The notes under the pieces: model-generated
Told to the model about the DNA's origin: nothing
Databases searched by the model: none
What the model saw: the letters and a program-made list of their open reading frames with translations, nothing else
Made by a program: the position numbers and the translations under genes
IMG/VR virus record: IMGVR_UViG_3300045988_176686
Source: a virus
DNA: 64,000 nucleotides
Direction: 5' to 3' (one strand)
In this document: positions 1 to 64,000 of the stretch, piece by piece
How positions within the stretch are numbered: position 1 is the stretch's first letter
Layout of the letters: each line of letters opens with the position of its first letter

Positions 1-145
1 AGCGTTGCACATACGGCTTCCATCTATCCGTAAGGCAAAACTCACGAATAGACATTTGCTGGATGCACTCCCCCGTGTCATAATCTACAAATCGACCATA
101 AGCATCGGTGGCAGATTCATATATGGAGCATATTTCGTCAAACAT
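1..145 (-). CDS. hypothetical protein, N-terminal part only (gene continues past the left edge)
   Basis: The minus-strand ATG at 145 opens MFDEICSIYESATDAYGRFVDYDTGECIQQMSIREFCLTDRWKPYVQR with no stop before position 1. A TAAATTTG -7 box lies about 36 nt upstream. Confidence 0.4.
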   Translation of the reverse strand, partial: MFDEICSIYESATDAYGRFVDYDTGECIQQMSIREFCLTDRWKPYVQR

Positions 146-180
146 ACAGATATTTCAATTTTTGAATTTTATTTATGCTG

Positions 181-188
181 CAAATTTA
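181..188 (-). promoter_or_regulatory. Bacteroidota-type -7 promoter box (TAAATTTG on the minus strand)
   Basis: Plus strand reads CAAATTTA, an exact match to TAnnTTTG on the minus strand. It sits in a 17-nt block TGCAAATTTAATAATTA (179-195) that recurs at 42692-42708. Confidence 0.45.
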
Positions 189-365
189 ATAATTAAATAT
201 TGGTTGTACAAAGGTTGGCTTTGTTATTTTCCCTTTTTAGACAAAATACAGAACCTCAATCAATGTTCACCTTTATTTACTTATGCTTCCATAAGAATAC
301 ATAAATCATTATTCCACGCAAAGAATACTTCATAACCATTGGTTTTCACCCCTTACACATCAAAC

Positions 366-373
366 TACCTTTG
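366..373 (+). promoter_or_regulatory. Bacteroidota-type -7 promoter box (TACCTTTG)
   Basis: Exact TAnnTTTG match just upstream of the 388..924 ORF. The same octamer TACCTTTG precedes the genes starting at 2982, 12008, 56954 and 63441. Confidence 0.4.
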
Positions 374-387
374 CAACAAGTCCGATA

Positions 388-924
388 ATGGACGAAACAC
401 AAAAACAAAACACTATGCAAATTAAAACGCAAAATGGCGACTACGATGTTGCCAGCAAGGGACTTGGCAATACTGCGCTTGGTCTCGGCATCGCTGGATT
501 GGCTACCAGTCTGTTAGGCGGTGGTGCATTGCTCGGTGGTTTGGGTAATGGCAGACAAATGACTGCCAACCCTAATGACCCTGATGCAAGGTTTGTAACA
601 AAGAGTGAGACTAATCTTATTCAAGAGAACTCTACGCTCAAAACAGAACTTGCTATTCAGAAGAGTGAAAACTACACCGACAAGAAGTTGGTAGAAGTAA
701 CGCAGTATATCGACGGCAAGGTGAACCGCCTTGAAGATCGAGTAAACGCAAACAAAGATGCACAGCAAGCCATTAACGCACAGCAAATGGCTTACAATGC
801 AGCTGCCAATGCAAACATTGATGTGTTGAAGTCGCAGGTTGCTTCGCTTTCAAGCGTTACCAAACTCTTTATTCCTTCAACCAATGTTTGCCAAACTGGA
901 TGCGGTTGCGGTTGCAACGCATAA
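388..924 (+). CDS. hypothetical membrane-anchored coiled-coil protein with Cys-rich C-terminus
   Basis: 178-aa ORF with a Gly-rich hydrophobic segment (LGLGIAGLATSLLGGGALLGGLG), a Gln/Asn/Lys-rich heptad-like middle and the C-terminus CQTGCGCGCNA. Confidence 0.6.
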   Translation: MDETQKQNTMQIKTQNGDYDVASKGLGNTALGLGIAGLATSLLGGGALLGGLGNGRQMTANPNDPDARFVTKSETNLIQENSTLKTELAIQKSENYTDKKLVEVTQYIDGKVNRLEDRVNANKDAQQAINAQQMAYNAAANANIDVLKSQVASLSSVTKLFIPSTNVCQTGCGCGCNA

Positions 925-927
925 AGC

Positions 928-1359
928 ATGATGAGTATGGAATATTCCAATTCACAAATCTTGGCTGCGGTCGTGTCTGAATGGGCACGACCCGCCATTT
1001 CGCAAATTGCTGCCAGCAATGTAATGCGTCTGCCCATGCTCCAATCATTACAAGCATCTATTGGGGCTTTAGGATTGGTAAGTGGGGAATACAACCTGCA
1101 AAAGGATATTGAACCACTCATTCATCCAGTAGTCAATTCGCTCATCACCCCAATGCTTGCCCGATATTTCGGACAAATACCCGAAGAAAGCATACCGCAG
1201 ATGGCTCACGACATCATAGAAAAGGTGCGCTACAATGGTCCGCTATCGGTACTTGAAGGCATGATTACGTTTGACGAGGAAGATTTGGATGAACTTGCCG
1301 ATCTCTTGCAAAAGAACTTACCTGTAGAGAACGCAGAGCATTATCAAGTGAAGAGATAA
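928..1359 (+). CDS. hypothetical protein
   Basis: 143-aa ORF starting 4 nt after the preceding stop, on the same strand and in the same operon. Confidence 0.6.
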   Translation: MMSMEYSNSQILAAVVSEWARPAISQIAASNVMRLPMLQSLQASIGALGLVSGEYNLQKDIEPLIHPVVNSLITPMLARYFGQIPEESIPQMAHDIIEKVRYNGPLSVLEGMITFDEEDLDELADLLQKNLPVENAEHYQVKR

Positions 1360-1413
1360 GTTTATTAACCAAAGCGGCGGCTCGCTTCGTCGCTATACTA
1401 AAACAGAAATTAA

Positions 1414-1845
1414 ATGATGAACAAACGTACTTTTCCGGCTCACATTACAGCCACACTTGCAGTCGGCGCAACTGCCACTGCTCCGTATTATGACGTGAAC
1501 ATCACGCAGCAGCTATGTACTCCTGCTTGTGTGGACGAAACACCAGTGTTCTCGCCTACATTTACCGTAAAAAGTATTGCCAACGTAGGTACATCACAAT
1601 ATCTTGTTGTGCTCCATGTGGAGGGTGTAATCAACTATGTGCCTTGTAACTGCGGAACATGCTGCACACGCTCTCAGGTGATAAGTCAAGACTTTACCAT
1701 TCCTGTGTTTAGTGCTACAGCTATTGGAAGCATAACACCTTCTATCGGCACTGTGCAAAACGGCATTGCACGAATAGCATGCTGCTCTTGCAGCAAGACG
1801 TTCGTGTCGGATGTACCTCTTACCTTAACCATAACCGCAGCATAA
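1414..1845 (+). CDS. hypothetical Cys-rich beta-strand-like protein
   Basis: 143-aa ORF that is Thr/Val/Ile-rich with clustered cysteines (CNCGTCCTRS, ACCSCSK). Confidence 0.6.
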   Translation: MMNKRTFPAHITATLAVGATATAPYYDVNITQQLCTPACVDETPVFSPTFTVKSIANVGTSQYLVVLHVEGVINYVPCNCGTCCTRSQVISQDFTIPVFSATAIGSITPSIGTVQNGIARIACCSCSKTFVSDVPLTLTITAA

Positions 1846-1846
1846 C

Positions 1847-2137
1847 ATGGCAATACTATTGACAAGTTTTATTGTCATGGTATCGGTCAGTCTCATTCAC
1901 CACCTCGGCTTGGCTCACGCCATTTCAGAGGTGGTGGATAAGGTGCTTTCGTGCAGCCAATGCCTCACGTTTTGGAGTGTGCTTGCAGGACTTGTATATA
2001 TAGGTACCGATATTATTACTGCTATGTTCTTCGCCATCACAATGGCGTATTTGTCTAATTGGTTGGGATTATTACTGTTATATCTCCAACGACAATTCAA
2101 CATATTATATGGAAGAGAAAAAGACAAAGAAGAATGA
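1847..2137 (+). CDS. small multi-pass membrane protein (holin-like by size and topology only)
   Basis: 96-aa ORF starting 2 nt after the previous stop. It has three hydrophobic stretches and a charged C-terminus (GREKDKEE). Confidence 0.55.
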   Translation: MAILLTSFIVMVSVSLIHHLGLAHAISEVVDKVLSCSQCLTFWSVLAGLVYIGTDIITAMFFAITMAYLSNWLGLLLLYLQRQFNILYGREKDKEE

Positions 2138-2251
2138 AAAAAAGTTTGCGGAAGTTTCTGCCACCTTTCAGCGACCTATCACATTCACTACCTTAGTGCC
2201 AGCAATACCTAAATTCAAAGGGTCTTGCCCTAACTGCTAAAAAGAAAAGGA

Positions 2252-2749
2252 ATGAAATATATTCAACTAATAGAACTGGCTCGCGCCACAGGCGTAGCTA
2301 ATGAGAAAAAAATGTGGGATGCCATTCAACAAATGTCGTGCGACCTTACAGCCATCGAAGCTGAACATCCTGAAATGTATTGGCGTATCATGCGACACCA
2401 ACATGCCATACTGTATGACCGTCATTATAGCGAGAAGTTTGCCAACCACGACGTGAACCGCCTGGAATATGGCGAATTAGACGAAGAAGGTATGCCTACT
2501 AAATGTGGACCGCATTGGACTCGCTCACAAGTGATTGAAGCCACGGAAGGCATGAAATTCCCCCCAAAGGTAAACGATTGGGATAAATACGTAGCCTTCA
2601 ACTCTATGTATGCCGACCTTTGCGCAGATATGAATGAAGAAGAAATCATCAAGGCTGCATACCTTTTCTACTTTTGTGATGCTGATTGGCAACACGATAA
2701 CGACTGCACCAAAATATGGGATTACACGACCATGCACGCTACCATGTAA
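2252..2749 (+). CDS. hypothetical protein
   Basis: 165-aa ORF. The overlapping ORFs on the other strand are shorter and have low-complexity composition. Confidence 0.6.
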   Translation: MKYIQLIELARATGVANEKKMWDAIQQMSCDLTAIEAEHPEMYWRIMRHQHAILYDRHYSEKFANHDVNRLEYGELDEEGMPTKCGPHWTRSQVIEATEGMKFPPKVNDWDKYVAFNSMYADLCADMNEEEIIKAAYLFYFCDADWQHDNDCTKIWDYTTMHATM

Positions 2750-2942
2750 AAAGCTTCGGTCTTGTTTATACGTTCCCATATATCTCACAACTGAAAAAAT
2801 CTACCCTAAAACAGGGCTATTAAAGTCCCCTCGCGCCAACAATTATGCCGCAAAGGGACTTTCATTGCGTCCTCATTTACACGTCTTATCCTTCTATTAG
2901 AAAATCTTTTTACAAATGTTATTATCATAAGCAAATGTTACG

Positions 2943-2950
2943 TACCTTTG
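2943..2950 (+). promoter_or_regulatory. Bacteroidota-type -7 promoter box (TACCTTTG) for the LysR gene
   Basis: Exact TAnnTTTG match 31 nt upstream of the ATG at 2982. Confidence 0.45.
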
Positions 2951-2981
2951 CTATTAGGAACACATTAAATACTCTACTGCT

Positions 2982-3887
2982 ATGGAATTACGACATCTAC
3001 GTTCCTTTGTTTACGTTGCTGAAACACTCTCGTTTTCTATTGCCGCTACAAAGTGCTGTGTCACCCAGTCTGCTATCAGCCAGCACATCAAAACTCTTGA
3101 AGATGAGTTAGGCTGCAAGTTGCTTGTTCGTACTTCTCACGACATCACGCTAACTGAATATGGAGAAGCCCTTTTGCCTCGAGCAAAAGATATTCTCAAA
3201 CAGACTGCCGACTGCAAAGAGCATATCTACGCACTCAACAACTGCATGACGGGTGAACTGCGCATTGGTGTCGGCTCATTCATTGCGCCATATATCCGTG
3301 TGGCTGCCATGATATTCATGGAGCGTTACCCGAATGTGCGACTGAATGCTGAACTCACCAAAGCCACCAGTTTAAATCATTTGTTGCGCAATCACGAAAT
3401 TGACATTGCTTTCACCATGAACACGGCATACACGCATGAGGGAATTGAGTCGCAACCTTGCATTCCCTTCCACATTTATGCGATTATGCGCAACACGCAT
3501 CCCTTAACTCGTCTACCTAAAGTTTCTTACGATGATATGCTACGCCATAGCGTGATTATGCCAGCCGTAGGTGAACGTGTTTTCAATACTTTTCAGCAAT
3601 ACATTCAACACGACCTAACTAAGCTGAACATCAAGTGCATTGTGAGTGATCCAGATGAAGACCTTGCTATCGTGGAAGAAACACAAAACATCACTTTCAT
3701 GCCTAAACTTTACCTGCGGAACCACCCTACCCTTGTGGCAAGACCTATCATAGGATTAGAGCAAGAGATAATGAGTAATACGCACTGGATGCGCGATGTG
3801 CCACTCAAACGCTCCGCACAGATATTTCTCGACATTATCCGTCAAGAGGCTATTCCTTACATCAACGAACTGGAAAAAACCTACTAA
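2982..3887 (+). CDS. LysR-family transcriptional regulator
   Basis: The N-terminus MELRHLRSFVYVAETLSFSIAATKCCVTQSAISQHIKTLEDELGCKLLVRTSH is the LysR winged-HTH signature. The 301-aa length fits an HTH plus a co-inducer-binding domain. The gene has its own promoter and terminator. Confidence 0.9.
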   Translation: MELRHLRSFVYVAETLSFSIAATKCCVTQSAISQHIKTLEDELGCKLLVRTSHDITLTEYGEALLPRAKDILKQTADCKEHIYALNNCMTGELRIGVGSFIAPYIRVAAMIFMERYPNVRLNAELTKATSLNHLLRNHEIDIAFTMNTAYTHEGIESQPCIPFHIYAIMRNTHPLTRLPKVSYDDMLRHSVIMPAVGERVFNTFQQYIQHDLTKLNIKCIVSDPDEDLAIVEETQNITFMPKLYLRNHPTLVARPIIGLEQEIMSNTHWMRDVPLKRSAQIFLDIIRQEAIPYINELEKTY

Positions 3888-3900
3888 AACACCTATTCAA

Positions 3901-3934
3901 CGGCAAAGTTCACTTTTTGGACTTTGCCGTTTTT
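3901..3934 (+). terminator. rho-independent terminator after the LysR gene
   Basis: CGGCAAAGT (3901-3909) pairs with ACTTTGCCG (3921-3929) as a 9-bp stem, followed by TTTTT. Confidence 0.7.
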
Positions 3935-4537
3935 CGTGAACATTTTTACCCTCAAAAGTCCAAAAATGGTTTTGACCTAATTCTTAATTTTCCTTTCATT
4001 GTTCAAAACGGCTTTCAAAAGAACATTCACAGACCCCCATTTGACTACTATTTGACTAAACCAAAAGAGGCTTTTTCTTCTTGATTTCTAAATACTTACC
4101 TTTATAAAGTTCAAAAAAATTATTATTTTCTTGGAATACACGAGCGTAAAGACAACAAAAAGATAAAAGAATATATATAAATCCACACCAAAATAATACC
4201 GTTTGGCAAATGTTTGCTTTATACCGCTACCCATTTTTGCATTGAATATCAAGTGTTTACAACATAGCCGTGAATGCTACTCACTTATAGTTTGGGGTTA
4301 GGGGATTTTGTTTTTGGAGAAAAAAGAAAATGGTTGGAATTTTATATATATAGTAGCGGAATTGGGTGGATTTTTGAACTTTTGGGAGTTGAGTTGGTAA
4401 AAAAGTTTATGAATATCAATGAATTAGATGAAAAGTCCATTTTGAACTTTTGGTTGGGCGGAGTGGTCAAGCAAGAAAAAGACCGCCACGTAATCATAAC
4501 GGAGCGGTCCTTACTTTTTACTAAATGATTGGGACTA

Positions 4538-4575
4538 TTAAAATGTGAAGTGAGTTGTTGTTTGTGTGCTTCACA
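4538..4575 (-). terminator. putative terminator after the tape-measure gene
   Basis: The minus strand reads TGTGAAG-18 nt loop-CTTCACA followed by TTTTAAT, about 30 nt downstream of the stop at 4607. Confidence 0.45.
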
Positions 4576-4606
4576 ATTCCTGTAATGCCTTTAGGTATGC
4601 TTGGCT

Positions 4607-7600
4607 TTATGATTTACCTTTCATGAATTGATTGGCTTTCGACATGCTATCGTAGAGATTACCTCTACCGTACATATCTATCTTAGCATGGATAGGTTGG
4701 TCAAGACGCTGCATAAGCGTGTTTATAGCGGTTATGAGCGCGGTATTCGCTGCGCGACTATCAGCTATCAACCCGTCAGTTGCTGACGCACCTGACGAAA
4801 GATTACCTAATGCTTCGGCAAGGTTGCCTTCGTCGAATGCACGACGGGCCGCGTTGCGTCCCGAATAGTTTGCATCGTAATTGACGAGCGCCTTTAACAA
4901 AGATGGATTGTTCATCATCATCGCCTTAGTGGTTTCGCGACCAATCACTAACTCAGGACCATTCTCGGCAACCAGGGCACGCTGTCCGTTTATGGTGGTT
5001 GCAGTGGGCGTGGTGAGAAGGTTGACACCACTCTTCGGCTTATATTGTTCCTTTGCCCAATAGATTTCACCATTGTCGCCCACAAAAGGCTTCATGTCTT
5101 GCACATTACCACTGTCGTAGGTAAGCATACCCGAAACAAGTTTTGTGTTTTTACTGGAAGAGTTATTACTCTTGTTCTTGCCTCCACCAAAAGCTGCATT
5201 TAAACCCCACTGCATTAACCCTGTAAGGAGAGCCATCACTGCGGCAGCGGCAATAGGACCCGCAATAGGACCAAGGAACTCAAAACACTTACCAACTGCA
5301 CCGACAATAGAGAAAGTATTTTCAGCTTGTGCCGTATTCTTACTTTGCTCTACCACTTGCTGATCATTGTTTTTCTTTAGTTGAAAGTTGGTATTCAATG
5401 CTGTATCAACAATCGCATTGGTAGTATTTTGCTTTAGCTCTTCCGTTTTAACCTGTGCCTTGCTTTCTTCCTCAGTAGACTTGGTAATTTCCTTGTTGCC
5501 TTTTTTATTTATCGTCTCACGTTCTTTGACGCCTTGCTTGGTTTCTTTCGTGAGTTCCTTTTGGTGTTTCTTGGCTTCTCTCTGTTGTTTCCGTTGTTCA
5601 CGTTTCTCGCGTCGTGATTGCTTACTGCCAAAGTCGGTATTCATGATAGCACCTATGACACTGCCAGCCATGCCCGCAGCAGCCTCGCCAAAAGAATATT
5701 GTCCTGTGGCTACACTCGCCGCGGCTTCACCAGTTTGCGATGCCACGTTTGTGGTGGTAGGCAAAACTGCTGTGGTGGGAGATGCTGGTGCGTTACCCGT
5801 TTTTCCAGACGGGCTATGCTCGGTTGACACAGGCTTTACATTCTTATGATCTTCGCTTTCAGCATAAGGAACTCCCGTCGGATTGCCATTCTTATCCTCC
5901 AAGCCCAAATTACCAAGAGGCATTACATCAATGATTGCATGAATAGGATTCGCCGCTGTCCCCAAGTCTGACGGAATATTCAGTTCTCCATTCGATGCAG
6001 CCTTTGCCGAAGCCATGCGTGCTGCCTTTATGTCAGGCTTCGCTTTATCATTTGCATTCTTTACCCCCGCATTATTAATGGCTTGCCACATCTGTTTGTT
6101 TACATCATCCAGAGCCATTTTACTCCACGATTCAAGCATCGATTTGAGCGCACTCTTAATAGCCTCATTTGCGCTTTTTGCATCGTCTTTCATTGTTGCC
6201 AATGCTTGACCTACTGCTGCACCAAAATCCTCAATAGGCTGCACAAAACTCTTCATTTGCGAGAGGCGTTCCTTCATTGAAGCCGCCACTTGATTCACGT
6301 AAGCAAGTTCAGCTTCGTAACGAGCACGCTCGGCTTCTTCTCGAAGTTTTTGATTATTCGTGTTTTGTTTTACAAAGGCGTAATAATCTTCTGCGGCTTG
6401 CATACGCGCTTTCATTAAGGCAATTTCGGGGTCGTTCTTAATATCCGTCAATCCTAAGTTAGACCCGAAAGTAGATTGCTTGCCGTACATTTTCTGTTGC
6501 ATTTCAATCAACTTAATACAGTCTTGCACTTCCTTGTTACGTGCCTTCTTGCTCCAATCGAAATCTATAATCTTCTTTGCTTTGTCGTATTGTTGCTTTT
6601 CGGCTTCCGTATAACTCTCTGTGTACTTAATCAATTCGTAATAAAGAGCCTTTAGCTTTTGTACATTTAAAGCAGAAAAATCAAAACCTTCATTTGCTAC
6701 CGAAAGATACTCTAAAAAATCTGACTTAAACGTATCACTCGCAGGATTAAGTTTGTAAAGTTCGGTTACAGAGGCTCTTGCCTTTGTTGTTAGAGCGTCA
6801 AACGACTCACTCATTTGTTGTAATCCCGATGAAGAATCCGCACGCAAGCCTTTGGCAGGTTGTAAAAATCCAAGCTTATCAAAGTTACTACGTGTGTCAC
6901 GATTTACTGCTCCGGTATAGTCATTCTCATTCAGTATCTTCTGAATTTCGCGTTGCTGTGCAAGTAATTTTTCGGCAGCTTCACGCAATTCTTTTGAACC
7001 ATTTGCAAATATTTGGTCGAGCAATGCTCCCAAATTTTCAGAAAGCGTTTGATGATTTTCCTTTGACAAATCGCCCGACAATTTCTCAAATAAGTCATGC
7101 AGCTCTTTAATATTCGAACCTTTCATGGCTTCTATTAAATCCTTAGAAGTCTCATCGGTCTTCACCATCATGTCCTTTATAGGCATTTCTTGTAGGAATT
7201 TCTCCCACTCATCACTATTCTTCGCAATAGACTGTTTGGCTTTACCCAGGGCAGTACTCATTCGAGTGTCGATATAGTCAAGCATCTGTTGCTGCTGACC
7301 ATCGCTCACCTTCTCACCATCTGCATTCATGGTTGTTACCCATTCCAAGTACTTACGCTTTTGTTCTTCGTAGAATGCCTTAATATTCGAGACAAGTGCA
7401 TTTGCGCGAGCTTTGGCTGATTGCTCTTGTTCCCTCAGCTTATCATCCTTTTTATTATGTTTCTTCTTATGATCAGGAACTAACGTCTCATCACCATCAC
7501 TAAGCGAATTTACGTAATCAGTAATTTCACCTTGCACTGGAGCATATTTATTGATAATTTGTCTATCAGTATGACGAGCCGAACGTGCTTGCATGATATA

Positions 7601-10024
7601 ACGCAGCGCATAAAAGAGTCGTTGGTCTTCAGGAGCCATTTTCTGTTTTGCTTCTGTAGTATATCCGCCCGCCATACTGTTATTATATATGGCGGTACGA
7701 GTTGTAGCTTCCTTATCTCCTCTCTTTATTGAAGCTAAAACGGCAGCTGCGTGTTTAGAGCCAAATCGTTTTGCAAGGGTACCAATAATATAGCTCATAC
7801 TTTTAGAGCTATTATCCTCCTCAAAACCCTTCAAAACGCTTGTACCAAAACCAGCTGGAGCGACTTTTTCATATTCACCCAATCTATCAAGAGCCCATCC
7901 CGCACGAGGTTTAAGATATTTATTACGATCCTCTTGCATAGATTCCAAGTAAATTTTTGCTTGAATAGCCCTTGATGCTTGTCTATAAGATTCAGCCAAA
8001 TCCAGTACAGCACCATTTTCCTTCTTCAGGTTTTTAAAGTATTGTCCGAATTTGTCATTATAGATCTTCATTGCAGCACTATATTCTTTCGACCCTTTCT
8101 TGGCATTCCGAATGGCATTATAATAAGCATCCAGTTCACCTTGCGCTTGGTTTGCGTTTTTCTTAACACCTTCAAGCGAACTATTGAACCTATCCACTGA
8201 TTCTGTAGCATCATCTGTCTTTTTAACAAGGCTATAAACCCACACGCCAAGTTCAGCCACAAGCGAAATTGCAAGACCAATTACATTTGCCTTCATAGCC
8301 AAACTTAGTTCTCTCCACTGAATCTTCAAAAGGCGAACCGCGGCAGCATTGCCAGTAACAGCCAGTGTAAGTAAATAGAAAAAACCAACTATGCCGCTAC
8401 CAGATACACCTACCATTAAAGGTATTAACTTTGAAAAAGCCCACACCAGACCCCTCGTACCCAGATAAAGCACAAGTCCTGGGAGTATAGTAAGAAGAGC
8501 TTCAAAAGAGGTTTTTATTTCCCAAAGAAGGATTTTTACAGACCCCATAAAAGGCATCGATTGCGTAAGCGTTTTAGAAAAATCGTACCAAGCCTTTGCA
8601 ATTTCCTTCACCACGTCTATGCCGTCAGGATTTACAAAAGCCTTACTCCACATATTATTTGCACGTTCAAGCAATGCTTGTGCGGTTTCTTGCTGAATGG
8701 CGTATTCCTTTTGTACAGCAGTGGCATCCTCATAAGCTTCGCTCGATTCTTGCAAATGCGATTTCAGCACATCTACATTCTGTGCCATAGTCACAACCAC
8801 CTGTTTCAGTCGCTGACCATCCGAACCAAACTCCTTGAAATACGCATCCATAGAGTTTAAGTTTTTGTTGCTCACATGTTCGAGTACTGTTACAAGAGCC
8901 TGCATGGTCTGCCCCTTCTCCATCATGCCCTTCAACGAATCCTCTTGCATGCCCAGCATCTTCTCAATGTCATGGTAATTCGTCCACAAACTGCTTATCA
9001 ATTTACCAAAAGCAGTACTTGCCACTTCAGGCATCAACATCAAAGAGTCACTGGCAGAAGCAAGACCAAGGAGCTGGTCGCTCGTGATATGCGACACCTT
9101 AGAAAGACCTGTCAAGCGTTTTGCAAATTCAAGGATGTTGTTACCATTCGCAGTAGAAGTTGAAGCCAATTTGAAGATAGAACTTGATACAGCATCGAAG
9201 GCACTACTAATGTTACCGCCATGCTTCTCTACCTCGCCCATTGTTTCAACAAACTTAGACAAGGTAAGCATAGCATCGTCACCCAAATCCTCCTTCAAAG
9301 CTACATTCACGCGGTCGCTCGCTTGGGCAAATTCAGCCAAACCTTCAGCTCCATATTTACCCATACCCATACGAGAACCCACATACGCCAACTGTGTCAG
9401 CCCTTCGAGAGAAGTTCGGCTATCCACCTTTGCCAACATACGCGACAAGTCGTTCACAGAGTCCATTGATAGGTTACTCACCTTGCGCACATTCGCCAAA
9501 GAATCGGAATATTGAAAATTCAATTTCAGTACATCAGTTAATTTCGACTTTATCATATTAAACGCACCAAACAACCCCACATAAGCCGTAAGGTTTTTCA
9601 TAGCGGTACTCCATGCGCCGCCTTGCTTGTGAACCGAGCCTGAGAGTTTGTCTATTTGGGCTTGAAGGGTTTTTACGTCCTGTTGCTTCTTCTTTAAGTT
9701 CGGATCATCTTGAAAGGTGGTGCCAAGAACCTTTTTCGCAGATGCAAGGGCTGTGCGCAATTTACGAAGCGAAGTGGTGGAAAGATTATCAATAGCATGT
9801 TTCACACGCTCTTCGTCCGTGATATTTTGCGAAATTGCCGAATTATAAGAAACCAGTTCTTTCTTCAGTTTGTTAAACTCTCGCCTTCCTTTTGCGGTCG
9901 TCACGTCGAGCGCAGCCATTTTTTGTTTAATGGCATCGGTGCGCTGTGCTAACTCGTCCATAACCTTTTTGGCTACGGCAGCATTGGCAGTAATGACAAT
10001 TTGAGTTTTCTTTGATGTTGCCAT
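4607..10024 (-). CDS. phage tail tape-measure protein
   Basis: 1805-aa ORF with a long Lys/Glu/Gln-rich helical N-half and a central cluster of hydrophobic helices (ILPGLVLYLGTRGLVWAF, GIVGFFYLLTLAV, VIGLAISLVAELGVWVYSLV). It also has a late Gly/Ala hydrophobic patch (LGPIAGPIAAAAVMALLTGL) and a C-terminal VAENGPELVIGRE-type segment. This architecture is typical of long-tailed-phage tape-measure proteins. At about 0.15 nm per residue it would set a tail of roughly 270 nm. Confidence 0.8.
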   Translation of the reverse strand: MATSKKTQIVITANAAVAKKVMDELAQRTDAIKQKMAALDVTTAKGRREFNKLKKELVSYNSAISQNITDEERVKHAIDNLSTTSLRKLRTALASAKKVLGTTFQDDPNLKKKQQDVKTLQAQIDKLSGSVHKQGGAWSTAMKNLTAYVGLFGAFNMIKSKLTDVLKLNFQYSDSLANVRKVSNLSMDSVNDLSRMLAKVDSRTSLEGLTQLAYVGSRMGMGKYGAEGLAEFAQASDRVNVALKEDLGDDAMLTLSKFVETMGEVEKHGGNISSAFDAVSSSIFKLASTSTANGNNILEFAKRLTGLSKVSHITSDQLLGLASASDSLMLMPEVASTAFGKLISSLWTNYHDIEKMLGMQEDSLKGMMEKGQTMQALVTVLEHVSNKNLNSMDAYFKEFGSDGQRLKQVVVTMAQNVDVLKSHLQESSEAYEDATAVQKEYAIQQETAQALLERANNMWSKAFVNPDGIDVVKEIAKAWYDFSKTLTQSMPFMGSVKILLWEIKTSFEALLTILPGLVLYLGTRGLVWAFSKLIPLMVGVSGSGIVGFFYLLTLAVTGNAAAVRLLKIQWRELSLAMKANVIGLAISLVAELGVWVYSLVKKTDDATESVDRFNSSLEGVKKNANQAQGELDAYYNAIRNAKKGSKEYSAAMKIYNDKFGQYFKNLKKENGAVLDLAESYRQASRAIQAKIYLESMQEDRNKYLKPRAGWALDRLGEYEKVAPAGFGTSVLKGFEEDNSSKSMSYIIGTLAKRFGSKHAAAVLASIKRGDKEATTRTAIYNNSMAGGYTTEAKQKMAPEDQRLFYALRYIMQARSARHTDRQIINKYAPVQGEITDYVNSLSDGDETLVPDHKKKHNKKDDKLREQEQSAKARANALVSNIKAFYEEQKRKYLEWVTTMNADGEKVSDGQQQQMLDYIDTRMSTALGKAKQSIAKNSDEWEKFLQEMPIKDMMVKTDETSKDLIEAMKGSNIKELHDLFEKLSGDLSKENHQTLSENLGALLDQIFANGSKELREAAEKLLAQQREIQKILNENDYTGAVNRDTRSNFDKLGFLQPAKGLRADSSSGLQQMSESFDALTTKARASVTELYKLNPASDTFKSDFLEYLSVANEGFDFSALNVQKLKALYYELIKYTESYTEAEKQQYDKAKKIIDFDWSKKARNKEVQDCIKLIEMQQKMYGKQSTFGSNLGLTDIKNDPEIALMKARMQAAEDYYAFVKQNTNNQKLREEAERARYEAELAYVNQVAASMKERLSQMKSFVQPIEDFGAAVGQALATMKDDAKSANEAIKSALKSMLESWSKMALDDVNKQMWQAINNAGVKNANDKAKPDIKAARMASAKAASNGELNIPSDLGTAANPIHAIIDVMPLGNLGLEDKNGNPTGVPYAESEDHKNVKPVSTEHSPSGKTGNAPASPTTAVLPTTTNVASQTGEAAASVATGQYSFGEAAAGMAGSVIGAIMNTDFGSKQSRREKREQRKQQREAKKHQKELTKETKQGVKERETINKKGNKEITKSTEEESKAQVKTEELKQNTTNAIVDTALNTNFQLKKNNDQQVVEQSKNTAQAENTFSIVGAVGKCFEFLGPIAGPIAAAAVMALLTGLMQWGLNAAFGGGKNKSNNSSSKNTKLVSGMLTYDSGNVQDMKPFVGDNGEIYWAKEQYKPKSGVNLLTTPTATTINGQRALVAENGPELVIGRETTKAMMMNNPSLLKALVNYDANYSGRNAARRAFDEGNLAEALGNLSSGASATDGLIADSRAANTALITAINTLMQRLDQPIHAKIDMYGRGNLYDSMSKANQFMKGKS

Positions 10025-10043
10025 ATTTGTTTAGTTTTTATGC

Positions 10044-10571
10044 TTAAAAAAGTTTGATAGGACTCGCCTCTTCAAAGGTGTTAATCATACGAACGGCACC
10101 CTCCATTCCGTAAAAGTCTGAAAGATATTTACCTATGCGGTCTGTAAGGTGGCGCAACTCCATCATGATAGCGGGACGTTGCGACTTACCCGCCTTACGA
10201 TCCCATTTCGAGATGTAGCGAGTTCGGTAGTTAGCCTTCCTTGAATTATCCACATCCTCATACTTCGTTCCCATACCCACACCCATTTCGGCAAATCGCA
10301 TGTAGTCGTTAAATGTAAAAGCCATGGTCACTTTTCCAGCTTGTCCTGCTTCAATAATCTTTCCGGCAAACGAATGTGCGCCCTCTCCAGTAGAGTGCCA
10401 CATGCCCATTTCCTTGCGCTTTTGGTTCACCACTGCATAGCCATTATACACCTCTTTGGGGTAAATACATTGCGTCATGGTATTCACCTCTAACTGCGTA
10501 ATGGTTTGTTGAAAGTAGCGAGCTGCCACTCGCGGAAATGGAAATATCGGATTTGTAATAGGCTTTCCCAT
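10044..10571 (-). CDS. hypothetical protein (immediately upstream of the tape-measure gene)
   Basis: 175-aa ORF whose stop lies 19 nt from the tape-measure start. It could be tail-associated by position only. Confidence 0.6.
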   Translation of the reverse strand: MGKPITNPIFPFPRVAARYFQQTITQLEVNTMTQCIYPKEVYNGYAVVNQKRKEMGMWHSTGEGAHSFAGKIIEAGQAGKVTMAFTFNDYMRFAEMGVGMGTKYEDVDNSRKANYRTRYISKWDRKAGKSQRPAIMMELRHLTDRIGKYLSDFYGMEGAVRMINTFEEASPIKLF

Positions 10572-10577
10572 ACGGCT

Positions 10578-11159
10578 TTATTTATTATCGGGTTGCATGA
10601 TGTACTTATCGTTTCCACCGCAGCCAAATTTATAAAGCGGTTGCAGGCTTTTCCAATCTACACCTGCCACAAGCCATTGCCCAGCATAAAGGTCGCCAAT
10701 CAGTCCACACGATATGGTGCTCACATCAATGCTTTGCAATTCGGCTTGAATTACGGGATCGTCAGCAAACGAGCGTCCTGTGACGGGACATTTGCCTGTG
10801 CGCTTCACTTGCACTATCCACGCCACAAGGTCTTTGCAGTATTCCATCAAGTCCTCAGCGGCTTGTTCAATTTTGTGTCCGTCGTATCTGCCCAAAGTTT
10901 GTGGTGTGTCCTTCACCTTAGCTAAGAACCACACTTGATGCGACACCTCCATTTTGTTAGCGTCGCGAAATTCACCCGTGTTGATTACGCTTTGTAGCAT
11001 ACAAGGCGAATGCACCACATTGGCGTTGCGACTAAAAATGTTTTCGAGGTCGATGTAGCGAATCCTAAAAAACGCTTGTTCCTCCAGTTTGCCTTCGGGT
11101 TTATGTGAGAGGGGTTTGTAAATGGTTGCCCAATGTTCAAGAATGTTGCTGATGGTCAT
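10578..11159 (-). CDS. hypothetical protein
   Basis: 193-aa ORF. Its start overlaps the stop of the upstream gene by 1 nt. Confidence 0.6.
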   Translation of the reverse strand: MTISNILEHWATIYKPLSHKPEGKLEEQAFFRIRYIDLENIFSRNANVVHSPCMLQSVINTGEFRDANKMEVSHQVWFLAKVKDTPQTLGRYDGHKIEQAAEDLMEYCKDLVAWIVQVKRTGKCPVTGRSFADDPVIQAELQSIDVSTISCGLIGDLYAGQWLVAGVDWKSLQPLYKFGCGGNDKYIMQPDNK

Positions 11160-11761
11160 TATTTATCCTCCTGTGGTTTAGGGTTGGTTTCTGTTTCGGT
11201 TTCTGTTTCGGGGTCGGGGTTCGGGGTGTTTTCGGTAGATGCGTCTGCGTCGCTTTTTTCCATGTTCTCTACATCTGCCATAAGTTCTTTAAGTTTGATA
11301 TTGAAGTGGCGTTCGGTTTTGTCTGCCACAATCTTCTGCACCACCCTTGCCCATGCTGCACCATTGCAAGTACTTTCGTTTTCGAGAATGCTCACGAATT
11401 GCACCGAACAGTAAATTACGGCTAAATAGTTAGCAAGGTGCAACTCGCCCATGTGCGCCAAAAGGTCGTTGTCGATAATCACGGCTAAGAAAATAGCCAT
11501 GATAAGCACGGAAAAGTCTTGCACCATTTTAGCCATTTTCTTAGAGCGAAGTTTACCGTCCATTTTGCACTTAGGGTTGCGCTTTATAGCTTCTCGGTAA
11601 CGCGAATAGATGCGACGGTTGCACCGCCACGCGGTGTAACAATCCAGAACGAGCGCGAAGAAACACACCGAGATGTAGTTTAACGACGGCTCAATGTAGC
11701 ACCAAAGAATACCGATGAGTCCGGCTACGATGCGTGTGATGATTGGGGCTGCTGCTTGCAT
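11159..11761 (-). CDS. holin-family-like membrane protein (Phage_holin_4_1-like)
   Basis: 200-aa ORF with several TM helices. The motif VIYCSVQFVSILENESTCNG resembles the conserved (E)xxSIxEN segment of LL-H-type holin family proteins. It has an acidic Pro/Glu/Thr-rich tail. Confidence 0.55.
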   Translation of the reverse strand: MQAAAPIITRIVAGLIGILWCYIEPSLNYISVCFFALVLDCYTAWRCNRRIYSRYREAIKRNPKCKMDGKLRSKKMAKMVQDFSVLIMAIFLAVIIDNDLLAHMGELHLANYLAVIYCSVQFVSILENESTCNGAAWARVVQKIVADKTERHFNIKLKELMADVENMEKSDADASTENTPNPDPETETETETNPKPQEDK

Positions 11762-11864
11762 AGTTGTTTGTGTTTAGTTGTTTGTGTTGTTTAGTTAGTT
11801 GTATGTAAGTCTTATTTTGAGTATGACTTTTTACTGTTCACTATTGTTTTTATGTTCAAAGGTA

Positions 11865-11872
11865 AGCTTAGC
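11865..11872 (-). promoter_or_regulatory. Bacteroidota-type -7 box (TACCTTTG on the minus strand) for the leftward tail operon
   Basis: Plus strand reads CAAAGGTA, about 100 nt upstream of the ATG at 11761. It is divergent from the box at 11969. Confidence 0.4.
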
Positions 11873-11968
11873 TTTTTGCAGAATAAGGACATTGTTGGGA
11901 ATGGGAATGAGAGAGACAAGCAAACGTTCAAATGTCAGCATTGTCCGTAGGGATTAAAAATCAATATT

Positions 11969-11976
11969 TACCTTTG
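11969..11976 (+). promoter_or_regulatory. Bacteroidota-type -7 box (TACCTTTG) for the rightward packaging operon
   Basis: Exact TAnnTTTG match 31 nt upstream of the ATG at 12008. Confidence 0.45.
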
Positions 11977-12007
11977 CATCAAACAAAAGAATAACACCCA
12001 AACCATT

Positions 12008-12847
12008 ATGAGCCAAATTACCAAGGGCACACTTGCCCGAATTGACAAATGGTTGTCGTGTGGCACGAGCATTGAAATGGCTTTTCCAAAGTTGGAGCAG
12101 CGTTACCGCATGCAGGTGTGTGGCGAGTTCTACAAGCGTTGGCAACAGAACAACGACATTGACCCTCGCACCACCTGTCGCAACATTGCCCGACGCGATT
12201 ATGAGCTATTCTTCAATCAAGCGGCACAAGGCAACCAAGATGCGCAAGCTATGGTGCTTGCCTTGCACATTACGATCGACGATGAAGGCAACATACGTCC
12301 GCGCACCGTGACGGAGATTAACAACGACGTTACGGTGTGCAACCATCTCATTCGTTTTTTTATGACAGACGAAAGTCCGCGCCACAAGGCGATGTATCTG
12401 AGCAGTGCCGAATGGCTGATACGCACAGGCAAACAGCAAAACAACGATCGTGCAGTAGATAAGGGTATGCAAGCCTTAGCGAATGTGTATGGCAACTTCC
12501 AGGAAGAGAAGGACGCTACCGACGAGATGCCCGACATGAGCCGCATTTCTATCACGCAGGATGTGAGCATTGTGAAGCGCGACCGCGTGAACTACACTGA
12601 TGAGTACAAAGCGAAGATGGCACGCAAGTATGGACTTACGGCTAAGGATATGCAAGACATTGAAGAGGATGCTTTGCTTGCCACGAAGCCCGAACGCGAG
12701 AACGAGGAAGAGCCAGACTACTTTGCGTATATGGAGGAACAAACCGAACAAGAAGATGCGCAGCACCCTCACTCCGCTGCTGCCGAGGCAGAAATGCCCA
12801 TGCCTAACACCAATACCGGCCATGAAGCGAAACAGCAAGGGGAATAA
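12008..12847 (+). CDS. hypothetical protein (possibly a small terminase subunit, by position only)
   Basis: 279-aa ORF, the first gene of the operon that ends in terL. It has an acidic C-terminus. I recognise no diagnostic motif. Confidence 0.55.
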   Translation: MSQITKGTLARIDKWLSCGTSIEMAFPKLEQRYRMQVCGEFYKRWQQNNDIDPRTTCRNIARRDYELFFNQAAQGNQDAQAMVLALHITIDDEGNIRPRTVTEINNDVTVCNHLIRFFMTDESPRHKAMYLSSAEWLIRTGKQQNNDRAVDKGMQALANVYGNFQEEKDATDEMPDMSRISITQDVSIVKRDRVNYTDEYKAKMARKYGLTAKDMQDIEEDALLATKPERENEEEPDYFAYMEEQTEQEDAQHPHSAAAEAEMPMPNTNTGHEAKQQGE

Positions 12848-13061
12848 CCATTATCACAACAAGCGCCCGCCTTTTCGTCCCGACCCCGAACATTGGACGC
12901 GCAAGAGTTCGCACGGATGGAAGGCTAAGGTGAGTTACAACACCGAGGACGATGCCTACGAATGGTTGAACCAACAACCGCGCCTTCTAAACGAAGGTTA
13001 CAAGGCTTACTTATGCAAAGTGTGCAATAAGTGGCACATTGGGCATAAGCGTGAGGAATAA
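12822..13061 (+). CDS. small basic protein with a C-terminal CxxC-WH motif
   Basis: The internal ATG at 12822 of the 12600..13061 ORF gives a 79-aa protein, MKRNSKGNNHYHNKRPPF...YLCKVCNKWHIGHKREE. It overlaps the previous gene end by 26 nt. The longer N-terminal extension looks like out-of-frame noise. Confidence 0.45.
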   Translation: MKRNSKGNNHYHNKRPPFRPDPEHWTRKSSHGWKAKVSYNTEDDAYEWLNQQPRLLNEGYKAYLCKVCNKWHIGHKREE

Positions 13062-13119
13062 GTTTTGGGGAATACAATACTAACTACACACTAACCCACA
13101 CAAACAAAAAGAAACGAAT

Positions 13120-14156
13120 ATGAAATACGGATTACCGTACAAAGGGAGTAAGAACAAACTGGCTGAGCGCATTGTGCGCCTATTGCCCCGACGCACCAAC
13201 CTTGTAGACTTGTTTTGCGGGGGTTGCGCTATTAGCCATGCCGCCTTGCTTATGGGTAAGTTTGAGCACATTTACATTAACGACATCAACTGGATGTGCC
13301 CCACCCTATTTATGGATGCCTTGCAGGGCAAATATGCCAACGACACGCGGTGGATTAGCCGTGAGGATTTTTTCCGACTACGCGACACCGACCCTTACGT
13401 GGCTATGGTGTGGTCGTTTGGCAACAATATGCGCGACTACCTTTATTCCAAAGAAATTGAACCGCTGAAAAAAGCCATTCACTATGCGCTGTTCTTTTCA
13501 GATTATTCGCTGGCAAAAGCACTGGGGCACGACCTTTCGTTTGTTGACGCCATTAAGGATGTGCAACAACGTTATCGTTCCGTAAGACAGTATTTCAGTC
13601 AGTTGGGCACTTCCAACAACAATCTTTTGAGGGGGGGGGAATATCCGCGCGATTGGAAACGATGGAGCGACAGCAAACACGCTCCGTCTTTCAAAAAAAA
13701 AAAATCCAAAAACGACCTTGGGAGGCAGAACACAGAGATCGCACAAACAGCCTTACACATATTGCAATACCAAGAGCGGTCACACAACCTGCCCAGAAAT
13801 ACATGTGTGGAAAAAAGTTACCCATCACGCCATCTGTGCTTAGCTACGAGCAAGTGGTTATACCGCCAGATAGCGTAATCTATTGCGACATTCCTTATGA
13901 AAGCACAAACAAATACAACAAAGCAGAAAATTTCGACTACGAACGTTTTTACACATGGACAGAAAGTCAGACTCCGCCCGTGTTCATCTCCTCCTACCAA
14001 ATGCCCACCGACCGATTCGACTGCATTGCAGAATATTCGCACCGTTCTACGCTTAACGACAAAAAGAATAATGCCGTAACCGAGCGCATCTTTGTGCCAA
14101 AGCACCAAACTGAGCGTGGCAACATTTGCCAACAACTCACATTTCCATTGTTTTAA
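13120..14156 (+). pseudogene. Dam-like (D12-class) N6-adenine DNA methyltransferase, reading frame interrupted
   Basis: The N-terminal part in frame 1 reads MKYGLPYKGSKNKLAERIV...LVDLFCGGCAISHAAL, giving a YxGSK motif and an FxGG motif I. The C-terminal part in frame 3 reads SVIYCDIPYESTNKYN, a DPPY-type motif IV. The two frames overlap across a G9 run (13631-13639) and an A12 run (13693-13704). A 1-nt insertion in either run would fuse them. Confidence 0.75.
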
Positions 14157-14183
14157 CACGAACAAACAACCACACAAACAAAT

Positions 14184-14465
14184 ATGATTATCATTAAAAT
14201 CAAAACGTGGAAGGACTATAAAAAGGACTTCATAAATTGGGTGCAAGCACCGCGACGCAAAACTTGTAAGGAATTTGTGAATTACATGGGAAGCGTTTCG
14301 CAAAAAGTAGTAGACAAGCGTCTTGCTGAAGAACTCGACAAAATAGAAGGGTTGAACGCAGCGCAAAAAGACAACATCATTCGCACCGCACAACAAGCCA
14401 TTGTGGATTGCCAAAAAGGTACTTGCCAGTTGATTAACGAATGTGTACCCCAAAAACTTTTATAA
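14184..14465 (+). CDS. hypothetical protein
   Basis: 93-aa ORF in the operon, preceded by a C/A-rich leader. Confidence 0.55.
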   Translation: MIIIKIKTWKDYKKDFINWVQAPRRKTCKEFVNYMGSVSQKVVDKRLAEELDKIEGLNAAQKDNIIRTAQQAIVDCQKGTCQLINECVPQKLL

Positions 14466-14481
14466 CACGAACACCCACCAC

Positions 14482-14736
14482 ATGAAAAAGATAAACTATT
14501 CCTCGCAATCACTGCGCCACATCATTAGCAGTGCAATGGTAATCTTTATTCTGTTAATCATTGCAGCTTGCTTTTTAGTGACTGTTTCGGTAATGAGAGC
14601 CATTTCCTTTGCGCTATTCATAATCAGCGCAATCACTGGGCTCTACTTAGTAGTTTTTATAACAGTCGATACGTTCTTGGATAAATTAAAGCATGAGCAC
14701 GACAAGAAACAAAAACACCACACCACATGGAAATAA
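14482..14736 (+). CDS. small membrane protein
   Basis: The ATG at 14482 (MKKINYSSQ...) follows a TAACACGAACA leader like that of the 14184 gene. The protein has two hydrophobic helices. Confidence 0.5.
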   Translation: MKKINYSSQSLRHIISSAMVIFILLIIAACFLVTVSVMRAISFALFIISAITGLYLVVFITVDTFLDKLKHEHDKKQKHHTTWK

Positions 14737-14957
14737 CCGGCAAGTTTCTTCTTCGTTGCATGCGTCACACCTCTATATGGGCATTGGACACTTTCATCAT
14801 GGACGCTGCCTATCATCTTCAACACCTCCTTCCACCCATACCGTGCATATTGATAATGGCGGTGGGGATATATATCTTCGTATTCTACATGGTGCGCCTC
14901 GCAGGGTTTCTTGCATGTATTCTTTGCGGCGATGAATTGTTTAAGGACGAAAACTGA
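14727..14957 (+). CDS. small membrane protein
   Basis: 76-aa ORF with two hydrophobic helices. It overlaps the previous stop by 10 nt. Confidence 0.5.
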   Translation: MEITGKFLLRCMRHTSIWALDTFIMDAAYHLQHLLPPIPCILIMAVGIYIFVFYMVRLAGFLACILCGDELFKDEN

Positions 14958-14997
14958 TTAACTAAACACCCCATGCAACAACGACCTCACCAAATTT
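14956..14997 (+). repeat. direct repeat copy 1 (duplicated terL 5' junction)
   Basis: GATTAACTAAACACCCCATGCAACAACGACCTCACCAAATTT matches 16718-16759 at 41 of 42 positions. Here it opens only a 22-codon dead-end ORF (MQQRPHQILKNY...). Confidence 0.9.
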
Positions 14998-15022
14998 TGA
15001 AGAATTATAAAACAACAACACC

Positions 15023-15319
15023 ATGTACATATCAATTTTAGATTACAGCCGAGGAACGGTTTCCATTATATACGACACTGAAAACGTGACCGAGAACATG
15101 CAGAACGAGGACGTTTATACGCTACTCGACACATTAGGTTTTCATAAATCGAATATCTATTTTATGATTTCTAAGGAGAACCCTTACGAACCAGTGGGAG
15201 AATACATCACCTTGCAAAAACTTTGTGAGGATATAAATGAAGACAGAATAGAGGAATTGTCACATAACCTTAATCTCTCTACTGAAGACTTGACAAGAAA
15301 GGAGGTTCACCATGGCTAA
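15023..15319 (+). CDS. hypothetical protein
   Basis: 98-aa acidic ORF, the first gene inside the repeat-flanked cassette. It overlaps the next gene by 8 nt. Confidence 0.55.
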   Translation: MYISILDYSRGTVSIIYDTENVTENMQNEDVYTLLDTLGFHKSNIYFMISKENPYEPVGEYITLQKLCEDINEDRIEELSHNLNLSTEDLTRKEVHHG

Positions 15320-15905
15320 GGACTGGGTTGGCGGCTCGGCTGCTGTGTTTAAGACATTAGGCGCAAGTAACCATACGGCTGCGGATAGGCAAAGTGAGGA
15401 TTACTATGCCACCGAACCAAAAGCTACAGAATGGCTGTGCAAACTGGAGCAGTTTGAGGGCAGGATATTGGAACCTTCGTGTGGTGAGGGTCACATGAGT
15501 AGGGTGTTAGAGGCAGCAGGGTATGACGTGGTGAGCCGCGACCTTGTGGATAGGGGTTACGGCAAAGTGGCAGACTTTCTTGCAATAGACAATTTGAAGT
15601 GGGATGGAAACATCGTGACCAATCCTCCATACAAATTCGCGCAGCAGTTTGTTGAAAAGGCTCTGAGCATCATTCCCGAAGGAAAGAAAGTGGCGATGTT
15701 TTTGAAACTGACTTTTCTCGAAGGCAAGGCACGACGCACTCTCTTCCGTTCTACCCCACCCATTCGTGTATGGGTAAGTTCTTCACGACTGAAATGTGCT
15801 ATGAATGGCGACTTCGATGCTTTCGGCAGCAGCGCAGCGGCTTACGCTTGGTTTGTGTGGGAGAAAGGCTATAAAGGTGAGACAACTGTAAAATGGTTTA
15901 ACTGA
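15312..15905 (+). CDS. N6-adenine DNA methyltransferase (NPPY type)
   Basis: ILEPSCGEGHM is a SAM-binding motif I-like segment. It is followed by IVTNPPYKF, the catalytic NPPY motif IV. Confidence 0.75.
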   Translation: MAKDWVGGSAAVFKTLGASNHTAADRQSEDYYATEPKATEWLCKLEQFEGRILEPSCGEGHMSRVLEAAGYDVVSRDLVDRGYGKVADFLAIDNLKWDGNIVTNPPYKFAQQFVEKALSIIPEGKKVAMFLKLTFLEGKARRTLFRSTPPIRVWVSSSRLKCAMNGDFDAFGSSAAAYAWFVWEKGYKGETTVKWFN

Positions 15906-15926
15906 TAGATTTACAAAAAACAAAGC

Positions 15927-16697
15927 ATGATAGAACTGAATAAGATATATAATGAAGACTGCCTTGAAGGAATGAAAAGAATACCGGACGGGAGTGTGGA
16001 TTGCATTGTGTGCGATTTGCCGTATGAAGTTCTGAACAAAGGCAATAAAAAAGCACGATGGGATAACATGATCCCGATGGAGCCTCTATTCAAGGAATAC
16101 TGGCGAATAGCGAAAATTAACGCTCCTATTATTCTCTTCTGCCAAGGAATGTTTACGGCACAGCTAATGATGGCATCACCTGACACATGGCGATATAATC
16201 TAATTTGGCAAAAAGACAGACCAACGGGCTTTCTCAATGCGAAGCGAATGCCGATGCGGAGCCATGAGGATATTGCTGTGTTCTATCGTGCGCTACCTAC
16301 ATACAACCCGCAAATGAGACAAGGTTCCCCCTCTCACTCGCGAGGACATAAATGCGGAAAAGCAAATGGTAATGTCTGTTATGGCAACTATAATATTGAG
16401 ACCTACTCTAAAGAAGTAACAACAGAGAAATATCCTATATCTGTATTGTTCTTCGACAAAGAAAAGAATCTTGATATGCACCCCACTCAAAAGCCCGTAG
16501 ATCTTATTCAGTACCTCATTCGCACCTACTCCAACGAGGGCGACACCATATTAGACAACTGTATGGGCAGTGGCACCACTGCCATTGCTTGTATAAAAGA
16601 GAAGCGCAACTTCATCGGTTTTGAACTCAACAAGGAGTATTACGACAAGGCTTGCAAGCGTATCAAACAGGAGCGGGCGCAACTTACCCTCTTCTGA
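15927..16697 (+). CDS. beta-class amino-DNA methyltransferase (N4-cytosine or N6-adenine; N6_N4_Mtase-like)
   Basis: VDCIVCDLPYEV, a (D/S)PPY-type motif IV, lies near the N-terminus. TILDNCMGSGTTAIAC (motif I) and FIGFELNKEYY lie near the C-terminus. This motif order is the beta class. Confidence 0.85.
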   Translation: MIELNKIYNEDCLEGMKRIPDGSVDCIVCDLPYEVLNKGNKKARWDNMIPMEPLFKEYWRIAKINAPIILFCQGMFTAQLMMASPDTWRYNLIWQKDRPTGFLNAKRMPMRSHEDIAVFYRALPTYNPQMRQGSPSHSRGHKCGKANGNVCYGNYNIETYSKEVTTEKYPISVLFFDKEKNLDMHPTQKPVDLIQYLIRTYSNEGDTILDNCMGSGTTAIACIKEKRNFIGFELNKEYYDKACKRIKQERAQLTLF

Positions 16698-16717
16698 TAA
16701 CACACAAAAAAACAAAC

Positions 16718-16759
16718 GATTAACTAAACACCCCATGCAACAACAACCTCACCAAATTT
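16718..16759 (+). repeat. direct repeat copy 2 (authentic terL leader and first 8 codons)
   Basis: 41 of 42 positions identical to 14956-14997. It contains the terL ATG at 16735. Confidence 0.9.
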
Positions 16760-18732
16760 ACCTCACGCGCTTTCAGCAACAATCGCTCTACATGGCTGCT
16801 AAGGATGAGCGAGTAATTGCTGCCCGCCGTGTGGGAAAGACCGACGGACTTGTGGCACCTTACGTGTGGATGGCAAGTCAGTCGATGCCGGGTATGCTTG
16901 GTGCTTGGGTGGCAGTGAGCCGACAGCAAGGCTTTGGCAAGACCATACCAAGCACGATGGCAGCTATGGAGCGCATGTTTGGCTTTGTGCAAGGCGTTCA
17001 CTTTGGGTGGGGACGTCCGCCTAAGCATGCCAAACCCAGCATTTTTAAGCCTAAGAATTACGACAACTATATTTGGTTTGCCAACGGAGCGGGGTGGGTG
17101 CTCATTTCGCTCTCGCAAACTGCCTCGGCAAACTCTTACACCTTCTCGGCTATGGTGGGCGACGAGGCACGTTTTTTTCCCTATAAAAAGGTGACGGACG
17201 AACTGATGCCTGCGCTTTCGGGTCAAACACACCCCTTGGGCGACATCGCGTTTTCCGACCACAATCCGCTCTACAAAAGCACGCGCTTCCTCTCTGATGC
17301 CTCGCTCACCACCAAAGGCTCATGGTTGGAACGCGAGGAGGAGAAGCTTGACCTCGAAATTGAAACAGGACAGTTCAAGGGCAAAACTTACCGATGGGTG
17401 CAGGAGCAACTGGAGGATTATGCCGACAAGATTATCCGCTACAACGACCTGCTGTATAATGCCCGCAAGTCGGGACACATTGTCCATGTGGTTCCCGATG
17501 AGATGCGCCAAGTGATGCGTGCCGTTGCACTGAAGATGATGCGCCATGAAGGGCAATTCCGCATCATGCCTAACCACGGACTGCATGTGACGCGAGCGAT
17601 GGTGACCATGGCGGTGAACTACCACCTTATTGACCCAAACGATGCCGAACTGATTTACGACTACGAATACCTCATTACGCCAGAGGAAGATTTTGAAATG
17701 CAGAAGTTCTTGCGTTCCAAAAAATTCTCTGAAGGTTATTTGCGCGAATTGCGTCGTGTGGCTTTTGTGGTGCGCAGAGCAAGCACCCTCTCGAATGTGG
17801 ATCTTCTTTCTGAGGATTACATCCGACAGATGAAGCGCGATCTTCCAGCCTACACGTTCATGGTCAGTATTATGAACGTAAAGATGCAAAAGTCGAACGA
17901 TGGTTTTTATAGCAACCTTGATATTGATCATGTGCATGGCTACATTCCAGAGGACGTTGATCCCCTAAGTCAAGCAAATTTCAGTACCCAAAAAGCAACG
18001 GGCATTGTGGACGGCAAACGCATTACAAGCGAAAGTTATCAGCCCGACTTTAAGGAACTGAGCGAGCGCAACGATTGCCGCATGGACTCTGACTGCCACA
18101 TGAGCGAACCTTTGTACCTTGCACTCGACTATAATGCCAACATCAATACGCTTGTGGTGGGACAGAAATATGAGCGCGATGGGGTAATGGCTCTCAATGT
18201 CATTAAGTCGTTCTATGTGAAGAACGAGCGCAAACTGCGCGAACTCATTCAAGACTTTTCGCGCTACTATGCTCCCAAACGTGCCATTTGTAGCGATGTG
18301 GTGTATTTTTACGACGCCACTGCCAAACAGGGTGCATCGTATGCCACCACCGACGAACGATTTTATATGGCGGTGATTAAGGAGTTGCAAGCCGCGGGGT
18401 GGACGGTGCGCGGCATCGACATGGGTGTGCCCGAACGTCACGACGTGAAGCACCGCCTTATTAACGAGGCTTTGGCGGGAGTTACATTCCCAGCCATACG
18501 CATTAACCAACCCAACAACCCCGACCTCATTATTGCCATGCAGCTGTGTGAGGTCAGCCTGTCGTATCGCGGTTTTCAAAAAGACAAGAGCCAAGAAAAG
18601 AAACCTGAGACTGAGGATAACCTACCCCTTCAGCAACGAACCGACTTTACCGATGCCTTCGATACGCTATGGTTAGGCGTGAAATACTTTATCGGTCGCT
18701 TCGGTTGGGCGTGGATGCCTGGGGGATATTAA
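16735..18732 (+). CDS. terL: terminase large subunit
   Basis: 665 aa from the ATG at 16735; the longer ORF from 16621 overlaps the methyltransferase gene. VIAARRVGKTDG is Walker A-like and AMVGDEARFF is Walker B-like. The C-terminal half has nuclease-type acidic motifs (LALDYNANINT, VYFYDATAKQG, FTDAFDTLW). Confidence 0.75.
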   Translation: MQQQPHQIYLTRFQQQSLYMAAKDERVIAARRVGKTDGLVAPYVWMASQSMPGMLGAWVAVSRQQGFGKTIPSTMAAMERMFGFVQGVHFGWGRPPKHAKPSIFKPKNYDNYIWFANGAGWVLISLSQTASANSYTFSAMVGDEARFFPYKKVTDELMPALSGQTHPLGDIAFSDHNPLYKSTRFLSDASLTTKGSWLEREEEKLDLEIETGQFKGKTYRWVQEQLEDYADKIIRYNDLLYNARKSGHIVHVVPDEMRQVMRAVALKMMRHEGQFRIMPNHGLHVTRAMVTMAVNYHLIDPNDAELIYDYEYLITPEEDFEMQKFLRSKKFSEGYLRELRRVAFVVRRASTLSNVDLLSEDYIRQMKRDLPAYTFMVSIMNVKMQKSNDGFYSNLDIDHVHGYIPEDVDPLSQANFSTQKATGIVDGKRITSESYQPDFKELSERNDCRMDSDCHMSEPLYLALDYNANINTLVVGQKYERDGVMALNVIKSFYVKNERKLRELIQDFSRYYAPKRAICSDVVYFYDATAKQGASYATTDERFYMAVIKELQAAGWTVRGIDMGVPERHDVKHRLINEALAGVTFPAIRINQPNNPDLIIAMQLCEVSLSYRGFQKDKSQEKKPETEDNLPLQQRTDFTDAFDTLWLGVKYFIGRFGWAWMPGGY

Positions 18733-18765
18733 ACATGAATGAATAACTAAACATAAATGCAGAAA

Positions 18766-18798
18766 AAGGGGAGCGCGTCATCACGACGAACTCCCCTT
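18766..18798. terminator. hairpin between convergent terL and GNAT genes
   Basis: AAGGGGAG (18766-18773) pairs with CTCCCCTT (18791-18798) as an 8-bp stem with a 17-nt loop, in a convergent intergenic region. Confidence 0.5.
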
Positions 18799-18839
18799 CA
18801 TTGCATATTTAATACCCTGATTAAATAAAGAGCTATACT

Positions 18840-19418
18840 TTACAATTCTTTTACCAGCAACGAACTGTGACGTCCAAATTCCTTTTCGTTATATCCAAGT
18901 CGCTCATACCATCGTAGCACCCATTCATCGGACTCGCGTCTGTCCCATTCCAAGCAAACGGTTTTGCAACCCATCTTCTTAGCTTCGCGTTCTGCCGTTT
19001 CAAGCAGTTTGCGGGCTACGCCTTGTTTACGATAAGGTTCATCTACCCATAGGGCATAAATCAGTGCGTCGGCTTTGCCTTCTATGCGGTTATCGTCAGC
19101 ATTCTTGTCGGGAATGCTTACTTGCACAGAGCTACGATGTATTCCGTCCACTATGAGTATTCGGTGTTCTTGATACCATTGTTGATGTAGCACCCTTTTG
19201 GTTTTCAGTTCAATCTTTGCAATAACATGTGCGGTATAATCTTCCCCCATTTCCCTCTCAACCATCGACATGATAGGCGAATGCTCTATGTGAGCAAGGG
19301 GAATGGGTTTCACTTCGGGTAGGTGACTATATTTGCTTTGATCGAAGATGCTATCTGAAATCACCGATATGGCAGCCGCTGCAAGCACGATGCAAATAAT
19401 CAGTACGATTGTAATCAT
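18840..19418 (-). CDS. GNAT-family N-acetyltransferase with an N-terminal membrane anchor
   Basis: LWVDEPYRKQGVARKLLETAEREAKKMG matches GNAT motif A (R/Q-x-x-G-x-A/G). The C-terminus WYERLGYNE is typical. The N-terminus MITIVLIICIVLAAAAISVI is hydrophobic. Confidence 0.8.
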   Translation of the reverse strand: MITIVLIICIVLAAAAISVISDSIFDQSKYSHLPEVKPIPLAHIEHSPIMSMVEREMGEDYTAHVIAKIELKTKRVLHQQWYQEHRILIVDGIHRSSVQVSIPDKNADDNRIEGKADALIYALWVDEPYRKQGVARKLLETAEREAKKMGCKTVCLEWDRRESDEWVLRWYERLGYNEKEFGRHSSLLVKEL

Positions 19419-19421
19419 TTT

Positions 19422-19649
19422 TTATTGTCTTCTAAATGATTTTACTATCCAAACTATACGACGAACTATCCCTATAGCAAAAAGGAAAGTCCATAACAGA
19501 ACTGCACGAGGAACGAGATAACAAACATCTTTTACAAAAGTATCTGAGTTGTGTAAATTGTTAACTATATCAAGGTCTTTTTCGCATTCTTCCAACACCT
19601 TCTCTCGTATTATAAATAATTTGCTATCTATTTCTTCTTTCCTGTTCAT
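19422..19649 (-). CDS. small membrane protein
   Basis: 75-aa ORF with a C-terminal hydrophobic helix (LLWTFLFAIGIV). It overlaps the upstream gene by 4 nt. Confidence 0.5.
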   Translation of the reverse strand: MNRKEEIDSKLFIIREKVLEECEKDLDIVNNLHNSDTFVKDVCYLVPRAVLLWTFLFAIGIVRRIVWIVKSFRRQ

Positions 19650-20263
19650 ATTCTATGTCCAATTTTACCTGCCTTACATTGTTTAATCCATTTTCTTAGC
19701 CAAGTTTTTTCTTTGATTGTGGCGGTATAAAATTGTGTGATATAGCCATAAGTGCAGCGGTAAGGTGCACGCTGCATTTCGCCATAGTACTTGTCAGCAA
19801 AGGCTATGTAATGAACTTCGCCATGCTCGTCAATATGATGAATTTGAACAAGCGAATTGTCTAAGGCTTTAACTATATCACCACAACGCACTTTGTCGGC
19901 ATCAACAGGAATGTTGGAAACTGCCTTTTTGTCTTTCTTTGACTTTGCCTTCACAATGCGCCATTTGCGTTTGCCTTGGCGAATGATGTGATATTTATTG
20001 CGATCGGGGTGTATCAGATAGCCACGCGTGCCAATACGTGGGTTAATTCTGCGATGACTCGGAAAGATGATGCGGTCTAAGTAGACGGGCACCCCCGTCT
20101 TAAATATTTCCTTAAAATTATCGCAAGCTTCAATCACCTGCAACCGCCAACCTTGGCGTCGTGCCAATTCAGTGAGCAACATTTCTTGATGATGCAATCT
20201 ATGATACATATTATCTACCCAAGGCTGACACTTACGTCTTAACTCTTTCAGCTTAATTTTCAT
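19646..20263 (-). CDS. hypothetical protein (C-terminal domain paralogous to 26885..27484)
   Basis: RCGDIVKALDNSLVQIHHIDEHGEVHYIAFADKYYGEMQRAPYRCTYGYITQFYTATIKEKTWLRKWIK aligns with NRGDIVHASDDSLVLIHHIGAEGEVYYEAYADNARGRLQDEPYTCHYGFITSCYPATEKQKRWLMNWIR. Confidence 0.65.
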   Translation of the reverse strand: MKIKLKELRRKCQPWVDNMYHRLHHQEMLLTELARRQGWRLQVIEACDNFKEIFKTGVPVYLDRIIFPSHRRINPRIGTRGYLIHPDRNKYHIIRQGKRKWRIVKAKSKKDKKAVSNIPVDADKVRCGDIVKALDNSLVQIHHIDEHGEVHYIAFADKYYGEMQRAPYRCTYGYITQFYTATIKEKTWLRKWIKQCKAGKIGHRI

Positions 20264-20490
20264 GTCATAAAAGCTTTATAAATCCAATAAAAAAATGTGC
20301 AGTGGTTTTAATTAGTTTTCCTTCTCATATCATGCGTCTGCACCAGCATCCGTTAATTACGTTGTACGGCCACCTCAGACATCGCGAACAAGGTGCGTCG
20401 GCTAATCACACGCCCTGTCGCGACGGAGGCAGGACTACGATCCTTTGGCCTTCGGGATAGTTATGCCTTGTGCGCCACGTGGCAGCGGAC

Positions 20491-20964
20491 TTAGGCGTCC
20501 AAGTTGCCACCACCTGGCTGCTGCGTGCCACCAGTTGATGATGAACCACCGCCACCATCGGTTGTGGGTTCGTCACCCTCGTTGTCCTTAGTCCACGAAG
20601 TCTTGGCAGTAGCCACGGCAGCATGCACTTCGGTGCTGGGGTAGAAGGCCACACCAATTTTGTGTTCCACACCCACTTGCTCGTCGGCAGTTTTAGTCCA
20701 TGCACCGCTGCAAGTAAAGCCAATGTTGCCGATACCCTTCAGTTCGACAGACTTACCTGCCGACAAGGTTTCCTGAATGGCATCGAGCATCAGTTCAAAA
20801 GCCATACGAAGCTCTGCCTTGTGCATGGTGGTGTTTTTACTTGCAGACGCAACGAGTGAGTCCATGTCTGCCTTACCGTTGGACTTTACGGTTGTACGAA
20901 AACCTACTTCCTTAGTTTGCGGATTGACGGTTTTCGTCTTTGAAAATTTGAGTGTCATTGCCAT
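20491..20964 (-). CDS. HU/IHF-like DNA-binding protein (tentative)
   Basis: 157 aa. The core HKAELRMAFELMLDAIQETLSAGKSVELKGIGNIGF resembles the HU-family helix-helix-strand core. It has a Gly/Ser-rich acidic tail. Confidence 0.45.
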   Translation of the reverse strand: MAMTLKFSKTKTVNPQTKEVGFRTTVKSNGKADMDSLVASASKNTTMHKAELRMAFELMLDAIQETLSAGKSVELKGIGNIGFTCSGAWTKTADEQVGVEHKIGVAFYPSTEVHAAVATAKTSWTKDNEGDEPTTDGGGGSSSTGGTQQPGGGNLDA

Positions 20965-21015
20965 AAATCAAAATGGTATTAACTCGTTAAACATATAGCA
21001 TATACCAAAACATGG

Positions 21016-21071
21016 TTTCGCGCGAAACTTTTTCAATCTTCGCGCGAAGTTTTGAAAATCTTCGCGCGAAA
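21016..21071. promoter_or_regulatory. operator-like array: three TTCGCGCGAA palindromes phased at 22 bp
   Basis: Perfect 10-bp palindromes at 21017-21026, 21039-21048 and 21061-21070. They lie between the -7 box at 21095-21102 and the ATG at 20964. Confidence 0.6.
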
Positions 21072-21094
21072 CTTGTTTTTCGTATGCTCACGGG

Positions 21095-21102
21095 CAAAGT
21101 TA
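21095..21102 (-). promoter_or_regulatory. Bacteroidota-type -7 box (TAACTTTG on the minus strand)
   Basis: Plus strand reads CAAAGTTA, about 130 nt upstream of the HU-like gene start. Confidence 0.4.
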
Positions 21103-21136
21103 CAAAAGGTCCTTTCGGTGGTACGGACAAAGTGTG

Positions 21137-21932
21137 TTACGCCTGGGGCTTGTAAGGATCGCACGTGCCGAGCAAATGCTTTGTGTCGTCGTTGTAGGGT
21201 ATGCACTGAAGCCAACAGGCGCTGACACAATCATACGGTGCATCTTCGTCTTTGCTAACAAACAAGTCGCATGTCCACATGTCATTATCTCCATCTCGCA
21301 CAAGCACCTCGTCAAAAGGCTCCAACTTGAACTGCGCAGCAGGCTTCTCATTCTTCTCTGGCACTGGTTCAACGCATTTCTTTTCGGCATTCCATTGCAA
21401 ATAATGCTCACTCAAGGATTTATTCATTTCAAACACTTCACAATCGCAAGCCGGCAGGCACCTAACTTCGCTCGCATGGGGGGTTATGAGAACAATGGAC
21501 AAGCCTTCCCGGCCGTACCACTTATCTGAATCAATTTCCATACAGGCATGGAAATGAATAAGGCCATCACTCCAGTCACATTTTTTGAAAATCATAATGT
21601 ATTTATTCGAATTTTCACGCCAGCTGTCGTACTCTTTCACCACCATTATGTCACCATTTTCAAACTGGGTTACGTCCCACTGGCGCAATACCTTTGACGG
21701 GAAAAGGAGGCATTCGCCATTGTCGGACACACAGTCCTTTTTACCGCAAAAACGGCCATATCCCGTAAATCTTACGTAACCTATTTCAGTATAGTCGTGA
21801 GTGCGGCAATAAATGAGGTCCTCGTCATCGTCTATATGTCGAGGAACAAATCACCACAAATAGGTGAATAGAGCTTTGTGCCTCTCGGTTGCTTTTTCAG
21901 AATGTCCGCAATGTTGATATTGTCTGTTGCCA
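21137..21932 (-). pseudogene. hypothetical protein, frameshifted (N-terminal domain paralogous to 26652..26888)
   Basis: The ATG at 21932 gives MATDNINIADILKKQPRGTKLYSPICGDLFLDI then a stop at 21831. The frame of ORF 21137..21730 is open upstream to about 21850 (FVPRHIDDDEDLIYCRTHDYTEIGYVRFTGYGRFCGKKDCVSDNGECLLFPSK). Together the two pieces align with MNIAEILRKCPKWTKLYSPVYGEVEL...ECMLFPSK of 26652..26888. Confidence 0.55.
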
Positions 21933-21976
21933 TAATGTTTATAATGTTTTTTTGGGGGGGGGTAGTTTTGTTGTCG

Positions 21977-22147
21977 TTATATCGTCACTTGTTTAATCAT
22001 AATCGGGCAGTCGCTCCCATTCGGTCTTGCGAAGTAACAAGCCTTGTGCATGTTTTGCATGTCTCGCTCCGTATGCGACAGGGCAAAGCGCAAACAAGCC
22101 TTGCGCTCCTTGCAGCCTTGCCCGTCGCATGATTTAATCTTGCTCAT
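21977..22147 (-). CDS. small Cys-rich protein (56 aa, below the ORF-track cutoff)
   Basis: The minus-strand ATG at 22147 gives MSKIKSCDGQGCKERKACLRFALSHTERDMQNMHKACYFARPNGSDCPIMIKQVTI. It overlaps the 3' end of 22134..22670 by 14 nt. Confidence 0.35.
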   Translation of the reverse strand: MSKIKSCDGQGCKERKACLRFALSHTERDMQNMHKACYFARPNGSDCPIMIKQVTI

Positions 22148-22670
22148 TTTCGTCAAGCTCTTTTATCAGTTGCTCGTAGCTCTTGGTGGTGCCTACCAAT
22201 CGTTCGGTAGCTTTGGATAGGGGGAGAACTTGTCGCCAAGTGTATTTGTGGCGTCCTGGACCGTAAAATAGCACATCACCATCAGTATTCTTTCCTGCAC
22301 AGGCCAAAACATTCCAAGGTCCATTATCGTCATCTCTCACCAAACAAGGTTGCCACTTTTGCGGCACAAAGTTGGAGTAGTTGCGGAAGTAGGTGGGGAC
22401 TTTAATATGGAGGTCTAAATCTGTATCCTTGGTAATATAATACATACCATTGCGCATAAACTCGCACACCCTTTCATGTCCATCTTTTATTTTCACCAAA
22501 GCTATTACGTTGGAGGGCGAGATAGGGCTTCTTTTATCCTCCCTATCTATGCAGATTATTCTTGCCTCGCGTCCGTCTCGCGTCACTATCTCTCCTTTCA
22601 CTTCCTTGTTGGTTATCTTCTTCGCCAATTCAAGGTCGAAAGGAATGCGTTTAAAAAATTGATTATTCAT
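22134..22670 (-). CDS. hypothetical protein (paralog of 27501..28274)
   Basis: FKRIPFDLELAKKITNKEVKGEIVTRDGREARIIC, KWQPCLVRDDDNGPWNVLACAGKN and LPLSKATERLVGTTKSYEQLI match FKRIPFNLALAKKITNKEVEGQIVTRNGLKARIVC, KWQPCLVRDDDDDIWGVLVCAGRN and LPISKVTQRLIGTTKSYEELI. Confidence 0.7.
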   Translation of the reverse strand: MNNQFFKRIPFDLELAKKITNKEVKGEIVTRDGREARIICIDREDKRSPISPSNVIALVKIKDGHERVCEFMRNGMYYITKDTDLDLHIKVPTYFRNYSNFVPQKWQPCLVRDDDNGPWNVLACAGKNTDGDVLFYGPGRHKYTWRQVLPLSKATERLVGTTKSYEQLIKELDENEQD

Positions 22671-22756
22671 TTTTTTATTGTTGATAGAATTTTAAGAATT
22701 GCATTTCAATAATGAATATTGATTACACAAGAACCGGCAATCAATATTCACTTTTG

Positions 22757-22993
22757 CTATTTACGTAAATTTCGATATTTGCCTTTGTTTATAGGCCAAA
22801 GCATGAATACGCAGAATGCAACGGCTGCAAACACGACAAAAAACATGGGCAACCAAACGGGCAGTGTGATCCACCACCACGACCACTGCACTACGCCAGT
22901 GAGTTTGAGCGTAAGCAGGATGTAGAACGGAATGCCACCAAGGAGGTAGAACTTGATGGGATTTACTGGGAATACTTTTTTTACGTTTTCCAT
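22757..22993 (-). CDS. small membrane protein
   Basis: 78-aa ORF with three hydrophobic helices. Its 5' part and leader are duplicated downstream (see the repeat at 22903..23439). Confidence 0.55.
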   Translation of the reverse strand: MENVKKVFPVNPIKFYLLGGIPFYILLTLKLTGVVQWSWWWITLPVWLPMFFVVFAAVAFCVFMLWPINKGKYRNLRK

Positions 22994-23439
22994 AAGTGTT
23001 TATGTTGTTAGAGTTCAATTAAGATTTTTATATGTTTCCACCCCACTATTGTGTGAATAGTGGGCGCAATGCCAAGGGGAGAGAAAACACGTCGCGAGTG
23101 TTCAAACCAACCATTATAGGGCGGGAAGTTTAGGCTACCCACTACAAAGGTGTGAAGAGTGCGGTTCATGGGGTAAGTTATAAAAGTTTGAGCGTGAGCA
23201 GAATGTAGAACGGAATGTCACCAAGGAGGTAGGACCTTATGGAGTTACGGATTTTTTTCCATAAGAGGGTATTTTTAGAGTTCAATTAAAATTTTTATGT
23301 GTAGATTTCCTCCCCCCATTGTGTGAATGGCTGGCGCAATGCCATGTGGAGAGAATACACGTCGAGATTGCTCAAACATTCTGTCGTAAGGTGGAAAGTT
23401 TAAGCTGCCCACTACAAGGGTGTGAAGGGTGCGGTTCAT
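22903..23439. repeat. imperfect tandem duplication (period 283 bp): leader plus 5' end of the small membrane gene
   Basis: 22903-23169 and 23186-23439 align at roughly 80-85% identity. The second copy retains only MEKNP-stop in place of MENVKKVFP.... Confidence 0.85.
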
Positions 23440-23687
23440 ACCTGATTCCACCAAGACAAAATAAGTTCACCGTGGGGTGTAGATTTTTCATAACCATACC
23501 GAAGTCTTAAAAACTTGGCTAATGTGTCTACATCGGGAAAAAGTTCCTCTGCATTCTCAATACGCACGCCTACTTGTCCTTTTGCACAAGCCTCGGTAAT
23601 ATACTTTTCTACTACGCTGAGTTGGTCTTTAAACCGCTCTTCGAGCACATCTAAACTCTTTTGTCGTGCTTCTTTTGCTGTAATCAT
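23436..23687 (-). CDS. hypothetical protein
   Basis: 83-aa ORF in the operon. Confidence 0.55.
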   Translation of the reverse strand: MITAKEARQKSLDVLEERFKDQLSVVEKYITEACAKGQVGVRIENAEELFPDVDTLAKFLRLRYGYEKSTPHGELILSWWNQV

Positions 23688-23707
23688 AATGGCTGGATTT
23701 TTAAAAA

Positions 23708-24184
23708 TTAGTGTTGCGTATTTTTCTTCAAGTGTTCAAAATCAGGAATAACCAATCTTAAAGTTTTTTCTCCTGGTCCATACGGATTGATAGCATCGAT
23801 GAACATAAATTTTGAATTTATTTGCTTTGCAAATGCTTTTATTCTTTTTATTTCGTCTTCGCGGTGGAAGCTAATGATGTGCATATTGTCATAGTCTAAC
23901 GCAAGCATACAATCGCGATGTTGCGCAAAATCGGGGAACGAATGCAGCATGCTGTTGTAATACTGGCAACCATGAATCCATTCGGGAATGAATGCTTGGG
24001 TGTAATGGTCGCCTTTCGCACCAATCACAAAATAGCATTCAAGCAAACGCTCGGCTGGGTAATAAGTCTTGGGTGCGAAGTAGAGCATTTTGCGCTCACC
24101 GTCCTCGTCGTAAAAAAGGCTATACACTTTGCCTTGGCTCAATACGCAAAAGTCGGCATCGCCTATCTTTACACCAGTTATCAA
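23708..24184 (-). CDS. hypothetical protein (probably longer at the N-terminus; see findings)
   Basis: 158-aa ORF with a TTG start in the track. The same frame stays open and protein-like upstream to about 24365 without an ATG. An ATG at 24374 lies in another frame. Confidence 0.6.
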   Translation of the reverse strand: MITGVKIGDADFCVLSQGKVYSLFYDEDGERKMLYFAPKTYYPAERLLECYFVIGAKGDHYTQAFIPEWIHGCQYYNSMLHSFPDFAQHRDCMLALDYDNMHIISFHREDEIKRIKAFAKQINSKFMFIDAINPYGPGEKTLRLVIPDFEHLKKNTQH

Positions 24185-24370
24185 AATGGGATGTTCGTTT
24201 TTTGCAATACATTCGCCTATCTTACTTAACTTGTATTTAGTGTCAAGTTGTTTCTCTAAACTTTCACATGCGTCTGATAACGCAGCATAACGCTCCTCTA
24301 ATTCTACGTACTCTTTTTCTTTCTCGCCTAATCGTCGAGTGAGCGCAGCGACTAAATTTTTTGTTTTCTA

Positions 24371-24574
24371 TCATTGCTTTTCTGAGTTAAGATCTCGGTT
24401 CATTTGTTCGTGGAATTTGTCTAAGTATCGTTCCTTTTCTTTTTCCTTGTCGTAGTCGTGAGCGCAAAGAACAGTTTTAGTATTACCAAAATCGCCTTTT
24501 ATGTAATGCTCACAATTAAAGCATACCAAAGAGCCGACTATCGCTTTTACACCATACGGGCAATCATATTCCAT
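24371..24574 (-). CDS. small zinc-ribbon-like protein
   Basis: 67 aa with CPYG...CFNCEHY...C spacing and a Lys/Glu-rich tail. Confidence 0.5.
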   Translation of the reverse strand: MEYDCPYGVKAIVGSLVCFNCEHYIKGDFGNTKTVLCAHDYDKEKEKERYLDKFHEQMNRDLNSEKQ

Positions 24575-24687
24575 ACGCTCAAACGTAGATTTTTCAAAAC
24601 GTGCAATGCGGCTTTCTGCCCCTTCAAGAAGAAAAGAAAGAGTATAGTACTCCTCGTCCGCTTCGTCAAGTCTTTTGTCGGCACATT

Positions 24688-25320
24688 TTAATTTAGAGTT
24701 CGCATATTGAGCTGTTGGGATAACTCCTCATACTTTTGTTGCAAGTCGTTATATTGCTCCTTAGCTTCGTCGCGTTCTTCGCGGACTACATTTAATTCTT
24801 TGCGTTGGAGGTCATGTTGGTTGAATAACGCTTCATAAAGTTTTTGTCCATGGTCGTATTGCTTTTTACAGAAATCACGATCGCGTTCCAACTCCTCCAA
24901 CTTGTCAAGAGCTTCGGTCAAGTCGCTCACTGTGTGGTAGGAATTAATTCGCTTTACTAAGCGGTTGTAATCGTCCATAAGGTGTTTTACCCGTCCAACA
25001 AGTTCGTTGTTCTCTTGCTTTAGGTCGCCCATCATGGTAGCAAGAGCAATAAAACGTTTGCTTGCAGCTTCGGCATTTGTGCCGTAAAAATCTGCGAGTT
25101 TGCTATCCATATATTGGCGTTGCTCTTCGGTGGCAGGTTCGTAATGATCGGCAGTTAATTTACTACTATCTGGATTGAGAAAAACATGGAAGCACTTCGC
25201 CATGTCAGTGTAAGCCGAACGCAGAATAAGACCATCGGGTGTTACCTCGGCTACCTTATTGATCATGCCGTCTTCGGTGCGAACAATTACGTCGCCTGTT
25301 TTAATGTCTTCGATTTTCAT
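24688..25320 (-). CDS. hypothetical coiled-coil protein
   Basis: 210 aa. The C-terminal half has heptad-like Glu/Lys/Leu/Gln composition. Confidence 0.65.
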   Translation of the reverse strand: MKIEDIKTGDVIVRTEDGMINKVAEVTPDGLILRSAYTDMAKCFHVFLNPDSSKLTADHYEPATEEQRQYMDSKLADFYGTNAEAASKRFIALATMMGDLKQENNELVGRVKHLMDDYNRLVKRINSYHTVSDLTEALDKLEELERDRDFCKKQYDHGQKLYEALFNQHDLQRKELNVVREERDEAKEQYNDLQQKYEELSQQLNMRTLN

Positions 25321-25333
25321 TGTGAGTTATTTT

Positions 25334-25594
25334 TTAAAATTTAGTGTTTACGGTGGTGCCTTGCACTTTCTGCAAATCGGCAACGCGGGGAAGTCCTCTA
25401 TCCAACTTCCGCTTCAGCCACACCTTGCGGTTGTAGCCATCCTCAATGTACACCACTTCCCATCCATGCTTTCCCTCTGCATTGAGTTTAGGCATAGGGT
25501 CTTCGTCGTTATAGATGATGATAGATTTATATTCGAATGTGTGCATTTGTGGGTCTATTTCTATTATGTGAGGATAGTTGCTTTTTTGTTTCAT
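25334..25594 (-). CDS. hypothetical protein
   Basis: 86-aa ORF, tightly packed with its neighbours. Confidence 0.55.
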   Translation of the reverse strand: MKQKSNYPHIIEIDPQMHTFEYKSIIIYNDEDPMPKLNAEGKHGWEVVYIEDGYNRKVWLKRKLDRGLPRVADLQKVQGTTVNTKF

Positions 25595-25966
25595 TTAAGA
25601 ATGTTGCAAATCTAAGTAAGCTTGATATTCGGCATCGGCTTCTAAACTCATACAAGTAAAAACACGTCCTAAGATATAATGATTGATGGGGGTGGATAGT
25701 GGCGGAACGGGTGTGCGCTCTTTATGCCAGCTAATGGGAGTGTCATTTTCTCCGTCTTTGTCGTTACCATATTTTAGAAGGTGTATCAACTGCTTCTGCA
25801 TGTAGTACGAAATTTCGTGGAAGGGTTCTTGTGTGGTATAACCATTCACCACATATCCACCTGCACAAAGTTGATAGCTCGCTCCATCCAGTTTGTGCTT
25901 ATACAAGCGAATGCCTGCTTTTGCGCATAATGAGCGAAGTGTTTTTTTTGTTTGATATTTGCCCAT
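25595..25966 (-). CDS. hypothetical protein
   Basis: 123-aa ORF whose stop abuts the next gene's start. Confidence 0.6.
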   Translation of the reverse strand: MGKYQTKKTLRSLCAKAGIRLYKHKLDGASYQLCAGGYVVNGYTTQEPFHEISYYMQKQLIHLLKYGNDKDGENDTPISWHKERTPVPPLSTPINHYILGRVFTCMSLEADAEYQAYLDLQHS

Positions 25967-25968
25967 AT

Positions 25969-26142
25969 TTATTCAAATTCATACACCACATAGGGTGTAG
26001 TGTTGCCTAATCCGTCCTCTTGGCAGGTGTGTGCACCACCCGTGGCTTGGGTTATGGCGTTGCTCACATCTGTCTTTTCGGGTCGCGACACAACTTTGCC
26101 GTCGCGGTCGCGGATCCAGCCAATGTATGTGCGTTTAGTCAT
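25969..26142 (-). CDS. small hypothetical protein (57 aa)
   Basis: The ATG at 26142 gives MTKRTYIGWIRDRDGKVVSRPEKTDVSNAITQATGGAHTCQEDGLGNTTPYVVYEFE. It fills the gap between annotated ORFs, and its start overlaps the stop of the upstream small ORF. Confidence 0.4.
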   Translation of the reverse strand: MTKRTYIGWIRDRDGKVVSRPEKTDVSNAITQATGGAHTCQEDGLGNTTPYVVYEFE

Positions 26143-26284
26143 AAGTGAGAAGTTTCATTGTGTGTTGCCCATGCTCATCATACAAACCTGCCCAAGCCTC
26201 GTAGCGTGAGGAGAGTGCGCTGGAAAAACCGTTCAAACGAGGAAATAGCTGAGCATCTGCATTGAAAGGTTGTTGGTTAATCAT
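26135..26284 (-). CDS. small hypothetical protein (49 aa)
   Basis: The ATG at 26284 overlaps the stop of 26277..26555 and gives MINQQPFNADAQLFPRLNGFSSALSSRYEAWAGLYDEHGQHTMKLLTYD. Confidence 0.35.
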   Translation of the reverse strand: MINQQPFNADAQLFPRLNGFSSALSSRYEAWAGLYDEHGQHTMKLLTYD

Positions 26285-26555
26285 ATTCTTTATAATCGCG
26301 TCCGTATTTAGCATAATAATATTTGCGATTGTTTAGCCAATATCTATGCCAAACATTGCGTTCATATTCTTCTACGCTCATGCCTTGCTTGTAAATACCA
26401 CTATAAAGTTTGTAGCATTCTGATGTGCGATAACCAAACGAAACAGAAGAAACAGACTTACGCGATATTGTAAAATCGTTTTCAGTAGTAATACTCGTAA
26501 TATGGGCGCACCCCTTTGCTATACTCCGTATCTTTCGCAATAGTTTACATTTCAT
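26277..26555 (-). CDS. hypothetical protein
   Basis: 92-aa basic, Tyr-rich ORF. Confidence 0.55.
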   Translation of the reverse strand: MKCKLLRKIRSIAKGCAHITSITTENDFTISRKSVSSVSFGYRTSECYKLYSGIYKQGMSVEEYERNVWHRYWLNNRKYYYAKYGRDYKEYD

Positions 26556-26651
26556 AAGCTACATTCTTTTTAATCATATTCAATCATCACCGCTGTAGCA
26601 TCAAACCCATCATTACCCGTAGTAAAAATGGTCAGTAACTGGGTCACTCAC

Positions 26652-26888
26652 TTAAAACTTGCTCCAATCACGTTGGTCTTTGGATGGGAAAAGCATACAT
26701 TCAGTATCGGAATAATCGCAGAAAAGCATACCATCTCTTGTAAAAAAAGCATAAAATCCATTTTTTGTTATACAAGTAATAGGATACTCTTCATTATAAT
26801 CAACTTTTGTCAGTTCCACTTCGCCATAAACAGGACTATAAAGCTTTGTCCACTTTGGGCACTTTCTCAATATTTCTGCAATATTCAT
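26652..26888 (-). CDS. hypothetical protein (paralog of the N-terminal part of 21137..21932)
   Basis: 78 aa. See the alignment under 21137..21932. Confidence 0.6.
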   Translation of the reverse strand: MNIAEILRKCPKWTKLYSPVYGEVELTKVDYNEEYPITCITKNGFYAFFTRDGMLFCDYSDTECMLFPSKDQRDWSKF

Positions 26889-27484
26889 TGTTTCTTGTTT
26901 TTATTGTAAGACCTTAGCCATTTATGTTTTCTAATCCAATTCATAAGCCACCGCTTTTGCTTTTCGGTAGCAGGATAGCAACTTGTTATGAATCCGTAAT
27001 GACAAGTGTACGGTTCATCTTGTAGTCGTCCACGAGCATTGTCAGCATAGGCTTCATAATAAACTTCTCCTTCTGCACCAATGTGATGAATTAAGACGAG
27101 AGAGTCGTCTGACGCATGAACAATGTCTCCACGATTTACCATGTTGGCTTCAAGCTTAAAACAAAACTGCCTACGAAGAAAATAATCTTGCTTGATATAT
27201 GCTTCCATTTCCTCTTTAGTGTGCTCGCCTTCCCAAAGGAAATCAGTGTGACAACCACTGCGTGCATCATCAACCGACCAAGGAACTGCATACACAGACC
27301 ACTCAGAACCGAATAATTTTGCTTGGCTATAAGTGCCATATTTTCTTATCCAAATAAGCATAGCACCATCGAAACGCGCCCAATCGTCACTTTTCACATC
27401 TGGCAAATCTGAATTGATAGGAAGAGCATAATGCCCAGCACAACCATTCGTTCCGAAATAGAACATTCGTTGTTTCTTTTCCAT
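26885..27484 (-). CDS. hypothetical protein (C-terminal domain paralogous to 19646..20263)
   Basis: 199-aa ORF. It overlaps the next gene by 4 nt (ATGA). Confidence 0.65.
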   Translation of the reverse strand: MEKKQRMFYFGTNGCAGHYALPINSDLPDVKSDDWARFDGAMLIWIRKYGTYSQAKLFGSEWSVYAVPWSVDDARSGCHTDFLWEGEHTKEEMEAYIKQDYFLRRQFCFKLEANMVNRGDIVHASDDSLVLIHHIGAEGEVYYEAYADNARGRLQDEPYTCHYGFITSCYPATEKQKRWLMNWIRKHKWLRSYNKNKKQ

Positions 27485-27500
27485 ATTGTTTTTAGCTATG

Positions 27501-28274
27501 TTACGCTTTTACTTTAATTCCGTAATATTGAAAGAACAAATCTTCAAATTGTTTTGCTGCATATAGTGCTGCTTTCCGACTGTTAAAGCGAAGTGGGAAA
27601 CCGCCATCCGTGAAAATTAACCCAGAACGAGTACACACCCCCGCACAGCGTACACCCGAAACACCCGTATCAGGCGCAACAACACAAGAGATGATGGGCC
27701 TAATACCCAGACTCTGCTTTTCCTCCTCACTCAGGCACGCAATATCTTCCTTGGTGTAGAACATCCAATATGGGGGTATGAGTTCTTCGTAGCTCTTTGT
27801 AGTACCTATCAAACGCTGGGTAACTTTTGAGATGGGGAGAAATTGCTTCCAAAAGTGTGTGTCTCCTCCCTCACTGAAAAATACCACTTTATCAACTACA
27901 TTCCTTCCAGCACATACCAAAACGCCCCATATATCATCATCATCATCTCTCACCAAACACGGTTGCCACTTGTCCGGCTCAAAGTTGGAGTAGTCCTCGT
28001 AGTAGGTTGGAATTTCGATGTGGAGGTTATATATGTCTCGATCCTCTCTAAATATTTCTTTGCCATCGGTGTTAAAACACAGTACAACTTCGTAATCGCC
28101 ATGTTCAACAAGAACTGCAAGGTCTTTTTTGCCTACGAGATATTTAAAATCGAAGCAAACAATTCTTGCCTTTAGCCCGTTCCTCGTTACAATTTGTCCT
28201 TCCACTTCCTTGTTGGTTATCTTCTTTGCCAACGCAAGGTTGAAGGGGATTCTCTTAAAACTTGTTTGTGCCAT
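27501..28274 (-). CDS. hypothetical protein (paralog of 22134..22670 with a C-terminal extension)
   Basis: 257-aa ORF. The shared motifs are listed under 22134..22670. Confidence 0.7.
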   Translation of the reverse strand: MAQTSFKRIPFNLALAKKITNKEVEGQIVTRNGLKARIVCFDFKYLVGKKDLAVLVEHGDYEVVLCFNTDGKEIFREDRDIYNLHIEIPTYYEDYSNFEPDKWQPCLVRDDDDDIWGVLVCAGRNVVDKVVFFSEGGDTHFWKQFLPISKVTQRLIGTTKSYEELIPPYWMFYTKEDIACLSEEEKQSLGIRPIISCVVAPDTGVSGVRCAGVCTRSGLIFTDGGFPLRFNSRKAALYAAKQFEDLFFQYYGIKVKA

Positions 28275-28293
28275 TGTCTTATCTGTTTAAGCA

Positions 28294-28719
28294 TTAGGAT
28301 TGTTCTTCTTCGTTATCGTCATCAGAAGCTGTATCACTGCTTTTTGTGAGAAATTCTGCCAAATCGGCATCTTTCTTTTCGACGGCTTGTTTAAAGTAGT
28401 TCATAAACATCTCGTTCTTTGTAAATTCTGAAAGGTCTTTGTCGTCCTTCAACTTTTGATAAGTGGGTTCGCTCTGCATGAGTCTGTCGATGTGCCCAGC
28501 TACCTTTTTAATGGCTAAAGCAAACTGCGGACTGTCGAGCGTTAGAATGCCAAACATCACAATCAGGTCTAACAGCGAACAATTACACATGGCTTGAATA
28601 CCACTTCCGTTGGCTGCTATAAGAAGGTGGCGATGCTTCGCTTCGTTGGCATTTTCCCATTTTTTTAAGTTTTTGAGGACGGCTTCCATCAATTCGTCTT
28701 TTTCTTTTTTTGTTTCCAT
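28294..28719 (-). CDS. hypothetical protein
   Basis: 141-aa ORF with an acidic C-terminus (SDTASDDDNEEEQS). Confidence 0.6.
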   Translation of the reverse strand: METKKEKDELMEAVLKNLKKWENANEAKHRHLLIAANGSGIQAMCNCSLLDLIVMFGILTLDSPQFALAIKKVAGHIDRLMQSEPTYQKLKDDKDLSEFTKNEMFMNYFKQAVEKKDADLAEFLTKSSDTASDDDNEEEQS

Positions 28720-28767
28720 TTTTTGTTGTTATTGTTAGTTGTATATCATTAAGTGTAAATCTTTTGC

Positions 28768-29238
28768 TTATTCTGACTGAAAATACTCTCTGTATTGTTC
28801 CCATCCTGGTTCGTTGATATTGCCAACAACCTCGAATTTCTTCATTTTCTGTCGCGAGACATCATCAAGAATGCCGTCCGAAATACCATTCACATCTGAT
28901 TTCGGGTTCTTTGCCGTTGCTATAGCGAAGCATGCTCCCTCCTCGCAATAATACACTACGGCATAGTAGTTATCGCGCTTGTTGTCTTTGAGGCAACTGT
29001 ACGGATATTCGTCCGAGCGCAACACGTCACCCTCATAAATTTCATTGCCGTTCTTGTCAAAAAAGCCAGTGAACTGACAGATGGTATCAGGATCTACGCT
29101 GAAATAATTGAACACTTTGTCGTGGTCGTGTTCAAAAATTCGTTCCGTTCCATCGGGAGATGTAAGAAGCGAGCCACATGCAATTTTTCCATCAAATTTA
29201 GGGTCAATGCACTGGCCTTTGAATTTAATTGCTCTCAT
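28768..29238 (-). CDS. YopX-family phage protein
   Basis: From the ATG at 29238 the protein begins MRAIKFKG. It contains CQFTGFFDKNGNEIYEGDVL and ends VVGNINEPGWEQ, matching the YopX pattern (KFR..., TGlkDknGkeIyeGDi, GNi.enpel). Confidence 0.7.
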   Translation of the reverse strand: MRAIKFKGQCIDPKFDGKIACGSLLTSPDGTERIFEHDHDKVFNYFSVDPDTICQFTGFFDKNGNEIYEGDVLRSDEYPYSCLKDNKRDNYYAVVYYCEEGACFAIATAKNPKSDVNGISDGILDDVSRQKMKKFEVVGNINEPGWEQYREYFQSE

Positions 29239-29267
29239 TGTTTTGTTTCTTTTAAAAGATTGTGGAA

Positions 29268-30011
29268 TCATTCATCTATTTCGTCTACTCCATAAGCAAT
29301 CGGGAGTTCGCGAATAGTTTCTGAGCCGTAGCTATCCTTTGTAAGACGAACGAACTCGCGGACGGTGGTGCTATCATCAAGGTTGATGCCCTTATCCTTG
29401 CAGAAACTCTCTCTGCCCATTCGGCATGAGCCAGTGAGAACGTGATGATAAGTGAAAAGGTCTCGATTGGAATAGGGCGTGTCGTAATTGGGGAACTTTT
29501 TGAGGAATGCTTCTATTCGCTCTTCTTCGGTGCTGCCGTCGTAGAGTTTTTCTTGCAGGGCAGCGAAGGCATCGTGCAAAGTTTCGCCATGCGCAAACTT
29601 ATTCTGTTCCTTGACAATGTAGCAAGGATGCAAGGTAAGGTCGCTGTGTAGCATAAAACCTTGTGCAATGTTGTCGTGAACTGATGTGATAATCGTTGGA
29701 ATGTAATCTACGGAATAAACCTTGTTTCCATTCAGTTCCTTTATGTAACAGCCTGTGATAGAGCCATATCCACAACCCTCGCCATATTCAGATCCGTAAC
29801 CAGCGCCATAACCATCGCCTTCGCCATCGCCATAGGAGTCGCAATTACCAGAGACACCGCCACAACAAACACTGTTGCCACGAGAAACGGCAGAGCCACA
29901 TCCAGAACCAAAGCCTTCGCCATAACCAAATCCACCACCAGAGCCACGACCAAAACCATCGCCATAGGTTTTGCTCAGAAATGCTTTGATGCGAATATCT
30001 AAAGTTTCCAT
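29268..30011 (-). CDS. hypothetical protein with an N-terminal Gly/Tyr/Cys-rich repeat region
   Basis: 247 aa. Residues from about 15 to 85 are GxGxG/GYG repeats (GDGFGRGSGGGFGYGEGFGSGCGS...GDGYGAGYGSEYGEGCGYGS), followed by a globular domain. Confidence 0.65.
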   Translation of the reverse strand: METLDIRIKAFLSKTYGDGFGRGSGGGFGYGEGFGSGCGSAVSRGNSVCCGGVSGNCDSYGDGEGDGYGAGYGSEYGEGCGYGSITGCYIKELNGNKVYSVDYIPTIITSVHDNIAQGFMLHSDLTLHPCYIVKEQNKFAHGETLHDAFAALQEKLYDGSTEEERIEAFLKKFPNYDTPYSNRDLFTYHHVLTGSCRMGRESFCKDKGINLDDSTTVREFVRLTKDSYGSETIRELPIAYGVDEIDE

Positions 30012-30295
30012 TCCTCCACTCCTTCTATTGATTTGATTGCTTTGTCAGTACATGGAATGATTTCTATTGCATCAAGAATGGTAATGCTTTTTACCCTGAC
30101 GGTAAACTTGCATTCGTCAGGTTTCGACGTGCCATCTGTGGCGAGCTGAGAGAGGGTCGCTGCTCCAGACCAAGACCAAATGCGACGTGCGTTATAAAGC
30201 GTAACTTCACTGCCGTTGTGTTCTGCAAGTGTTCCAAACTCTACTCCGCTGCGGTCGCCACGGATAATTACTTTTTTTCCAATGTTTAAATCCAT
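29999..30295 (-). CDS. hypothetical protein
   Basis: 98-aa ORF. Confidence 0.55.
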   Translation of the reverse strand: MDLNIGKKVIIRGDRSGVEFGTLAEHNGSEVTLYNARRIWSWSGAATLSQLATDGTSKPDECKFTVRVKSITILDAIEIIPCTDKAIKSIEGVEEWKL

Positions 30296-30402
30296 AATTC
30301 TAACTACTTTAGTATGTTAGGGTTGATAACTGTTTTTTTTATTGATTATGGAATAGCGTTGCGCTGCTATGAGAGCAACACTATGAATGTTAAGTGCAAA
30401 TG

Positions 30403-31716
30403 TTAGTCGTGATTAGACTTGCGTTCCATGTTCTCTTTGAACAAATCTGCAAAGCCGTACCAAAAATAATTCATCCACTTGGGCGACTGCTTGAACTGCT
30501 CGTACATTATCTTTACTGATAGCATCTTCAAATGCTTCTCGCAATCTGTTATACTCTTGTGCCATCCGTCCCATTTCTTCATTTCTATCTGAAGCACTGT
30601 CTTTAGGAACATTGCAGCCTCGTGAGTAGGTGGAAGGTCGAACTGAAGGAAAAGTGCGGTGTCGGTATCATTGGCTTGCAAAAACTTTCGCACGGCATCA
30701 TCTTTCAGAAAATAGCGTTCTGACACTTCCTCGTCTAACACATCCTCCAATCGCATCTGCAAGGGAAAGGCTTCGGGAAACTGATAGTCGAAAGCTACAT
30801 CTTTGCGCATGGATAGGCAGAACACGCGGTCGCGGTTTTGCGGCACACCATAGTCCTTGGCATTGAGACGTGCCCAGCGGTTAACGTAGCCCAGACTTTC
30901 GAGTTTGGCGAGCCACAGCTTAAAATCGGGCATGAACTTTTCGCTTACCAAAGCTGCCACATTCTCTTGAAGCAGATATTTGGGTTTTAACACCGCCACG
31001 GCATCGGCTACGTGCCAAAGCAAGGCGGAACGTGTGTCACTACCCTCTTTCAGTCCCATTTGCTTTCCGGCTTGGCTGATGTCTTGGCATGGGGAAGAGT
31101 AAGTAAACAAGTCTACTTCGCGACCTTGCAGCGACTGCTTTACCTTGTGCCAATCTATTTTCGTAATGTCGCCTAACGCACGGACGGCATATTGCGGAAA
31201 AACGATGTTGTGCATTTGACAAGCATATTTGTCGATGTCGCTCCAACCCATGCACGTCCACCGAAAGTTGGGATGATCCTCGCGTAAAGCATCGGCTGCC
31301 ATGAGTTGGGAATCGTACCCACTAAAGGTGGTAATGATTACTTTTTCGCCTTCGTTTGTATCGACAGGCATAGAAGGCAAAGCGTCTTCAGGAAAGAAAG
31401 CATCGAACATGGATAGCTGCGCTTGTGGTTTGGGCGGTTTGGGGTACCACAGTTGGGAGTAGACGTGTTTTAAAACGTCAACACAAATACTATTTCCAGC
31501 TTGCTTGTATTGCTGACTCACCGACACCGCCATGTCGGTGGGTTTGCCTTTGCCCTCAGTGCCAGGCATGCGCTCTGCTGCTTGGGCATTGGTGATTTGC
31601 ATCACGTTAATCACGTCCTGACGCACACCCATCAAACGGAAGCATTCGGGGGGGGTAAGTTTTCGGATGGCATAACTCTTAATGGTGTGGTCGGTGAAGT
31701 TGAGTTTCGTTATCAT
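30403..31716 (-). CDS. C5-cytosine DNA methyltransferase, circularly permuted motif order
   Basis: Motif IX (RKLTPPECFRLMG) and motif X (QAGNSICVDVL) lie in the first 90 aa. They are followed by motif I (TTFSGYDSQ), motif IV (SSPCQDIS), motif VI (LLQENV) and motif VIII (QNRDRVF). Confidence 0.85.
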   Translation of the reverse strand: MITKLNFTDHTIKSYAIRKLTPPECFRLMGVRQDVINVMQITNAQAAERMPGTEGKGKPTDMAVSVSQQYKQAGNSICVDVLKHVYSQLWYPKPPKPQAQLSMFDAFFPEDALPSMPVDTNEGEKVIITTFSGYDSQLMAADALREDHPNFRWTCMGWSDIDKYACQMHNIVFPQYAVRALGDITKIDWHKVKQSLQGREVDLFTYSSPCQDISQAGKQMGLKEGSDTRSALLWHVADAVAVLKPKYLLQENVAALVSEKFMPDFKLWLAKLESLGYVNRWARLNAKDYGVPQNRDRVFCLSMRKDVAFDYQFPEAFPLQMRLEDVLDEEVSERYFLKDDAVRKFLQANDTDTALFLQFDLPPTHEAAMFLKTVLQIEMKKWDGWHKSITDCEKHLKMLSVKIMYEQFKQSPKWMNYFWYGFADLFKENMERKSNHD

Positions 31717-32060
31717 TGGTTCTTGGGGGTTGAGGGTTTCGGCTTATCGGCAATCATGCTAAATCGGCAACCTTTTAACCACGATTTAAGATTGATGTTG
31801 CCTTTAATTTCGCCATACTTGATGTTGGCGTCGCGCCATTCGACATACTCATCATAGGTGAGGTTGGCTTGAAGAACGAGTACCATTTCTTCGGGGGTGA
31901 GGAAGTCGGTATCTTCAAAATCGCACAAACCGCCAATTTCGTTGGCTACCCAATAGGGGTCGCGTAGGCTCTCGAACAACTGCACGTTCACAGCATTTGC
32001 AAGAGCATTGCATGCAGCGTAGAACTGCTGAATAAGTCGGGCGTTTTTAGATGGGTTCAT
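31713..32060 (-). CDS. hypothetical protein
   Basis: 115-aa ORF. Its stop overlaps the methyltransferase start (ATGA). Confidence 0.6.
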   Translation of the reverse strand: MNPSKNARLIQQFYAACNALANAVNVQLFESLRDPYWVANEIGGLCDFEDTDFLTPEEMVLVLQANLTYDEYVEWRDANIKYGEIKGNINLKSWLKGCRFSMIADKPKPSTPKNQ

Positions 32061-32073
32061 AAGAGTTGTAGGG

Positions 32074-32319
32074 TTAAATGAAACGTGCGCCAGGGGTTTC
32101 CATATCGTCCATGGTTTTTACCTTGTGCCACTTTTTGCGCTTCACAGGTTTAAACACCTGCGCAATAGAAAGGAACGCATGGCAAGCAAGGGCAAAGGGA
32201 CTCACGGTGCCTTTATAATGAATGGACGACGGCTCGCGGCATCCGTTACTGATGCAGTTGTAAAAAACACAACGCCCGCAAGTTGGGGGGGGGTATAAAT
32301 TTTCATATTTCACTTTCAA
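32074..32319 (-). CDS. small Cys-rich protein containing a C9 coding homopolymer
   Basis: 81 aa, MKVKYENLYPPPTCGRCVFYNCISNGC.... The PPP codons are the G9 run at 32285-32293 on the plus strand. Confidence 0.5.
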   Translation of the reverse strand: MKVKYENLYPPPTCGRCVFYNCISNGCREPSSIHYKGTVSPFALACHAFLSIAQVFKPVKRKKWHKVKTMDDMETPGARFI

Positions 32320-32545
32320 TTCTCATTGTGATATGGACTATAGACGTTTCGAGACTTTTAAACGCACGGTCTAACTCTGCAAAGAACCATTCGCCTAACA
32401 TGCGTTTTATGCTTTCTTTGTCGTTGGGGCCTGACCCTACAACGGCTGCTTCTTTAGTGAGTATGTTTGTATCTCCGAGTACGATGCCATTGTCAATTTC
32501 CTCGGCAGTCCATTCTACTTCAACAATTTCGTTTGAATCTTCCAT
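32303..32545 (-). CDS. hypothetical acidic protein
   Basis: 80-aa ORF. Confidence 0.5.
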   Translation of the reverse strand: MEDSNEIVEVEWTAEEIDNGIVLGDTNILTKEAAVVGSGPNDKESIKRMLGEWFFAELDRAFKSLETSIVHITMRIESEI

Positions 32546-32549
32546 AATG

Positions 32550-33269
32550 CTATGCGTTTGTTTGTTGTTCGGTGTTTTCAGTTTCCTCGCCAGCTACCAC
32601 GTATAAACCATGTCGGTGTGCGGTTGCCTCCATTTGCGGTGAACGGTCGGTTTCGCTGTCGTAGCATACCCATTCGGTGTGGTCGGGGTCGGCAAAGTAG
32701 TTTTTCTTCCTAATCATTTCCGACTTCTGAGCACGTGCTGCATGAGATAGTGTGTTTACCGTTAAGCGTAATTTTGTAAGACGAGGCAAACCATATTCCA
32801 AGCGCAAACGGTCGCGACGTATCAAATCCTTACGCTTCTCAGCACGATCTTTAATCATGCGCTTGTACTTTCGCGGATGTTTCTGCTTAAATACTGCTAA
32901 AGGGGAAAAACCCTCGGCACGAATGCGCTTGGTAGCTTCGATGGCTGCTTCGCTCGGACGACGACCGCGCAATGACGCGTAATAGCCGCTTTCAGTGTTA
33001 GTTTTCTTAGCTGCCTTTGCCTGTTTGCGCCTAATTACATCCATGTCTTTTTGTAAACAATAGGTACGTGCAAAACGAGTAATGGTGCCATAGCATACAC
33101 CAAAGATTTTCATGAGTTCGGGGTTGGTGTGCGTAGGATAGAGTTCAAAAAACTTCTCCTTTATCTCACCATCGAGATAGTACATTAGGACGTTTGCCGT
33201 GGGATGTGGCTTTTGAGGAATGGGATATTTAGGCTTTACGTCGGAGAATTTGTTGGGTACTCCACTCAT
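32550..33269 (-). CDS. hypothetical basic protein (possibly DNA-binding)
   Basis: 239 aa, strongly Arg/Lys-rich in the middle. The segment NPELMKIFGVCYGTITRFARTY is HTH-like. Confidence 0.6.
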   Translation of the reverse strand: MSGVPNKFSDVKPKYPIPQKPHPTANVLMYYLDGEIKEKFFELYPTHTNPELMKIFGVCYGTITRFARTYCLQKDMDVIRRKQAKAAKKTNTESGYYASLRGRRPSEAAIEATKRIRAEGFSPLAVFKQKHPRKYKRMIKDRAEKRKDLIRRDRLRLEYGLPRLTKLRLTVNTLSHAARAQKSEMIRKKNYFADPDHTEWVCYDSETDRSPQMEATAHRHGLYVVAGEETENTEQQTNA

Positions 33270-33298
33270 GATAGTATTCTTGGTGATGATTAAAATGT

Positions 33299-33625
33299 TT
33301 ATTTTCTGGAAGTAATGTTTTTGTCGTAGGTAAACTTCAGACCCATAGAACGTAGGGCTTCTTCGTTATACGACTGTTGCGCCCCGAAAATATTGCCATC
33401 GGCAAAGCCTTCGGCACGACCTTCCTTTTGACCAATTTCGCGTCCTTGTGTGAGTCCGCAGTTGTAGCCTTCGGCAAAACCATTATCGCGTCCTTTGGCA
33501 TAGGAAGCTTCCTTTTCGGTTTGAAGCATACCAGTTTTATCTTTGTAGCCACAATGATACGCGATTATGCCAATGGCGATGTTGACTACAAGAACAATGA
33601 GTGCAAATAATATAAGGTTGCTCAT
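33299..33625 (-). CDS. membrane-anchored hypothetical protein
   Basis: 108 aa with an N-terminal TM helix (LILFALIVLVVNIAIGIIAY), followed by GxxEG repeats. Confidence 0.55.
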   Translation of the reverse strand: MSNLILFALIVLVVNIAIGIIAYHCGYKDKTGMLQTEKEASYAKGRDNGFAEGYNCGLTQGREIGQKEGRAEGFADGNIFGAQQSYNEEALRSMGLKFTYDKNITSRK

Positions 33626-33655
33626 AACGTATCTTAGGTTTGAATGTGGATAATG

Positions 33656-33883
33656 TCAATGAGTGCCTTCCTCTATGCACTGAAAACCTTGCTCAATGTG
33701 TTCGTACATTTTCTTGCACCAATCATCAGCAGGGAGTCCGTTTAGCCGATCGGCAAAGACCTTCATGCTATACAACATGGTTTTCACACCTACGTCGTAG
33801 GCTTCTCTACCATTTTCGCGTTGCTCGGCTTCGGTGTAACCACCTAACCAATGAATGATTTTAGTTTTGAGTTTGTCAATCAT
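33656..33883 (-). CDS. hypothetical protein
   Basis: 75-aa ORF. Confidence 0.5.
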   Translation of the reverse strand: MIDKLKTKIIHWLGGYTEAEQRENGREAYDVGVKTMLYSMKVFADRLNGLPADDWCKKMYEHIEQGFQCIEEGTH

Positions 33884-33907
33884 AATTTATCCTCCTCTTT
33901 TTAATAG

Positions 33908-34462
33908 TTATTCTTCGTTATGCAGAGCGTGTTTCACATCCTCGTACATTGCCATTTCTACTTGTGTGCCATCGAAATGACCAACGGCAAGCAGTTGTCC
34001 GTTCTCTAACGTGGCATCCTTAGCCGAAGGTGCTGAAGCACGAATAATCATGATGTCGAACTCTCGGATAACATCAAGACTTTCAGGCTTGATTTCGCTC
34101 ATCGTGGTACGAGCATGCTGACGAATGCGGTAGATGTCGGCATTGGTCAGGTTGGGATTGTCTTGCTGTGCATGGCGCACTGCTTCAGTTTCAATATCCA
34201 ACACACGCTGTTCGTAAGCAGCGGTAATGAGTTGGTAGTTTTGCCAAGTTGCTACTTGTTCAAGAAACTTTTGAAAGCCTTCTTTGCCCTCAGCTATTTT
34301 AAGCAGGGCAAAACGCTCTTCAATAAGCAAGATGTTGTCTTTCTCTTTCCAGTAGATGTTGCCTCGCTTTGACAACTGGTCAAGTATGCCAAACATGGTT
34401 GAGAGGTTACGAATGCCGCTTAATAGCTCTTTCTGTCTTCTTCGTTTAAAGAAATTCCACAT
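33908..34462 (-). CDS. hypothetical protein
   Basis: 184-aa ORF. Confidence 0.6.
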   Translation of the reverse strand: MWNFFKRRRQKELLSGIRNLSTMFGILDQLSKRGNIYWKEKDNILLIEERFALLKIAEGKEGFQKFLEQVATWQNYQLITAAYEQRVLDIETEAVRHAQQDNPNLTNADIYRIRQHARTTMSEIKPESLDVIREFDIMIIRASAPSAKDATLENGQLLAVGHFDGTQVEMAMYEDVKHALHNEE

Positions 34463-34551
34463 AATTGTAAGTTTTTTTAAAAATACGTTTCCTATTCATC
34501 GCGAACCAGAAACGCGGAATAATCTAATCCAATAATCATAACATAAACAAA

Positions 34552-34866
34552 TCAATGCGTAATAAATCGGGTGCCGTCCACCTCTAACACTAAGATGTCG
34601 TTGACCCACCTTATTTCTTTGCTCTCAATAAACTGCACTCTGCGTTTGTGCGTGAGTGTGTTAACCGAAAGGCAAATGCAGTTGCCCTCGTCTACATGCC
34701 CTGTTTTAGTGAGAAACTTGATGTAGAACGGGTGGCGTTCAACTTGGGTGGCACTCTGCGGATGCACATAGCCCGTCACGAGTTGATGACTGCGAGGGTC
34801 AATCCATTGCCACTTTTCGGTATATTGGCGAAGGTTGGTGTAGGATTGTTGTGGACGACTATTCAT
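34552..34866 (-). CDS. hypothetical protein
   Basis: 104-aa ORF that overlaps the upstream gene by 8 nt. Confidence 0.55.
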   Translation of the reverse strand: MNSRPQQSYTNLRQYTEKWQWIDPRSHQLVTGYVHPQSATQVERHPFYIKFLTKTGHVDEGNCICLSVNTLTHKRRVQFIESKEIRWVNDILVLEVDGTRFITH

Positions 34867-35485
34867 AAGGCGGAAATTCTACGTTGAGGAAATGAGTTAA
34901 CTCAGAACACAGGTTTGTGCGCTTACTCTGCTTTGCGCCTTGACGGTGACGAAGCACATCGGGAAAGAGCACATTGCACAAAGGGTTGCCCCAATCCTGA
35001 CTATTAGAATATGTTGACAATATGGGGTAGAAGGTGGCATGATAGTTGGTTAGTCTGGCACTCATAGTGCGAGAGTACATAGGACCTTCAACGACCAATG
35101 CCTTGTCTGCGGAGTACAGAACTAAGTGGGATGCCCCATCTGTCGCATCTCGGTGCTGCACATATAACACCTTATTCTTATAGTCGGACAGATACTTATC
35201 AACCATTGCCGAACAATCTTGTGAGGTAGACAATACCAAAGCATTTATCCAGCCGCGCTCAAAGCATTGCAGAAAGAACGCCATCGTTTCGACTTCAATA
35301 AAGGTCATGCTTACTACCATTGTGTGCGACTGTTCTAACATATAACCCAAGGCACGATACAACTTTTCGAGTGTTACGTCGCTATGGGTGTAGAACGTGA
35401 GCGAACGGTAGGGGGCTTGCATGATAGCCCTTGGCAATTTGCGGTCTACGCAACAAGGCGGAATGAATAATAACGTATCTTCCAT
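34859..35485 (-). CDS. hypothetical protein
   Basis: 208-aa ORF directly downstream of the clamp gene. Confidence 0.6.
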   Translation of the reverse strand: MEDTLLFIPPCCVDRKLPRAIMQAPYRSLTFYTHSDVTLEKLYRALGYMLEQSHTMVVSMTFIEVETMAFFLQCFERGWINALVLSTSQDCSAMVDKYLSDYKNKVLYVQHRDATDGASHLVLYSADKALVVEGPMYSRTMSARLTNYHATFYPILSTYSNSQDWGNPLCNVLFPDVLRHRQGAKQSKRTNLCSELTHFLNVEFPPYE

Positions 35486-35517
35486 TGTGTTCTGAGTTTA
35501 GGTTTTGTGGGTTGTGG

Positions 35518-36702
35518 TTAATCGAAGAGCATTGGCATACAAAGCGTGAGAACCTTGGGTGCCGGGTCATCAGCTGTAATCAGAATAGCTCGGTTGGGTT
35601 CTGAAAGCTGCATGCGCACATTATCTGAGTCGATGGCGTTGAGTGAATCTTCTATACGACCTGCGTTCACACAAATACGGAATTGCTCATCGCATTGTGA
35701 GTCTATAATAAACACTTGATCGTCGGCGGCGGTTGAATAATCCACATCCTTTGCCGAAACATCAATGAACATACCGTTCTTGGTAAGCATAAGTCTGTTG
35801 TGATTCTTGTCACCAAAAATGCTTACACGCTTTATAATCTCGATCATTTCTTTCTTATTAAATGAAATATAGAAAGGATTGCCCATTGGGATAACCGACG
35901 CGTAGTTGGGATAAATTTTGTCGATAGACTTACAGATCAACTCAATGTCGTCGGCTGTAAATTTAAGTGTGTGTGTGTCGCTCTCAATCTCCACTACCTC
36001 GCAACCATCGAACACCGACATGGTGCGGAAGAACATCGATGGCAAGAGCAAACGGCCGGGCTTACCTCCTTTAAAGAACTCACTACCTCCATTTGCAGGA
36101 TCGTTAGAATAAGTGGTTCGAATAAGGGTTTGTCCGTCTGTAGCCACGAAGTTAATGGTTGAACGATCTTCTAATACGTCCATGCAAAGGCAATTCATTT
36201 GAGGGCGCAACTCGTCCTTTGACGTAAAGTTTGCTGAGTGCGCAAGTACCTCATTGAAGAATGGAACCGGAAGTACAAGTTTTGTTGTATCACCCTTTGG
36301 TTCAATGAGCATAGGAAATTCCGTACCATCGAGGAAGGGAATTGAAGCCTTACCCTCCTTGGTGTTGCCGTTGCTATCGGTGCAATAAGTGAGCGCAATG
36401 GTATTGCTATCCTTGTCGAAAATCATTGAGAGTGTGCAATCGGGCAAAGTAGCGAGGAAAGGAATAAAAGTTTTGATAGGCAAAGCAACGGGATCTTCGA
36501 ACGTGCCTTCAAACAAGGTTAAAGGTGCGGGAATGGTGAGCTGCGAACTGCTGGATGCCGAAATGAAGTAGAAGTTGTTTTCGCCCTTGCAAGTAAGTAA
36601 CACATTGTCGAGAATGGCCAACGGGTTTTTACTGGCAATACACTTTGAAGCCTTGCATAAGGCAGTGTGAAGGGCTTTAGATGATTGAGCTTGAAGTTTC
36701 AT
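35518..36702 (-). CDS. dnaN: DNA polymerase III beta sliding-clamp homolog
   Basis: 394 aa. PLAILDNVLL, NFVATDGQTLIRT, KSIDKIYPNYASVIP, NVRMQLSEPNRAILI and LCMPM line up in order with E. coli DnaN LPILGNLLL, VATDGHRLAV, KLVDGRFPDYRRVLP, NVRMMLTDSVSSVQI and VVMPMRL. Confidence 0.85.
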   Translation of the reverse strand: MKLQAQSSKALHTALCKASKCIASKNPLAILDNVLLTCKGENNFYFISASSSSQLTIPAPLTLFEGTFEDPVALPIKTFIPFLATLPDCTLSMIFDKDSNTIALTYCTDSNGNTKEGKASIPFLDGTEFPMLIEPKGDTTKLVLPVPFFNEVLAHSANFTSKDELRPQMNCLCMDVLEDRSTINFVATDGQTLIRTTYSNDPANGGSEFFKGGKPGRLLLPSMFFRTMSVFDGCEVVEIESDTHTLKFTADDIELICKSIDKIYPNYASVIPMGNPFYISFNKKEMIEIIKRVSIFGDKNHNRLMLTKNGMFIDVSAKDVDYSTAADDQVFIIDSQCDEQFRICVNAGRIEDSLNAIDSDNVRMQLSEPNRAILITADDPAPKVLTLCMPMLFD

Positions 36703-36725
36703 TGTTGGGTTCGTTTAAAAAGGTT

Positions 36726-37334
36726 TTAGAATGGGAGGTCTTCTCCATTGAAGTTCGCACCCCATTGTGGTTGCGTAGTTTCGTTGTTGGCAGGTGCTAC
36801 ATAAGCAGTAGCATTGCTTGCGGCATTGTAGGCTTGCTGTGGATAGGCTGTTTGCTGCGCATTATTCTGTGGCTGATAGAGCATGGCCAAACGCTTGTTC
36901 ATGCGGTTGCGAAGTGCCTTAAACAAATGACTATTTTCGTCTTGCACATCTTGCGTCATAATGCTTGGGTCGCGCTCTTTGTTCTGCTCCTTTACTTGTT
37001 CTACCAAATTAGGGAATGACTTAGCAATGTATTTCACAAATTCGGTAGTGTAAGAGATTTTCATCTCGTGCGTTGGCACATTCACATTGTTGTCGCCTCG
37101 CTCTTGTGCCTTTCGACGAACGGCATTTTTATATTCCTCGTGGAGTGGCCAAATGTTTACGCGCAGTCCGGCAATTTGCTTGGTTGCATCATTGCGCGAG
37201 GTGGTTAGTCTGATTTCGTTTAAGTCAACTGGCACACAGACAAATGCACGTGTGGGGTTCTGTGGGTCGATACCTGTAAAAACTTGTGCGCCATTGAGCG
37301 CAAGGAGGTCAATACTCCCGTTGTAACTTGCCAT
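36726..37334 (-). CDS. SSB-like protein (non-canonical N-domain, Gln/Asn/Ala-rich linker, acidic EDLPF tail)
   Basis: 202 aa. A low-complexity linker (QPQNNAQQTAYPQQAYNAASNATAYVAPANNETTQPQ) ends in GEDLPF-COOH, the architecture of SSB C-terminal tails (E. coli DDDIPF). It sits between the clamp and primase-helicase genes. Confidence 0.55.
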   Translation of the reverse strand: MASYNGSIDLLALNGAQVFTGIDPQNPTRAFVCVPVDLNEIRLTTSRNDATKQIAGLRVNIWPLHEEYKNAVRRKAQERGDNNVNVPTHEMKISYTTEFVKYIAKSFPNLVEQVKEQNKERDPSIMTQDVQDENSHLFKALRNRMNKRLAMLYQPQNNAQQTAYPQQAYNAASNATAYVAPANNETTQPQWGANFNGEDLPF

Positions 37335-37374
37335 AATTGTTTGAGTTTATTTGTTTGTTGTTGTTTCGTTGTTA

Positions 37375-40300
37375 TTAGAAGGGTAAATCCTCCTCTTTGA
37401 TTTGAGCAACCGATTGGGCGACTTGGTTTTCGTTATTGCTTATGACTATTCGTTTGCCTTGCTTGCGCGACATGAAGTTGTCCCAACGGGTTTGTTCTTC
37501 GTCGGTGAGCTTCACAATTTTGCCATCTTCATCGCGACAGGGCAAAAGGTCGGGTTGTTCAGCAAACTTACGCGCAATGCTTTTGAGTTCTTTGTAGTCC
37601 TTGGGTACTTTATCCTTACCAGGTCGGTAGAAGAAGAACACATGCTTTGACGTTTGCAAGTAGCGAATGTATTTAGGCGAAACGGTTTTGTCGTTTTCCC
37701 ACTCGCGACCCACAAAGTACTCTTGTGTGACCCATGCTTGCAACTTGAAACATTTGCGGTGCTTATCAGCATCGTTCTCAAAGAGGTGCTTGGGGTTGCA
37801 AGTAATGCCCATGTTCTCGCAATAGTCGTAAATCTTCTTTTTAAAAGTGGCTCGGCTATACTCTTTCGATTTTCCTTCGCTGGCATCTGCCCAGTTGCGA
37901 AGAAAGTCGTTAAACATCTCGTCCGTGCAAATGGGTACACCATAAATCTCCGACTGAGAGAAGAACCATTCAAAGTAGTTCACAATATTCTCGGTGAGTT
38001 TCTGAACCATTTGTCGACGGCGCACATTCTCTTGCGGTGCAATAGCAAAGGTGTGGTAACGCATAAGGAACTGAACCGCCAAAGCACAGATATATATAAT
38101 CTGATTGCGGTCTGTGTCGGACAAGTCTTCGGGGTTTTTACTGAACCCTTTCATCAGATCGCTCATCATGCGTGCCGGTTGTCGCTTTTGTGGATTCTCA
38201 CGTGCAAATCGGTTGGAGAAGCTAACTAAAGGAAATCGTCCGATTGTAGACGAGGCATCATCCGACAACGGATAGTTAGACGTGATAACATGCAGAGGCG
38301 AGTCCTTCATTTTAAAGGAAACAGCATCGCTATTCTTTCGCTCAGCACTCGTTCCACCCGTTATCTGCACATAGAAATAATCCAATGGAAAACTTCTCGG
38401 TTTGTCTTCCCAGTGAACCACTCTGAACTTACCAGGGTATTTGATGATGTCTGTAAGGACAAATCGCGCATCGCCAATATCCTTAAAATGTCGCATATCA
38501 ACGCTAAACACATTAACGGCAGCACCGACGAAAGTATTTATCACCCACGACTTACCCGAACCACCCGTAGCCTGCTTCTCATCTGGAATAGAGTCCTCGA
38601 GCAGATATGGGCAGACGTTCTCCATCTTGTCCCATGTTCGGAAGCAAACACGACCTATTCCTGAAATCAGGTTCACAAAATGACTATTGATAACCGCTAT
38701 GTCATCCTCGGACATCTGTTGCTTTTTACGGATAGAGTCTTGTTCCTTCTCCCACAAGGTGTTGGCACAACCGCGAATGATACGCAATGAAGGCCACAAG
38801 TCCTGCTCACGCTTGCCATTCCAATCTACCTGCCAACGGTATGTCTGCGCCCATTCAGCAAGTTCAGCTTTCATTTGTCCCACCTCGATGATAGAGAACA
38901 CAGGCGAATCATCCTCGTTGCGCATCGCCTCTTTTGCCTCAATGGACTTCTTCTTATCAATATACTCCTGACTCTCCCTTATCGCAAATGGAGGCTTGAA
39001 TACACGCATCGTGAAGTCGTAGGGTTTGCGAGCTAAGGCAGGAATAAAAAAGTTGATGTTGTCGTAATTGACAGGTATTATAGCATCGGGCGTAATCTTC
39101 AGAGCCATATTGCGGAAGTAGAAATATTCCGTCTTGGCATTAAAAGCATCGGCAAAATCAATCACCATAGACAGTAAACCACCTGCACTCTTCTCGGTAA
39201 AAGTCTTATCTACCATGTTGGCACAGTCCGACATAAGGCGTTGCTCGAGGTCGTTGTGTCGCCAACATTGTTCAATAAATTCCAGCAACAAATTCTTCAT
39301 AGCCTGAATGATACTGTTGCTTTCTATATATTCCACAAAGCAACGGTCGAGGTGAATGTACTGTCCTACAAGGTCGGTGCTTTCAGGATCTATCATGCGG
39401 TAATATCCGTGTGCCGACATAAAGAGCCAAACCTTAGAAGGTGATACCTTGCAAGTAGGTGGCTTAGGTTTGCCACTTCGCGGATCACGCGGATATTCAA
39501 TTTCAAATGGGTCGGTGTTCTTTGCGCCACGCAAACGCGAGTAGAGTGGTATGCGAAGGTCGTGGTCGAACTTAAAATTATCCTCGTCGGTCATGCGGTA
39601 GGCTATCATGTAATCGCGCACAGAACGAGGTGAGCAACCATATAACCATTGCCAACGCTGATTGTAACGTGAGCGGAAGGCTTCTGGCAACATAGCATAG
39701 AATAAGTCGCTATATTTAGTTGCAATCGCTCCGCAATCACGTTGACTGGCAATATCATTTGGGTAAAGCATAATGATACGCTCAGCAAAGCGTTTCATCT
39801 TTTGATATTGTATGGCGTTGAAGTCAAGTTTCTCTTGTCGCCATTGTCCGCGGTCGATATAAAAGAAATTTCTTCTGCCTATGCTGAAGGCCACATGATA
39901 CCAACAGAATTTTTGAAAATGCGGATCGTGCTCTTTGTCGATGCGAAGCGAACGCATGGCGTAATATACGCTAATGGCATCTTCTGGTGTGCGGCAGAAC
40001 ACGATGTTGCGAGCTTTTACGTCGGAAGGCTTTATTTTTTCTTGTTCCAAACGAAACGTTCCTTTCGGCTCGCCATCCTTAGTTTCGTTCTCCACCCAAA
40101 TATCTCTTGTGTCGGAATATTGCTCGTTCGGATCAAACTTATCAATGGCTGCATGTACGGCAGTGGATGCGCTATCGCGATTATCCATAGCGTAGGTAAA
40201 GACCTTATCGCCCATGAGCCAACGGCTAACCTTGCGCACACTGTGGTCGTCGCAAGTAGAAAAGACTATTGGGTCGCCTTTCATTGCCGGACGGAACAGA

Positions 40301-41064
40301 CAACCACATGAACCTTGTGGTGCTATAACATCAGTAGCGAAGCAAACAAAAAGTGGATTCCACGGCGTGCCATAAATGACCTCGCTCACTTGCTTTCCTT
40401 CTCGCACTACGTTAGGTAGCGTAACACTATCAACGGCATAAATGCGGAAATCTTTGTTGAGCATGTCGGTGGAAAAGTCCTTGCCAAAACCAAAAGTAGG
40501 AATGCCTTTTACCAACGTGACCTCACAACCGAGTGCGGCAAGTTCTTGCGGATTAAAATCCATCTTAGGCATGAACGAGAAGGTGTCTATCGTCTGCGGT
40601 GCAATGGTGCGGTAGTCCATTTTGCCAAACAACATTGGGAACACCGCACGCGTTTCATCAGTGTCGCCATATACCCGAACCACCAAGTCTTTGCACAATC
40701 GCAACAAACTGGCTCCGTGCATAGGCAAATTGCGCATGGCAGCATAAAGTTCTAAAGTACCATAGCCTTGCTTGCCTGTTTTTGTACACATCCAGCGCAC
40801 GGCTCCGTGCTTGGCTTGCGTATCGCCATCAACCCCTACCCCATTGTAAAGACCGCCACGCTCATCATTGTAGATAATGAAGTGCGGTGTCTTTCCTGCC
40901 TTTGCCTTATCGTCGGTCGGGACATCGGCATCCTCGGTCCCCTTCTTTTGGCAGAAGGGACAGAAACACGCGGTCTGACCTTCAAAATGCTGTTCCTCGG
41001 CTGGCTTCACAAGGTAAGTCAGCGGGAGGTTTGCAAGACGATTGATAATTGGGTGGAATTGCAT
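37375..41064 (-). CDS. primase-helicase (SF3 / D5-P4-like NTPase with a primase-like N-region)
   Basis: 1229 aa. A zinc-finger-like CFCPFCQKKG lies near the N-terminus. Walker A (ATGGSGKSW) and a Walker B-like motif (FRVVHWEDKP) lie in the C-terminal third. The protein ends in EEDLPF. Confidence 0.7.
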   Translation of the reverse strand: MQFHPIINRLANLPLTYLVKPAEEQHFEGQTACFCPFCQKKGTEDADVPTDDKAKAGKTPHFIIYNDERGGLYNGVGVDGDTQAKHGAVRWMCTKTGKQGYGTLELYAAMRNLPMHGASLLRLCKDLVVRVYGDTDETRAVFPMLFGKMDYRTIAPQTIDTFSFMPKMDFNPQELAALGCEVTLVKGIPTFGFGKDFSTDMLNKDFRIYAVDSVTLPNVVREGKQVSEVIYGTPWNPLFVCFATDVIAPQGSCGCLFRPAMKGDPIVFSTCDDHSVRKVSRWLMGDKVFTYAMDNRDSASTAVHAAIDKFDPNEQYSDTRDIWVENETKDGEPKGTFRLEQEKIKPSDVKARNIVFCRTPEDAISVYYAMRSLRIDKEHDPHFQKFCWYHVAFSIGRRNFFYIDRGQWRQEKLDFNAIQYQKMKRFAERIIMLYPNDIASQRDCGAIATKYSDLFYAMLPEAFRSRYNQRWQWLYGCSPRSVRDYMIAYRMTDEDNFKFDHDLRIPLYSRLRGAKNTDPFEIEYPRDPRSGKPKPPTCKVSPSKVWLFMSAHGYYRMIDPESTDLVGQYIHLDRCFVEYIESNSIIQAMKNLLLEFIEQCWRHNDLEQRLMSDCANMVDKTFTEKSAGGLLSMVIDFADAFNAKTEYFYFRNMALKITPDAIIPVNYDNINFFIPALARKPYDFTMRVFKPPFAIRESQEYIDKKKSIEAKEAMRNEDDSPVFSIIEVGQMKAELAEWAQTYRWQVDWNGKREQDLWPSLRIIRGCANTLWEKEQDSIRKKQQMSEDDIAVINSHFVNLISGIGRVCFRTWDKMENVCPYLLEDSIPDEKQATGGSGKSWVINTFVGAAVNVFSVDMRHFKDIGDARFVLTDIIKYPGKFRVVHWEDKPRSFPLDYFYVQITGGTSAERKNSDAVSFKMKDSPLHVITSNYPLSDDASSTIGRFPLVSFSNRFARENPQKRQPARMMSDLMKGFSKNPEDLSDTDRNQIIYICALAVQFLMRYHTFAIAPQENVRRRQMVQKLTENIVNYFEWFFSQSEIYGVPICTDEMFNDFLRNWADASEGKSKEYSRATFKKKIYDYCENMGITCNPKHLFENDADKHRKCFKLQAWVTQEYFVGREWENDKTVSPKYIRYLQTSKHVFFFYRPGKDKVPKDYKELKSIARKFAEQPDLLPCRDEDGKIVKLTDEEQTRWDNFMSRKQGKRIVISNNENQVAQSVAQIKEEDLPF

Positions 41065-41073
41065 AAAGGATTA

Positions 41074-41499
41074 TTATAAATTTAGGAAAGTTTCGAGCCT
41101 GTAATGCCGAATGGCACAGTTGCAAATATTCCTAATGTGTGCTATTAGTAACAAAGTAAATTCCTTAAATGAGATAAAGTGTTCGTTAAGGTTTATCACG
41201 CTCACGGCATAACGCCAATAACATTTGCCATTCTTGTGTCGGCACGAATGCTCTAACTTTATTTTCAAGTCTCTTACATTTCCACACATCGTTTTGTGAA
41301 TGTGGCAACAAGCGTCCTTTAGCAAGGCAAAGGGTGCGCCATAAAACAAGAGGGTCGGTATTTCGTCCTCATTGCCTCGCATGGTTTCGGTGTACGCAAT
41401 GCGGTGCAGATATTCGTGAATGATGGGACGACCCTTATCTTTTTTTCTATCCCTCAGATTGGGAATGTAAGGAGAAAAAATATGACGATTATTTGACAT
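41074..41499 (-). CDS. hypothetical protein
   Basis: 141-aa Cys/His-rich ORF. Confidence 0.55.
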   Translation of the reverse strand: MSNNRHIFSPYIPNLRDRKKDKGRPIIHEYLHRIAYTETMRGNEDEIPTLLFYGAPFALLKDACCHIHKTMCGNVRDLKIKLEHSCRHKNGKCYWRYAVSVINLNEHFISFKEFTLLLIAHIRNICNCAIRHYRLETFLNL

Positions 41500-41508
41500 A
41501 ACTAAGCG

Positions 41509-42171
41509 TTATTGCTCGTGATTGGACAAACAACTGACGTACTTCATCATTTGCCAAGTATTATGAATGCTTCTTTTGCAATCATACAAGGGGTCGTGTG
41601 CAGCACCTGGTGCTTCGTAAGCGTCTACCAAGTCATAAGCCTTGTCGGGTGTAAACTCTGCACCAGACATTTTGCATATTTGAGCTACACTCTCCATGAA
41701 GAATGTGCGGTGGTCGCGGAAGTTTTGATGACTGATGGGAATTTCGATTTGGTATTTATAGCAAATGTTTCGCAAAATAGCCATGTCGTAATCTGTACCT
41801 TGACACCAAAGATTTACCTCGGTTGCTTTACATGCTCGTTTCACATAGTCGATCCAGCAGAAGAAGTCTTTCATTACTTCTTGAATAGGAGAGCAAGGCG
41901 AACCCTCGTTATCCTCGTCCAATACCGCGGCTTTGGCTTCGTCGCTACGTTTTGACCACCATTTAGCGGTGGTAGCATCGAACGTAAAGCCATCTATAAA
42001 CATTCCGCGTAAGTCTACATGCTCTGAAAACATGGGATAAACGATTGGTTTTCTTTCGTCAAAAAATGGGGTATCTTCTCCATTTCGATTCCACGCAACT
42101 GCCCCAATGCTCATGACAGCAGCTGTGGGGCGTAGCGAACAAGTCTCTAAGTCGAAGGTTATATCAATCAT
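41509..42171 (-). CDS. DEDD-family 3'-5' exonuclease (DnaQ-like)
   Basis: The N-terminal MIDITFDLETCS is Exo I (DxE). The C-terminal AAHDPLYDCKRS is Exo III (H-x4-D). Confidence 0.7.
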   Translation of the reverse strand: MIDITFDLETCSLRPTAAVMSIGAVAWNRNGEDTPFFDERKPIVYPMFSEHVDLRGMFIDGFTFDATTAKWWSKRSDEAKAAVLDEDNEGSPCSPIQEVMKDFFCWIDYVKRACKATEVNLWCQGTDYDMAILRNICYKYQIEIPISHQNFRDHRTFFMESVAQICKMSGAEFTPDKAYDLVDAYEAPGAAHDPLYDCKRSIHNTWQMMKYVSCLSNHEQ

Positions 42172-42667
42172 TACGCGAAGCTATATATTGATTCAACAAA
42201 GACTGAATACCCACACTCTCCCACGGTTTCCAATTCTCATCGGTAAAACGCTTGATGGTGGTGCCTGTGCTCATGCCCTTTTGTGCCATAAAGTCGCCAA
42301 ACTTTACACAAAGCCCACCTTGCGCTTTTTTCAAGCAAGAGTAAAACACATTGGGTTTGTCGCACTGAGCCAACGTATAAAGGTACCCTTTGTCGCCAAG
42401 TGTTGCGCCAAGCACATCTGTTTCAACGTAATCGAGCAGACATTGCGCCACGTCAGGTAAAGCTAAAAATTGATTTTTGCAATTTTCAATACCCACAATT
42501 TCCCATTCTGAAAATCCTTTTTGAAAGAAACGAAGGTAAAATGTTGACATTGAAAATCCAAAATCCATAAAAAAGGTTTGCATTGCCTTTTTTTCTTCGA
42601 GTGAAACAGCGTTAATATCTAAAGCTATTCCATCTTTAAGAATTTTATGGAGAATTTCTTTGGTCAT
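42164..42667 (-). CDS. hypothetical protein (first gene of the leftward replication operon)
   Basis: 167-aa ORF downstream of the -7 box at 42694. Confidence 0.6.
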   Translation of the reverse strand: MTKEILHKILKDGIALDINAVSLEEKKAMQTFFMDFGFSMSTFYLRFFQKGFSEWEIVGIENCKNQFLALPDVAQCLLDYVETDVLGATLGDKGYLYTLAQCDKPNVFYSCLKKAQGGLCVKFGDFMAQKGMSTGTTIKRFTDENWKPWESVGIQSLLNQYIASRND

Positions 42668-42693
42668 TCTATTTTTAATTTTTATTTTCGTTG

Positions 42694-42701
42694 CAAATTT
42701 A
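42694..42701 (-). promoter_or_regulatory. Bacteroidota-type -7 box (TAAATTTG on the minus strand) for the replication operon
   Basis: Plus strand reads CAAATTTA, 27 nt upstream of the ATG at 42667. It lies within the 17-nt block shared with 179-195. Confidence 0.45.
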
Positions 42702-42795
42702 ATAATTAGAATTGAAACATCAATGCTTAGTATTGAGAAATTTTCGGATTTTTCGATATTTGGCTTATTTAATAACTTAAAAACAATAGAGAACT

Positions 42796-43464
42796 ATGTT
42801 GTACAGATATAATTATTCGTACCTCGCGGAGTGGATAGAGGCAAATGCACAGATGCCCGTTAACACCATTCTTCAAGCCGTTGGTTCAAAATCGAACAAC
42901 AGCCTGCGCTCATGGGAGCAAAAGTTGTGCGCCATGCCAGTTATTACCTTGCTGCGTTTTTGCAACTCGTTTCAGATTCCTATCGAAGCGTTTATTTGCA
43001 ACACAGGCGAACCGTTTAAAGACCATGTTCGTATTTCCACATCAGCACAGTTTGAACCCGATGGTGGCTACACCACCGACCCGACACTCAGACTGCCTGG
43101 TGAGCGAAAACCTTTAGACCCTACAAACGTAAACATTGTTCCGTCGGTTCTGCCCCATGTAATTGCTTTCACTCCGTGCAAGGAGGGGCAAACAGAAGGT
43201 GTGCTCAAAACGGATGCGGAAACTGAAACGACAAACGAACCATGCGAGGGCGACAATTTACAACCAGAGGCTGGCGCAAGTTTGCTTTCGCTTATCACAC
43301 TCCAGCAACAGCACGCCACAAACGAAGCCGAGCATCTTAAACAACAACAAGCCATGCTCGACATCATCAAAGCGCAACAAGCACAAATTAAAGCACTGAC
43401 CCAACAACTGCAAGAGGAAAGAATGCGTAACAAAGGGTATAACTCAATGGTAGCTGAGCCTTGA
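42796..43464 (+). CDS. putative HTH regulator (repressor-like), divergent from the replication operon
   Basis: 222 aa. The N-terminal YLAEWIEANAQMPVNTILQAVGSKSNNSLRSWEQKLCAMPVITLLRFCNSFQIPIEAFI has an XRE-like helix pattern. The C-terminus is coiled-coil-like (QQQAMLDIIKAQQAQIKALTQQLQEE). It is the only rightward gene in this region. Confidence 0.4.
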   Translation: MLYRYNYSYLAEWIEANAQMPVNTILQAVGSKSNNSLRSWEQKLCAMPVITLLRFCNSFQIPIEAFICNTGEPFKDHVRISTSAQFEPDGGYTTDPTLRLPGERKPLDPTNVNIVPSVLPHVIAFTPCKEGQTEGVLKTDAETETTNEPCEGDNLQPEAGASLLSLITLQQQHATNEAEHLKQQQAMLDIIKAQQAQIKALTQQLQEERMRNKGYNSMVAEP

Positions 43465-43498
43465 TCAGTTGCTAAGGGTTTACCGTCCGGAAACAGCA

Positions 43499-43538
43499 GA
43501 AAGGTTAGAACGAAATAGGCAATTCGTTCTAACCTTTC
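43499..43538. terminator. strong bidirectional terminator hairpin
   Basis: GAAAGGTTAGAACGAA pairs with TTCGTTCTAACCTTTC as a 16-bp stem with an 8-nt loop. It lies between convergent genes and is followed by ATTTT. Confidence 0.75.
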
Positions 43539-43563
43539 ATTTTAAGTAGGTAGCAATGATATG

Positions 43564-44085
43564 CTATCTCTCGTTTACCGCTGCCAAACGTCTGCGGTAA
43601 AATTCCTTTTCTTCAATCGGGGTAAGTGTGATGTCGGCTGACCGATAAGGCACCTCTATATACCACAATCCATGATGAAGGAATATGATGGGCGTTTCGT
43701 TTCCAAAGGTGTACATAGGCAACTGACCTTCTTTTTTGTTATCGTGAACAAAACGAAGAATGCCAATCAATTCCGTTTCGCTCACCACCGGAAGATTATA
43801 CATCTCTTTTTCAAAATGTGTGTTCGATTCGGGATAGAAAAAAGCTCGTCCATCGGGTGTAACCACTTTTTCCCAACCCTCTTTCGACAAGGTGTTGTTA
43901 AACTCCACAGCAACTACACCACCTGCCATGCCGTTAGGCGACTCGTAATAGTGGTCGGCACCAATCTTTTCTGCCCACTGACGGGCTTGTTCTTCGGCAG
44001 CTGCGCATTTATTCATAAACGCTTGCAAACGCTTGCCTGTTTCGCTCTCGGTTGTTACCGAATAGTAATACTTTACTTTTTTCAT
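43564..44085 (-). CDS. hypothetical protein
   Basis: 173-aa ORF. Confidence 0.6.
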   Translation of the reverse strand: MKKVKYYYSVTTESETGKRLQAFMNKCAAAEEQARQWAEKIGADHYYESPNGMAGGVVAVEFNNTLSKEGWEKVVTPDGRAFFYPESNTHFEKEMYNLPVVSETELIGILRFVHDNKKEGQLPMYTFGNETPIIFLHHGLWYIEVPYRSADITLTPIEEKEFYRRRLAAVNER

Positions 44086-44109
44086 GAAGCTCTATTATTT
44101 TAAAAAAAA

Positions 44110-44409
44110 CTATTTAGCTCGACAATAAATGACGGGTTCTCCGCATTCGTCATTACGCATTTTAAAACCGCGCATTTCAAGTTCTTGCAGGTAGAGCGAC
44201 AAGGGGTCGCCCAACGGACAAACCACGGCTTTAAAATAAGTGCGTAATTGGTAATCGGTAAACACATCGCAATCTTCCGTCCAATGGTCCTGCGGTTTGT
44301 ACTGATTGCAAAATGCTTGTATTTTAGATGGAATTACAAAGTCTTGCAGCGTAACCTCTGCTTTTTCGCTGACTTCATAATCTTGTTGGTGTCTCTTGCT
44401 CATAATCAC
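44110..44409 (-). CDS. hypothetical protein
   Basis: 99-aa ORF. Its start codon shares 1 nt with the stop codon of the upstream lipoprotein gene. Confidence 0.55.
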   Translation of the reverse strand: MIMSKRHQQDYEVSEKAEVTLQDFVIPSKIQAFCNQYKPQDHWTEDCDVFTDYQLRTYFKAVVCPLGDPLSLYLQELEMRGFKMRNDECGEPVIYCRAK

Positions 44410-44996
44410 TAATGTTTTTTGTCATACTGAAAAGCCCATATCAACAAGCAAAAGAACACGACCATTAAAAGGATTCCCTTTGCTCTCCCCCACCCTATTA
44501 TTGGTTTTATGTTCGAGGTGTTTTTTTCAGCAACATTGTTGATACTATCATGCTTCGTCAGGGACTTTTCGTTGGCATTTAAATTGTTTTTTCTTTCACG
44601 GCTCAAACTGTCTATGTATTGTTTCAATGATTGTACTTGATGAAGGAACGAGCCATCAACTTGTGCTTGTTTGGCACGATTACCCTTGCGCTGAATGGTG
44701 CGATTAGTCTTGATGGTTTTATTACCCTCAGTGTCGTAGGTTTCGGTAATTTGCTCCGTAATGGTTTCTTCGCTTGTGTCGGTTTCGCAAACGTCTGCCG
44801 AAAAATGTGTGCTATCGGTTAGGGTGGTGGTTGTGGAACCTTTCTGCACCTCTACCACCTTTGCGCTATCGGCAATAGACAAGGAGGTGCTATCCTCAGT
44901 AACGGTTGACACATGATGCTCTGTTGTGCGTGATGAAACACAAGCAGTGAATAAAAAGACGGACAATAACGTCAAGAATGAAATTGTTTTGTACAT
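44409..44996 (-). CDS. putative lipoprotein with a C-terminal TM helix
   Basis: MYKTISFLTLLSVFLFTAC is a signal peptide with a lipobox Cys. The middle is Ser/Thr-rich. The C-terminal helix is GILLMVVFFCLLIWAF. Confidence 0.65.
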   Translation of the reverse strand: MYKTISFLTLLSVFLFTACVSSRTTEHHVSTVTEDSTSLSIADSAKVVEVQKGSTTTTLTDSTHFSADVCETDTSEETITEQITETYDTEGNKTIKTNRTIQRKGNRAKQAQVDGSFLHQVQSLKQYIDSLSRERKNNLNANEKSLTKHDSINNVAEKNTSNIKPIIGWGRAKGILLMVVFFCLLIWAFQYDKKH

Positions 44997-45021
44997 ATTC
45001 GTTTTGTTTTAAATGATAGGG

Positions 45022-45029
45022 CAAAAATA
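45022..45029 (-). promoter_or_regulatory. Bacteroidota-type -7 box (TATTTTTG on the minus strand)
   Basis: Plus strand reads CAAAAATA, about 26 nt upstream of the ATG at 44996. Confidence 0.4.
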
Positions 45030-45064
45030 AGGCATTCATGGCGAAGGGTACGGACAAACACAAA

Positions 45065-45096
45065 ACACCGCACTACCCTTGCGGATAATGCGGTGT
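45065..45096 (-). terminator. rho-independent terminator
   Basis: The minus strand reads ACACCGCA-16 nt-TGCGGTGT followed by TTTTGTGTTTG, downstream of the stop at 45122. Confidence 0.6.
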
Positions 45097-45121
45097 AATT
45101 GAAAAGAACAGATTTTATTCG

Positions 45122-45922
45122 TTATTTTTTACGCCAGCCCCAACCCCTTTGTGCGTTCTCCTCAGAGAAAAACTCTATCGAATCATCATTTCGCACATAA
45201 ATGAATGAATGCTGCTGCGTGTTGGGATGAAGGAAATGGGTAAAGGTTACATGCCCATTCTTTGTTGTATAAGTGGTTGTAAAGTCTACACCTTCACTCT
45301 CGGCTACGAACCTAACATTTCCTTTTTTATTGAGCGTTATAGTGAAGCCGACGGGTGTATTTTCTCTATAAGCAGTCATTTCCCATGTACCATGTAGGGC
45401 TTTGTCGTGAGCAGATGCGTCGGTGTAGTCTGTAAAAGTGCGTTTTTTAGCCCCATATTCTTCAGTATGTTCCAAATAGTGGGTTTCACCAATAGAATCC
45501 GTACAGGTTACTCGGTCTACATTACTCGCAAGATCGGTCACAGTGAGCGTCCCGTAAAGTCGGTTATTTATATTAGGCTCTTTATACGTTCCAACCGTAA
45601 ACGTGGTTAAAAGGTTATCTCCAGCCGTATTCCATGTTCCGAAATAATAAACATTATCGTAAGTAAGCATACCTGAGACTAATTTACCCGAACTACTAAA
45701 ACTCATTACAAGGTGGTTGCGAAAGAATGAATATTGGGTATCAGTTTTATCCATAAAATTGTTTTTAAAAAACCACCGTTTGCCATACAGATAGTTTTCG
45801 ATTGCTATGGGGTTAACACCATTAGCCCCGTCTCCATCGCCACTGCAAGAGGTTAAGCCTACACACAAGCCTATACTTACCAATATGGCCATAGCACTAT
45901 TTATTAGATACTTCCTTGTCAT
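45122..45922 (-). CDS. putative lipoprotein
   Basis: From the ATG at 45922 the protein begins MTRKYLINSAMAILVSIGLCVGLTSCSGDG, a signal peptide with a lipobox. The longer track ORF would overlap the rep gene. Confidence 0.65.
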   Translation of the reverse strand: MTRKYLINSAMAILVSIGLCVGLTSCSGDGDGANGVNPIAIENYLYGKRWFFKNNFMDKTDTQYSFFRNHLVMSFSSSGKLVSGMLTYDNVYYFGTWNTAGDNLLTTFTVGTYKEPNINNRLYGTLTVTDLASNVDRVTCTDSIGETHYLEHTEEYGAKKRTFTDYTDASAHDKALHGTWEMTAYRENTPVGFTITLNKKGNVRFVAESEGVDFTTTYTTKNGHVTFTHFLHPNTQQHSFIYVRNDDSIEFFSEENAQRGWGWRKK

Positions 45923-45944
45923 GTATTTTCTATTTTCAAATGTT

Positions 45945-47138
45945 CTACTTAACACCACGCACTAAAACGCGAGCGGCAGCCTTTCCTATAAAGCTTGCTA
46001 AGGTACGCATCATCTTGTCGTACTCATTTTTGTTTGCAGGCTTTTCGCATTCGGCATTAAAACTTTCGAGCGTCTGTTTATCGTCAAAACGAATTGACAT
46101 AAAACCTGCTGCATTCGCTCCATAATGTTTTGCTTTTAAAAGCCAAGGTTTGAAGAAGCCTTCATATTGCGCTAAGAACTTATTCCACTCATCAGCATAT
46201 TTTCCAGGGTAATCCTCAATAATGGGTTCTTGTCGTTTCTTTTCTTCTTCTTGTTTAGCAAAAAGTGATGATTGATAAGCTTCAGGATTGGTGGCTTTCT
46301 GCATTTCGTCTATTGTGCCGTAGATATTGAAACGAATGAAAGCCGGGTTGCCCACTTTACGTTTGCCATTGTAGACAGGTTCAAAACTTACGCACACATC
46401 AAGCAAACCCTTTCGTTTTAAACGGTTGATGTCATCAATGCTTGTTTCAATTACCTTTTTGCGAAATTGCGAATACTTAGGATAAGCCTCTTTCAGCACA
46501 CGTCCGTCTGCCCAAGTAATCATGCCAAGGTATTCCTTAATTTTGTTTACGGTAAGGTCTACGGTGCGCTTGTTCCATTTATGCCCACTACTTACGCGCA
46601 ACAAATAGTAAATCATGGGCATGCGCTCCACTTCACCAATTAGAGCTATATTGTCGGGATGCGACACATAATCTTGCGACATATCAAACACGCGGTCAAC
46701 CACATCGGGGTTAAGTCCAAACACCACACCTGTATTATTGTCAGACGACATGGAACCTTGCGTAAATACATTGTATTTTATCATCGCATCCTTGCCATTC
46801 TCATCTTTGCCTGGTGCATCTACTTGTATTTTCAACACCTCCTCTACGGCTTTCGCTGCCGAATAGTAATTGTTGATGGAAACACCTAACTCAGCATAGG
46901 AGATACTGAATTGCAAAATACCCGAATTTTTTACAGCTTCAGAAAATAAGCCTCTTGGAACCTTTTTAGATTTGCATAAATCAGATCCAAAAAATTCTTT
47001 GATATAAGGTTGCAAATGTTCTGATACCTTTACCAACACGGCTTGTTGCAAGAGTGTAAGATTTTTGCTGATCCTTGTATAAGAGAATGGCGTGTTTATC
47101 CAATTCGATTGTATTATATCTTTACTATCCATGACCAT
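45945..47138 (-). CDS. plasmid-type replication initiator (Rep_3/RepB-like, tentative)
   Basis: 397 aa. The N-terminal NWINTPFSYTRISKNLTLLQQAVLVKVSEHL resembles the Rep_3 pattern (SNxLxxAxYxLSLxEqRl). The gene directly abuts an iteron array and an AT-rich stretch. Confidence 0.6.
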   Translation of the reverse strand: MVMDSKDIIQSNWINTPFSYTRISKNLTLLQQAVLVKVSEHLQPYIKEFFGSDLCKSKKVPRGLFSEAVKNSGILQFSISYAELGVSINNYYSAAKAVEEVLKIQVDAPGKDENGKDAMIKYNVFTQGSMSSDNNTGVVFGLNPDVVDRVFDMSQDYVSHPDNIALIGEVERMPMIYYLLRVSSGHKWNKRTVDLTVNKIKEYLGMITWADGRVLKEAYPKYSQFRKKVIETSIDDINRLKRKGLLDVCVSFEPVYNGKRKVGNPAFIRFNIYGTIDEMQKATNPEAYQSSLFAKQEEEKKRQEPIIEDYPGKYADEWNKFLAQYEGFFKPWLLKAKHYGANAAGFMSIRFDDKQTLESFNAECEKPANKNEYDKMMRTLASFIGKAAARVLVRGVK

Positions 47139-47153
47139 TTTTGTTTAGTCAGC

Positions 47154-47635
47154 AGGTAAAGTGATACTAAAATAGTTTACCTGCTTAGTACCTATTTAGG
47201 TAAACTGGTACTAAAGTAGTTTACCGCGCAACTTCCTAAACTGTTGATTTTCAGTGATTATACACCCACCTATAATATAAATATAAAGAGAAACATATTT
47301 TTTCCTATATTCTTTATATTAAATAAGAAGGGTAAACTACCTTAGTAAATAGGTAAACTACTTTAGTACCAGTTTACCTGTTTTATTGCATTTGGGTAAA
47401 CTACCTTAGTACCTGTTTACATTTTGCACTTTTAGGTAAACTACTTTAGTAGCAGTTTACCTTACTTATTCTTCTATTAGAAAAACTCATAAGGTAAACT
47501 GCTACTAAAGTAGTTTACCTTACTTATTCTTCTATTAGAAAAACTCATAAGGTAAACTGCTACTAAAGTAGTTTACCTTACTTATTCTTCTATTAGAAAA
47601 ATTCATGAGGTAAACTGCTACTAAAGTAGTTTACC
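47154..47635. repeat. origin-like iteron array (at least 8 copies of a 27-bp dyad iteron, including 3 perfect 58-bp tandem units)
   Basis: GGTAAACTGCTACTAAAGTAGTTTACC and variants occur in both orientations at about 47154, 47198, 47352, 47395, 47435, 47493, 47551 and 47609. The 58-bp units span 47462-47519, 47520-47577 and 47578-47635. An AT-rich block lies at 47270-47330. Confidence 0.85.
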
Positions 47636-47677
47636 TTCTCCATTCGTGTGATTTTCTACGAACGCGATAACAACAAG

Positions 47678-48241
47678 TTAAAGATCATCATAGTTCTTAT
47701 TCTCGCTTTTCTTAAAATTCTCAACATCGCCATAGAACAGACTGATGAGATATTTTCTTTGAAGAATGCCATCTGGTCTTATTAACTTCTGCATAATAAT
47801 GCCTAACATTTTCTTTTCTTCAGCGTCAGGCACATAGAATTGAAAACCTTCTGGATCGCCATCACTATTCTTCAGTACATCAACAACGGCCTTGGAGTAT
47901 TTCTCCTTTAACTGTTTTAGGATGTTAGCAAATGGTGTTTTTGCCAATTCGAGAGAAGAATAATCCATAGAGACTTCCACCGCAAACACGTTTTTGTCTT
48001 TAGGATTAAAGAATATCATGAACTCAGAGTCCTCACCCATGAACAAACCTTTATATATTTTCACGCCAGAAGGAGAAGCCTTTGTTTTAGCTACATCACA
48101 AGTAAGACCTTTAGCTTTCAACTTCTGCGTAAACAACTCTACGTTGCCATTCAAGGGAATGCCCATGAATTTCATGTGTGTCTGTCCTTGCACAATCATG
48201 CAGAACAAAGACAGCAATAAGGTAACTATTGTCTTTTTCAT
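47678..48241 (-). CDS. secreted hypothetical protein
   Basis: From the ATG at 48241 the protein begins MKKTIVTLLLSLFCMIVQGQ, a signal peptide. It is the last gene of the par operon. Confidence 0.6.
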   Translation of the reverse strand: MKKTIVTLLLSLFCMIVQGQTHMKFMGIPLNGNVELFTQKLKAKGLTCDVAKTKASPSGVKIYKGLFMGEDSEFMIFFNPKDKNVFAVEVSMDYSSLELAKTPFANILKQLKEKYSKAVVDVLKNSDGDPEGFQFYVPDAEEKKMLGIIMQKLIRPDGILQRKYLISLFYGDVENFKKSENKNYDDL

Positions 48242-48254
48242 TGTCGTATAGAAT

Positions 48255-48638
48255 TTAGTCGTTCTTATGCTTATCCACGAACTCAATAACTGCTTGCAAT
48301 GCCAAGTCGCGAATAGGTATGCCCGTTCGCATTTTCATGAGCGTAATGCGTTCGTAGTATTCCATGGGGACTGAAATGGTAATGCCGTTCTCAGACTTCT
48401 TAGGACGCGCCTTACTAATTGGTGCAGCGTTTGAAAATGAAGTAGTTTGCGCTGGTGTTGTCTGCTCTTGCTGTGGCTGAACGGGCGCCATTGCTTGCTG
48501 CTGAACATCTGTGGTTGGTTGGGTTACTTGTTGCTCGGTTGCGGTTGTTGGATTATTTAATATACGTTCATTCTCTGCCACAACGGGAGAGGCTTCAAGA
48601 TTGAATGGTGTGAACTTGCGTTCTTGTTTTCGTGCCAT
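48255..48638 (-). CDS. ribbon-helix-helix partition/centromere-binding protein (ParG/ParB-like adaptor, tentative)
   Basis: 127 aa with a disordered Gln/Thr/Pro-rich N-half. The C-terminal ITISVPMEYYERITLMKMRTGIPIRDLALQAVIEFV fits a strand-helix-helix pattern. It lies immediately downstream of parA. Confidence 0.55.
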   Translation of the reverse strand: MARKQERKFTPFNLEASPVVAENERILNNPTTATEQQVTQPTTDVQQQAMAPVQPQQEQTTPAQTTSFSNAAPISKARPKKSENGITISVPMEYYERITLMKMRTGIPIRDLALQAVIEFVDKHKND

Positions 48639-48672
48639 GTCAGTGATTGTTTATAGTCATTATAACGAGTGA

Positions 48673-49545
48673 TTATTCGGGCATGCTTTCAAGTATCTCT
48701 TCTGTAAACTTCTTATAGTCCAGCCCTACCCTACTATAAGGTGCATACGTAAAGATGTCCTCGTTCATAGCCTGCGCTTCTACCATCTTGGTATCTCTGC
48801 GCGTATAGGCATCGAACATGTAGTCATCAAACTTCTCGCCTAAATATTGTTTGAACTGCTTGGTCGCATTGGTTTGGTCGTTACTCATTACCATCAACAA
48901 ACCGCGAATATCAAGGTTAGGATTTAGATCCTCGCGTGTTTCCTTCACTGCATTGATGATTTCAGCAATACCTTTGGTGGCCAGCATCTCCAACTGCACC
49001 GGCAATACCACACTGGTGGCAGCGGTCAGCGCATTGTGTGTGAGCAATGACATGGCCGGAGGACAATCTATCAGCACATAATCAAATGCTTCGGTCACAT
49101 TCATTGTACCTTCATCAGCCAACTCGGTACCTTGCATCTCTATTAAAGGTTTACCCAACAATTTACAAAGTGCTTTGCGTGGCACCGCCATTTGGTTTAG
49201 GAATGGTTCTATGCCTATTAATCGTCCTGATGCCGGAGCAAGGTATATGCCCTCTCGCACTTGATATACGGGGATTTGCCCTTGTTGTACCAGGGCATCA
49301 TACATAGTCGGCTTGCCCATTTGCTGTGTTTCGCTCCAACCAAAGAGGAATGAAGCACACGCCTGTGGGTCAAGGTCGATAATCAATATACGCGGAACGC
49401 GTCTCTTCCCTTCTACGTCTACACCAAAGAAACCTTTACCGAACCGACGTAAACCGGTTGCAAGGTTCTGCACTGTTGTGGTCTTGCCTACCCCACCTTT
49501 GTGGTTGACGAAGGCAAGCACTTCTCTGAGTCTTTCTGTTGCCAT
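48673..49545 (-). CDS. parA: ParA/Soj-type partition ATPase
   Basis: The deviant Walker A is VNHKGGVGKTTTVQNLA, followed by IIDLDPQ and DYVLIDCPP. Confidence 0.9.
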   Translation of the reverse strand: MATERLREVLAFVNHKGGVGKTTTVQNLATGLRRFGKGFFGVDVEGKRRVPRILIIDLDPQACASFLFGWSETQQMGKPTMYDALVQQGQIPVYQVREGIYLAPASGRLIGIEPFLNQMAVPRKALCKLLGKPLIEMQGTELADEGTMNVTEAFDYVLIDCPPAMSLLTHNALTAATSVVLPVQLEMLATKGIAEIINAVKETREDLNPNLDIRGLLMVMSNDQTNATKQFKQYLGEKFDDYMFDAYTRRDTKMVEAQAMNEDIFTYAPYSRVGLDYKKFTEEILESMPE

Positions 49546-49559
49546 AAATCCAAGTATTA

Positions 49560-49875
49560 AAAAGTTTAATTGTTCGTTTGTTCAAATGTTCAAACAAACA
49601 ATTAAACATTTGAACAAACAAATATTCAAACAAATGAATATTTGTTTCTTGCTGCAAATTTAAGATTTGTATATTACACCACAAAACAAAACGTTCATTT
49701 ATTTATATAAACAATCAAATAAACATTAAAACAAATGAACAAATATACGTTTCAACGAACATACAAATAAACAAACGTGTAATTGAATAAATATTTGAAT
49801 GTTCAAACAAACAAATAAACAAATACACAAATGTTCATTTGTTGAAATGTTTGTTTGTTCATTTCAATAAATAAA
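49560..49875. repeat. centromere/operator-like repeat field upstream of parA
   Basis: There are more than 10 copies of TGTTCAAAC / ATGTTCATTTG-type motifs in both orientations. Interleaved inverted repeats include GTTTAATTGTTCGTTTG with CAAACAAACAATTAAAC, and CAAATATTCA with TGAATATTTG. Confidence 0.65.
49655..49662 (-). promoter_or_regulatory. Bacteroidota-type -7 box (TAAATTTG on the minus strand) for the par operon
   Basis: Plus strand reads GCTGCAAATTTAA, the same extended block as at 176-188. It is flanked by the 10-bp inverted repeat CAAATATTCA/TGAATATTTG. Confidence 0.45.
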
Positions 49876-49878
49876 CAT

Positions 49879-50424
49879 TTAATTATTCCATTTGTCGTTT
49901 ACATCAATCGTTATTTTGTCAGTTTGGCTATTTAATAGTTCAGTACGTATAGGCAAAATGCAGTAATTTGTTTTCATTCCAGCCTTCACGATTGTGCCAT
50001 TCGGTACGTACGTGTAGTAGTTTCCCGTGCCGAAAAGTTTTGAGCCTATTTGTGTCTTTCTGTCCGCTGGAGTGTCGTAGCACAGAATGCGTTGCCCACT
50101 TTGCCAATATCCTTCAGGTAGAGAGATATTTCGCAAAACGGCAAAAACTTCTAATTTCGTAGGCATTCTATAATGAGGGTCTTCTATCAGTTTCGATGGA
50201 GTGGGGGAGGTTGAGAGCATGACGTTACATATCTCCGTACAAGACAGGTAAAAGCGAGCTGTATCATTGGTGGCTATCAATGTATCAACCTTTGCAGCAT
50301 CATTACCAGGCAATGAGGGGGTGGTGTCATCTATATCTTTTGGAAAATCCAGCTCTCCACATCCAAACACCGAAAGCAGAATAAAAATAGGATACGAAAA
50401 AAAACAGTGATTATTTTGAGCCAT
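49879..50424 (-). CDS. putative lipoprotein
   Basis: The N-terminal FFSYPIFILLSVFGCGE is a signal peptide with a lipobox Cys. Confidence 0.6.
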   Translation of the reverse strand: MAQNNHCFFSYPIFILLSVFGCGELDFPKDIDDTTPSLPGNDAAKVDTLIATNDTARFYLSCTEICNVMLSTSPTPSKLIEDPHYRMPTKLEVFAVLRNISLPEGYWQSGQRILCYDTPADRKTQIGSKLFGTGNYYTYVPNGTIVKAGMKTNYCILPIRTELLNSQTDKITIDVNDKWNN

Positions 50425-50505
50425 ATAACGTAAAGAATGAAAAAGAGCGCACTGACTATATGATTATGATGGCACTATATAGCCAGTGCAATTCCTTGCA
50501 AATGA

Positions 50506-51462
50506 TTAAATGTTTATGTCATAGCCTGTATCGTCCCAAGCATCATTGAGTGAAATGGAAAAACCTTGATTGTGGTTGTAGAACGATCCGGTAATGGTAG
50601 TTGTCTTGTTACGCTCGAAGTGTACATTCGGTACGGTTATCGATGAATAGGGCGTTCCTGATTTACTGTTGGTGGTAAAAGTAATGTCCGTTGTATAGCC
50701 ATCAGCAGGCACCATCACGTAATAAGTGAGTGTAGTGCCGGTAGTACCAGCTAACGACGAAACGTCCGTGGTACGCTGATTTTTCATGGCGTTCATCACG
50801 TCGAATGTCTGTAAAGAGAAATCTTTATATTCTTGAAATGAAGCGTCCCATGTGCTGCAATCCGTTGGAAAAACATCTGTACTTTTTACAATCATACGAG
50901 CCACTAAACGATCCAGTGTAAGATTTACCATTTGTGCTTCGCCGATCCCCACCACAATGTCACGTTGTGCGCCAAAGGTGTCTGAGGTCTTAGCAGAAGA
51001 AAGGAGGGCAGGGATAGTTGCACCCGAAACAGGTGTAAGCACGTTGGCAGGTAACTCCCATGATGCCGAGGTCGCATCCAATAGAGTAGGGGAGGTGCTT
51101 CGCGTAGCTATCACTTTTAGTGTGTGTTCGCCATAATCGAGCATCAAATCAGGTTCAGCAAAATCTGCTGCCGTGCTCGTTTGGTGCAGCACCTGTAACA
51201 ATTTACCAGACTTCTTGTCGTAGTCCATAATGTAAAGGTCGGTCAACTCTGTGCCATTTGCCGTGAGGGTAGCTCGCGAATGTGGCGCAGCATGGTGCAA
51301 CGTCAATCCATTACTCGTGCCACACTTCAAGCGTACATGCGCTTTGCCGTGGGTAGGCTGATTAGTCACTAACTCTGTAAAAGAGCCTTCGTTGTCGTTT
51401 GAACATGATGCACTCATGCAAAGAGCCATTATTGCAATGACCGCAAAAAATAAATTTCTCAT
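50506..51462 (-). CDS. putative lipoprotein (possibly fimbrillin-like)
   Basis: MRNLFFAVIAIMALCMSASCSNDNEG is a signal peptide with a lipobox. The 318-aa protein is Thr/Ser-rich with beta-type composition. The fimbrillin resemblance is only an impression. Confidence 0.6.
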   Translation of the reverse strand: MRNLFFAVIAIMALCMSASCSNDNEGSFTELVTNQPTHGKAHVRLKCGTSNGLTLHHAAPHSRATLTANGTELTDLYIMDYDKKSGKLLQVLHQTSTAADFAEPDLMLDYGEHTLKVIATRSTSPTLLDATSASWELPANVLTPVSGATIPALLSSAKTSDTFGAQRDIVVGIGEAQMVNLTLDRLVARMIVKSTDVFPTDCSTWDASFQEYKDFSLQTFDVMNAMKNQRTTDVSSLAGTTGTTLTYYVMVPADGYTTDITFTTNSKSGTPYSSITVPNVHFERNKTTTITGSFYNHNQGFSISLNDAWDDTGYDINI

Positions 51463-51515
51463 TGTAATTGTTAGATTAAAAAGATGATGAAAAAGATTTG
51501 TTTACAAAGTTCGTG

Positions 51516-53309
51516 TTAGGGTAATAGGGGAGGAGGTAAAGAGAAGGTATGCACATTCTTTTGTGTCGATCGTCCGCTACTTGCCGGCATGCGCTTGTTT
51601 TGTACGTTCGTGTGACAAGCCACACCACACCGCCTCACAATCAGCAAAGGATAGTTTATAGGTTGTAGCACGGATAATGGCACAGATCGCACAATACATG
51701 GCTTTTCGGTGTGGTTTTCTTCCGCACATACATTCACAGTTGGCTTTGCTGTTTCCGTTTCCGCACATACATTCACCACTTGCTCTGCTGTTTCCTTGCA
51801 TACATTCACCTGTGGCTTTTCGTTCGCTACTGCTTCCGTAGATTGTTCCTTCACCTTCAAAGTTTTATTGAAAAGTTTTTCCAATTTTACGCCCTCCCTA
51901 TAAAAGAACGCGCAGCCACGATAACTATTCGACTTGTTGCGTTTCTCTTCAGGCATGAAAGTTTTACAAAAACCCGATAACGTGTAGGTATTGCCTTCAA
52001 ACGATACCTTATTGTCATCTACCGCAACAACCTCCTTGCCATCTACAAAGGTTAGTTTGTCACCAGACTTCACCCCTATTGCTGCAAAGGTAAATTTGCG
52101 CGAAGGGTCAACTTGCTTTACCGTTGTGGGCTTATCTACTTTTTTAGCAACAGTCTTTTTTGCCGTAGAATCCTTGCTCGATACAACCTTAGTAGTACGT
52201 TTCACATTTAGTACGTAACGCTCTAAAACATTTATATCACATTCCACGTTAGGAGCTACTAACACATCGTCCACATGCTCACCCACAAAGGTTTGGTCTT
52301 CTTCAACCTTTGGGCATAAAACATACACATTGCCGTTATTGTCAACTGCTTCTACATATTTACTGTCTTCTGTACCTAAATACAAGCACATGCTTTCGGC
52401 TTTTTTGATTATACCAAATCGCTCAGCATCAAACAATAAGCAAAAACTATGCTTCAACTCCTTGCCTGCCTCTACTTGCGCTTCACAATCACCTGCTTTA
52501 AATTGAATGGTATTGTCGCCACGTTTACCACAAACGACAATATTCTCTCCCTTACCCATTTTTACAAGTTTGCAAATAGTCTTCCAGTTGGAGACATTCA
52601 CGCACAATTCAGACGAACGCTCCACACAAACGGAGTACCATTTTACTAAAACGCATTCGTGCTTTGCACGTGCAGCAATACCTTCAAACATAATATTGGT
52701 GCAAACATCATAGTCCATGCGTTCTTTCGTCGCGGTCATTTGGTAAATATTCTTACCTTTCATTTTCGCGCACATTTTCTTAAAGTCTGCTGCCAAAATG
52801 CGCATACCCGAAGTGTCACCCTTTATATTACTAAAAGCAACAGGACACACTTTCATACTACGGCCATTTGTAGCGACTAAGCATTTACGCTTGGCATCAA
52901 TGAAAATAAAAGCATAAGCCGGATTCCAGAACTTAGGGTCGGTAAAATCGCACAACTCTCCCAACTCCTTAGTGACGGCAAAGGTTACACTGGCTTCTAC
53001 CTCACCTTTGTTTTCAGCCACGAACAAATGGCGTTTACTGCCCACACCTACCAATAACTCGAATTTTGCCACAAGATCGAAAATTTGGTTTGTTGGGAAT
53101 GCACAACGGAAATTGCCTACCTCCACATGGTGCAAATTGTTAGCGTCCTCTCTTTCAAAAAACATATCATTACCCATGTGTTTTGGTGAATTAATCTCAC
53201 GTGCTGTAAAACTACCCACAACGTCGTATCTACGCATCAATGGCCAAACCTCGTCCGCTATCTTGTACAGTTCATTCAATATAGCCGTATTCAATTCTTT
53301 GTCAGTCAT
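51516..53309 (-). CDS. hypothetical large protein with internal VNVC(A/K)E tandem repeats
   Basis: 598 aa from the ATG at 53309 (MTDKELNTAIL). The track's longer N-terminus overlaps a small hydrophobic ORF. RKCLVATNGRSMKV weakly recalls the clamp motif VATDGHRL. Three 11-13-aa repeats are encoded at 51719-51830. Confidence 0.6.
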   Translation of the reverse strand: MTDKELNTAILNELYKIADEVWPLMRRYDVVGSFTAREINSPKHMGNDMFFEREDANNLHHVEVGNFRCAFPTNQIFDLVAKFELLVGVGSKRHLFVAENKGEVEASVTFAVTKELGELCDFTDPKFWNPAYAFIFIDAKRKCLVATNGRSMKVCPVAFSNIKGDTSGMRILAADFKKMCAKMKGKNIYQMTATKERMDYDVCTNIMFEGIAARAKHECVLVKWYSVCVERSSELCVNVSNWKTICKLVKMGKGENIVVCGKRGDNTIQFKAGDCEAQVEAGKELKHSFCLLFDAERFGIIKKAESMCLYLGTEDSKYVEAVDNNGNVYVLCPKVEEDQTFVGEHVDDVLVAPNVECDINVLERYVLNVKRTTKVVSSKDSTAKKTVAKKVDKPTTVKQVDPSRKFTFAAIGVKSGDKLTFVDGKEVVAVDDNKVSFEGNTYTLSGFCKTFMPEEKRNKSNSYRGCAFFYREGVKLEKLFNKTLKVKEQSTEAVANEKPQVNVCKETAEQVVNVCAETETAKPTVNVCAEENHTEKPCIVRSVPLSVLQPINYPLLIVRRCGVACHTNVQNKRMPASSGRSTQKNVHTFSLPPPLLP

Positions 53310-53386
53310 AACTATGTATCGTATTAAAATGTTTTTTGTTTCGTTGTGGGGATAGTGAATTTTCGCTATCCCCATAACATGAGTAT

Positions 53387-53515
53387 CTATTTTGCCGTGA
53401 ATGCTCCACCAATTAAAGGCAGAAGGAACACGCCTACACCTATTAACGAGAATAACACCACACACACGCAAGCCACTACCAATGCACCGATGATATACTT
53501 AATAATCTTTTTCAT
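53387..53515 (-). CDS. small hydrophobic peptide (42 aa)
   Basis: The ATG at 53515 gives MKKIIKYIIGALVVACVCVVLFSLIGVGVFLLPLIGGAFTAK, with two TM-like segments, 3 nt after the upstream stop. Confidence 0.35.
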   Translation of the reverse strand: MKKIIKYIIGALVVACVCVVLFSLIGVGVFLLPLIGGAFTAK

Positions 53516-53518
53516 AAA

Positions 53519-54058
53519 TTACACAGCTTGTTTAAATGCACGAATGTCTTCTGCAATGTCGTAAATATCTAAATCGTAAATAACGCCATCAAAAATAATA
53601 CCGCTAAGAGCTTCGTTCAACTTGTCAGGGTCGCCAAAGTCCTCCTCATTAAGGTAGGCTTCATCTTCTAAGTAAGCATCAAAATCCCTAATAAAGTCAC
53701 GGATCACGGTGCGCAGGTCTATTGCCCATTCGCTGTTGTCGTCAGGTCGGATGCCGATTGATTTGCACGCTACGCTTGTAACTTCGTCAAGCGGCATTCT
53801 GCTTTTGATGTATGCGTTGAAATAGAAGTCGAAACGGATAATCTCATCGAGCATCCAGCCGTTCGGTTCGTTGATAGCTGCCATGTGCCCACCGCCTACA
53901 ATGTACCCCATGCGCTCGCCAGGCTTTTTGTCAGATAAGGTTCTGGCAATTACGCCACGTTCGTTGAGTCGTTCAACATAAACATCGCCATTATAAACGA
54001 TGCTGTTTGAGTTATTTACACGCTGAATGTTATTTCTAAAAGTTGTCATAATCTGCAA
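53519..54058 (-). CDS. hypothetical acidic protein
   Basis: 179-aa ORF whose C-terminal half is rich in Asp/Glu. Confidence 0.6.
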   Translation of the reverse strand: MQIMTTFRNNIQRVNNSNSIVYNGDVYVERLNERGVIARTLSDKKPGERMGYIVGGGHMAAINEPNGWMLDEIIRFDFYFNAYIKSRMPLDEVTSVACKSIGIRPDDNSEWAIDLRTVIRDFIRDFDAYLEDEAYLNEEDFGDPDKLNEALSGIIFDGVIYDLDIYDIAEDIRAFKQAV

Positions 54059-54096
54059 GTATTAAAATGTTTATTTTTATGTTTTGAAGTTGTTTT

Positions 54097-54351
54097 TTAC
54101 ATGTCTGATAGAACCCAAAGTCTAACCAAACCTTCCACATCATTTGTGGCAATTAAAAGCAAAAGGTTAGCTGCTGCTCCAATATACCTCCGTTGTTCTT
54201 TTTCGGGTAATTGAGCAATGTTTTTGCTGTTGAACCAATCACGCACTGCTTCTAAACTACCTCGTGATACGCCATCAAACATATCCAGTTCAATAGTAGC
54301 CAGCGTGTCTTCGCTAATTTGCATTCTGTTCTCGTTCATATCAATAGACAA
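54097..54351 (-). CDS. hypothetical protein (start uncertain)
   Basis: 84-aa ORF with a TTG start in the track. An ATG at 54386 preceded by the conserved AAAAAACGACT leader would join this frame if the T7 run at 54366-54372 were T8. Confidence 0.5.
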   Translation of the reverse strand: MSIDMNENRMQISEDTLATIELDMFDGVSRGSLEAVRDWFNSKNIAQLPEKEQRRYIGAAANLLLLIATNDVEGLVRLWVLSDM

Positions 54352-54428
54352 ACGAGTAGCAATAATTTTTTTAAACGTTCTCTCATTTTAGTCGTTTTTT
54401 AAAGGTTCTATAATAACTTCATTTTTTC

Positions 54429-54953
54429 TTAACTATTGTGTTTCCCTGTCGAAATTTCAACATATCCACGCACTTTAGCATTTCCCATAATAATCGCGTT
54501 GCCGCGTACTGTTGCTTTTTCGCAAACAAGCGCATTGCTATATACCTGTGCCTTGTCACGTACACATGCTTCACCGCACACACACGCATTGCCTGCAATC
54601 TCAGCTTGGTCCATAACAGTTGCATTGCCTGCAAGGTGAGCATTGCCTAACAATTTTGCACTACCACCAACGAATGCTCTGTTACACACATGCGCATGAT
54701 CCGTAACGACGGCACATCCGAACACTTGTGCATGTCCGCTCACCCTTGCATGGTCGCACACGATGCTGTTCCCATACACACACGCATTGTCCGCAATCCA
54801 GGCTTTGCCAAACAAGTTTTCAGTTGACTCAACAAATCCTCCTAATTCGCCTGCTTTCACCTCGTCGAAAGGCTCAACACACGCTATGCGATGAAGCACA
54901 TGCTTGTCAATTGTGATTGTTTCATCCGTCAGGACGTATCTAATAGTTCTCAT
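54429..54953 (-). CDS. repeat protein, probably beta-helix (hexapeptide/bactofilin-like)
   Basis: 174 aa. The run GNAHLAGNATVMDQAEIAGNACVCGEACVRDKAQVYSNALVCEKATVRGNAIIMGNAKVRG shows short periodic (G/S)NAxV repeats. Confidence 0.6.
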   Translation of the reverse strand: MRTIRYVLTDETITIDKHVLHRIACVEPFDEVKAGELGGFVESTENLFGKAWIADNACVYGNSIVCDHARVSGHAQVFGCAVVTDHAHVCNRAFVGGSAKLLGNAHLAGNATVMDQAEIAGNACVCGEACVRDKAQVYSNALVCEKATVRGNAIIMGNAKVRGYVEISTGKHNS

Positions 54954-54987
54954 TTTCAGTCGTTTTTTTGATAGTCTATAACAAGGT

Positions 54988-55425
54988 TTACTTCAGTTCT
55001 AACGATACACCAAGCGCATCAGCAATCTTGTCCAGTACGTCAATTCCAACGGAATACTTTCCTTCCTCAACTCTGCATACATTTGCTTTGGTGATGTCGG
55101 CAGCTGTGGCGAGTTCTTGTTGTGTCATATCGCGTTGAAGTCGAATACTTTTTATACGTTTTCCAATAGCGGAACGTATTCCGCGATTTTCGCGTTCACA
55201 CGCAAACGATAAATCCGAGTAGAAGTCTTGCAGCTCCTCGTCGCTTGATTGAGAGAATAGCTCGTCAAACAGATCCGCCAACTTGCTACCGCCATAATTG
55301 TAGCATTGATTGGCGTAATCATCATACGGAATGTCTACAGACTGATCCCAGTTGTCCTTATTCCATGCAGCCACACATGCTACGCATTCTTTGATTATAG
55401 CTGCTTGTAAATTTGTCTTTTCCAT
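54988..55425 (-). CDS. XRE-family HTH protein with an N-terminal accessory domain
   Basis: The C-terminal IGKRIKSIRLQRDMTQQELATAADITKANVCRVEEGKYSVGIDVLDKIADALGVSL is a Cro/C1-type HTH. Confidence 0.75.
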   Translation of the reverse strand: MEKTNLQAAIIKECVACVAAWNKDNWDQSVDIPYDDYANQCYNYGGSKLADLFDELFSQSSDEELQDFYSDLSFACERENRGIRSAIGKRIKSIRLQRDMTQQELATAADITKANVCRVEEGKYSVGIDVLDKIADALGVSLELK

Positions 55426-55429
55426 TTTT

Positions 55430-56131
55430 TTATTTGTCGTTAAAATTCATGTTCATTCTTGCCTTATCCTTCACTTCGCTCCGATCGATAAGCCCTAATT
55501 CAGCTTCGTGCCTATATTCGTCGAGTAGGTGCTCATAGTTAGAGTTATTGTGACGGTGAGAGGCTTGTATAATAGCAATAGCATGCTGCTCATCTTCTAT
55601 ACGTCTAAGAGGATTTTCTCGCTCCATTGTGCGTATAAGTGTTGCACGCTTCGTGCTATAATTGTCGTATTGCTTGGCTTCTACTTTTTCTATTTGTTGT
55701 CGTTTGTAGTCGTTTTTTTCTTCGGCGATAGAGCGTGCAACATCCATAGTTACCCATTCATAGCCATTGCAATTAGCCAATAGTCTCACTAATCGCTTAG
55801 CCCATGTATCGCGCACCTGCGTCCATATCTTTACCGTTTTAAGCTTTGTTGCTTTTCCTTCTACTAATTTTAGGAAATCCTTCTCTGAATTTAAGAAGAA
55901 ATTGTTGAACTTGTCTTGATAGCCAAAACCATTCCAATTCTCCCCATAATGTTCTTCATACACTTTATGGGTCGAGATGTATTCTTTAATTTTACCGCGC
56001 ATGGCACCGCTCCACACTCTTCTATACACCTTCTCGTTACATATACGAAAAACGTCGTTAGGGGATTTTTTAGACGCATTGTCAATGTTGGCATAACGCG
56101 TCAAAACGTACACTGAATTATAAGTAGCCAT
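55430..56131 (-). CDS. hypothetical protein
   Basis: 233-aa ORF. Confidence 0.6.
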   Translation of the reverse strand: MATYNSVYVLTRYANIDNASKKSPNDVFRICNEKVYRRVWSGAMRGKIKEYISTHKVYEEHYGENWNGFGYQDKFNNFFLNSEKDFLKLVEGKATKLKTVKIWTQVRDTWAKRLVRLLANCNGYEWVTMDVARSIAEEKNDYKRQQIEKVEAKQYDNYSTKRATLIRTMERENPLRRIEDEQHAIAIIQASHRHNNSNYEHLLDEYRHEAELGLIDRSEVKDKARMNMNFNDK

Positions 56132-56152
56132 TGTTTCAAACCGAATTACTGG

Positions 56153-56479
56153 TCAGTCCTCGAAGATTTTTGTCCCAATTTCATGTTCGTAGACTGACCA
56201 CCAGCCCTTGCCGTTAAGACTGCCTGATGCGATAATCAAGCCATTGCTGTCCCAGACAGTGTAGGATGAGCGATTATAAGGCTGTTGGAAATGTTCGCCC
56301 CGCACAATCCTTTTTATGTCTTTAATGGCTATTGCCTTATTGGTGTATTCGTATGGTTCAGACAATATCGTAGAGCCATTGTTGGCTGAAAAACTTGCGT
56401 AATATTTCATCGCTTCAAGCCGAATTGCTGTTGCCGCCAGTTCTAAGAGTTTTTTGTGAAAATGATTTATTGTTCCCAC
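56153..56479 (-). CDS. hypothetical protein
   Basis: 108-aa ORF. Confidence 0.55.
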   Translation of the reverse strand: MGTINHFHKKLLELAATAIRLEAMKYYASFSANNGSTILSEPYEYTNKAIAIKDIKRIVRGEHFQQPYNRSSYTVWDSNGLIIASGSLNGKGWWSVYEHEIGTKIFED

Positions 56480-56531
56480 CGTGATGTCGCTTCACCTTGT
56501 GCCAGTCGTGCTGAAGTGGGTAGGCTATTTT

Positions 56532-56954
56532 TTAAAACGTTGCCCAATCGTTTAAATCTGTCGTATCGCTGTTTGCCCAATACTCTTCAACCCTTGAATA
56601 AAGGGCTTCTACGTTTGCGCCATGCAGCGTTTTAATCTTCTGTGTAAACGCTTCAACATCTACCTGCCATTTGCGGTCTAAGTCCTCCAGTTGTGCCGCA
56701 TCCTCCACATGTGCCACAAGTGCTGAAACATTGCAGCGAAAGGACTCAGAAACGCTCGTGCCGTTTAAACTATCTGCCAGGAATTTCCACTCTTCAGGAG
56801 TAAACACCCCCCTAAGTTCTCCCGCTGAAACCAGGCGCACTCTTCGCAAATTTTGTGCGCATTCCACAACGGCTTGATTTATAGATTTTCCGTCGCCCGT
56901 AAGCCACTCAATGAGTTCTTCAGGCAAACGGATCGTTGCATTCTTTACAGCCAT
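56532..56954 (-). CDS. hypothetical protein
   Basis: 141 aa from the ATG at 56954 (MAVKNATIRLPEEL). The track's longer N-terminus would include the -7 box at 56982. Confidence 0.55.
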   Translation of the reverse strand: MAVKNATIRLPEELIEWLTGDGKSINQAVVECAQNLRRVRLVSAGELRGVFTPEEWKFLADSLNGTSVSESFRCNVSALVAHVEDAAQLEDLDRKWQVDVEAFTQKIKTLHGANVEALYSRVEEYWANSDTTDLNDWATF

Positions 56955-56981
56955 AATCGTATTACTTATTGTTTGATATTG

Positions 56982-56989
56982 CAAAGGTA
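56982..56989 (-). promoter_or_regulatory. Bacteroidota-type -7 box (TACCTTTG on the minus strand)
   Basis: Plus strand reads CAAAGGTA, 27 nt upstream of the ATG at 56954. Confidence 0.4.
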
Positions 56990-57004
56990 CGAAGAGTTTT
57001 TTAA

Positions 57005-57037
57005 ACACACAAACATTTTACACATTATTTTGTGTGT
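57005..57037 (-). terminator. putative terminator hairpin
   Basis: ACACACAAA (57005-57013) pairs with TTTGTGTGT (57029-57037) as a 9-bp stem, downstream of the small ORF that ends at 57068. Confidence 0.4.
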
Positions 57038-57067
57038 AATTTGTTTGTTTTTTATTTGTTCAGTCGA

Positions 57068-57238
57068 TCAACCTTTAAAAGTTGAGCGCAAACAGTCGCA
57101 TAGCATTTGCAATCCCAGACTTAACTCTGTTGTTGCTTCCTCGGCTGTTGGTGTGTTCACCGCAAAGTATTCAAGCATTGCGATTGTTGCGAGCTGCACT
57201 GATTCTCTGTCCATGTCGATTGTCACTGTTGTTGTCAT
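57068..57238 (-). CDS. small hypothetical protein (56 aa)
   Basis: The ATG at 57238 gives MTTTVTIDMDRESVQLATIAMLEYFAVNTPTAEEATTELSLGLQMLCDCLRSTFKG. It fills an otherwise empty 270-nt gap. Confidence 0.4.
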   Translation of the reverse strand: MTTTVTIDMDRESVQLATIAMLEYFAVNTPTAEEATTELSLGLQMLCDCLRSTFKG

Positions 57239-57279
57239 TTCTGTTGTTTTTTTTTAAATATTAATAATAAATAAATTTA

Positions 57280-57591
57280 CTAAGATAGCTCATATTTCCC
57301 TGCCTTAACGGCGTAACCAATTTTAGTCAATTTTGTTCTCCCGAAGGATTGTACGTCGCTATACCAGGGCGTAAAAGTCAAAAAAATACTATCATCTTTC
57401 AGGCTGCATCCCAGAATGTCACAACCGACACGATGCCCCTGCTGTATGTGCCTCATATATGCGTTCTTTGCCTCACGTAAAGTACGATAACACTCACCGC
57501 CACATTTATACGGGTCGTCAACGGGAAAATTATAATAATCTATTTTCATAATTGGTGAATTTAGATAGGATGTAATTAGGGAGTGGCTCAC
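57280..57591 (-). CDS. hypothetical protein
   Basis: 103-aa ORF that overlaps the upstream gene by 4 nt. Confidence 0.55.
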   Translation of the reverse strand: MSHSLITSYLNSPIMKIDYYNFPVDDPYKCGGECYRTLREAKNAYMRHIQQGHRVGCDILGCSLKDDSIFLTFTPWYSDVQSFGRTKLTKIGYAVKAGKYELS

Positions 57592-57989
57592 AAATCATGC
57601 ACCACCGCTACATTATTCTGCAAGGAGCGGTGATTATTTTCATAAGCTATAACGTTAGTATAATACCATACTACCGCCTGTGCCATTTGGTCTTTTACGG
57701 CGTCAAGATACTTTCGTGCCGTTTCCTGTCCGCAGATTTCGAGGTGCCGTTCGGGGTAGCGTCCTCTTTGGTCGCCACTGGCGACTTGCACAACACAAAA
57801 TGTGCGGTCGGTTCCATGAGTTGCCACAAAGCCCTCGCGTGCCTCGCATTGCGCCACGGCTGCCTTTAAATTCTCGGCTGTGGTCTGCACAACTTGCAAC
57901 ACGCACCACGGCCACTCCTGTGCAGTTAGGAGGGTGTGCCCTTCGCGTTCCTCAATCTCGTAGGTGTAAATGGTTTTTGATGTAGTCAT
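57588..57989 (-). CDS. hypothetical protein
   Basis: 133-aa ORF. The plus-strand ORFs across it are shadow frames. Confidence 0.6.
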   Translation of the reverse strand: MTTSKTIYTYEIEEREGHTLLTAQEWPWCVLQVVQTTAENLKAAVAQCEAREGFVATHGTDRTFCVVQVASGDQRGRYPERHLEICGQETARKYLDAVKDQMAQAVVWYYTNVIAYENNHRSLQNNVAVVHDL

Positions 57990-58000
57990 TTTTTTCTATA

Positions 58001-58291
58001 TTAAAAGTAGGAGCCATCTTCCACTAACTGAAGAGAGCCATATTCTAATTTCGTCTGCAAATCATAACACAAGGCCGTTGCATCTTGTCGGGCATCATTT
58101 TCCAAACATGCAATTTGTTCGCTCTTTTCCAGTTCGTCGCTTTCATACACAAACAAACCTTTTTGTATGCCTTCGCGAATAACGTTTAACAAACGCTTTA
58201 TGCCAGTCTTTCGGCTATTCACCAGGAAATAAGGCTGCATTGATGCGGAAGACTTCCACGCGTCGCAAGTAGAAAGTAAAAAGATTTTCAT
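58001..58291 (-). CDS. hypothetical protein
   Basis: 96-aa ORF preceded by the conserved TTATAG...AAAAAAACGACT leader. Confidence 0.55.
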   Translation of the reverse strand: MKIFLLSTCDAWKSSASMQPYFLVNSRKTGIKRLLNVIREGIQKGLFVYESDELEKSEQIACLENDARQDATALCYDLQTKLEYGSLQLVEDGSYF

Positions 58292-58353
58292 AAACCAGTC
58301 GTTTTTTTCGCGTGCTATAATAGGGGATGCGTTCCCCCATTATAGCTGCGCTG

Positions 58354-58836
58354 TTATACTTCACGTTTTGGAACTTCAATCTTTACGTCCGTTCTCTTGT
58401 TCACATCGTAGACTGCATACTCCATGTAATCTTCAAGAAATGAATGTTTAAAAATCCAGTACATATCGTCTGGCAGGTCGGGAAATTCCCTGTTTTCTCT
58501 GTACGCATCATTGCACAACTGGAAGAACTCCAAAAGCTTTTTCGTGTCTTCTTCGTCGAGGTCTAAATAGGGATCGTACAAGGCTACTGCACCGGCAAGC
58601 TTATAACTTAAACAAAAATCGGCGGAGTAATTAAGCCAAACTGTTACTGATAAGTCCCTGCCTTCTTCCGGGTCTACAGAATGTGTGCTTATATACACCA
58701 CACAATCTGTGTGGTTGCCCATGTACACAAGCTCTTCTTGTTCGCTTGCTTCATACTGTGCATAAATTTCCAATCCTTCAGCAAGGCTAAATCCGTATCG
58801 GCTTAAAATCAAAGCTACGTTGTCTGCAATTTTCAT
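58354..58836 (-). CDS. hypothetical highly acidic protein
   Basis: 160 aa with many Asp/Glu/Tyr residues (LDLDEEDTKKLLEFF, EFPDLPDDMYW). Confidence 0.6.
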   Translation of the reverse strand: MKIADNVALILSRYGFSLAEGLEIYAQYEASEQEELVYMGNHTDCVVYISTHSVDPEEGRDLSVTVWLNYSADFCLSYKLAGAVALYDPYLDLDEEDTKKLLEFFQLCNDAYRENREFPDLPDDMYWIFKHSFLEDYMEYAVYDVNKRTDVKIEVPKREV

Positions 58837-58961
58837 AATGCTATTTTTTTAGAAGGGTCTAACATATTTTTTTACTTCCATTAATTCAGTAGATTTTTTT
58901 TGTGTTCTATAATAGAGAGTACTGGCACGGGAGCCAGAACTACTCCAGGTTGTTTTGTCGC

Positions 58962-59774
58962 TTAATTTCGCCACACCCGCGAAGCATGCACACCTGTTTC
59001 TGCGTCGTGGTCCCGCGCAAAATCCTGTAAAGTGCTGTCGTACTCGTTTAATTCCCTGACAAGTTTTGCCGCCTTCTCCGCCAACTTCAAGTAGGCGGAA
59101 TATTGCTTTTTTGTGGCGTTTAGTTCGTCGATTAGCTTTTTACGTTCGTTTATATAAGGTGCTATAATAGCAGCCACTTTGCCAGCTTCCAAACGATCAC
59201 CCACACCCCATCTCCATAAAAGACGGCCTGTACGGTTGCACTCTTCTGTTTTACTTCCGTAGATACGCACCATCGGTTTTAATGTGTCGCCATAATCGTA
59301 GCCGAAGTATTGCATATCGAGCACACACTCGTAATACTCAGCAAACGAACAACGCAAGCCAGAAGCCTCGCTCACGGCATCGGTGAAACGCTTGTTTAAT
59401 ACTTTACCGTCGAACTTTTGGCAAACTTCCTGTAGGGCGTTTAGAGCCTTAATTTCATGTCGTTCTATTTTCACTAATTCGTCAACGTAAGCGGAATAAG
59501 CCTTCACTTGCTTTGCACGTTTCAACTTTACAAAGTCGCGTCGCGATTTTAGATAGTTTTCTTCCGTGCCTATAACGTAAGAGCACTCCGGCATCTCCAG
59601 TAAACGGGAATAATCATGTCTCAAAGCTACAAACTCCTCCGCGTTTTCCTCCGTACCGAAACGTATAGGACTTGACAGCACGCCATCTCCATTACTCCAC
59701 ACGTACACGGAGCCTTTTTCGTTGATAAGTGAGAGCATTTTGTCACAGAGTGTTTTTTTCTTTGTAGTTTCCAT
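58962..59774 (-). CDS. hypothetical protein
   Basis: 270-aa ORF. Confidence 0.65.
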   Translation of the reverse strand: METTKKKTLCDKMLSLINEKGSVYVWSNGDGVLSSPIRFGTEENAEEFVALRHDYSRLLEMPECSYVIGTEENYLKSRRDFVKLKRAKQVKAYSAYVDELVKIERHEIKALNALQEVCQKFDGKVLNKRFTDAVSEASGLRCSFAEYYECVLDMQYFGYDYGDTLKPMVRIYGSKTEECNRTGRLLWRWGVGDRLEAGKVAAIIAPYINERKKLIDELNATKKQYSAYLKLAEKAAKLVRELNEYDSTLQDFARDHDAETGVHASRVWRN

Positions 59775-59812
59775 AAAGCGAAGTATTAAAATATTTTTGT
59801 TATTGTTTGAGT

Positions 59813-59915
59813 TGTGGGTGCAGCGGACCTCGGACCGCTTGGAAAGCCTAAATACTTTTACACCATATAATGTGAAGGCTAAAATTTAATGCTTAACACG
59901 ACCACCACAACAACA
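59813..59915. repeat. about 100-bp dispersed repeat, copy 1 (relic gene end plus leader)
   Basis: TGTGGGTGCAGCGGAC...AAAGCCTAAATACTTTTACACCATATAATGTGAAGGCTAAAATTTAATGCTTAACACGACC aligns at about 85% identity with 62195-62292. Confidence 0.8.
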
Positions 59916-59971
59916 GCGCAGATGTATGCAAAAATTTCCTCATTTATTTTGAAGGTCTATAATATAAGGAA

Positions 59972-61846
59972 TTAAAAACCTGCTGCCTGTCCCGTTACAT
60001 CCTCCGGAGTTGACACGACACGCACACCAGGGCGGAAACGTGCCAAGGCTTTTGCGGCTTCGGTGATTTCGCCGCCCTCGTATAACGTGGCACTTTCCCC
60101 CGTTTCTGGGGTTGTGCTGTCGTGCTCGTTGGTCGTGCTGTCGTTCTCGTTGGCTGTGCTGTCCTCTTCCGCGGTCGGGGTATCATTCACCCCAAACCAC
60201 TCGCGCAAGGTTTGCACGGCTCCCGTGTCGGTTGCTTGCCATTGTTGGGCGGTTTTGTTCCAGCGTGCGCCGTGTGCTTTTATTGCTTTGCGGTTGCGGT
60301 ATGTGGTGCGGCTGTCGCCCACTACTGCCACGCCTTCGGCAATTTCCACGAGTTCCAAACCCTCGGCGGGTGCCTCGTCGGTTGTGTCGGTGTTCGTGTC
60401 GGCTGCCTGAGCCTTGCCTTGTTTGGGGTCGGTAGGATCGGGAGTTGTGGGGGTGTAGCTGCGTTTGTTCCACGCAATGCGGGCTAACGTCTCGGCGTTC
60501 TCATTGTAGCCGCAAGGGAAAAGGTCGCACACATCACTAAAGCCCAATGCAGTAGCCACGGCTTCTGCTTCGGTGTTGGTGTAGGTGTAATTTTGCAAAT
60601 ATCCGTATTTATTGCGGTTGTTTGCTTCAGGCACAACGGCGAAAATTTTCGCTAAAATTTCTTCGCGTGCCTCGTCGCTCATTTCTCGTGCCGTGTCAAT
60701 GGCGCCGGAGTTGCTGCCCATCGTGAGGCGTGCAAAATCCGTGAACTCTGAATAAATTACATCTGTCGAGTCGTCCCAGCCGTTGAAGGTGTCACGACGG
60801 CTACAAAATAAATCGAGATCCGTTTTTTCGTTAAATTCTTCTTCGGTCGGTCCGTCAGTCCATGATAAGTCAAAGTCAGCCCCCCAACCGTGGCGTACCT
60901 TCAGGAAGAATTTAACGCCAGGGAAAGCAGCGCGACACATGGCCAAAATATTTGCCTTTCGTGCGTTGATGAGCTGTTTATTGGTGATTTTTTTGTCAGC
61001 CTCTAACGGGCGAACATCGCGCATAAGATGCGCCCACTTGTCACAACGCGCGCGGTATTCAGCGAGGCGGCGCACCTTTGCTTCTGCCGCCAGTCGTGCG
61101 GCTTCTGCCTCGCGTGCTTTCTCTTCCTCTTTTATGCGTTCTACCTCGCCGGCGAAAAGTGCTGGCCATTCTATAGGTACATAAATATATCGGGCGTAAC
61201 TGTACCCCTCGGCATCTATTAAATAGTATTTACCAGATGGCGACACTACAAGGGTGCCAACGGTGTAGAAGGTCGCTAATTTTTCGGGGTCGCTTGTAGC
61301 GGCCATGTATTCTTCATCGGGCACATCGTCAGAGCAAAAACCGCCTTTTAATTCGTGAGACTGCACGAGCTCATCCGCCAACTCAGGGCGTGCAAAATCT
61401 TCTTCCGATACGTTTATAACTTCTTCCACATAACACAAGCGGGCGGGATGGTCTTCTGCGTGGGTGTAAAATGTAAGGGTGTGCAACTCTTCATATAACC
61501 CCTTGCCTCCGTCACATTTAAACCCGCTATTATCCGCCCAAAAGAAACCGCCCACAGCGGGCACGCCTTCCAGTCGGTCGGCTTCCTGCGCGTGCTCGTA
61601 ATACTTCGTGCGCTTGCGTGCTGCCTCCTTCTCGGCTATAATTTCGCGTGCGCGTGCCTCGGCTGCGTCGGTTGTAGCCTTGCCAAATTCTTTGTAATAG
61701 GCGGGGCGTGAGAGGGGAGACATCACACCACACCAACCACAAAGGCCCTGGTATTGTTCCGTGTCGCTGCAATACGTGTTAAATTCTTCTTTGTCTGTCA
61801 ATACTTTTACTAAGTTCTCAGCTATTTGATTTAATGTTGCTTTCAT
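59972..61846 (-). CDS. large multidomain (polyvalent-type) protein
   Basis: 624 aa from the ATG at 61846 (MKATLNQIAENL). The segment FDLSWTDGPTEEEFNEKTDLDLFC...FNGWDDSTD resembles domains seen in large polyvalent proteins of phages and plasmids. GDSRTTYRNRKAIKAHGARWNKTAQQWQA is a recurring small C-terminal module of mobile-element proteins. The tail has DSTxNE repeats. Confidence 0.6.
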   Translation of the reverse strand: MKATLNQIAENLVKVLTDKEEFNTYCSDTEQYQGLCGWCGVMSPLSRPAYYKEFGKATTDAAEARAREIIAEKEAARKRTKYYEHAQEADRLEGVPAVGGFFWADNSGFKCDGGKGLYEELHTLTFYTHAEDHPARLCYVEEVINVSEEDFARPELADELVQSHELKGGFCSDDVPDEEYMAATSDPEKLATFYTVGTLVVSPSGKYYLIDAEGYSYARYIYVPIEWPALFAGEVERIKEEEKAREAEAARLAAEAKVRRLAEYRARCDKWAHLMRDVRPLEADKKITNKQLINARKANILAMCRAAFPGVKFFLKVRHGWGADFDLSWTDGPTEEEFNEKTDLDLFCSRRDTFNGWDDSTDVIYSEFTDFARLTMGSNSGAIDTAREMSDEAREEILAKIFAVVPEANNRNKYGYLQNYTYTNTEAEAVATALGFSDVCDLFPCGYNENAETLARIAWNKRSYTPTTPDPTDPKQGKAQAADTNTDTTDEAPAEGLELVEIAEGVAVVGDSRTTYRNRKAIKAHGARWNKTAQQWQATDTGAVQTLREWFGVNDTPTAEEDSTANENDSTTNEHDSTTPETGESATLYEGGEITEAAKALARFRPGVRVVSTPEDVTGQAAGF

Positions 61847-61902
61847 AAGTTTGTATATTTTGGGGGAGTAAAAAAAATCAGTGATAAAATTGTAGGCTAT
61901 AA

Positions 61903-62169
61903 TTAGAAGATCCAGTTTTCCGCACCATTGATGCGATCTACGAGTCGAACACCAGGGCGACAAAGGTCCAGCACTTCGACGGCGGCCCAATAGGTAGGGC
62001 ATACAACACAAGCGGAAGGACTCCCGACAACGGGGCCGCATACATTTACAAAAATCATGTAGCCGGAAGAAGTAAAGCGAATTTCGTGATAATAATCGCC
62101 CATCGCTGTGCGCTGCATAAAAATCCATGTAGGGAGCGCGTTTTTTGTTTTAGGTTTGTAAGTTGCCAT
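61903..62169 (-). CDS. hypothetical protein
   Basis: 88-aa ORF (MATYKPKTKNALPTW...) that starts right after repeat copy 2. It explains the spurious N-terminal extension of the track ORF 59972..62128. Confidence 0.5.
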   Translation of the reverse strand: MATYKPKTKNALPTWIFMQRTAMGDYYHEIRFTSSGYMIFVNVCGPVVGSPSACVVCPTYWAAVEVLDLCRPGVRLVDRINGAENWIF

Positions 62170-62194
62170 AATTTTTTTTTGTTATTATTTATGA

Positions 62195-62292
62195 TGTGGG
62201 TGCAGCGGACGCGGACCACTCGAAAGCCTGAATACTTTTACACCCTATAATATGAAGGCTAAAATTTAAGACTTAACACGAACACAACAACG
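62195..62292. repeat. about 100-bp dispersed repeat, copy 2 (overlaps the 3' end of 62259..62516)
   Basis: See copy 1. Confidence 0.8.
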
Positions 62293-62516
62293 ATGCCCAA
62301 CAGAGCAAAGCAAAGATATTGCGCACCCGTAAGCGTTACGGGGTCCTCGTCGTCGCCTGGGGTGAAGTTGTGCTTTGTTACGGCCCATTGTGCGGCCTTA
62401 CGCATAGCTGACAAGGTAAAGCGTAAAACGCGAAGCAAAAGGAGCACAAAAGCGGCTAAAATAAGCATGCAAAGATCAACGCTCTTTGTTTGCTTTGTAA
62501 TGTATGCTTTTTCCAT
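62259..62516 (-). CDS. small membrane protein
   Basis: 85 aa with two hydrophobic helices. Confidence 0.55.
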   Translation of the reverse strand: MEKAYITKQTKSVDLCMLILAAFVLLLLRVLRFTLSAMRKAAQWAVTKHNFTPGDDEDPVTLTGAQYLCFALLGIVVVFVLSLKF

Positions 62517-62568
62517 TTTTTTAAAATTTAAAAAGGTCTATAAATTATTATAGAAAGCTTAAACTATC

Positions 62569-62724
62569 GTTATTTATTTCTATTTCTTTAAGTTGTTCAT
62601 TTAGCCCGTTTTCAGTCAAAACATTAAAAACGTTGTGCGCCTGTACCTCCGTTTCAACTAAAAACGGATCTCCCCCCATTGTTACAAGGGCCCCTATAAC
62701 CTCATAAGGTTCTTTTATCTTCAT
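62569..62724 (-). CDS. small hypothetical protein (51 aa)
   Basis: The ATG at 62724 gives MKIKEPYEVIGALVTMGGDPFLVETEVQAHNVFNVLTENGLNEQLKEIRNK. Confidence 0.35.
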
Positions 62725-62739
62725 AACCTTCTTTTTTGC

Positions 62740-62762
62740 GTGCCAGGCCGGAGGCCTGGCAC
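62740..62762 (+). terminator. GC-rich hairpin with a plus-strand U-tail inside a minus-strand operon
   Basis: GTGCCAGGCC-gga-GGCCTGGCAC forms a 10-bp stem, followed on the plus strand by TTGTTTTTA. Confidence 0.35.
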
Positions 62763-62768
62763 TTGTTT

Positions 62769-63134
62769 TTACTTTCTTTCGTTTCCGTTCTGGTCGTACT
62801 CTTTCATGTTATTCAAGCAAAAAAAAGCAATTTGCTCGTTAGCCTTTGCTAAGGCGATAGCCTCGGCCATAGTTGGCACTATTATACAAGCATCGTAATA
62901 GTATAACCCCGTTGCTGAGTCCAACCAACCGCCAAAGGCGGCGATCTCTTGATGTGTGCGTTGATACTCAACCACACGACGGAGGCCATCAGGGCCGAAG
63001 CTGTTTTGTGTAGCTTTAACCGCTACAACGTAGCCAGATGTTACAGGCTGTAAGGTGTGTGCGTTAACGGTGTACCCTTCTACGTTATTTGCCGCGATAG
63101 TTGCAAGTGCTGTAATAATTTGTGCAGTATTCAT
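62769..63134 (-). CDS. hypothetical protein
   Basis: 121-aa ORF. Confidence 0.6.
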   Translation of the reverse strand: MNTAQIITALATIAANNVEGYTVNAHTLQPVTSGYVVAVKATQNSFGPDGLRRVVEYQRTHQEIAAFGGWLDSATGLYYYDACIIVPTMAEAIALAKANEQIAFFCLNNMKEYDQNGNERK

Positions 63135-63195
63135 TTTTAATTTGCCGCTGTTTTACGTTGCCGCCGAATTTCTAAAGGTTATATATATATATGTG

Positions 63196-63441
63196 TTACT
63201 TGTTGCTGTTGATTAGGTTGTACTTAGTCCAGTTAATACAGTAAACAGTACAGGCGACAAAGAAGGCGAAAAGCAACGCCCAAATAAAGATACCACTCAC
63301 AGCCATAGGGCCGTTAATGCTGCACCAGTTAGGAAAACCGCCGGCCATTGCGATACTATTTGCAAACATTAGGATTATAACAATATTTAGCACCAGGGAC
63401 AAAAGCATACAGGGTACACTAAAAAATAAATCACTTTTCAT
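63196..63441 (-). CDS. small membrane protein (first gene of the leftward block)
   Basis: 81 aa with two or three hydrophobic helices. Confidence 0.55.
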   Translation of the reverse strand: MKSDLFFSVPCMLLSLVLNIVIILMFANSIAMAGGFPNWCSINGPMAVSGIFIWALLFAFFVACTVYCINWTKYNLINSNK

Positions 63442-63598
63442 TGTTTAAAAGTTTAATACGGCCGGGGCCGCGTTTATTATTATATGAATTATTGTGTGCA
63501 CATTCACATCATGTACGAGAGGGCCGCAATTTAATTAGGTGTAAGCGGCTACCAGGGCGCGCGGCCCGTTGTTGTGTCGTTCTTTTCGTTTGACAGTG

Positions 63599-63606
63599 CA
63601 AAGGTA
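63599..63606 (-). promoter_or_regulatory. Bacteroidota-type -7 box (TACCTTTG on the minus strand) heading the 63.4-53.4 kb leftward block
   Basis: Plus strand reads CAAAGGTA at the edge of the AT-rich region. A GC-rich leader of about 155 nt follows, containing paired GGGCCGC (63522-63528) and GCGGCCC (63561-63567). Confidence 0.4.
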
Positions 63607-63774
63607 TTATATACATTTATAAAAACCAAATAAAAACACGGAAAAATAAATAAATGAATTGATATTTAAGATTTATATATAAATATATATCGTTTTTGCT
63701 ATGTTTGTATATCAATTTATACATTTTATATTCTTATATATCTAAATACATATATATATATACTTAAATCCTTA

Positions 63775-63834
63775 CCCCTCACGCCCTCACGCCCTCACGC
63801 CCTTGGATCCTTCACCCCTCACGCCCTCACGCCC
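63775..63834. repeat. CCCTCACG octamer repeats (3 + 2 copies)
   Basis: CCCCTCACGCCCTCACGCCCTCACGCCC lies at 63775-63802 and CCCCTCACGCCCTCACGCCC at 63815-63834. On the minus strand the first cluster reads GGG-N5-GGG-N5-GGG-N5-GGGG. Confidence 0.9.
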
Positions 63835-64000
63835 GCCAGCATATACCCACGCACACACCCAGGGCAGGGGAGGGGAGATGACACCCAGTGCGGCGGGGCA
63901 GTATCGCGTCTGTTAGGACACTTTCGGAATTAAACCGAAAACCCGAATACATTGAAAATCAAATGGTTGCAAAATTAAACGGGTCGCGCAAATACATTGA

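Follow-up and report, generated by a model that had tools for sequence, protein, structure and literature searches.

Background

In mycobacteriophages, gene 68 of Island3 is bounded by repeats of ~50 bp and is absent in Brujita (Pope et al. 2011, PMC3029335), an arrangement that the authors read as recombination between the ~50-bp sequences, either by deletion or by intermolecular exchange (PMC3029335). Phage "morons" (Juhala/Hendrix, as defined in PMC3029335) are extra DNA between genes that are adjacent in a relative, and in lambdoid phages, short conserved boundary or linker sequences lie at module borders (cited in PMC3029335).

Here, we analyze a locus in the viral record IMGVR_UViG_3300045988_176686, of which one stretch of 64 kb (64,000 nucleotides; hereafter, the window) was studied. 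Three of its genes (p98, mt197, and mt256) lie between two copies of a 42-bp direct repeat at the start of the putative large terminase gene, terL (Table 1). As in the Island3/Brujita pair, the extra genes of one phage are absent in a close relative and are bounded by duplicated sequence from a neighboring gene. In Island3, however, the duplicated sequence is the 3' end of the upstream gene, whereas here it is the 5' end and leader of the downstream, essential terL. The cargo also differs from that of Island3 in being a three-gene methyltransferase module, and a further difference is that both the filled and the empty state turned up repeatedly in metagenomes. A near-identical case is thus already published for mycobacteriophages, and the present scar adds to a known kind. 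We interpret the repeat, with a probability of about 75%, as a recombination scar from one illegitimate crossover and not as a mobility site. Such a scar would be a real but ordinary product of phage genome mosaicism, involving no new mechanism.

The locus resembles morons in that its accessory cargo, probably useful in certain hosts, separates two genes that stand side by side in a related phage (p76 and then terL in loci L055, L090, and L091). Classical morons, in contrast, have their own promoter and terminator and often another base composition, none of which was detected in the cassette. Between 14956 and 16759, no promoters above chance were found with sigma-70-type and Bacteroidota -33/-7 patterns, although the host's type may differ, and no terminators above chance were found either. 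The GC content of the cassette (0.375-0.505, against 0.40-0.54 in the flanks) shows no sharp break, and the GC profile carries no foreign-DNA signature. The cassette seems to be transcribed together with the rest of the co-directional p279-terL gene string, which the hairpin downstream of terL likely closes as a terminator. Exchange points at short leaders (the 42-mer and the 17-nt leaders of p98 and mt256) recall the lambdoid linkers, but the 42-mer was duplicated once, at a single locus, and is not a family spread over many borders.

Table 1. Features of the p279-terL region, with positions in the window
Feature	Position	Strand	Description
p279	12008..12847	+	conserved; left edge of hypervariable island; 71-100% identity in nearly all relatives
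Dam-like D12-class methyltransferase	13120..14156	+	frameshifted; PF02086, phrog_56 split over two frames
p93	14184..14465	+	conserved island gene; directly precedes p98 in sister clade
p87	14473..14736	+	small predicted membrane protein; hydrophobic; left arm together with p76
p76	14727..14957	+	small hydrophobic protein; stop codon overlaps left repeat by 2 nt
Left repeat copy	14956..14997	+	dead stub; G instead of A at repeat position 28
Left copy composition	14956-14972; 14973-14997	+	terL leader; terL codons 1-8
22-codon dead-end ORF, MQQRPHQILKNYKTTTPCTYQF	14973..15041	+	opened by left copy
Novel joint and native p98 leader	14998..15022	+	
p98	15023..15319	+	accessory partner of mt197; overlaps mt197 start by 8 nt
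mt197	15312..15905	+	small DNA methyltransferase, 197 aa; phrog_799, E 8.3e-68
mt256	15927..16697	+	beta-class N6-adenine/N4-cytosine DNA methyltransferase, 256 aa; PF01555, phrog_67
Right repeat copy	16718..16759	+	working terL leader and first 8 codons
terL	16735..18732	+	putative large terminase; right edge of island
GC-rich hairpin	18768..18796	.	between convergent terL and acetyltransferase genes; conserved in relatives

Structure and uniqueness of the repeat

The two copies read GATTAACTAAACACCCCATGCAACAAC(G/A)ACCTCACCAAATTT and, as an earlier sequence-only reading of this DNA had stated, are identical at 41 of 42 positions; the longest stretch of perfect identity between them is 27 nt. 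The pair is the top direct repeat, with a spacing of 1,762 nt. No further 42-mer site occurs in the 64 kb even with up to three mismatches, and none of 100 shuffles gave any match. The idea of a generic leader, which the same reading had raised as an objection to itself, was rejected because the 42-mer and its 18-nt leader part alone (TTAACTAAACACCCCATG, up to three mismatches) are each found at the same two places only in the window.

The right copy comprises the 17 nt before the ATG at 16735 and 25 nt of coding sequence (MQQQPHQI plus 1 nt). In 45 relatives, terL likewise starts at this conserved ATG, with divergence upstream of it except in the closest ones, and the claim that the second copy is the true terL leader with its first eight codons was thereby upheld. 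Equally confirmed was the claim that the first copy opens only a 22-codon dead-end ORF, which extends 19 nt beyond the ATG of p98 in a different frame. The first 2 nt of the left copy are the last 2 nt of the p76 stop codon, and if one indel is allowed, the similarity between the copies reaches ~4 nt further left (GAAAACTGATTAAC versus AACAAAC-GATTAAC).

The window and all its relatives are metagenome assemblies, and faulty assembly or a chimera could in principle have produced the repeat. About 50 contigs from different projects and collections (IMG/VR, ENA, Logan, NCBI) nevertheless share this structure, including the G/A difference between the copies, which makes an artefact barely conceivable. 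The scar is a lineage-wide feature in about 50 contigs and is not special to this genome.

Filled and empty states among relatives

The relatives (L labels denote their loci, and P labels their p76 protein alleles) form an uncultivated family of ~100-kb human-gut phages, for which weak hints from MAG labels point to a Prevotellaceae host, with Prevotella and Alloprevotella as candidates. A megablast of positions 13000-19000 against GenBank phages returned nothing, and terL aligns with the annotated terL of Microcystis phages at 31% identity over 77% of its length (E 6e-36); hence, there is no annotated close relative among GenBank phages. A scan of genome contigs gave three loci only, all of them distant. 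terL itself has no Pfam, NCBIfam, or PDB match, but it matches phrog_2 weakly (E 3e-4) and shows a Walker-A-like RRVGKT in its translation.

The two-copy arrangement recurs in about 50 other contigs around at least four different cargoes. The filled state with the same joint was seen in 24 of the 24 contigs read with the window's exact p76 and in all 12 places reported for allele P0047 (16 contigs read), which differs from the p76 allele of the empty strain described below by 1 amino acid. It was also found in L006, L007, L008, L040, L044, L056, L060, L075, and L077, and the same stub stands 3' of p76 in all filled relatives read past this point. Between the constant repeats, the cargo includes the 256-aa mt256 allele, a 222-aa allele (41% identity), or, in L006, a third allele, while L044 has mt256 alone, its lack of p98 and mt197 coinciding with two similar 17-nt leaders. 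The context of the right copy is unchanged in L005, which is without p76, and the sister clade commonly has the order p93-p98-mt197-(72 aa)-terL. The island has other illegitimate joints as well: a truncated p76 is fused into an MTase in L061, and in L012 and L017 the mt197 leader and eight codons are duplicated exactly over 30 nt, flanking an HNH gene and p93. Thus, of the footprint of insertion or recombinational swap suggested from the sequence alone, the swap is borne out, as relatives hold different cargo between the same two copies; instead of having been inserted, the cassette could equally well be the right arm of an MTase-bearing parent.

Cassette-free relatives, with p76 directly before terL, had been predicted and were found. 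In L055, L090, and L091 and at four similar places, terL comes directly after p76 and the 42-mer is present once, the sequence reading ...GACGAAAACTGATTAACTAAACACCCCATGCAACAACAACCTCACCAAATTTACCTCACG; the p76-terL gap is 15 nt in the three named loci. With 0-1 mismatches over 2.5 kb, these three represent one strain, and the empty state as a whole corresponds to one clonal strain recovered in at least six assemblies (its p76 allele, P0044, was read on six contigs). Samples with this strain include ERZ1023670 and ERZ28509034, and samples with the filled strain include SRR2225837/ERZ951061 and ERZ1027181. Every filled genome differs from the empty strain by ~1% across the left flank and by 3% or more in terL, and a search for a near-isogenic filled/empty pair that could date the event gave none (left flank at best 99.0%, terL ~96.5%). 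On both flanks, the empty strain falls inside the range of variation of the filled genomes, which fits secondary loss and, equally, flank exchange.

That filled and empty states both exist in nature could also mean that the repeats are a programmed, frequent ON/OFF switch; the cassette would be lost and, through recombination with sibling phages, regained at appreciable rates, so that a population would keep both methylated and unmethylated genomes as a hedge. Four short contigs, each from a different sample, break off within the repeat, as a branching assembly graph might produce (L057-59 stop at the identical base and L089 at the same offset after the p76 stop), and the neighboring Dam-like gene has homopolymer tracts of variable length, so methylation switching may matter. 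However, contig ends at repeats are ordinary assembler behavior, the empty state occurs in one clonal strain only, and for the other three p76 alleles checked, the ~40 contigs extending past the repeat are all filled. The 27 nt of perfect identity between the copies, moreover, are near the lower limit for efficient homologous recombination. A switch of this kind is very unlikely in our judgment, and we retain the scar of one crossover as the preferred reading.

The cassette genes and the surrounding island

The content predicted between the copies, a 98-aa ORF and two amino-methyltransferase genes, was recovered, with Pfam or PHROG matches for the two methyltransferases. mt256 matches PF01555 with an E value of 6.7e-30 (105 bits, cut-off 26.7) and phrog_67 with 3e-80; it has DLPY at residues 30-33 and GSGTT near the C terminus, that is, motif IV before motif I, and its PDB relatives are M.MboIIA (1g60) and 8urk. 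In mt197, a motif I (EPSCGEG) is followed by NPPY, and only weak, sub-threshold matches were obtained in Pfam and PDB. All genomes examined have p98 directly 5' of their mt197 homologue, the pair occupying three distinct positions in the genome, and in L069 the two are fused in frame into one 303-aa ORF. The AF2 model of p98 (pLDDT 78) found no match in a fold search against PDB (best E value, 1.2).

The PF01555 match, the DLPY motif, and the lack of an adjacent nuclease gene liken the cassette to orphan phage methyltransferases (beta-class, kin of M.MboIIA and CcrM). Unlike typical members of that group, mt197 is unusually small and is paired with, or in L069 fused to, a 98-aa partner. The cassette methyltransferases would most likely methylate the phage genome and guard it from host restriction enzymes. 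The swapped, allele-specific part of mt256 is its center (16011 to about 16475-16530), DNA homology to relatives ending at 16010 and restarting at 16476-16533. In beta-class methyltransferases, the center is the target-recognition part.

Direct repeats bounding a cargo that varies, together with an empty site, would also be expected if the repeats were attachment sites of a site-specific cassette system at the terL start, whether integron-like or driven by an integrase or transposase, and integron-like cassettes have reportedly been seen in phages. By Pfam, PHROG, and NCBIfam, however, neither the cassette nor its immediate neighborhood encodes a recombinase, transposase, or integrase, and Pfam and PHROG gave no recombinase hit for the p279-terL genes. 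Unlike the attC of an integron cassette, the 42-mer has no hairpin or dyad (0 kcal/mol on both strands, no better than shuffles). The cassette also differs from a transposable element, given that no transposase and no terminal inverted repeats at its ends were found and that its 42-bp duplication is far longer than transposon target duplications (2-14 bp), and from a homing-endonuclease cassette, given that no endonuclease is present in the window's cassette, although the analogous segment of L012 and L017 has an HNH gene. Furthermore, the repeat was found at one locus only, and the cargo differences trace to homologous exchange within mt256 and at leaders rather than to replacement of entire cassettes at the repeats. 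A dedicated mobility system is, consequently, highly improbable.

The p279-terL interval is a hypervariable methyltransferase island, with 0-3 methyltransferases in many arrangements among 45 relatives. The Dam-like gene belongs to this island but lies outside the repeat-bounded cassette; the lengths of its poly-G and poly-A tracts vary among relatives, and L040 and L079 have an intact 344-aa ORF. p87 is confined to p76-bearing genomes, and p279 is possibly packaging related; p279, p93, p87, p76, and p98 have no Pfam, PHROG, or NCBIfam match. terL is mosaic among the relatives (0-22 mismatches per 100 nt), which shows frequent homologous exchange.

The terL stub and the novel joint

The native p98 leader is kept right after the stub. 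Within the joint, AAAACAACAACACC is the p98 leader found in sister-clade genomes, and from the sequence, TTGAAGAATTATAA may be a remnant of the 3' end of the upstream gene of the donor. At the corresponding position, L067 has TTGACATTATAA..., and L066 and L081 have ...aaaacaacaacact and then ATG. While a neutral scar might be expected to decay, the stub is intact in every genome.

The stub could have been kept for a function, with the terL initiation region loading ribosomes and coupling translation into p98 or mt256; this proposal adds to the scar origin and does not replace it. Its ATG and open frame are retained in 11 of 11 distinct filled sequences, although chance alone would leave 14 extra codons open in about half of cases. 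The stub of L044 and L057-59 is about 90-95% identical beside p76 alleles of only 55-63% identity, a pattern that crossovers within the stub can also explain. The short ORF ends just past the ATG of the next gene both in the window and in the L044 arrangement, and the leader region has less secondary structure than 197 of 200 shuffled sequences; p98, on the other hand, brings its own A-rich leader, seen in sister-clade genomes without any stub. Diversity in the stub (1 variable site of 42; pi ~0.008) matches that of third codon positions (0.007 in p76, 0.011 in p98), and no excess conservation was found, in a test without power to separate selection from youth. As its diversity equals that of synonymous sites nearby, the stub may simply be young. 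A retained function is, on balance, unlikely.

Proposed origin of the scar

For the preferred reading, in which one illegitimate crossover left the repeat, we infer two starting gene orders, an E-type (p93-p87-p76-terL) and an M-type (p93-p98-mt197-(second MTase)-terL), which would have had terL and the 17 nt before it in common. An out-of-register crossover would have joined the E-type genome after terL codon 8 (...CAAATTT) to the M-type genome before the p98 leader (TGAAGAATTA...), the breakpoints being terL codon 8/9 on the p76-terL side and the p98 leader on the p93-p98-mt197-MTase-terL side. The product would carry p76 and a dead terL stub on the left and the whole methyltransferase module and an intact terL on the right, so that the terL start is present twice. 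The left end of the repeat would then mark where the E and M contexts already differed (the p76 stop), and the right end would mark the new joint.

Later homologous recombination between co-circulating relatives would have reshuffled the cargo, the mt256 center being exchanged between its conserved N- and C-terminal ends. As for the direction between the two states, we infer that a precise deletion at the repeat, for which 27 nt of perfect identity are enough, probably gave the empty-site strain; its junction would read GAAAACTGATTAACTAAACACCCCATGCAACAAC[A/G]ACCTCACCAAATTTACCTCACG. The M-type donor would have p93 or another gene ending in ...GAAGAATTATAA directly before a near-identical p98. 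No M-type donor with a closely related p98 but without the stub was found, p98 having at most 84% identity in the stubless genomes; as a result, what the joint looked like on the donor's side, including any microhomology, is conjecture.

Implications

It is unlikely that the duplicated terL start is a maintained "docking" sequence, serving both as a homology anchor and as a translation start for the module. If so, p76-terL relatives could pick up or drop the methyltransferase module, and the poly-G and poly-A tracts, the mt256 center, and the repeat would together be a multi-layer system for fast methylation change, through which the methylation pattern could track changing host restriction systems.

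With filled and empty states, an exact joint, and several cargoes, the locus offers a clean natural example of accessory genes entering and leaving a phage genome. The p279-terL interval is where these gut phages vary their DNA methyltransferases, which helps in predicting host range and restriction evasion and in picking strains for methylome comparison.

A 42-bp direct repeat at the start of terL

The window belongs to a tailed-phage genome that encodes a 1805-aa tape measure protein, a sliding clamp, and an exonuclease. Spaced 1762 nt apart, the two copies of the 42-mer GATTAACTAAACACCCCATGCAACAAC(G/A)ACCTCACCAAATTT form the region's longest direct repeat. The claim from the sequence alone that only two copies exist was borne out, as a search of the window allowing ≤3 mismatches returned no further site and shuffled sequence gave zero matches. 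A generic leader was ruled out because the leader half alone is restricted to the same two sites in the window. In window-type genomes, the left copy (the stub) carries G and the right copy carries A at the matching place. The 22-codon ORF proposed at the stub is present, as are the 98-aa ORF (p98) and the two methyltransferase genes (mt197 and mt256) proposed between the copies.

The ORF opened by the right copy was called terL because 77% of its length aligns, at 31% identity, with annotated large terminases of Microcystis phages, because it weakly matches phrog_2, and because it contains a Walker-A-like RRVGKT motif; Pfam, NCBIfam, and PDB searches gave zero matches. Its N terminus, MQQQPHQIYLT(R/K)FQQ, is common to the closest relatives (terL 95 to 99% identical), and a terL start of MQQAHNIYLTKFQQ is seen in the majority of the other 45 relatives. 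Beyond the closest relatives, the DNA ahead of the ATG varies, which, together with the kept N terminus, argues that the ATG at 16735 is the true start.

Features of the repeat region and related genes in the window
Feature	Coordinates	Strand	Remarks
Dam-like D12 methyltransferase gene	13120-14156		frameshifted
Poly-G tract	~13631-13639		inside Dam-like gene
Poly-A tract	13694-13705		inside Dam-like gene
p76	14727-14957
Left repeat copy (stub)	14956-14997	+	opens 22-codon ORF 14973-15041
p98	15023-15319		between repeat copies
mt197	15312-15905		phrog_799, E 8e-68; NPPY motif
mt256	15927-16697		PF01555, E 7e-30; DLPY motif; PDB relatives M.MboIIA and 8urk
Right repeat copy	16718-16759	+	17 nt leader + first 25 nt of terL
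terL	16735-18732		665-codon ORF
GC-rich hairpin	18768-18796		3' of terL
Methyltransferase, 437 aa	30403-31716	-	phrog_116, E 8e-64; outside the p279-terL island

Filled and empty sites

The filled site, with two copies of the 42-mer around a cassette, is the common state and predates the genome of the window. The exact p76 of the window is followed by stub, p98, mt197, a methyltransferase gene, and terL in 24 of the 24 contigs read. P0047, a p76 protein allele one residue different from that of the empty strain, was read in 16 contigs, with 12 of 12 reported places filled; the relatives' loci L006, L007, L008, L040, L044, L056, L060, L075, and L077 are also filled. The left joint, between ...CAAATTT and TGAAGAATTA..., is the same in all filled genomes read through there. 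Together with the G/A copy difference in the window-type genomes, this indicates that the duplication arose once.

A p76-based scan of metagenome contigs led to L055 (ERZ1023670, 97 kb), with the gene order p279-p93-p87-p76-terL and just one 42-mer copy (...GACGAAAACTGATTAACTAAACACCCCATGCAACAACAACCTCACCAAATTTACCTCACG). The predicted cassette-free relatives, in which terL directly follows p76, were therefore found. All six contigs read with P0044, the exact p76 allele of L055, are empty, including the NCBI record L090 (99,451 nt) and the ENA contig L091. Since L055, L090, and L091 differ by 0 to 1 mismatches over 2.5 kb, they represent one clonal strain that was repeatedly sampled.

This empty strain nests inside the filled diversity on both flanks. 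Its left flank is 98.8 to 99.0% identical to those of the window, L078, and L080, a group to which the other filled genomes are 90 to 96% identical, and its terL is closest to that of L060 (about 96.5%). Because of this nesting, a secondary precise deletion between the repeats is favored as the origin of the empty strain. However, terL is visibly mosaic (0 to 22 mismatches per 100 nt), so an exchange of flanks could mimic the nesting that points to deletion. The single copy of the empty strain has A at position 28, which fits gain and loss alike. Additionally, four short contigs, drawn from four samples, end within the repeat (L057 to L059 at the same base, L089 at the same offset past the p76 stop), a pattern consistent with a branch in the assembly graph but not sufficient to establish mixed populations.

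Origin of the duplication

The usual arrangement in the sister clade, where p93, p98, and mt197 occur in order without the stub, is p254-PAPS_reductase-p93-p98-mt197-(72 aa)-terL; thus, the p93-p98-mt197 order is old. The DNA right after the stub ends in the native p98 leader AAAACAACAACACC, ahead of which lies TTGAAGAATTATAA, similar to the 3' terminus of the gene that precedes p98 in the relative L067. Another relative, L005, is without p87, p76, and p98, and its sequence before terL is identical to the right-copy context of the window. The simplest history would be one out-of-register, nonhomologous crossover that joined a p76-terL genome, broken behind terL codon 8, to a p98-mt197-MTase-terL genome, broken shortly before the p98 leader. 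On this history, the left boundary of the repeat would fall at the p76 stop codon, where the parental genomes were already different, and its right boundary would be the new joint. The donor genome of the second type was not found among the relatives.

The sequence-only reading of an insertion or recombinational swap at the terL 5' junction is supported by the filled and empty sites and by the varied cargo, and we consider the mechanism to be ordinary phage mosaicism. In profile searches, neither the cassette of the window nor the adjoining DNA yielded a recombinase, transposase, or endonuclease. The cassette has no terminal inverted repeats, no promoter or terminator signal above chance, and no compositional break, and neither strand of the 42-mer folds into a hairpin.

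Across 11 distinct filled sequences, 1 of the 42 stub sites varies, a level equal to the third-position diversity of p76 and p98. Neither decay nor special constraint is seen, and a young age may suffice. A role of the stub in translation is conceivable, as the leader RNA is unusually unstructured, but p98 is already equipped with its own leader, independent of the stub.

Other scars are found in the island, the interval from p279 to terL. L012 (312-341 and 1177-1206) and likewise L017 contain a 30-nt exact direct repeat, 865 nt apart, made of the mt197 leader and its first eight codons; between the copies lie a p98-3'/mt197-5' overlap remnant, an HNH endonuclease gene (PF01844), and p93. This repeat is a further scar of this type that arose independently. 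In L061 (6001-6642), p76 breaks off at about codon 31 and continues into unrelated sequence that reaches the C-terminal portion of a PF01555 methyltransferase gene, another illegitimate deletion. Thus, the island is a hotspot for exchange of both the illegitimate and the homologous type.

Cassette genes and cargo variants

The p98-mt197 pair is accompanied by the 256-aa mt256 allele in the window, L075, L078, and 19 similar places, by a 222-aa allele (41% identity) in L007, L008, L040, L056, L060, L079, L080, and L092-L099, and by a third allele in L006. L044 carries mt256 alone and corresponds to the window minus 15019-15907, a segment whose ends are similar 17-nt leaders, GAATTATAAAACAACAA and GATTTACAAAAAACAAA.

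DNA comparison of the mt256 alleles places a break at 16010, just 5' of the DLPY motif, and a return of homology at 16476-16533, ahead of the AdoMet-binding end; therefore, the central part of the enzyme has been exchanged. In beta-class enzymes, the central part is the site of the target-recognition region. The first 28 and the last ~55 to 75 codons are common at the DNA level, and at least three alleles have unrelated centers (16011-16530). This looks like a specificity-domain swap via homologous recombination.

In every genome examined, the mt197 homologue is directly preceded by p98, and the pair occupies three genomic positions (following p93, the terL stub, or terL). In L069 (5001-5909), the two are fused in frame into one 303-aa ORF. 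This constant adjacency and the fusion suggest that p98 is probably a functional partner of mt197, as a subunit or domain of a very small methyltransferase; a PDB comparison of its predicted fold gave no match. Cargo genes are broken in several relatives (L092 4086-4679, L082/L087, and L101), with mt197 split into 42+136 aa or cut to 155 aa or p98 cut to 73 aa, so the methyltransferase module is not always maintained.

The hypervariable island

The relatives comprise 45 IMG/VR loci (terL 79 to 99% identical; contigs up to about 101 kb), and a DNA-level search of the GenBank phage collection found nothing similar. Two MAG-derived labels, "Prevotella sp." for L072 and "Alloprevotella sp." for P0044, are weak hints of a Prevotellaceae host. 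Among the 45 loci, the island is hypervariable, with 0 to 3 methyltransferase genes (Dam-like, mt197-like, and several PF01555 alleles) in many orders, and with p93, p87, p76, and p98 present or absent. Every gene from p279 through terL is co-directional. Counting the 437-aa enzyme besides the island genes, there are four methyltransferase genes in 64 kb.

Some genomes carry an mt197-like gene, or p98 and mt197, downstream of terL instead of in the island. This second slot holds an mt197-like gene in L044 (10029-10622) and L022 and p98+mt197 in L068/L069 (5001-5909). Only AATAACTAAACA is left there in the window (18733-18767), and the corresponding position in L041 holds GGTTTAACTAAACA, which resembles how an mt197-like gene finishes at its 3' end (...WFN-stop). 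The terminator hairpin comes directly after this short sequence in each genome.

The small membrane protein p76 is fast-evolving at the protein level: 12 of 15 variable sites among 11 distinct sequences are at codon positions 1 or 2, and alleles of 55 to 63% protein identity exist (P0004, L044).

The Dam-like tracts differ in length between relatives, with (G,A) lengths of (9,12) in the window and L078, (10,8) in L040 and L079, and (6,8), (9,10), (9,11), (11,11), and (18,10) elsewhere. The ORF is intact in at least two tract states (L040/L079, 344 aa, and L041). This variation looks like either homopolymer error or the ON/OFF switching of a phage methyltransferase through strand slippage; random error is disfavored because (9,12) recurs in the independently assembled L078.

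In sister-clade genomes (L014, L027, L031, L033, L034, and L045), AAACTCAAAACTCAAA-type repeat blocks of 40 to 70 nt lie just upstream of terL (about -150..-1, relative to the terL start) and reappear, in some cases inverted, just downstream (+2000) and 8 to 10 kb further (+8000..+9800). L081-L088 (~2420-3680), of the same clade, have a PAPS-reductase-family gene (PF01507, 346 to 421 aa) between the p279 homologue and p93, possibly another DNA-modification function.

Relation to known cases

Gene 68 of mycobacteriophage Island3, absent in Brujita, is flanked by roughly 50 bp of sequence duplicated from a neighboring gene, which was explained by recombination between the ~50-bp sequences, through deletion or intermolecular exchange (Pope et al. 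2011, PMC3029335). The present cassette is likewise bounded by duplicated neighboring-gene sequence and absent in a relative. That work also sets out how morons, and illegitimate recombination close to gene borders, are usually defined (PMC3029335). As in morons, p76 and terL are adjacent in a relative; however, neither a promoter or terminator signal above chance nor a distinct composition was detected in the cassette. The case is a well-documented example of an already known kind, and its value lies mainly in the quality of the filled- and empty-site evidence and in the surrounding methyltransferase island.

Follow-up and report, generated by a model that had tools for sequence, protein, structure and literature searches.

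A candidate phage-plasmid of Prevotellaceae with an iteron-type origin and a ParA partition cassette

Main finding

The stretch of DNA analysed here (64 kb, referred to as the window) is about two thirds of a ~97-kb tailed-phage genome, whose map is circular and integrase-free. The phage is probably (roughly 75%) kept non-integrated, as a low-copy circular plasmid prophage, in Prevotella or Segatella. We infer this lifestyle from gene content and assembly behaviour, and plasmid-prophage persistence appears most likely because an integrase is lacking while an apparently functional plasmid replication origin and partition system are present. The designation of the element as a candidate phage-plasmid of Prevotellaceae, forming a new lineage, is well supported. 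The initial annotation had proposed an extrachromosomal prophage, and this reading is strengthened by the plasmid-family Rep and Par proteins, the phage genes, the absence of an integrase and the circularly permuted contigs.

Genome and prevalence

The element is present in hundreds of assemblies and is common in human gut metagenomes. A search with a protein encoded at one end of the window located it in 337 assembly blocks, of which 121 had contigs of 50-200 kb and none had larger ones; full-length contigs measured 95,973-102,955 bp and differed in their start points, i.e., they are circularly permuted. Searches with Rep and with the small partition protein repeated this pattern. None of the hundreds of assemblies carrying the element yielded a contig above 200 kb or one with host or chromosomal flanks, so that the inspection of full contigs (permuted, ~97-103 kb) agrees with the extrachromosomal state proposed initially. 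The two map ends of the window are joined on one IMG/VR contig, and a 97,205-bp contig, 100% identical to window positions 52769-64000, terminates within the iteron array, as extrapolated from its coordinates. The remaining third of the circle was rebuilt from related contigs, not from the exact same genome, and encodes a head maturation protease, tail proteins and an endolysin. IMG/VR holds contigs of the element and classes them as viral, and no close match was found in PLSDB, the GenBank phage collection or the GTDB representative genomes, nor was a cultured lysogen found.

Replication initiator and candidate origin

The replicon comprises the following features:

45945-47138, minus strand: Rep, putative iteron-binding replication initiator, 397 aa (Rep3_C, plasmid homologues, fold)
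47154-47226: two iterons (47154-47182 and 47198-47226), beginning 16 nt ahead of the start codon of rep
47262-47330: AT-rich stretch (up to 85% A+T, conserved in relatives), candidate DNA unwinding element
47330-47462: half iteron (47330-47347) plus three oppositely oriented full iterons (repeat search)
47434-47637: 58-bp unit, three times in tandem, starting at 47434, 47492 and 47550 (repeat search)

Rep, a Rep_3-like replication initiator as the initial annotation had it, is predicted to adopt the RepE/pi fold, with two winged-helix domains and a C-terminal extension of ~110 aa. The second winged helix barely passed the Pfam Rep3_C cut-off (21.5 bits against 21.1), and both a match to the Pfam Rep_3 N-terminal family and an NCBIfam match were absent. 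By tblastn, Rep matched annotated plasmid initiators of Segatella and Prevotella at 28-33% identity (E down to 7e-30); no homologue was detected in any record of the phage collection. The best PDB match of the Rep family profile was the R6K pi protein (E 0.0023), and the top eight Foldseek matches of the AlphaFold2 model were all pi or RepE proteins (E 4e-6 to 2e-4), with low TM-scores and a model of medium confidence (pLDDT 67).

The 29-nt iteron, AGGTAAACTGCTACTAAAGTAGTTTACCT, is internally near-palindromic and occurs in eight full copies and one half copy that flank the AT-rich stretch, which substantiates the earlier claim of at least eight iterons and an AT-rich stretch abutting the initiator gene. 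Copies in plus orientation start at 47154, 47198, 47492, 47550 and 47608, those in minus orientation at 47351, 47394 and 47434; the window has 25 GGTAAAC/GTTTACC sites in its 64 kb, 15 of which lie in the 500-bp iteron region. The position of the two rep-proximal iterons is kept in relatives, and they may serve as an operator for Rep autoregulation. The 58-bp tandem repeat adds three identical iterons (47492-47520, 47550-47578 and 47608-47636), its copy number varies among relatives and the array interrupts many assemblies; a role in origin function or copy-number control is proposed. No DnaA box was found in the origin.

The iteron sequence co-varies with Rep across relatives. Relatives whose Rep is 69% identical have another iteron, AGGTAAAATGACTACTAATGTTTTTTACCT, in an unchanged architecture. 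Of 14 diverged relatives, 13 have 7-17 GGTAAA cores within 700 bp upstream of rep, compared with 0-1 in a control stretch.

Partition cassette

Next to the origin lie the following features:

48673-49545, minus strand: ParA, small partition ATPase (AAA_31, CbiA, PHROG 164)
48255-48638, minus strand: candidate centromere-binding protein (ParB/ParG-like), 127 aa (alignment, weak PDB and fold matches)
49546-49878: centromere-like repeat field, 333 bp, ~40 units with an 8-bp period (autocorrelation)
47678-48286, minus strand: accessory ORF with a signal-peptide-like N-terminal segment, between the partition genes and the origin

The identification of a ParA Walker ATPase was confirmed by matches to Pfam AAA_31 (E 3.9e-37) and CbiA and to the ParA-like PHROG 164 (E 1e-44); a match to NCBIfam ParA_partition fell below the family cut-off. 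The protein has a deviant Walker A motif (KGGVGKT) near its N-terminus and no N-terminal DNA-binding domain, which is the layout of type Ib.

The small protein had been described as a ribbon-helix-helix (RHH) protein. The ORF is there and its features are consistent with this fold, but profile searches gave no family match and the fold matches were non-significant. In the alignment, a basic peptide at the N-terminus and a strand-helix-helix at the C-terminus are conserved, and the P/Q-rich linker between them is variable. The AlphaFold2 model places helices at residues 92-105 and 109-123, RHH proteins head the list of non-significant Foldseek matches, and the best PDB sequence match was the RHH protein ORF56 of pRN1 (E 0.085). 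The C-terminus is probably an RHH domain.

The centromere-like field claimed initially stands out as the strongest 8-bp periodicity in the window and brackets the parA promoter. Its ATTTGTTy-like units flank, on both sides, a conserved non-periodic core carrying the promoter motif TAAATTTG at 49655-49662 on the minus strand. The lag-8 autocorrelation is 0.52, against 0.34 +/- 0.024 in shuffled sequence and a window background of 0.264 +/- 0.036, and the periodicity is kept in diverged relatives despite differing sequence. The accessory ORF, which had no family match, lies outside the maintenance machinery; the relative L019 is devoid of it, and there the small partition gene abuts the iterons.

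Phage genes and search for an integrase

The phage functions recognised in the window are as follows:

16735-18732, plus strand: TerL, large terminase subunit (tblastn)
4607-10024, minus strand: tail tape measure protein, 1805 aa (PHROG 25337, E 2e-20)
11159-11761, minus strand: candidate holin-like protein (PHROG 199, E 3e-4, weak)
35518-42171, minus strand: phage-side replication genes (PHROG, tblastn), comprising the next three
35518-36702, minus strand: sliding clamp (PHROG)
37375-41064, minus strand: primase/TOPRIM-like protein, 1229 aa (tblastn)
41509-42171, minus strand: 3'-5' exonuclease (PHROG)
54988-55425, minus strand: Xre/cI-type HTH regulator, candidate lysogeny-switch repressor (PHROG)

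Among the packaging and virion genes named initially, terL and the tape measure gene were recovered, and the holin-family match was weak. In tblastn, annotated large terminases of phages aligned with 77% of TerL at 31% identity (E 6e-36), and the protein has a weak match to PHROG 2 and none in Pfam; tape measure homologues of 1602 and 2100 aa carry Pfam PhageMin_Tail, and a homologue of the holin-like ORF carries Phage_holin_4_1, marked weak. The replication genes matched PHROG 947 (E 1e-41) and PHROG 255 (E 1e-34), the 1229-aa protein matched (E 4e-14) a "DNA primase/TOPRIM" protein encoded by Polaribacter phage Leef_1, and together these genes may form a module for lytic replication that is distinct from Rep and the iterons. 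The Xre-type protein belongs to PHROG transcriptional repressor/regulator families (E 4e-14) and had RstR-like and HipB-like NCBIfam matches below cut-offs. Methyltransferases are also encoded in the window, and no sheath gene was identified.

The earlier statement that no integrase is encoded now extends to the whole circle: integrase, recombinase and transposase families gave no match among the ~65 ORFs of 100 aa or more in the window, and no integrase or recombinase was found on the rebuilt remainder, where ORFs were scanned or had precomputed Pfam matches. Rep, ParA and a 433-aa structural-module gene are all under purifying selection; their dN/dS values of 0.19, 0.05 and 0.13, respectively, indicate that the phage and plasmid modules are both functional.

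Lifestyle

We considered whether the element could be a virulent or pseudolysogenic phage without a stable prophage, in which Rep and the iterons would form an infection-time origin and ParA with the small protein would act during infection, for instance in genome positioning or regulation. Circular permutation and absent host flanks are just as compatible with a lytic phage, and headful packaging by a virulent phage likewise yields a circularly permuted assembly; the large set of phage-type replication genes and the nucleotide-metabolism genes are typical of virulent phages, and neither a clear cI/Cro switch nor a toxin-antitoxin pair nor a resolution system (multimer-resolution recombinase, Cre/lox-like) was recognised. 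However, a complete partition cassette consisting of an ATPase, an adaptor with a conserved tail of the ATPase-stimulating type and a promoter-bracketing centromere array benefits only a low-copy replicon that is passed on at cell division, and of the genes measured, ParA is under the strongest constraint. The replicon family and iteron core are shared with resident Segatella plasmids, the extra tandem iterons suggest copy control that a lytic origin would not need, and an Xre-type repressor is present. We regard this reading as unlikely.

Less probable still is a plasmid whose phage part is a remnant, defective or domesticated in a tailocin-like or gene-transfer-agent-like way, and no longer yields infectious virions. 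Family searches gave no positive identification of the major capsid and portal genes, and the structural genes of the window are scattered over several strand blocks. Against this, TerL, the head protease, the tape measure, several tail proteins, an endolysin and a holin-like gene are present, the constraint on the 433-aa structural gene holds across relatives of 67-99% identity, genome size stays tightly within 96-103 kb in many samples, as a packaging constraint predicts, and the contigs are classified as viral. An ordinary integrating prophage, whose integrase sits in an unexamined part or is too divergent for recognition, could be invoked as most ORFs had no family match and the remainder was read from related contigs, but it is very improbable given that no recombinase turned up among all ORFs of ~100 aa or more on the complete circle, each scanned or with precomputed Pfam matches, the lack of oversized or host-flanked contigs in hundreds of assemblies and the permuted start points.

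Maintenance as a plasmid prophage could proceed as follows. Rep monomers, bound to the iterons that lie to either side of the AT-rich stretch, would open this stretch and bring in the host replisome, so that the plasmid replicates in the theta mode; the two iterons beside the rep start would act as an autorepression operator, and the extra tandem iterons would titrate or pair Rep, limiting copy number. The small RHH-type protein would coat the arrays of 8-bp period that surround the parA promoter, forming the partition complex and repressing the parA operon, and its conserved basic N-terminal peptide may stimulate the ParA ATPase, which would position plasmid copies over the nucleoid. The Xre-type repressor would hold the lytic genes off; upon induction, the phage clamp, primase-like protein and exonuclease would replicate the genome, the terminase would package it and cell lysis would end the cycle.

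Comparison with known systems

The P1-type phage-plasmids (P1, P7, D6) are tailed-phage genomes of ~90-100 kb without an integrase that are kept as low-copy circular plasmids, as is predicted here. They, too, have an iteron-type origin with its own initiator and additional control iterons, a ParA-based partition operon next to a centromere, and distinct functions for lytic replication. In contrast to P1, with its long type Ia ParA and HTH ParB, the element has a short type Ib ParA with a small partner of likely RHH type, no Cre/lox-like system was found, the tail is long and tape-measured with no sheath gene identified, and the host belongs to Bacteroidota; the lack of any phage-collection match for Rep or its region means that no sequence relationship is detectable. 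Prototypic crAssphage (Carjivirus communis) has been proposed as a phage-plasmid of Bacteroidales relying on a RepL-type gene (PMC10983915; flagged in PMC7969092). It is also a ~97-kb, very prevalent, integrase-free gut Bacteroidota phage for which extrachromosomal persistence via plasmid-type replication genes is proposed, whereas our element has a RepE/pi-fold initiator, a classical iteron origin, a full ParA partition cassette and an unrelated virion gene set with an 1805-aa tape measure.

Rep_3-family iteron plasmids (F RepE, R6K pi, pPS10 RepA, pSC101) share the predicted two-winged-helix initiator fold, direct and inverted iterons that adjoin rep and overlap its upstream region, an AT-rich unwinding stretch and the co-variation of iteron and protein. 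Here, however, only the WH2 half is detectable by Pfam, a C-terminal domain of ~110 aa is added, the 29-nt iteron is near-palindromic, no DnaA box was found, and the replicon is phage-borne. The type Ib systems ParF/ParG of TP228 and delta/omega of pSM19035 similarly combine a small deviant-Walker-A ParA with a following small protein that has a flexible N-terminal tail and an RHH-like C-terminus (likely so here), and their centromere of many short ~8-bp-phased repeats lies upstream of the operon and overlaps its promoter. Our small protein differs by its long, variable P/Q-rich linker and showed no sequence similarity to either ParG or omega. In the phage collection, only two records share both the terminase and the large primase/TOPRIM-like protein, namely Polaribacter phage Leef_1 and gut phage MT835542, both Bacteroidota-associated; identity is 20-32%, their genomes are under half the size (~37-41 kb) and no Rep homologue was detected.

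Host

The closest Rep relatives outside the lineage (28-33% identity) occur in the same host family, on plasmids and large extrachromosomal elements of the Segatella copri complex (PMC10635906; compared here were PLSDB NZ_CP137558, NZ_CP137560 and NZ_CP085934). These carry metabolic and cargo genes, and the 23 kb inspected around rep contained none from a phage; their iterons are 22-bp tandem units. NZ_CP137558 is a true S. copri plasmid whose Rep is 31% identical and whose iterons share the GGTAAAC core. Together with Prevotella-labelled fragments, the Segatella plasmid relatives of Rep suggest Prevotella or Segatella (Prevotellaceae) as the most likely host. The initial call of a Bacteroidota host is upheld by this evidence rather than by the TAnnTTTG promoter motif on which it was based, which shows no overall enrichment and is only ~2.3-fold enriched upstream of genes.

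Replication initiator and iteron origin

The maintenance locus occupies 45945-49878, and every one of its features lies on the minus strand:

45945-47138, minus strand: Rep, the replication initiator, 397 aa, recognised by Pfam Rep3_C, plasmid Rep homology and fold matches
47139-47640, minus strand: iteron origin directly upstream of rep, with 29-nt repeats and an AT-rich stretch
48255-48638, minus strand: small partition protein, 127 aa, starting 34 nt downstream of parA
48673-49545, minus strand: ParA, 290 aa
49546-49878, minus strand: centromere-like field, 333 bp upstream of parA, 78% A+T with 8-bp phasing

A Rep_3-like initiator had been proposed in the initial annotation, and the Pfam search of 45945-47138 agreed with it through Rep3_C (PF21205), the model of the C-terminal winged-helix domain (WH2), which scored 21.5 bits against a cut-off of 21.1 and is precomputed on many Rep homologues as well. 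Rep3_C was the sole Pfam report at E up to 0.1; the Rep_3 model of the N-terminal domain (WH1) did not match, and NCBIfam gave no match. In tblastn, Rep was 22-33% identical (E down to 7e-30) to genes for 'RepB family / replication initiation protein' on five Segatella/Prevotella plasmids, and a profile of 19 Rep homologues found its best PDB match in the R6K pi initiator (2NRA, E 0.0023), with WH2 aligned position for position. An AlphaFold model built on the homologue alignment (mean pLDDT 67) returned pi and RepE chains as its top eight Foldseek matches (probability 1.0, E 4e-6 to 2e-4), followed by isolated WH1 domains of MSBI1.176 Rep and pPS10 RepA; since the TM-scores are low (~0.36), it is used as evidence of fold family and not as a precise model. 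Together, the plasmid homologues and the profile and fold matches firmly place Rep among the iteron-binding initiators with two tandem winged-helix domains. Its C-terminus has ~110 extra residues, and the gene is under purifying selection (median dN/dS 0.19).

By exact look-up, the 397-aa form of Rep is not on record and a 395-aa form is, because gene callers begin at Met3. The Rep protein matched nothing among phage records, and a nucleotide search with 45000-50000 matched nothing in GenBank phages or PLSDB. The GTDB representative genomes gave nothing with the Rep protein; searched with the Rep alignment, GTDB gave six matches, all on short MAG contigs, two of which are labelled Prevotella or Prevotellaceae, and the remaining contigs are probably mis-binned.

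The iteron unit is 29 nt, AGGTAAACTGCTACTAAAGTAGTTTACCT, with ends that are mutually inverted repeats and an asymmetric centre. The origin is laid out as follows:

47154, 47198, 47492, 47550 and 47608: five iterons in one orientation
47351, 47394 and 47434: three iterons in the other orientation
47330-47347: a half iteron
47262-47330: AT-rich stretch, up to 85% A+T, between the proximal iterons and the inverted set

The first two iterons begin 16 nt from the rep start codon, and a 58-bp unit present in three tandem copies supplies the last three. GGTAAAC/GTTTACC heptamers are concentrated here, with 15 of the 25 in the 64-kb window falling within the 500-bp origin. DnaA boxes are common in such origins and not universal; the box TTATCCACA, allowing up to 1 mismatch, was absent from 47101-47700.

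Relatives with a Rep 84-99% identical to that of the window have the same iteron. In three loci of relatives (L015-L017) with Rep 68-69% identical, the iteron is changed to AGGTAAAATGACTACTAATGTTTTTTACCT and the layout is not: the proximal pair, the AT-rich stretch, the inverted copies and the tandem units with an unaltered spacer can all be recognised. Further out (Rep 51-69% identical), 13 of 14 relatives carry 7-17 GGTAAA cores in the 700 bp upstream of rep, versus 0-1 in a control stretch, and the inner sequence of the iteron exists in several different versions. The complete 93-kb Segatella copri HDE06 plasmid NZ_CP137558, whose Rep is 31% identical, likewise has iterons adjoining rep; these are 22-bp, tandem and inverted, AGGTAAACGGTTTCGTAGAT, with the same GGTAAAC core, and cargo genes occupy the 23 kb around rep. 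This covariation of iteron and Rep across relatives, together with the core common to the Segatella plasmid, argues that the iterons are specific to Rep and that the origin is functional.

Exchange of the Rep-iteron cassette

Two of the relatives with the changed iteron, L015 and L016, encode a ParA 99% identical to that of the window next to a Rep of only 69% identity and different iterons. ParA and the flanking DNA are 95-99% identical, and only rep and the origin drop to ~65% DNA identity; the Rep-iteron cassette has therefore been exchanged as a unit. Such a swap suggests selection for new incompatibility types, and is expected if incompatibility with co-resident replicons is selected. The exchange against a constant ParA offers a natural system for the study of incompatibility between phage-plasmids and resident plasmids.

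Partition cassette and centromere-like field

ParA was identified by AAA_31 (E 3.9e-37, from the Pfam search of 48673-49545) and by the PHROG 'ParA-like partition protein' (E 1e-44). The AAA_31 match starts at residue 8, the deviant Walker A motif KGGVGKT lies near the N-terminus and an N-terminal DNA-binding domain is missing, thus ParA belongs to the short, type Ib kind. Of the genes measured it has the lowest dN/dS (0.05).

The 127-aa protein encoded downstream had been called a small RHH (ribbon-helix-helix) protein. The Pfam search of 48255-48638 for an RHH family gave no match, nor did PHROG or NCBIfam assign it a family, and its profile hit only a low-complexity artefact in PDB. In an alignment of 16 homologues, the protein begins with a basic N-terminal peptide that does not vary (MARKQERKF..F.L....ENERIL), continues in a P/Q-rich linker whose length differs greatly and ends in 45 almost invariant residues. 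These C-terminal residues are predicted to form strand-helix-helix (pLDDT ~90) and have as best PDB sequence match the RHH protein ORF56 of pRN1 (E 0.085), while the Foldseek list is led by the RHH proteins MatP, PutA, Arc and CopG, all with E above 1. The layout resembles that of ParG-type adaptors, and an RHH fold is likely.

The initial annotation had named a centromere-like repeat field, and the field upstream of parA is strongly phased. Autocorrelation in 49546-49878 at lags 8, 16 and 24 is 0.52, 0.49 and 0.49 (shuffles 0.34 +/- 0.024); the lag-8 value tops all 333-bp stretches in the window and lies ~7 SD above its background (0.264 +/- 0.036). The 8-bp arrays flank both sides of a conserved non-periodic core carrying TAAATTTG at 49655-49662 on the parA strand, which matches the -7 promoter motif of Bacteroidota. 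Diverged relatives keep the phasing (0.48-0.55) despite a different sequence. Type Ib centromeres consist of short phased repeats overlapping the operon promoter, as in TP228 parH and the omega sites of pSM19035; by analogy, the field looks like a type Ib centromere, with phased repeats upstream of and overlapping the putative parA promoter.

Phage gene content

PHROG and Pfam scans covered ~65 ORFs of the window, and the main phage-type genes are:

4607-10024, minus strand: tape measure protein (E 2e-20)
11159-11761: holin-like protein, weak match
16735-18732: large terminase TerL (tblastn, 31% identity over 77% of its length, E 6e-36, to annotated large terminases)
35518-36702: sliding clamp (PHROG/Pfam scan)
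37375-41064, minus strand: 1229-aa protein matching the 'DNA primase/TOPRIM' of Polaribacter phage Leef_1 (E 4e-14)
41509-42171: 3'-5' exonuclease (PHROG/Pfam scan)
54988-55425: Xre-type repressor-like protein (PHROG/Pfam scan)
13120-13878, 15312-15905, 15927-16697 and 30403-31716: four DNA methyltransferase-like ORFs (PHROG E 1.6e-12 to 3e-80)

The terminase (E 6e-36) and tape measure genes were thus correctly recognised at the outset; of the holin-family protein, the ORF is there and the family match is weak. Neither TerL nor the 1229-aa protein found anything in Pfam, NCBIfam or PDB sequence searches, and both were resolved by tblastn against phages. The Leef_1 match covers only the middle part of the 1229-aa protein at 22% identity. 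Its gene lies between those of the clamp and the exonuclease. The protein may be a divergent replicative primase-helicase or polymerase; the terminase is also common to Leef_1 and the element. The methyltransferase-like ORFs probably have anti-restriction functions; that at 13120-13878 aligns with its family over just 57 residues and is possibly a fragment. Tape measure lengths among the syntenic relatives (homologues in L005-L010, and the window) are 1602, 1805, 1810, 1910 and 2100 aa, which implies tail-length polymorphism within the lineage.

The remainder of the circle was read from related contigs through exact look-ups of the window-end proteins and two IMG/VR scans. The stretch left of the window carries a primase-like gene, a member of a PHROG family without known function, guanylate kinase, ThyX and dUTPase. 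Beyond them, a co-directional structural module encodes a 547-aa head maturation protease (E 1e-21), a 433-aa protein, an endolysin (E 7e-38), a tail protein (E 8e-112), a major-tail-like protein and further proteins of 345, 589, 413, 359, 166, 937, 352, 125, 621, 412 and 350 aa, and continues into the right end of the window. With a dN/dS of 0.13, the 433-aa gene is under purifying selection. No gene of the window or the rebuilt remainder could be positively identified as capsid or portal. The early observation that integrase and recombinase genes are missing holds for the scanned ORFs of the window and for the remainder rebuilt from related contigs, where transposase matches are absent too; integrase, recombinase, transposase and protelomerase were likewise absent from the precomputed Pfam annotation of the flanks.

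Genome topology and distribution

Circularity and chromosomal flanks were looked for among related contigs. The 178-aa protein encoded at 388-924 is on record in 337 assembly blocks, with the longest contig at 50-200 kb in 121 and longer in 0. Rep occurs in 43 blocks (15 with the longest contig at 50-200 kb) and a homologue of the small partition protein in 29 (25 at 50-200 kb), none longer in either case. Five of the six contigs shown for the 178-aa protein are full-length at 95,973-102,955 bp, come from various assemblers and start at different points, with 80.1, 42.2, 71.6, 68.4 and 36.4 kb upstream of the gene. Rep (13.3 kb), the 433-aa gene (71.3 kb) and the 412-aa gene (86.2 kb) are found together on one strand of a 93,018-bp IMG/VR contig; thus the sequences beyond the two window ends are joined. 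As the contigs are permuted and the ends joined, the map is circular, ~97-103 kb, without host flanks. Contig ERZ961710 k127_16087 (97,205 bp) is 100% identical to the window over 52769-64000 and, by extrapolation from coordinates, ends at ~47,470 within the iteron array, where several other contigs break too.

Host

The Bacteroidota host had been proposed from TAnnTTTG promoters. On the right strand, 12 copies of the motif precede genes by 10-150 nt (~5 expected); over the whole window it is not enriched (74 versus 64 +/- 8 expected), so it is weak host evidence on its own. The closest relatives of Rep outside the lineage are on Segatella and Prevotella plasmids, and the sole named homologue is a Prevotella sp. 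fragment.

Lifestyle

Phage-plasmids combine phage and plasmid functions and are kept extrachromosomally (PMC7969092). The sequence features of such elements that were looked for are present here: packaging, virion and lysis genes (TerL, tape measure, head maturation protease, endolysin and tail proteins), an initiator with its cognate origin, a partition system, and no integration module. The circular map alone fits a plasmid and a circularly permuted virion genome equally, and the main rival explanation is a virulent or pseudolysogenic phage using Rep as its normal origin. This leaves unexplained both the strongly constrained partition cassette and the control iterons. The simplest reading is that the element is a phage-plasmid, as the initial annotation proposed, because its ori-rep-par set is complete, constrained and derived from plasmids, and is accompanied by a separate set of replication genes of phage type. 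Packaging, tail and lysis genes form a full complement, for which purifying selection was measured on the 433-aa gene; there is no integrase, and the tightly conserved ~97-kb circular genome is never joined to a chromosome.

A bolder reading, somewhat less likely than not (probability about 0.45), takes the element as the founding member of a family of ~90-106-kb tape-measured phage-plasmids of gut Prevotellaceae that is large, common worldwide and not yet recognised. These would be the first in Bacteroidota with a classical iteron replicon and a ParA cassette, with the Rep-iteron cassette swapped as a unit between otherwise near-identical genomes and related by descent to the replicons on the large extrachromosomal elements of Segatella. 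If true, an incompatibility-driven arms race among co-resident replicons would be indicated.

Judging from the behaviour of known families, Rep would melt the AT-rich stretch and repress its own gene at the proximal iterons, and the tandem iterons would control copy number. The putative RHH adaptor would coat the 8-bp arrays and stimulate ParA, and the Xre-type repressor would maintain lysogeny.

The element occurs in hundreds of human gut assemblies, and Prevotella and Segatella are key, poorly tractable gut bacteria. A phage-plasmid would represent a common non-integrating temperate phage for these genera, and would explain why integrase-based tools would call such phages virulent. The ori-rep-par cassette of ~4 kb is compact and apparently self-sufficient, and is thus a candidate for a stable low-copy vector in Prevotella/Segatella. 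The interest of the element, real but moderate, rests on how common it is, on its host and on the use that a compact Prevotellaceae replicon would have in practice.

Relation to known systems

For Enterobacteria, Vibrio, Bacillus, Clostridium and Mycobacterium, phage-plasmids have been well described. The main survey found no Bacteroidota group except crAssphage, a singleton, and its authors cautioned that detection misses plasmid functions in Bacteroides (PMC7969092). Later work proposed, from plasmid-type replication genes, that crAssphage is a phage-plasmid (PMC10983915), and according to a later review the hunt for more crAss-like phage-plasmids relied on repL homologues (PMC11652158). CrAssphage is the only Bacteroidota phage-plasmid named in the open-access texts searched (PMC7969092, PMC10983915, PMC11652158), where we found no description of the present lineage.

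A relationship to P1, N15 or SSU5 is dismissed for want of homology, and an N15-type linear phage-plasmid is at odds with the permuted contig start points and with the absence of a protelomerase from every scanned ORF. The 'Flandersviridae', gut Bacteroidota phages of 85-95 kb, also assemble as circles and have no identifiable partitioning genes (PMC8008677); identity with them was rejected, since they possess PolA and DnaG, whereas the element has ParA and no PolA was found in it. The large extrachromosomal elements of the Segatella copri complex are similar in size, and the word 'phage' is absent from the main text of the paper describing them (PMC10635906). Their replicon is distantly related to that of the window element. 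Here too, identity was rejected: the Rep is related, but no phage genes were present in the 23 kb inspected around rep of NZ_CP137558.

The only PLSDB match of TerL is a distant homologue on a 37.7-kb Fulvitalea replicon. This gene, annotated as hypothetical, lies at 3516-4334 of NZ_AP025327.1 (Fulvitalea axinellae, deposited as a plasmid) and is 30% identical (E 4e-21). F. axinellae belongs to another Bacteroidota class, and its replicon may be another unrecognised phage-plasmid.

Accessory genes and further features

Several other features of the window stood out:

2982-3887, plus strand: complete LysR regulator (HTH_1 and LysR_substrate, E 1e-24)
44409-44996, 45122-45958, 47678-48286, 49879-50424 and 50506-51462, minus strand: five ORFs surrounding the rep-par module
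51516-53471, minus strand: 651-aa ORF (597 aa by gene callers), no family match
59972-62128, minus strand: 718-aa protein with an LPD29 domain ('large polyvalent protein associated')
63460-63900: odd non-coding stretch

The LysR gene adjoins a DUF7841 gene, is kept in all relatives and is unusual cargo for a phage. The five ORFs around rep-par have, by eye, signal-peptide/lipobox-like starts (e.g., LTSC, SASC and VFGC before Cys) and may encode surface proteins carried as cargo and expressed in the plasmid state; one has a weak DUF6562 match, and the relative L019 is without that at 47678-48286. The 651-aa ORF is just upstream of the partition region and repeats a VNVCAE/VNVCKE peptide motif near its C-terminus. 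The LPD29 gene has a local G+C of 52%, versus 43% elsewhere, and its product is 624 aa in L011-L013, though the surrounding sequence of L011 is identical to that of the window.

The non-coding stretch at 63460-63900 contains G+C-rich palindromic bits followed by a long TATATA-rich tract, and after that tandem 8-nt CCCTCACG repeats (~63776-63835) followed by GGGGAGGGGAG. Its 8-bp periodicity is the second-highest in the window, and its L011 counterpart is flanked by small genes in divergent orientation. Many related contigs break in the equivalent of 59-63 kb. Possible roles of the stretch are those of a lytic origin, a packaging site or a regulatory region.
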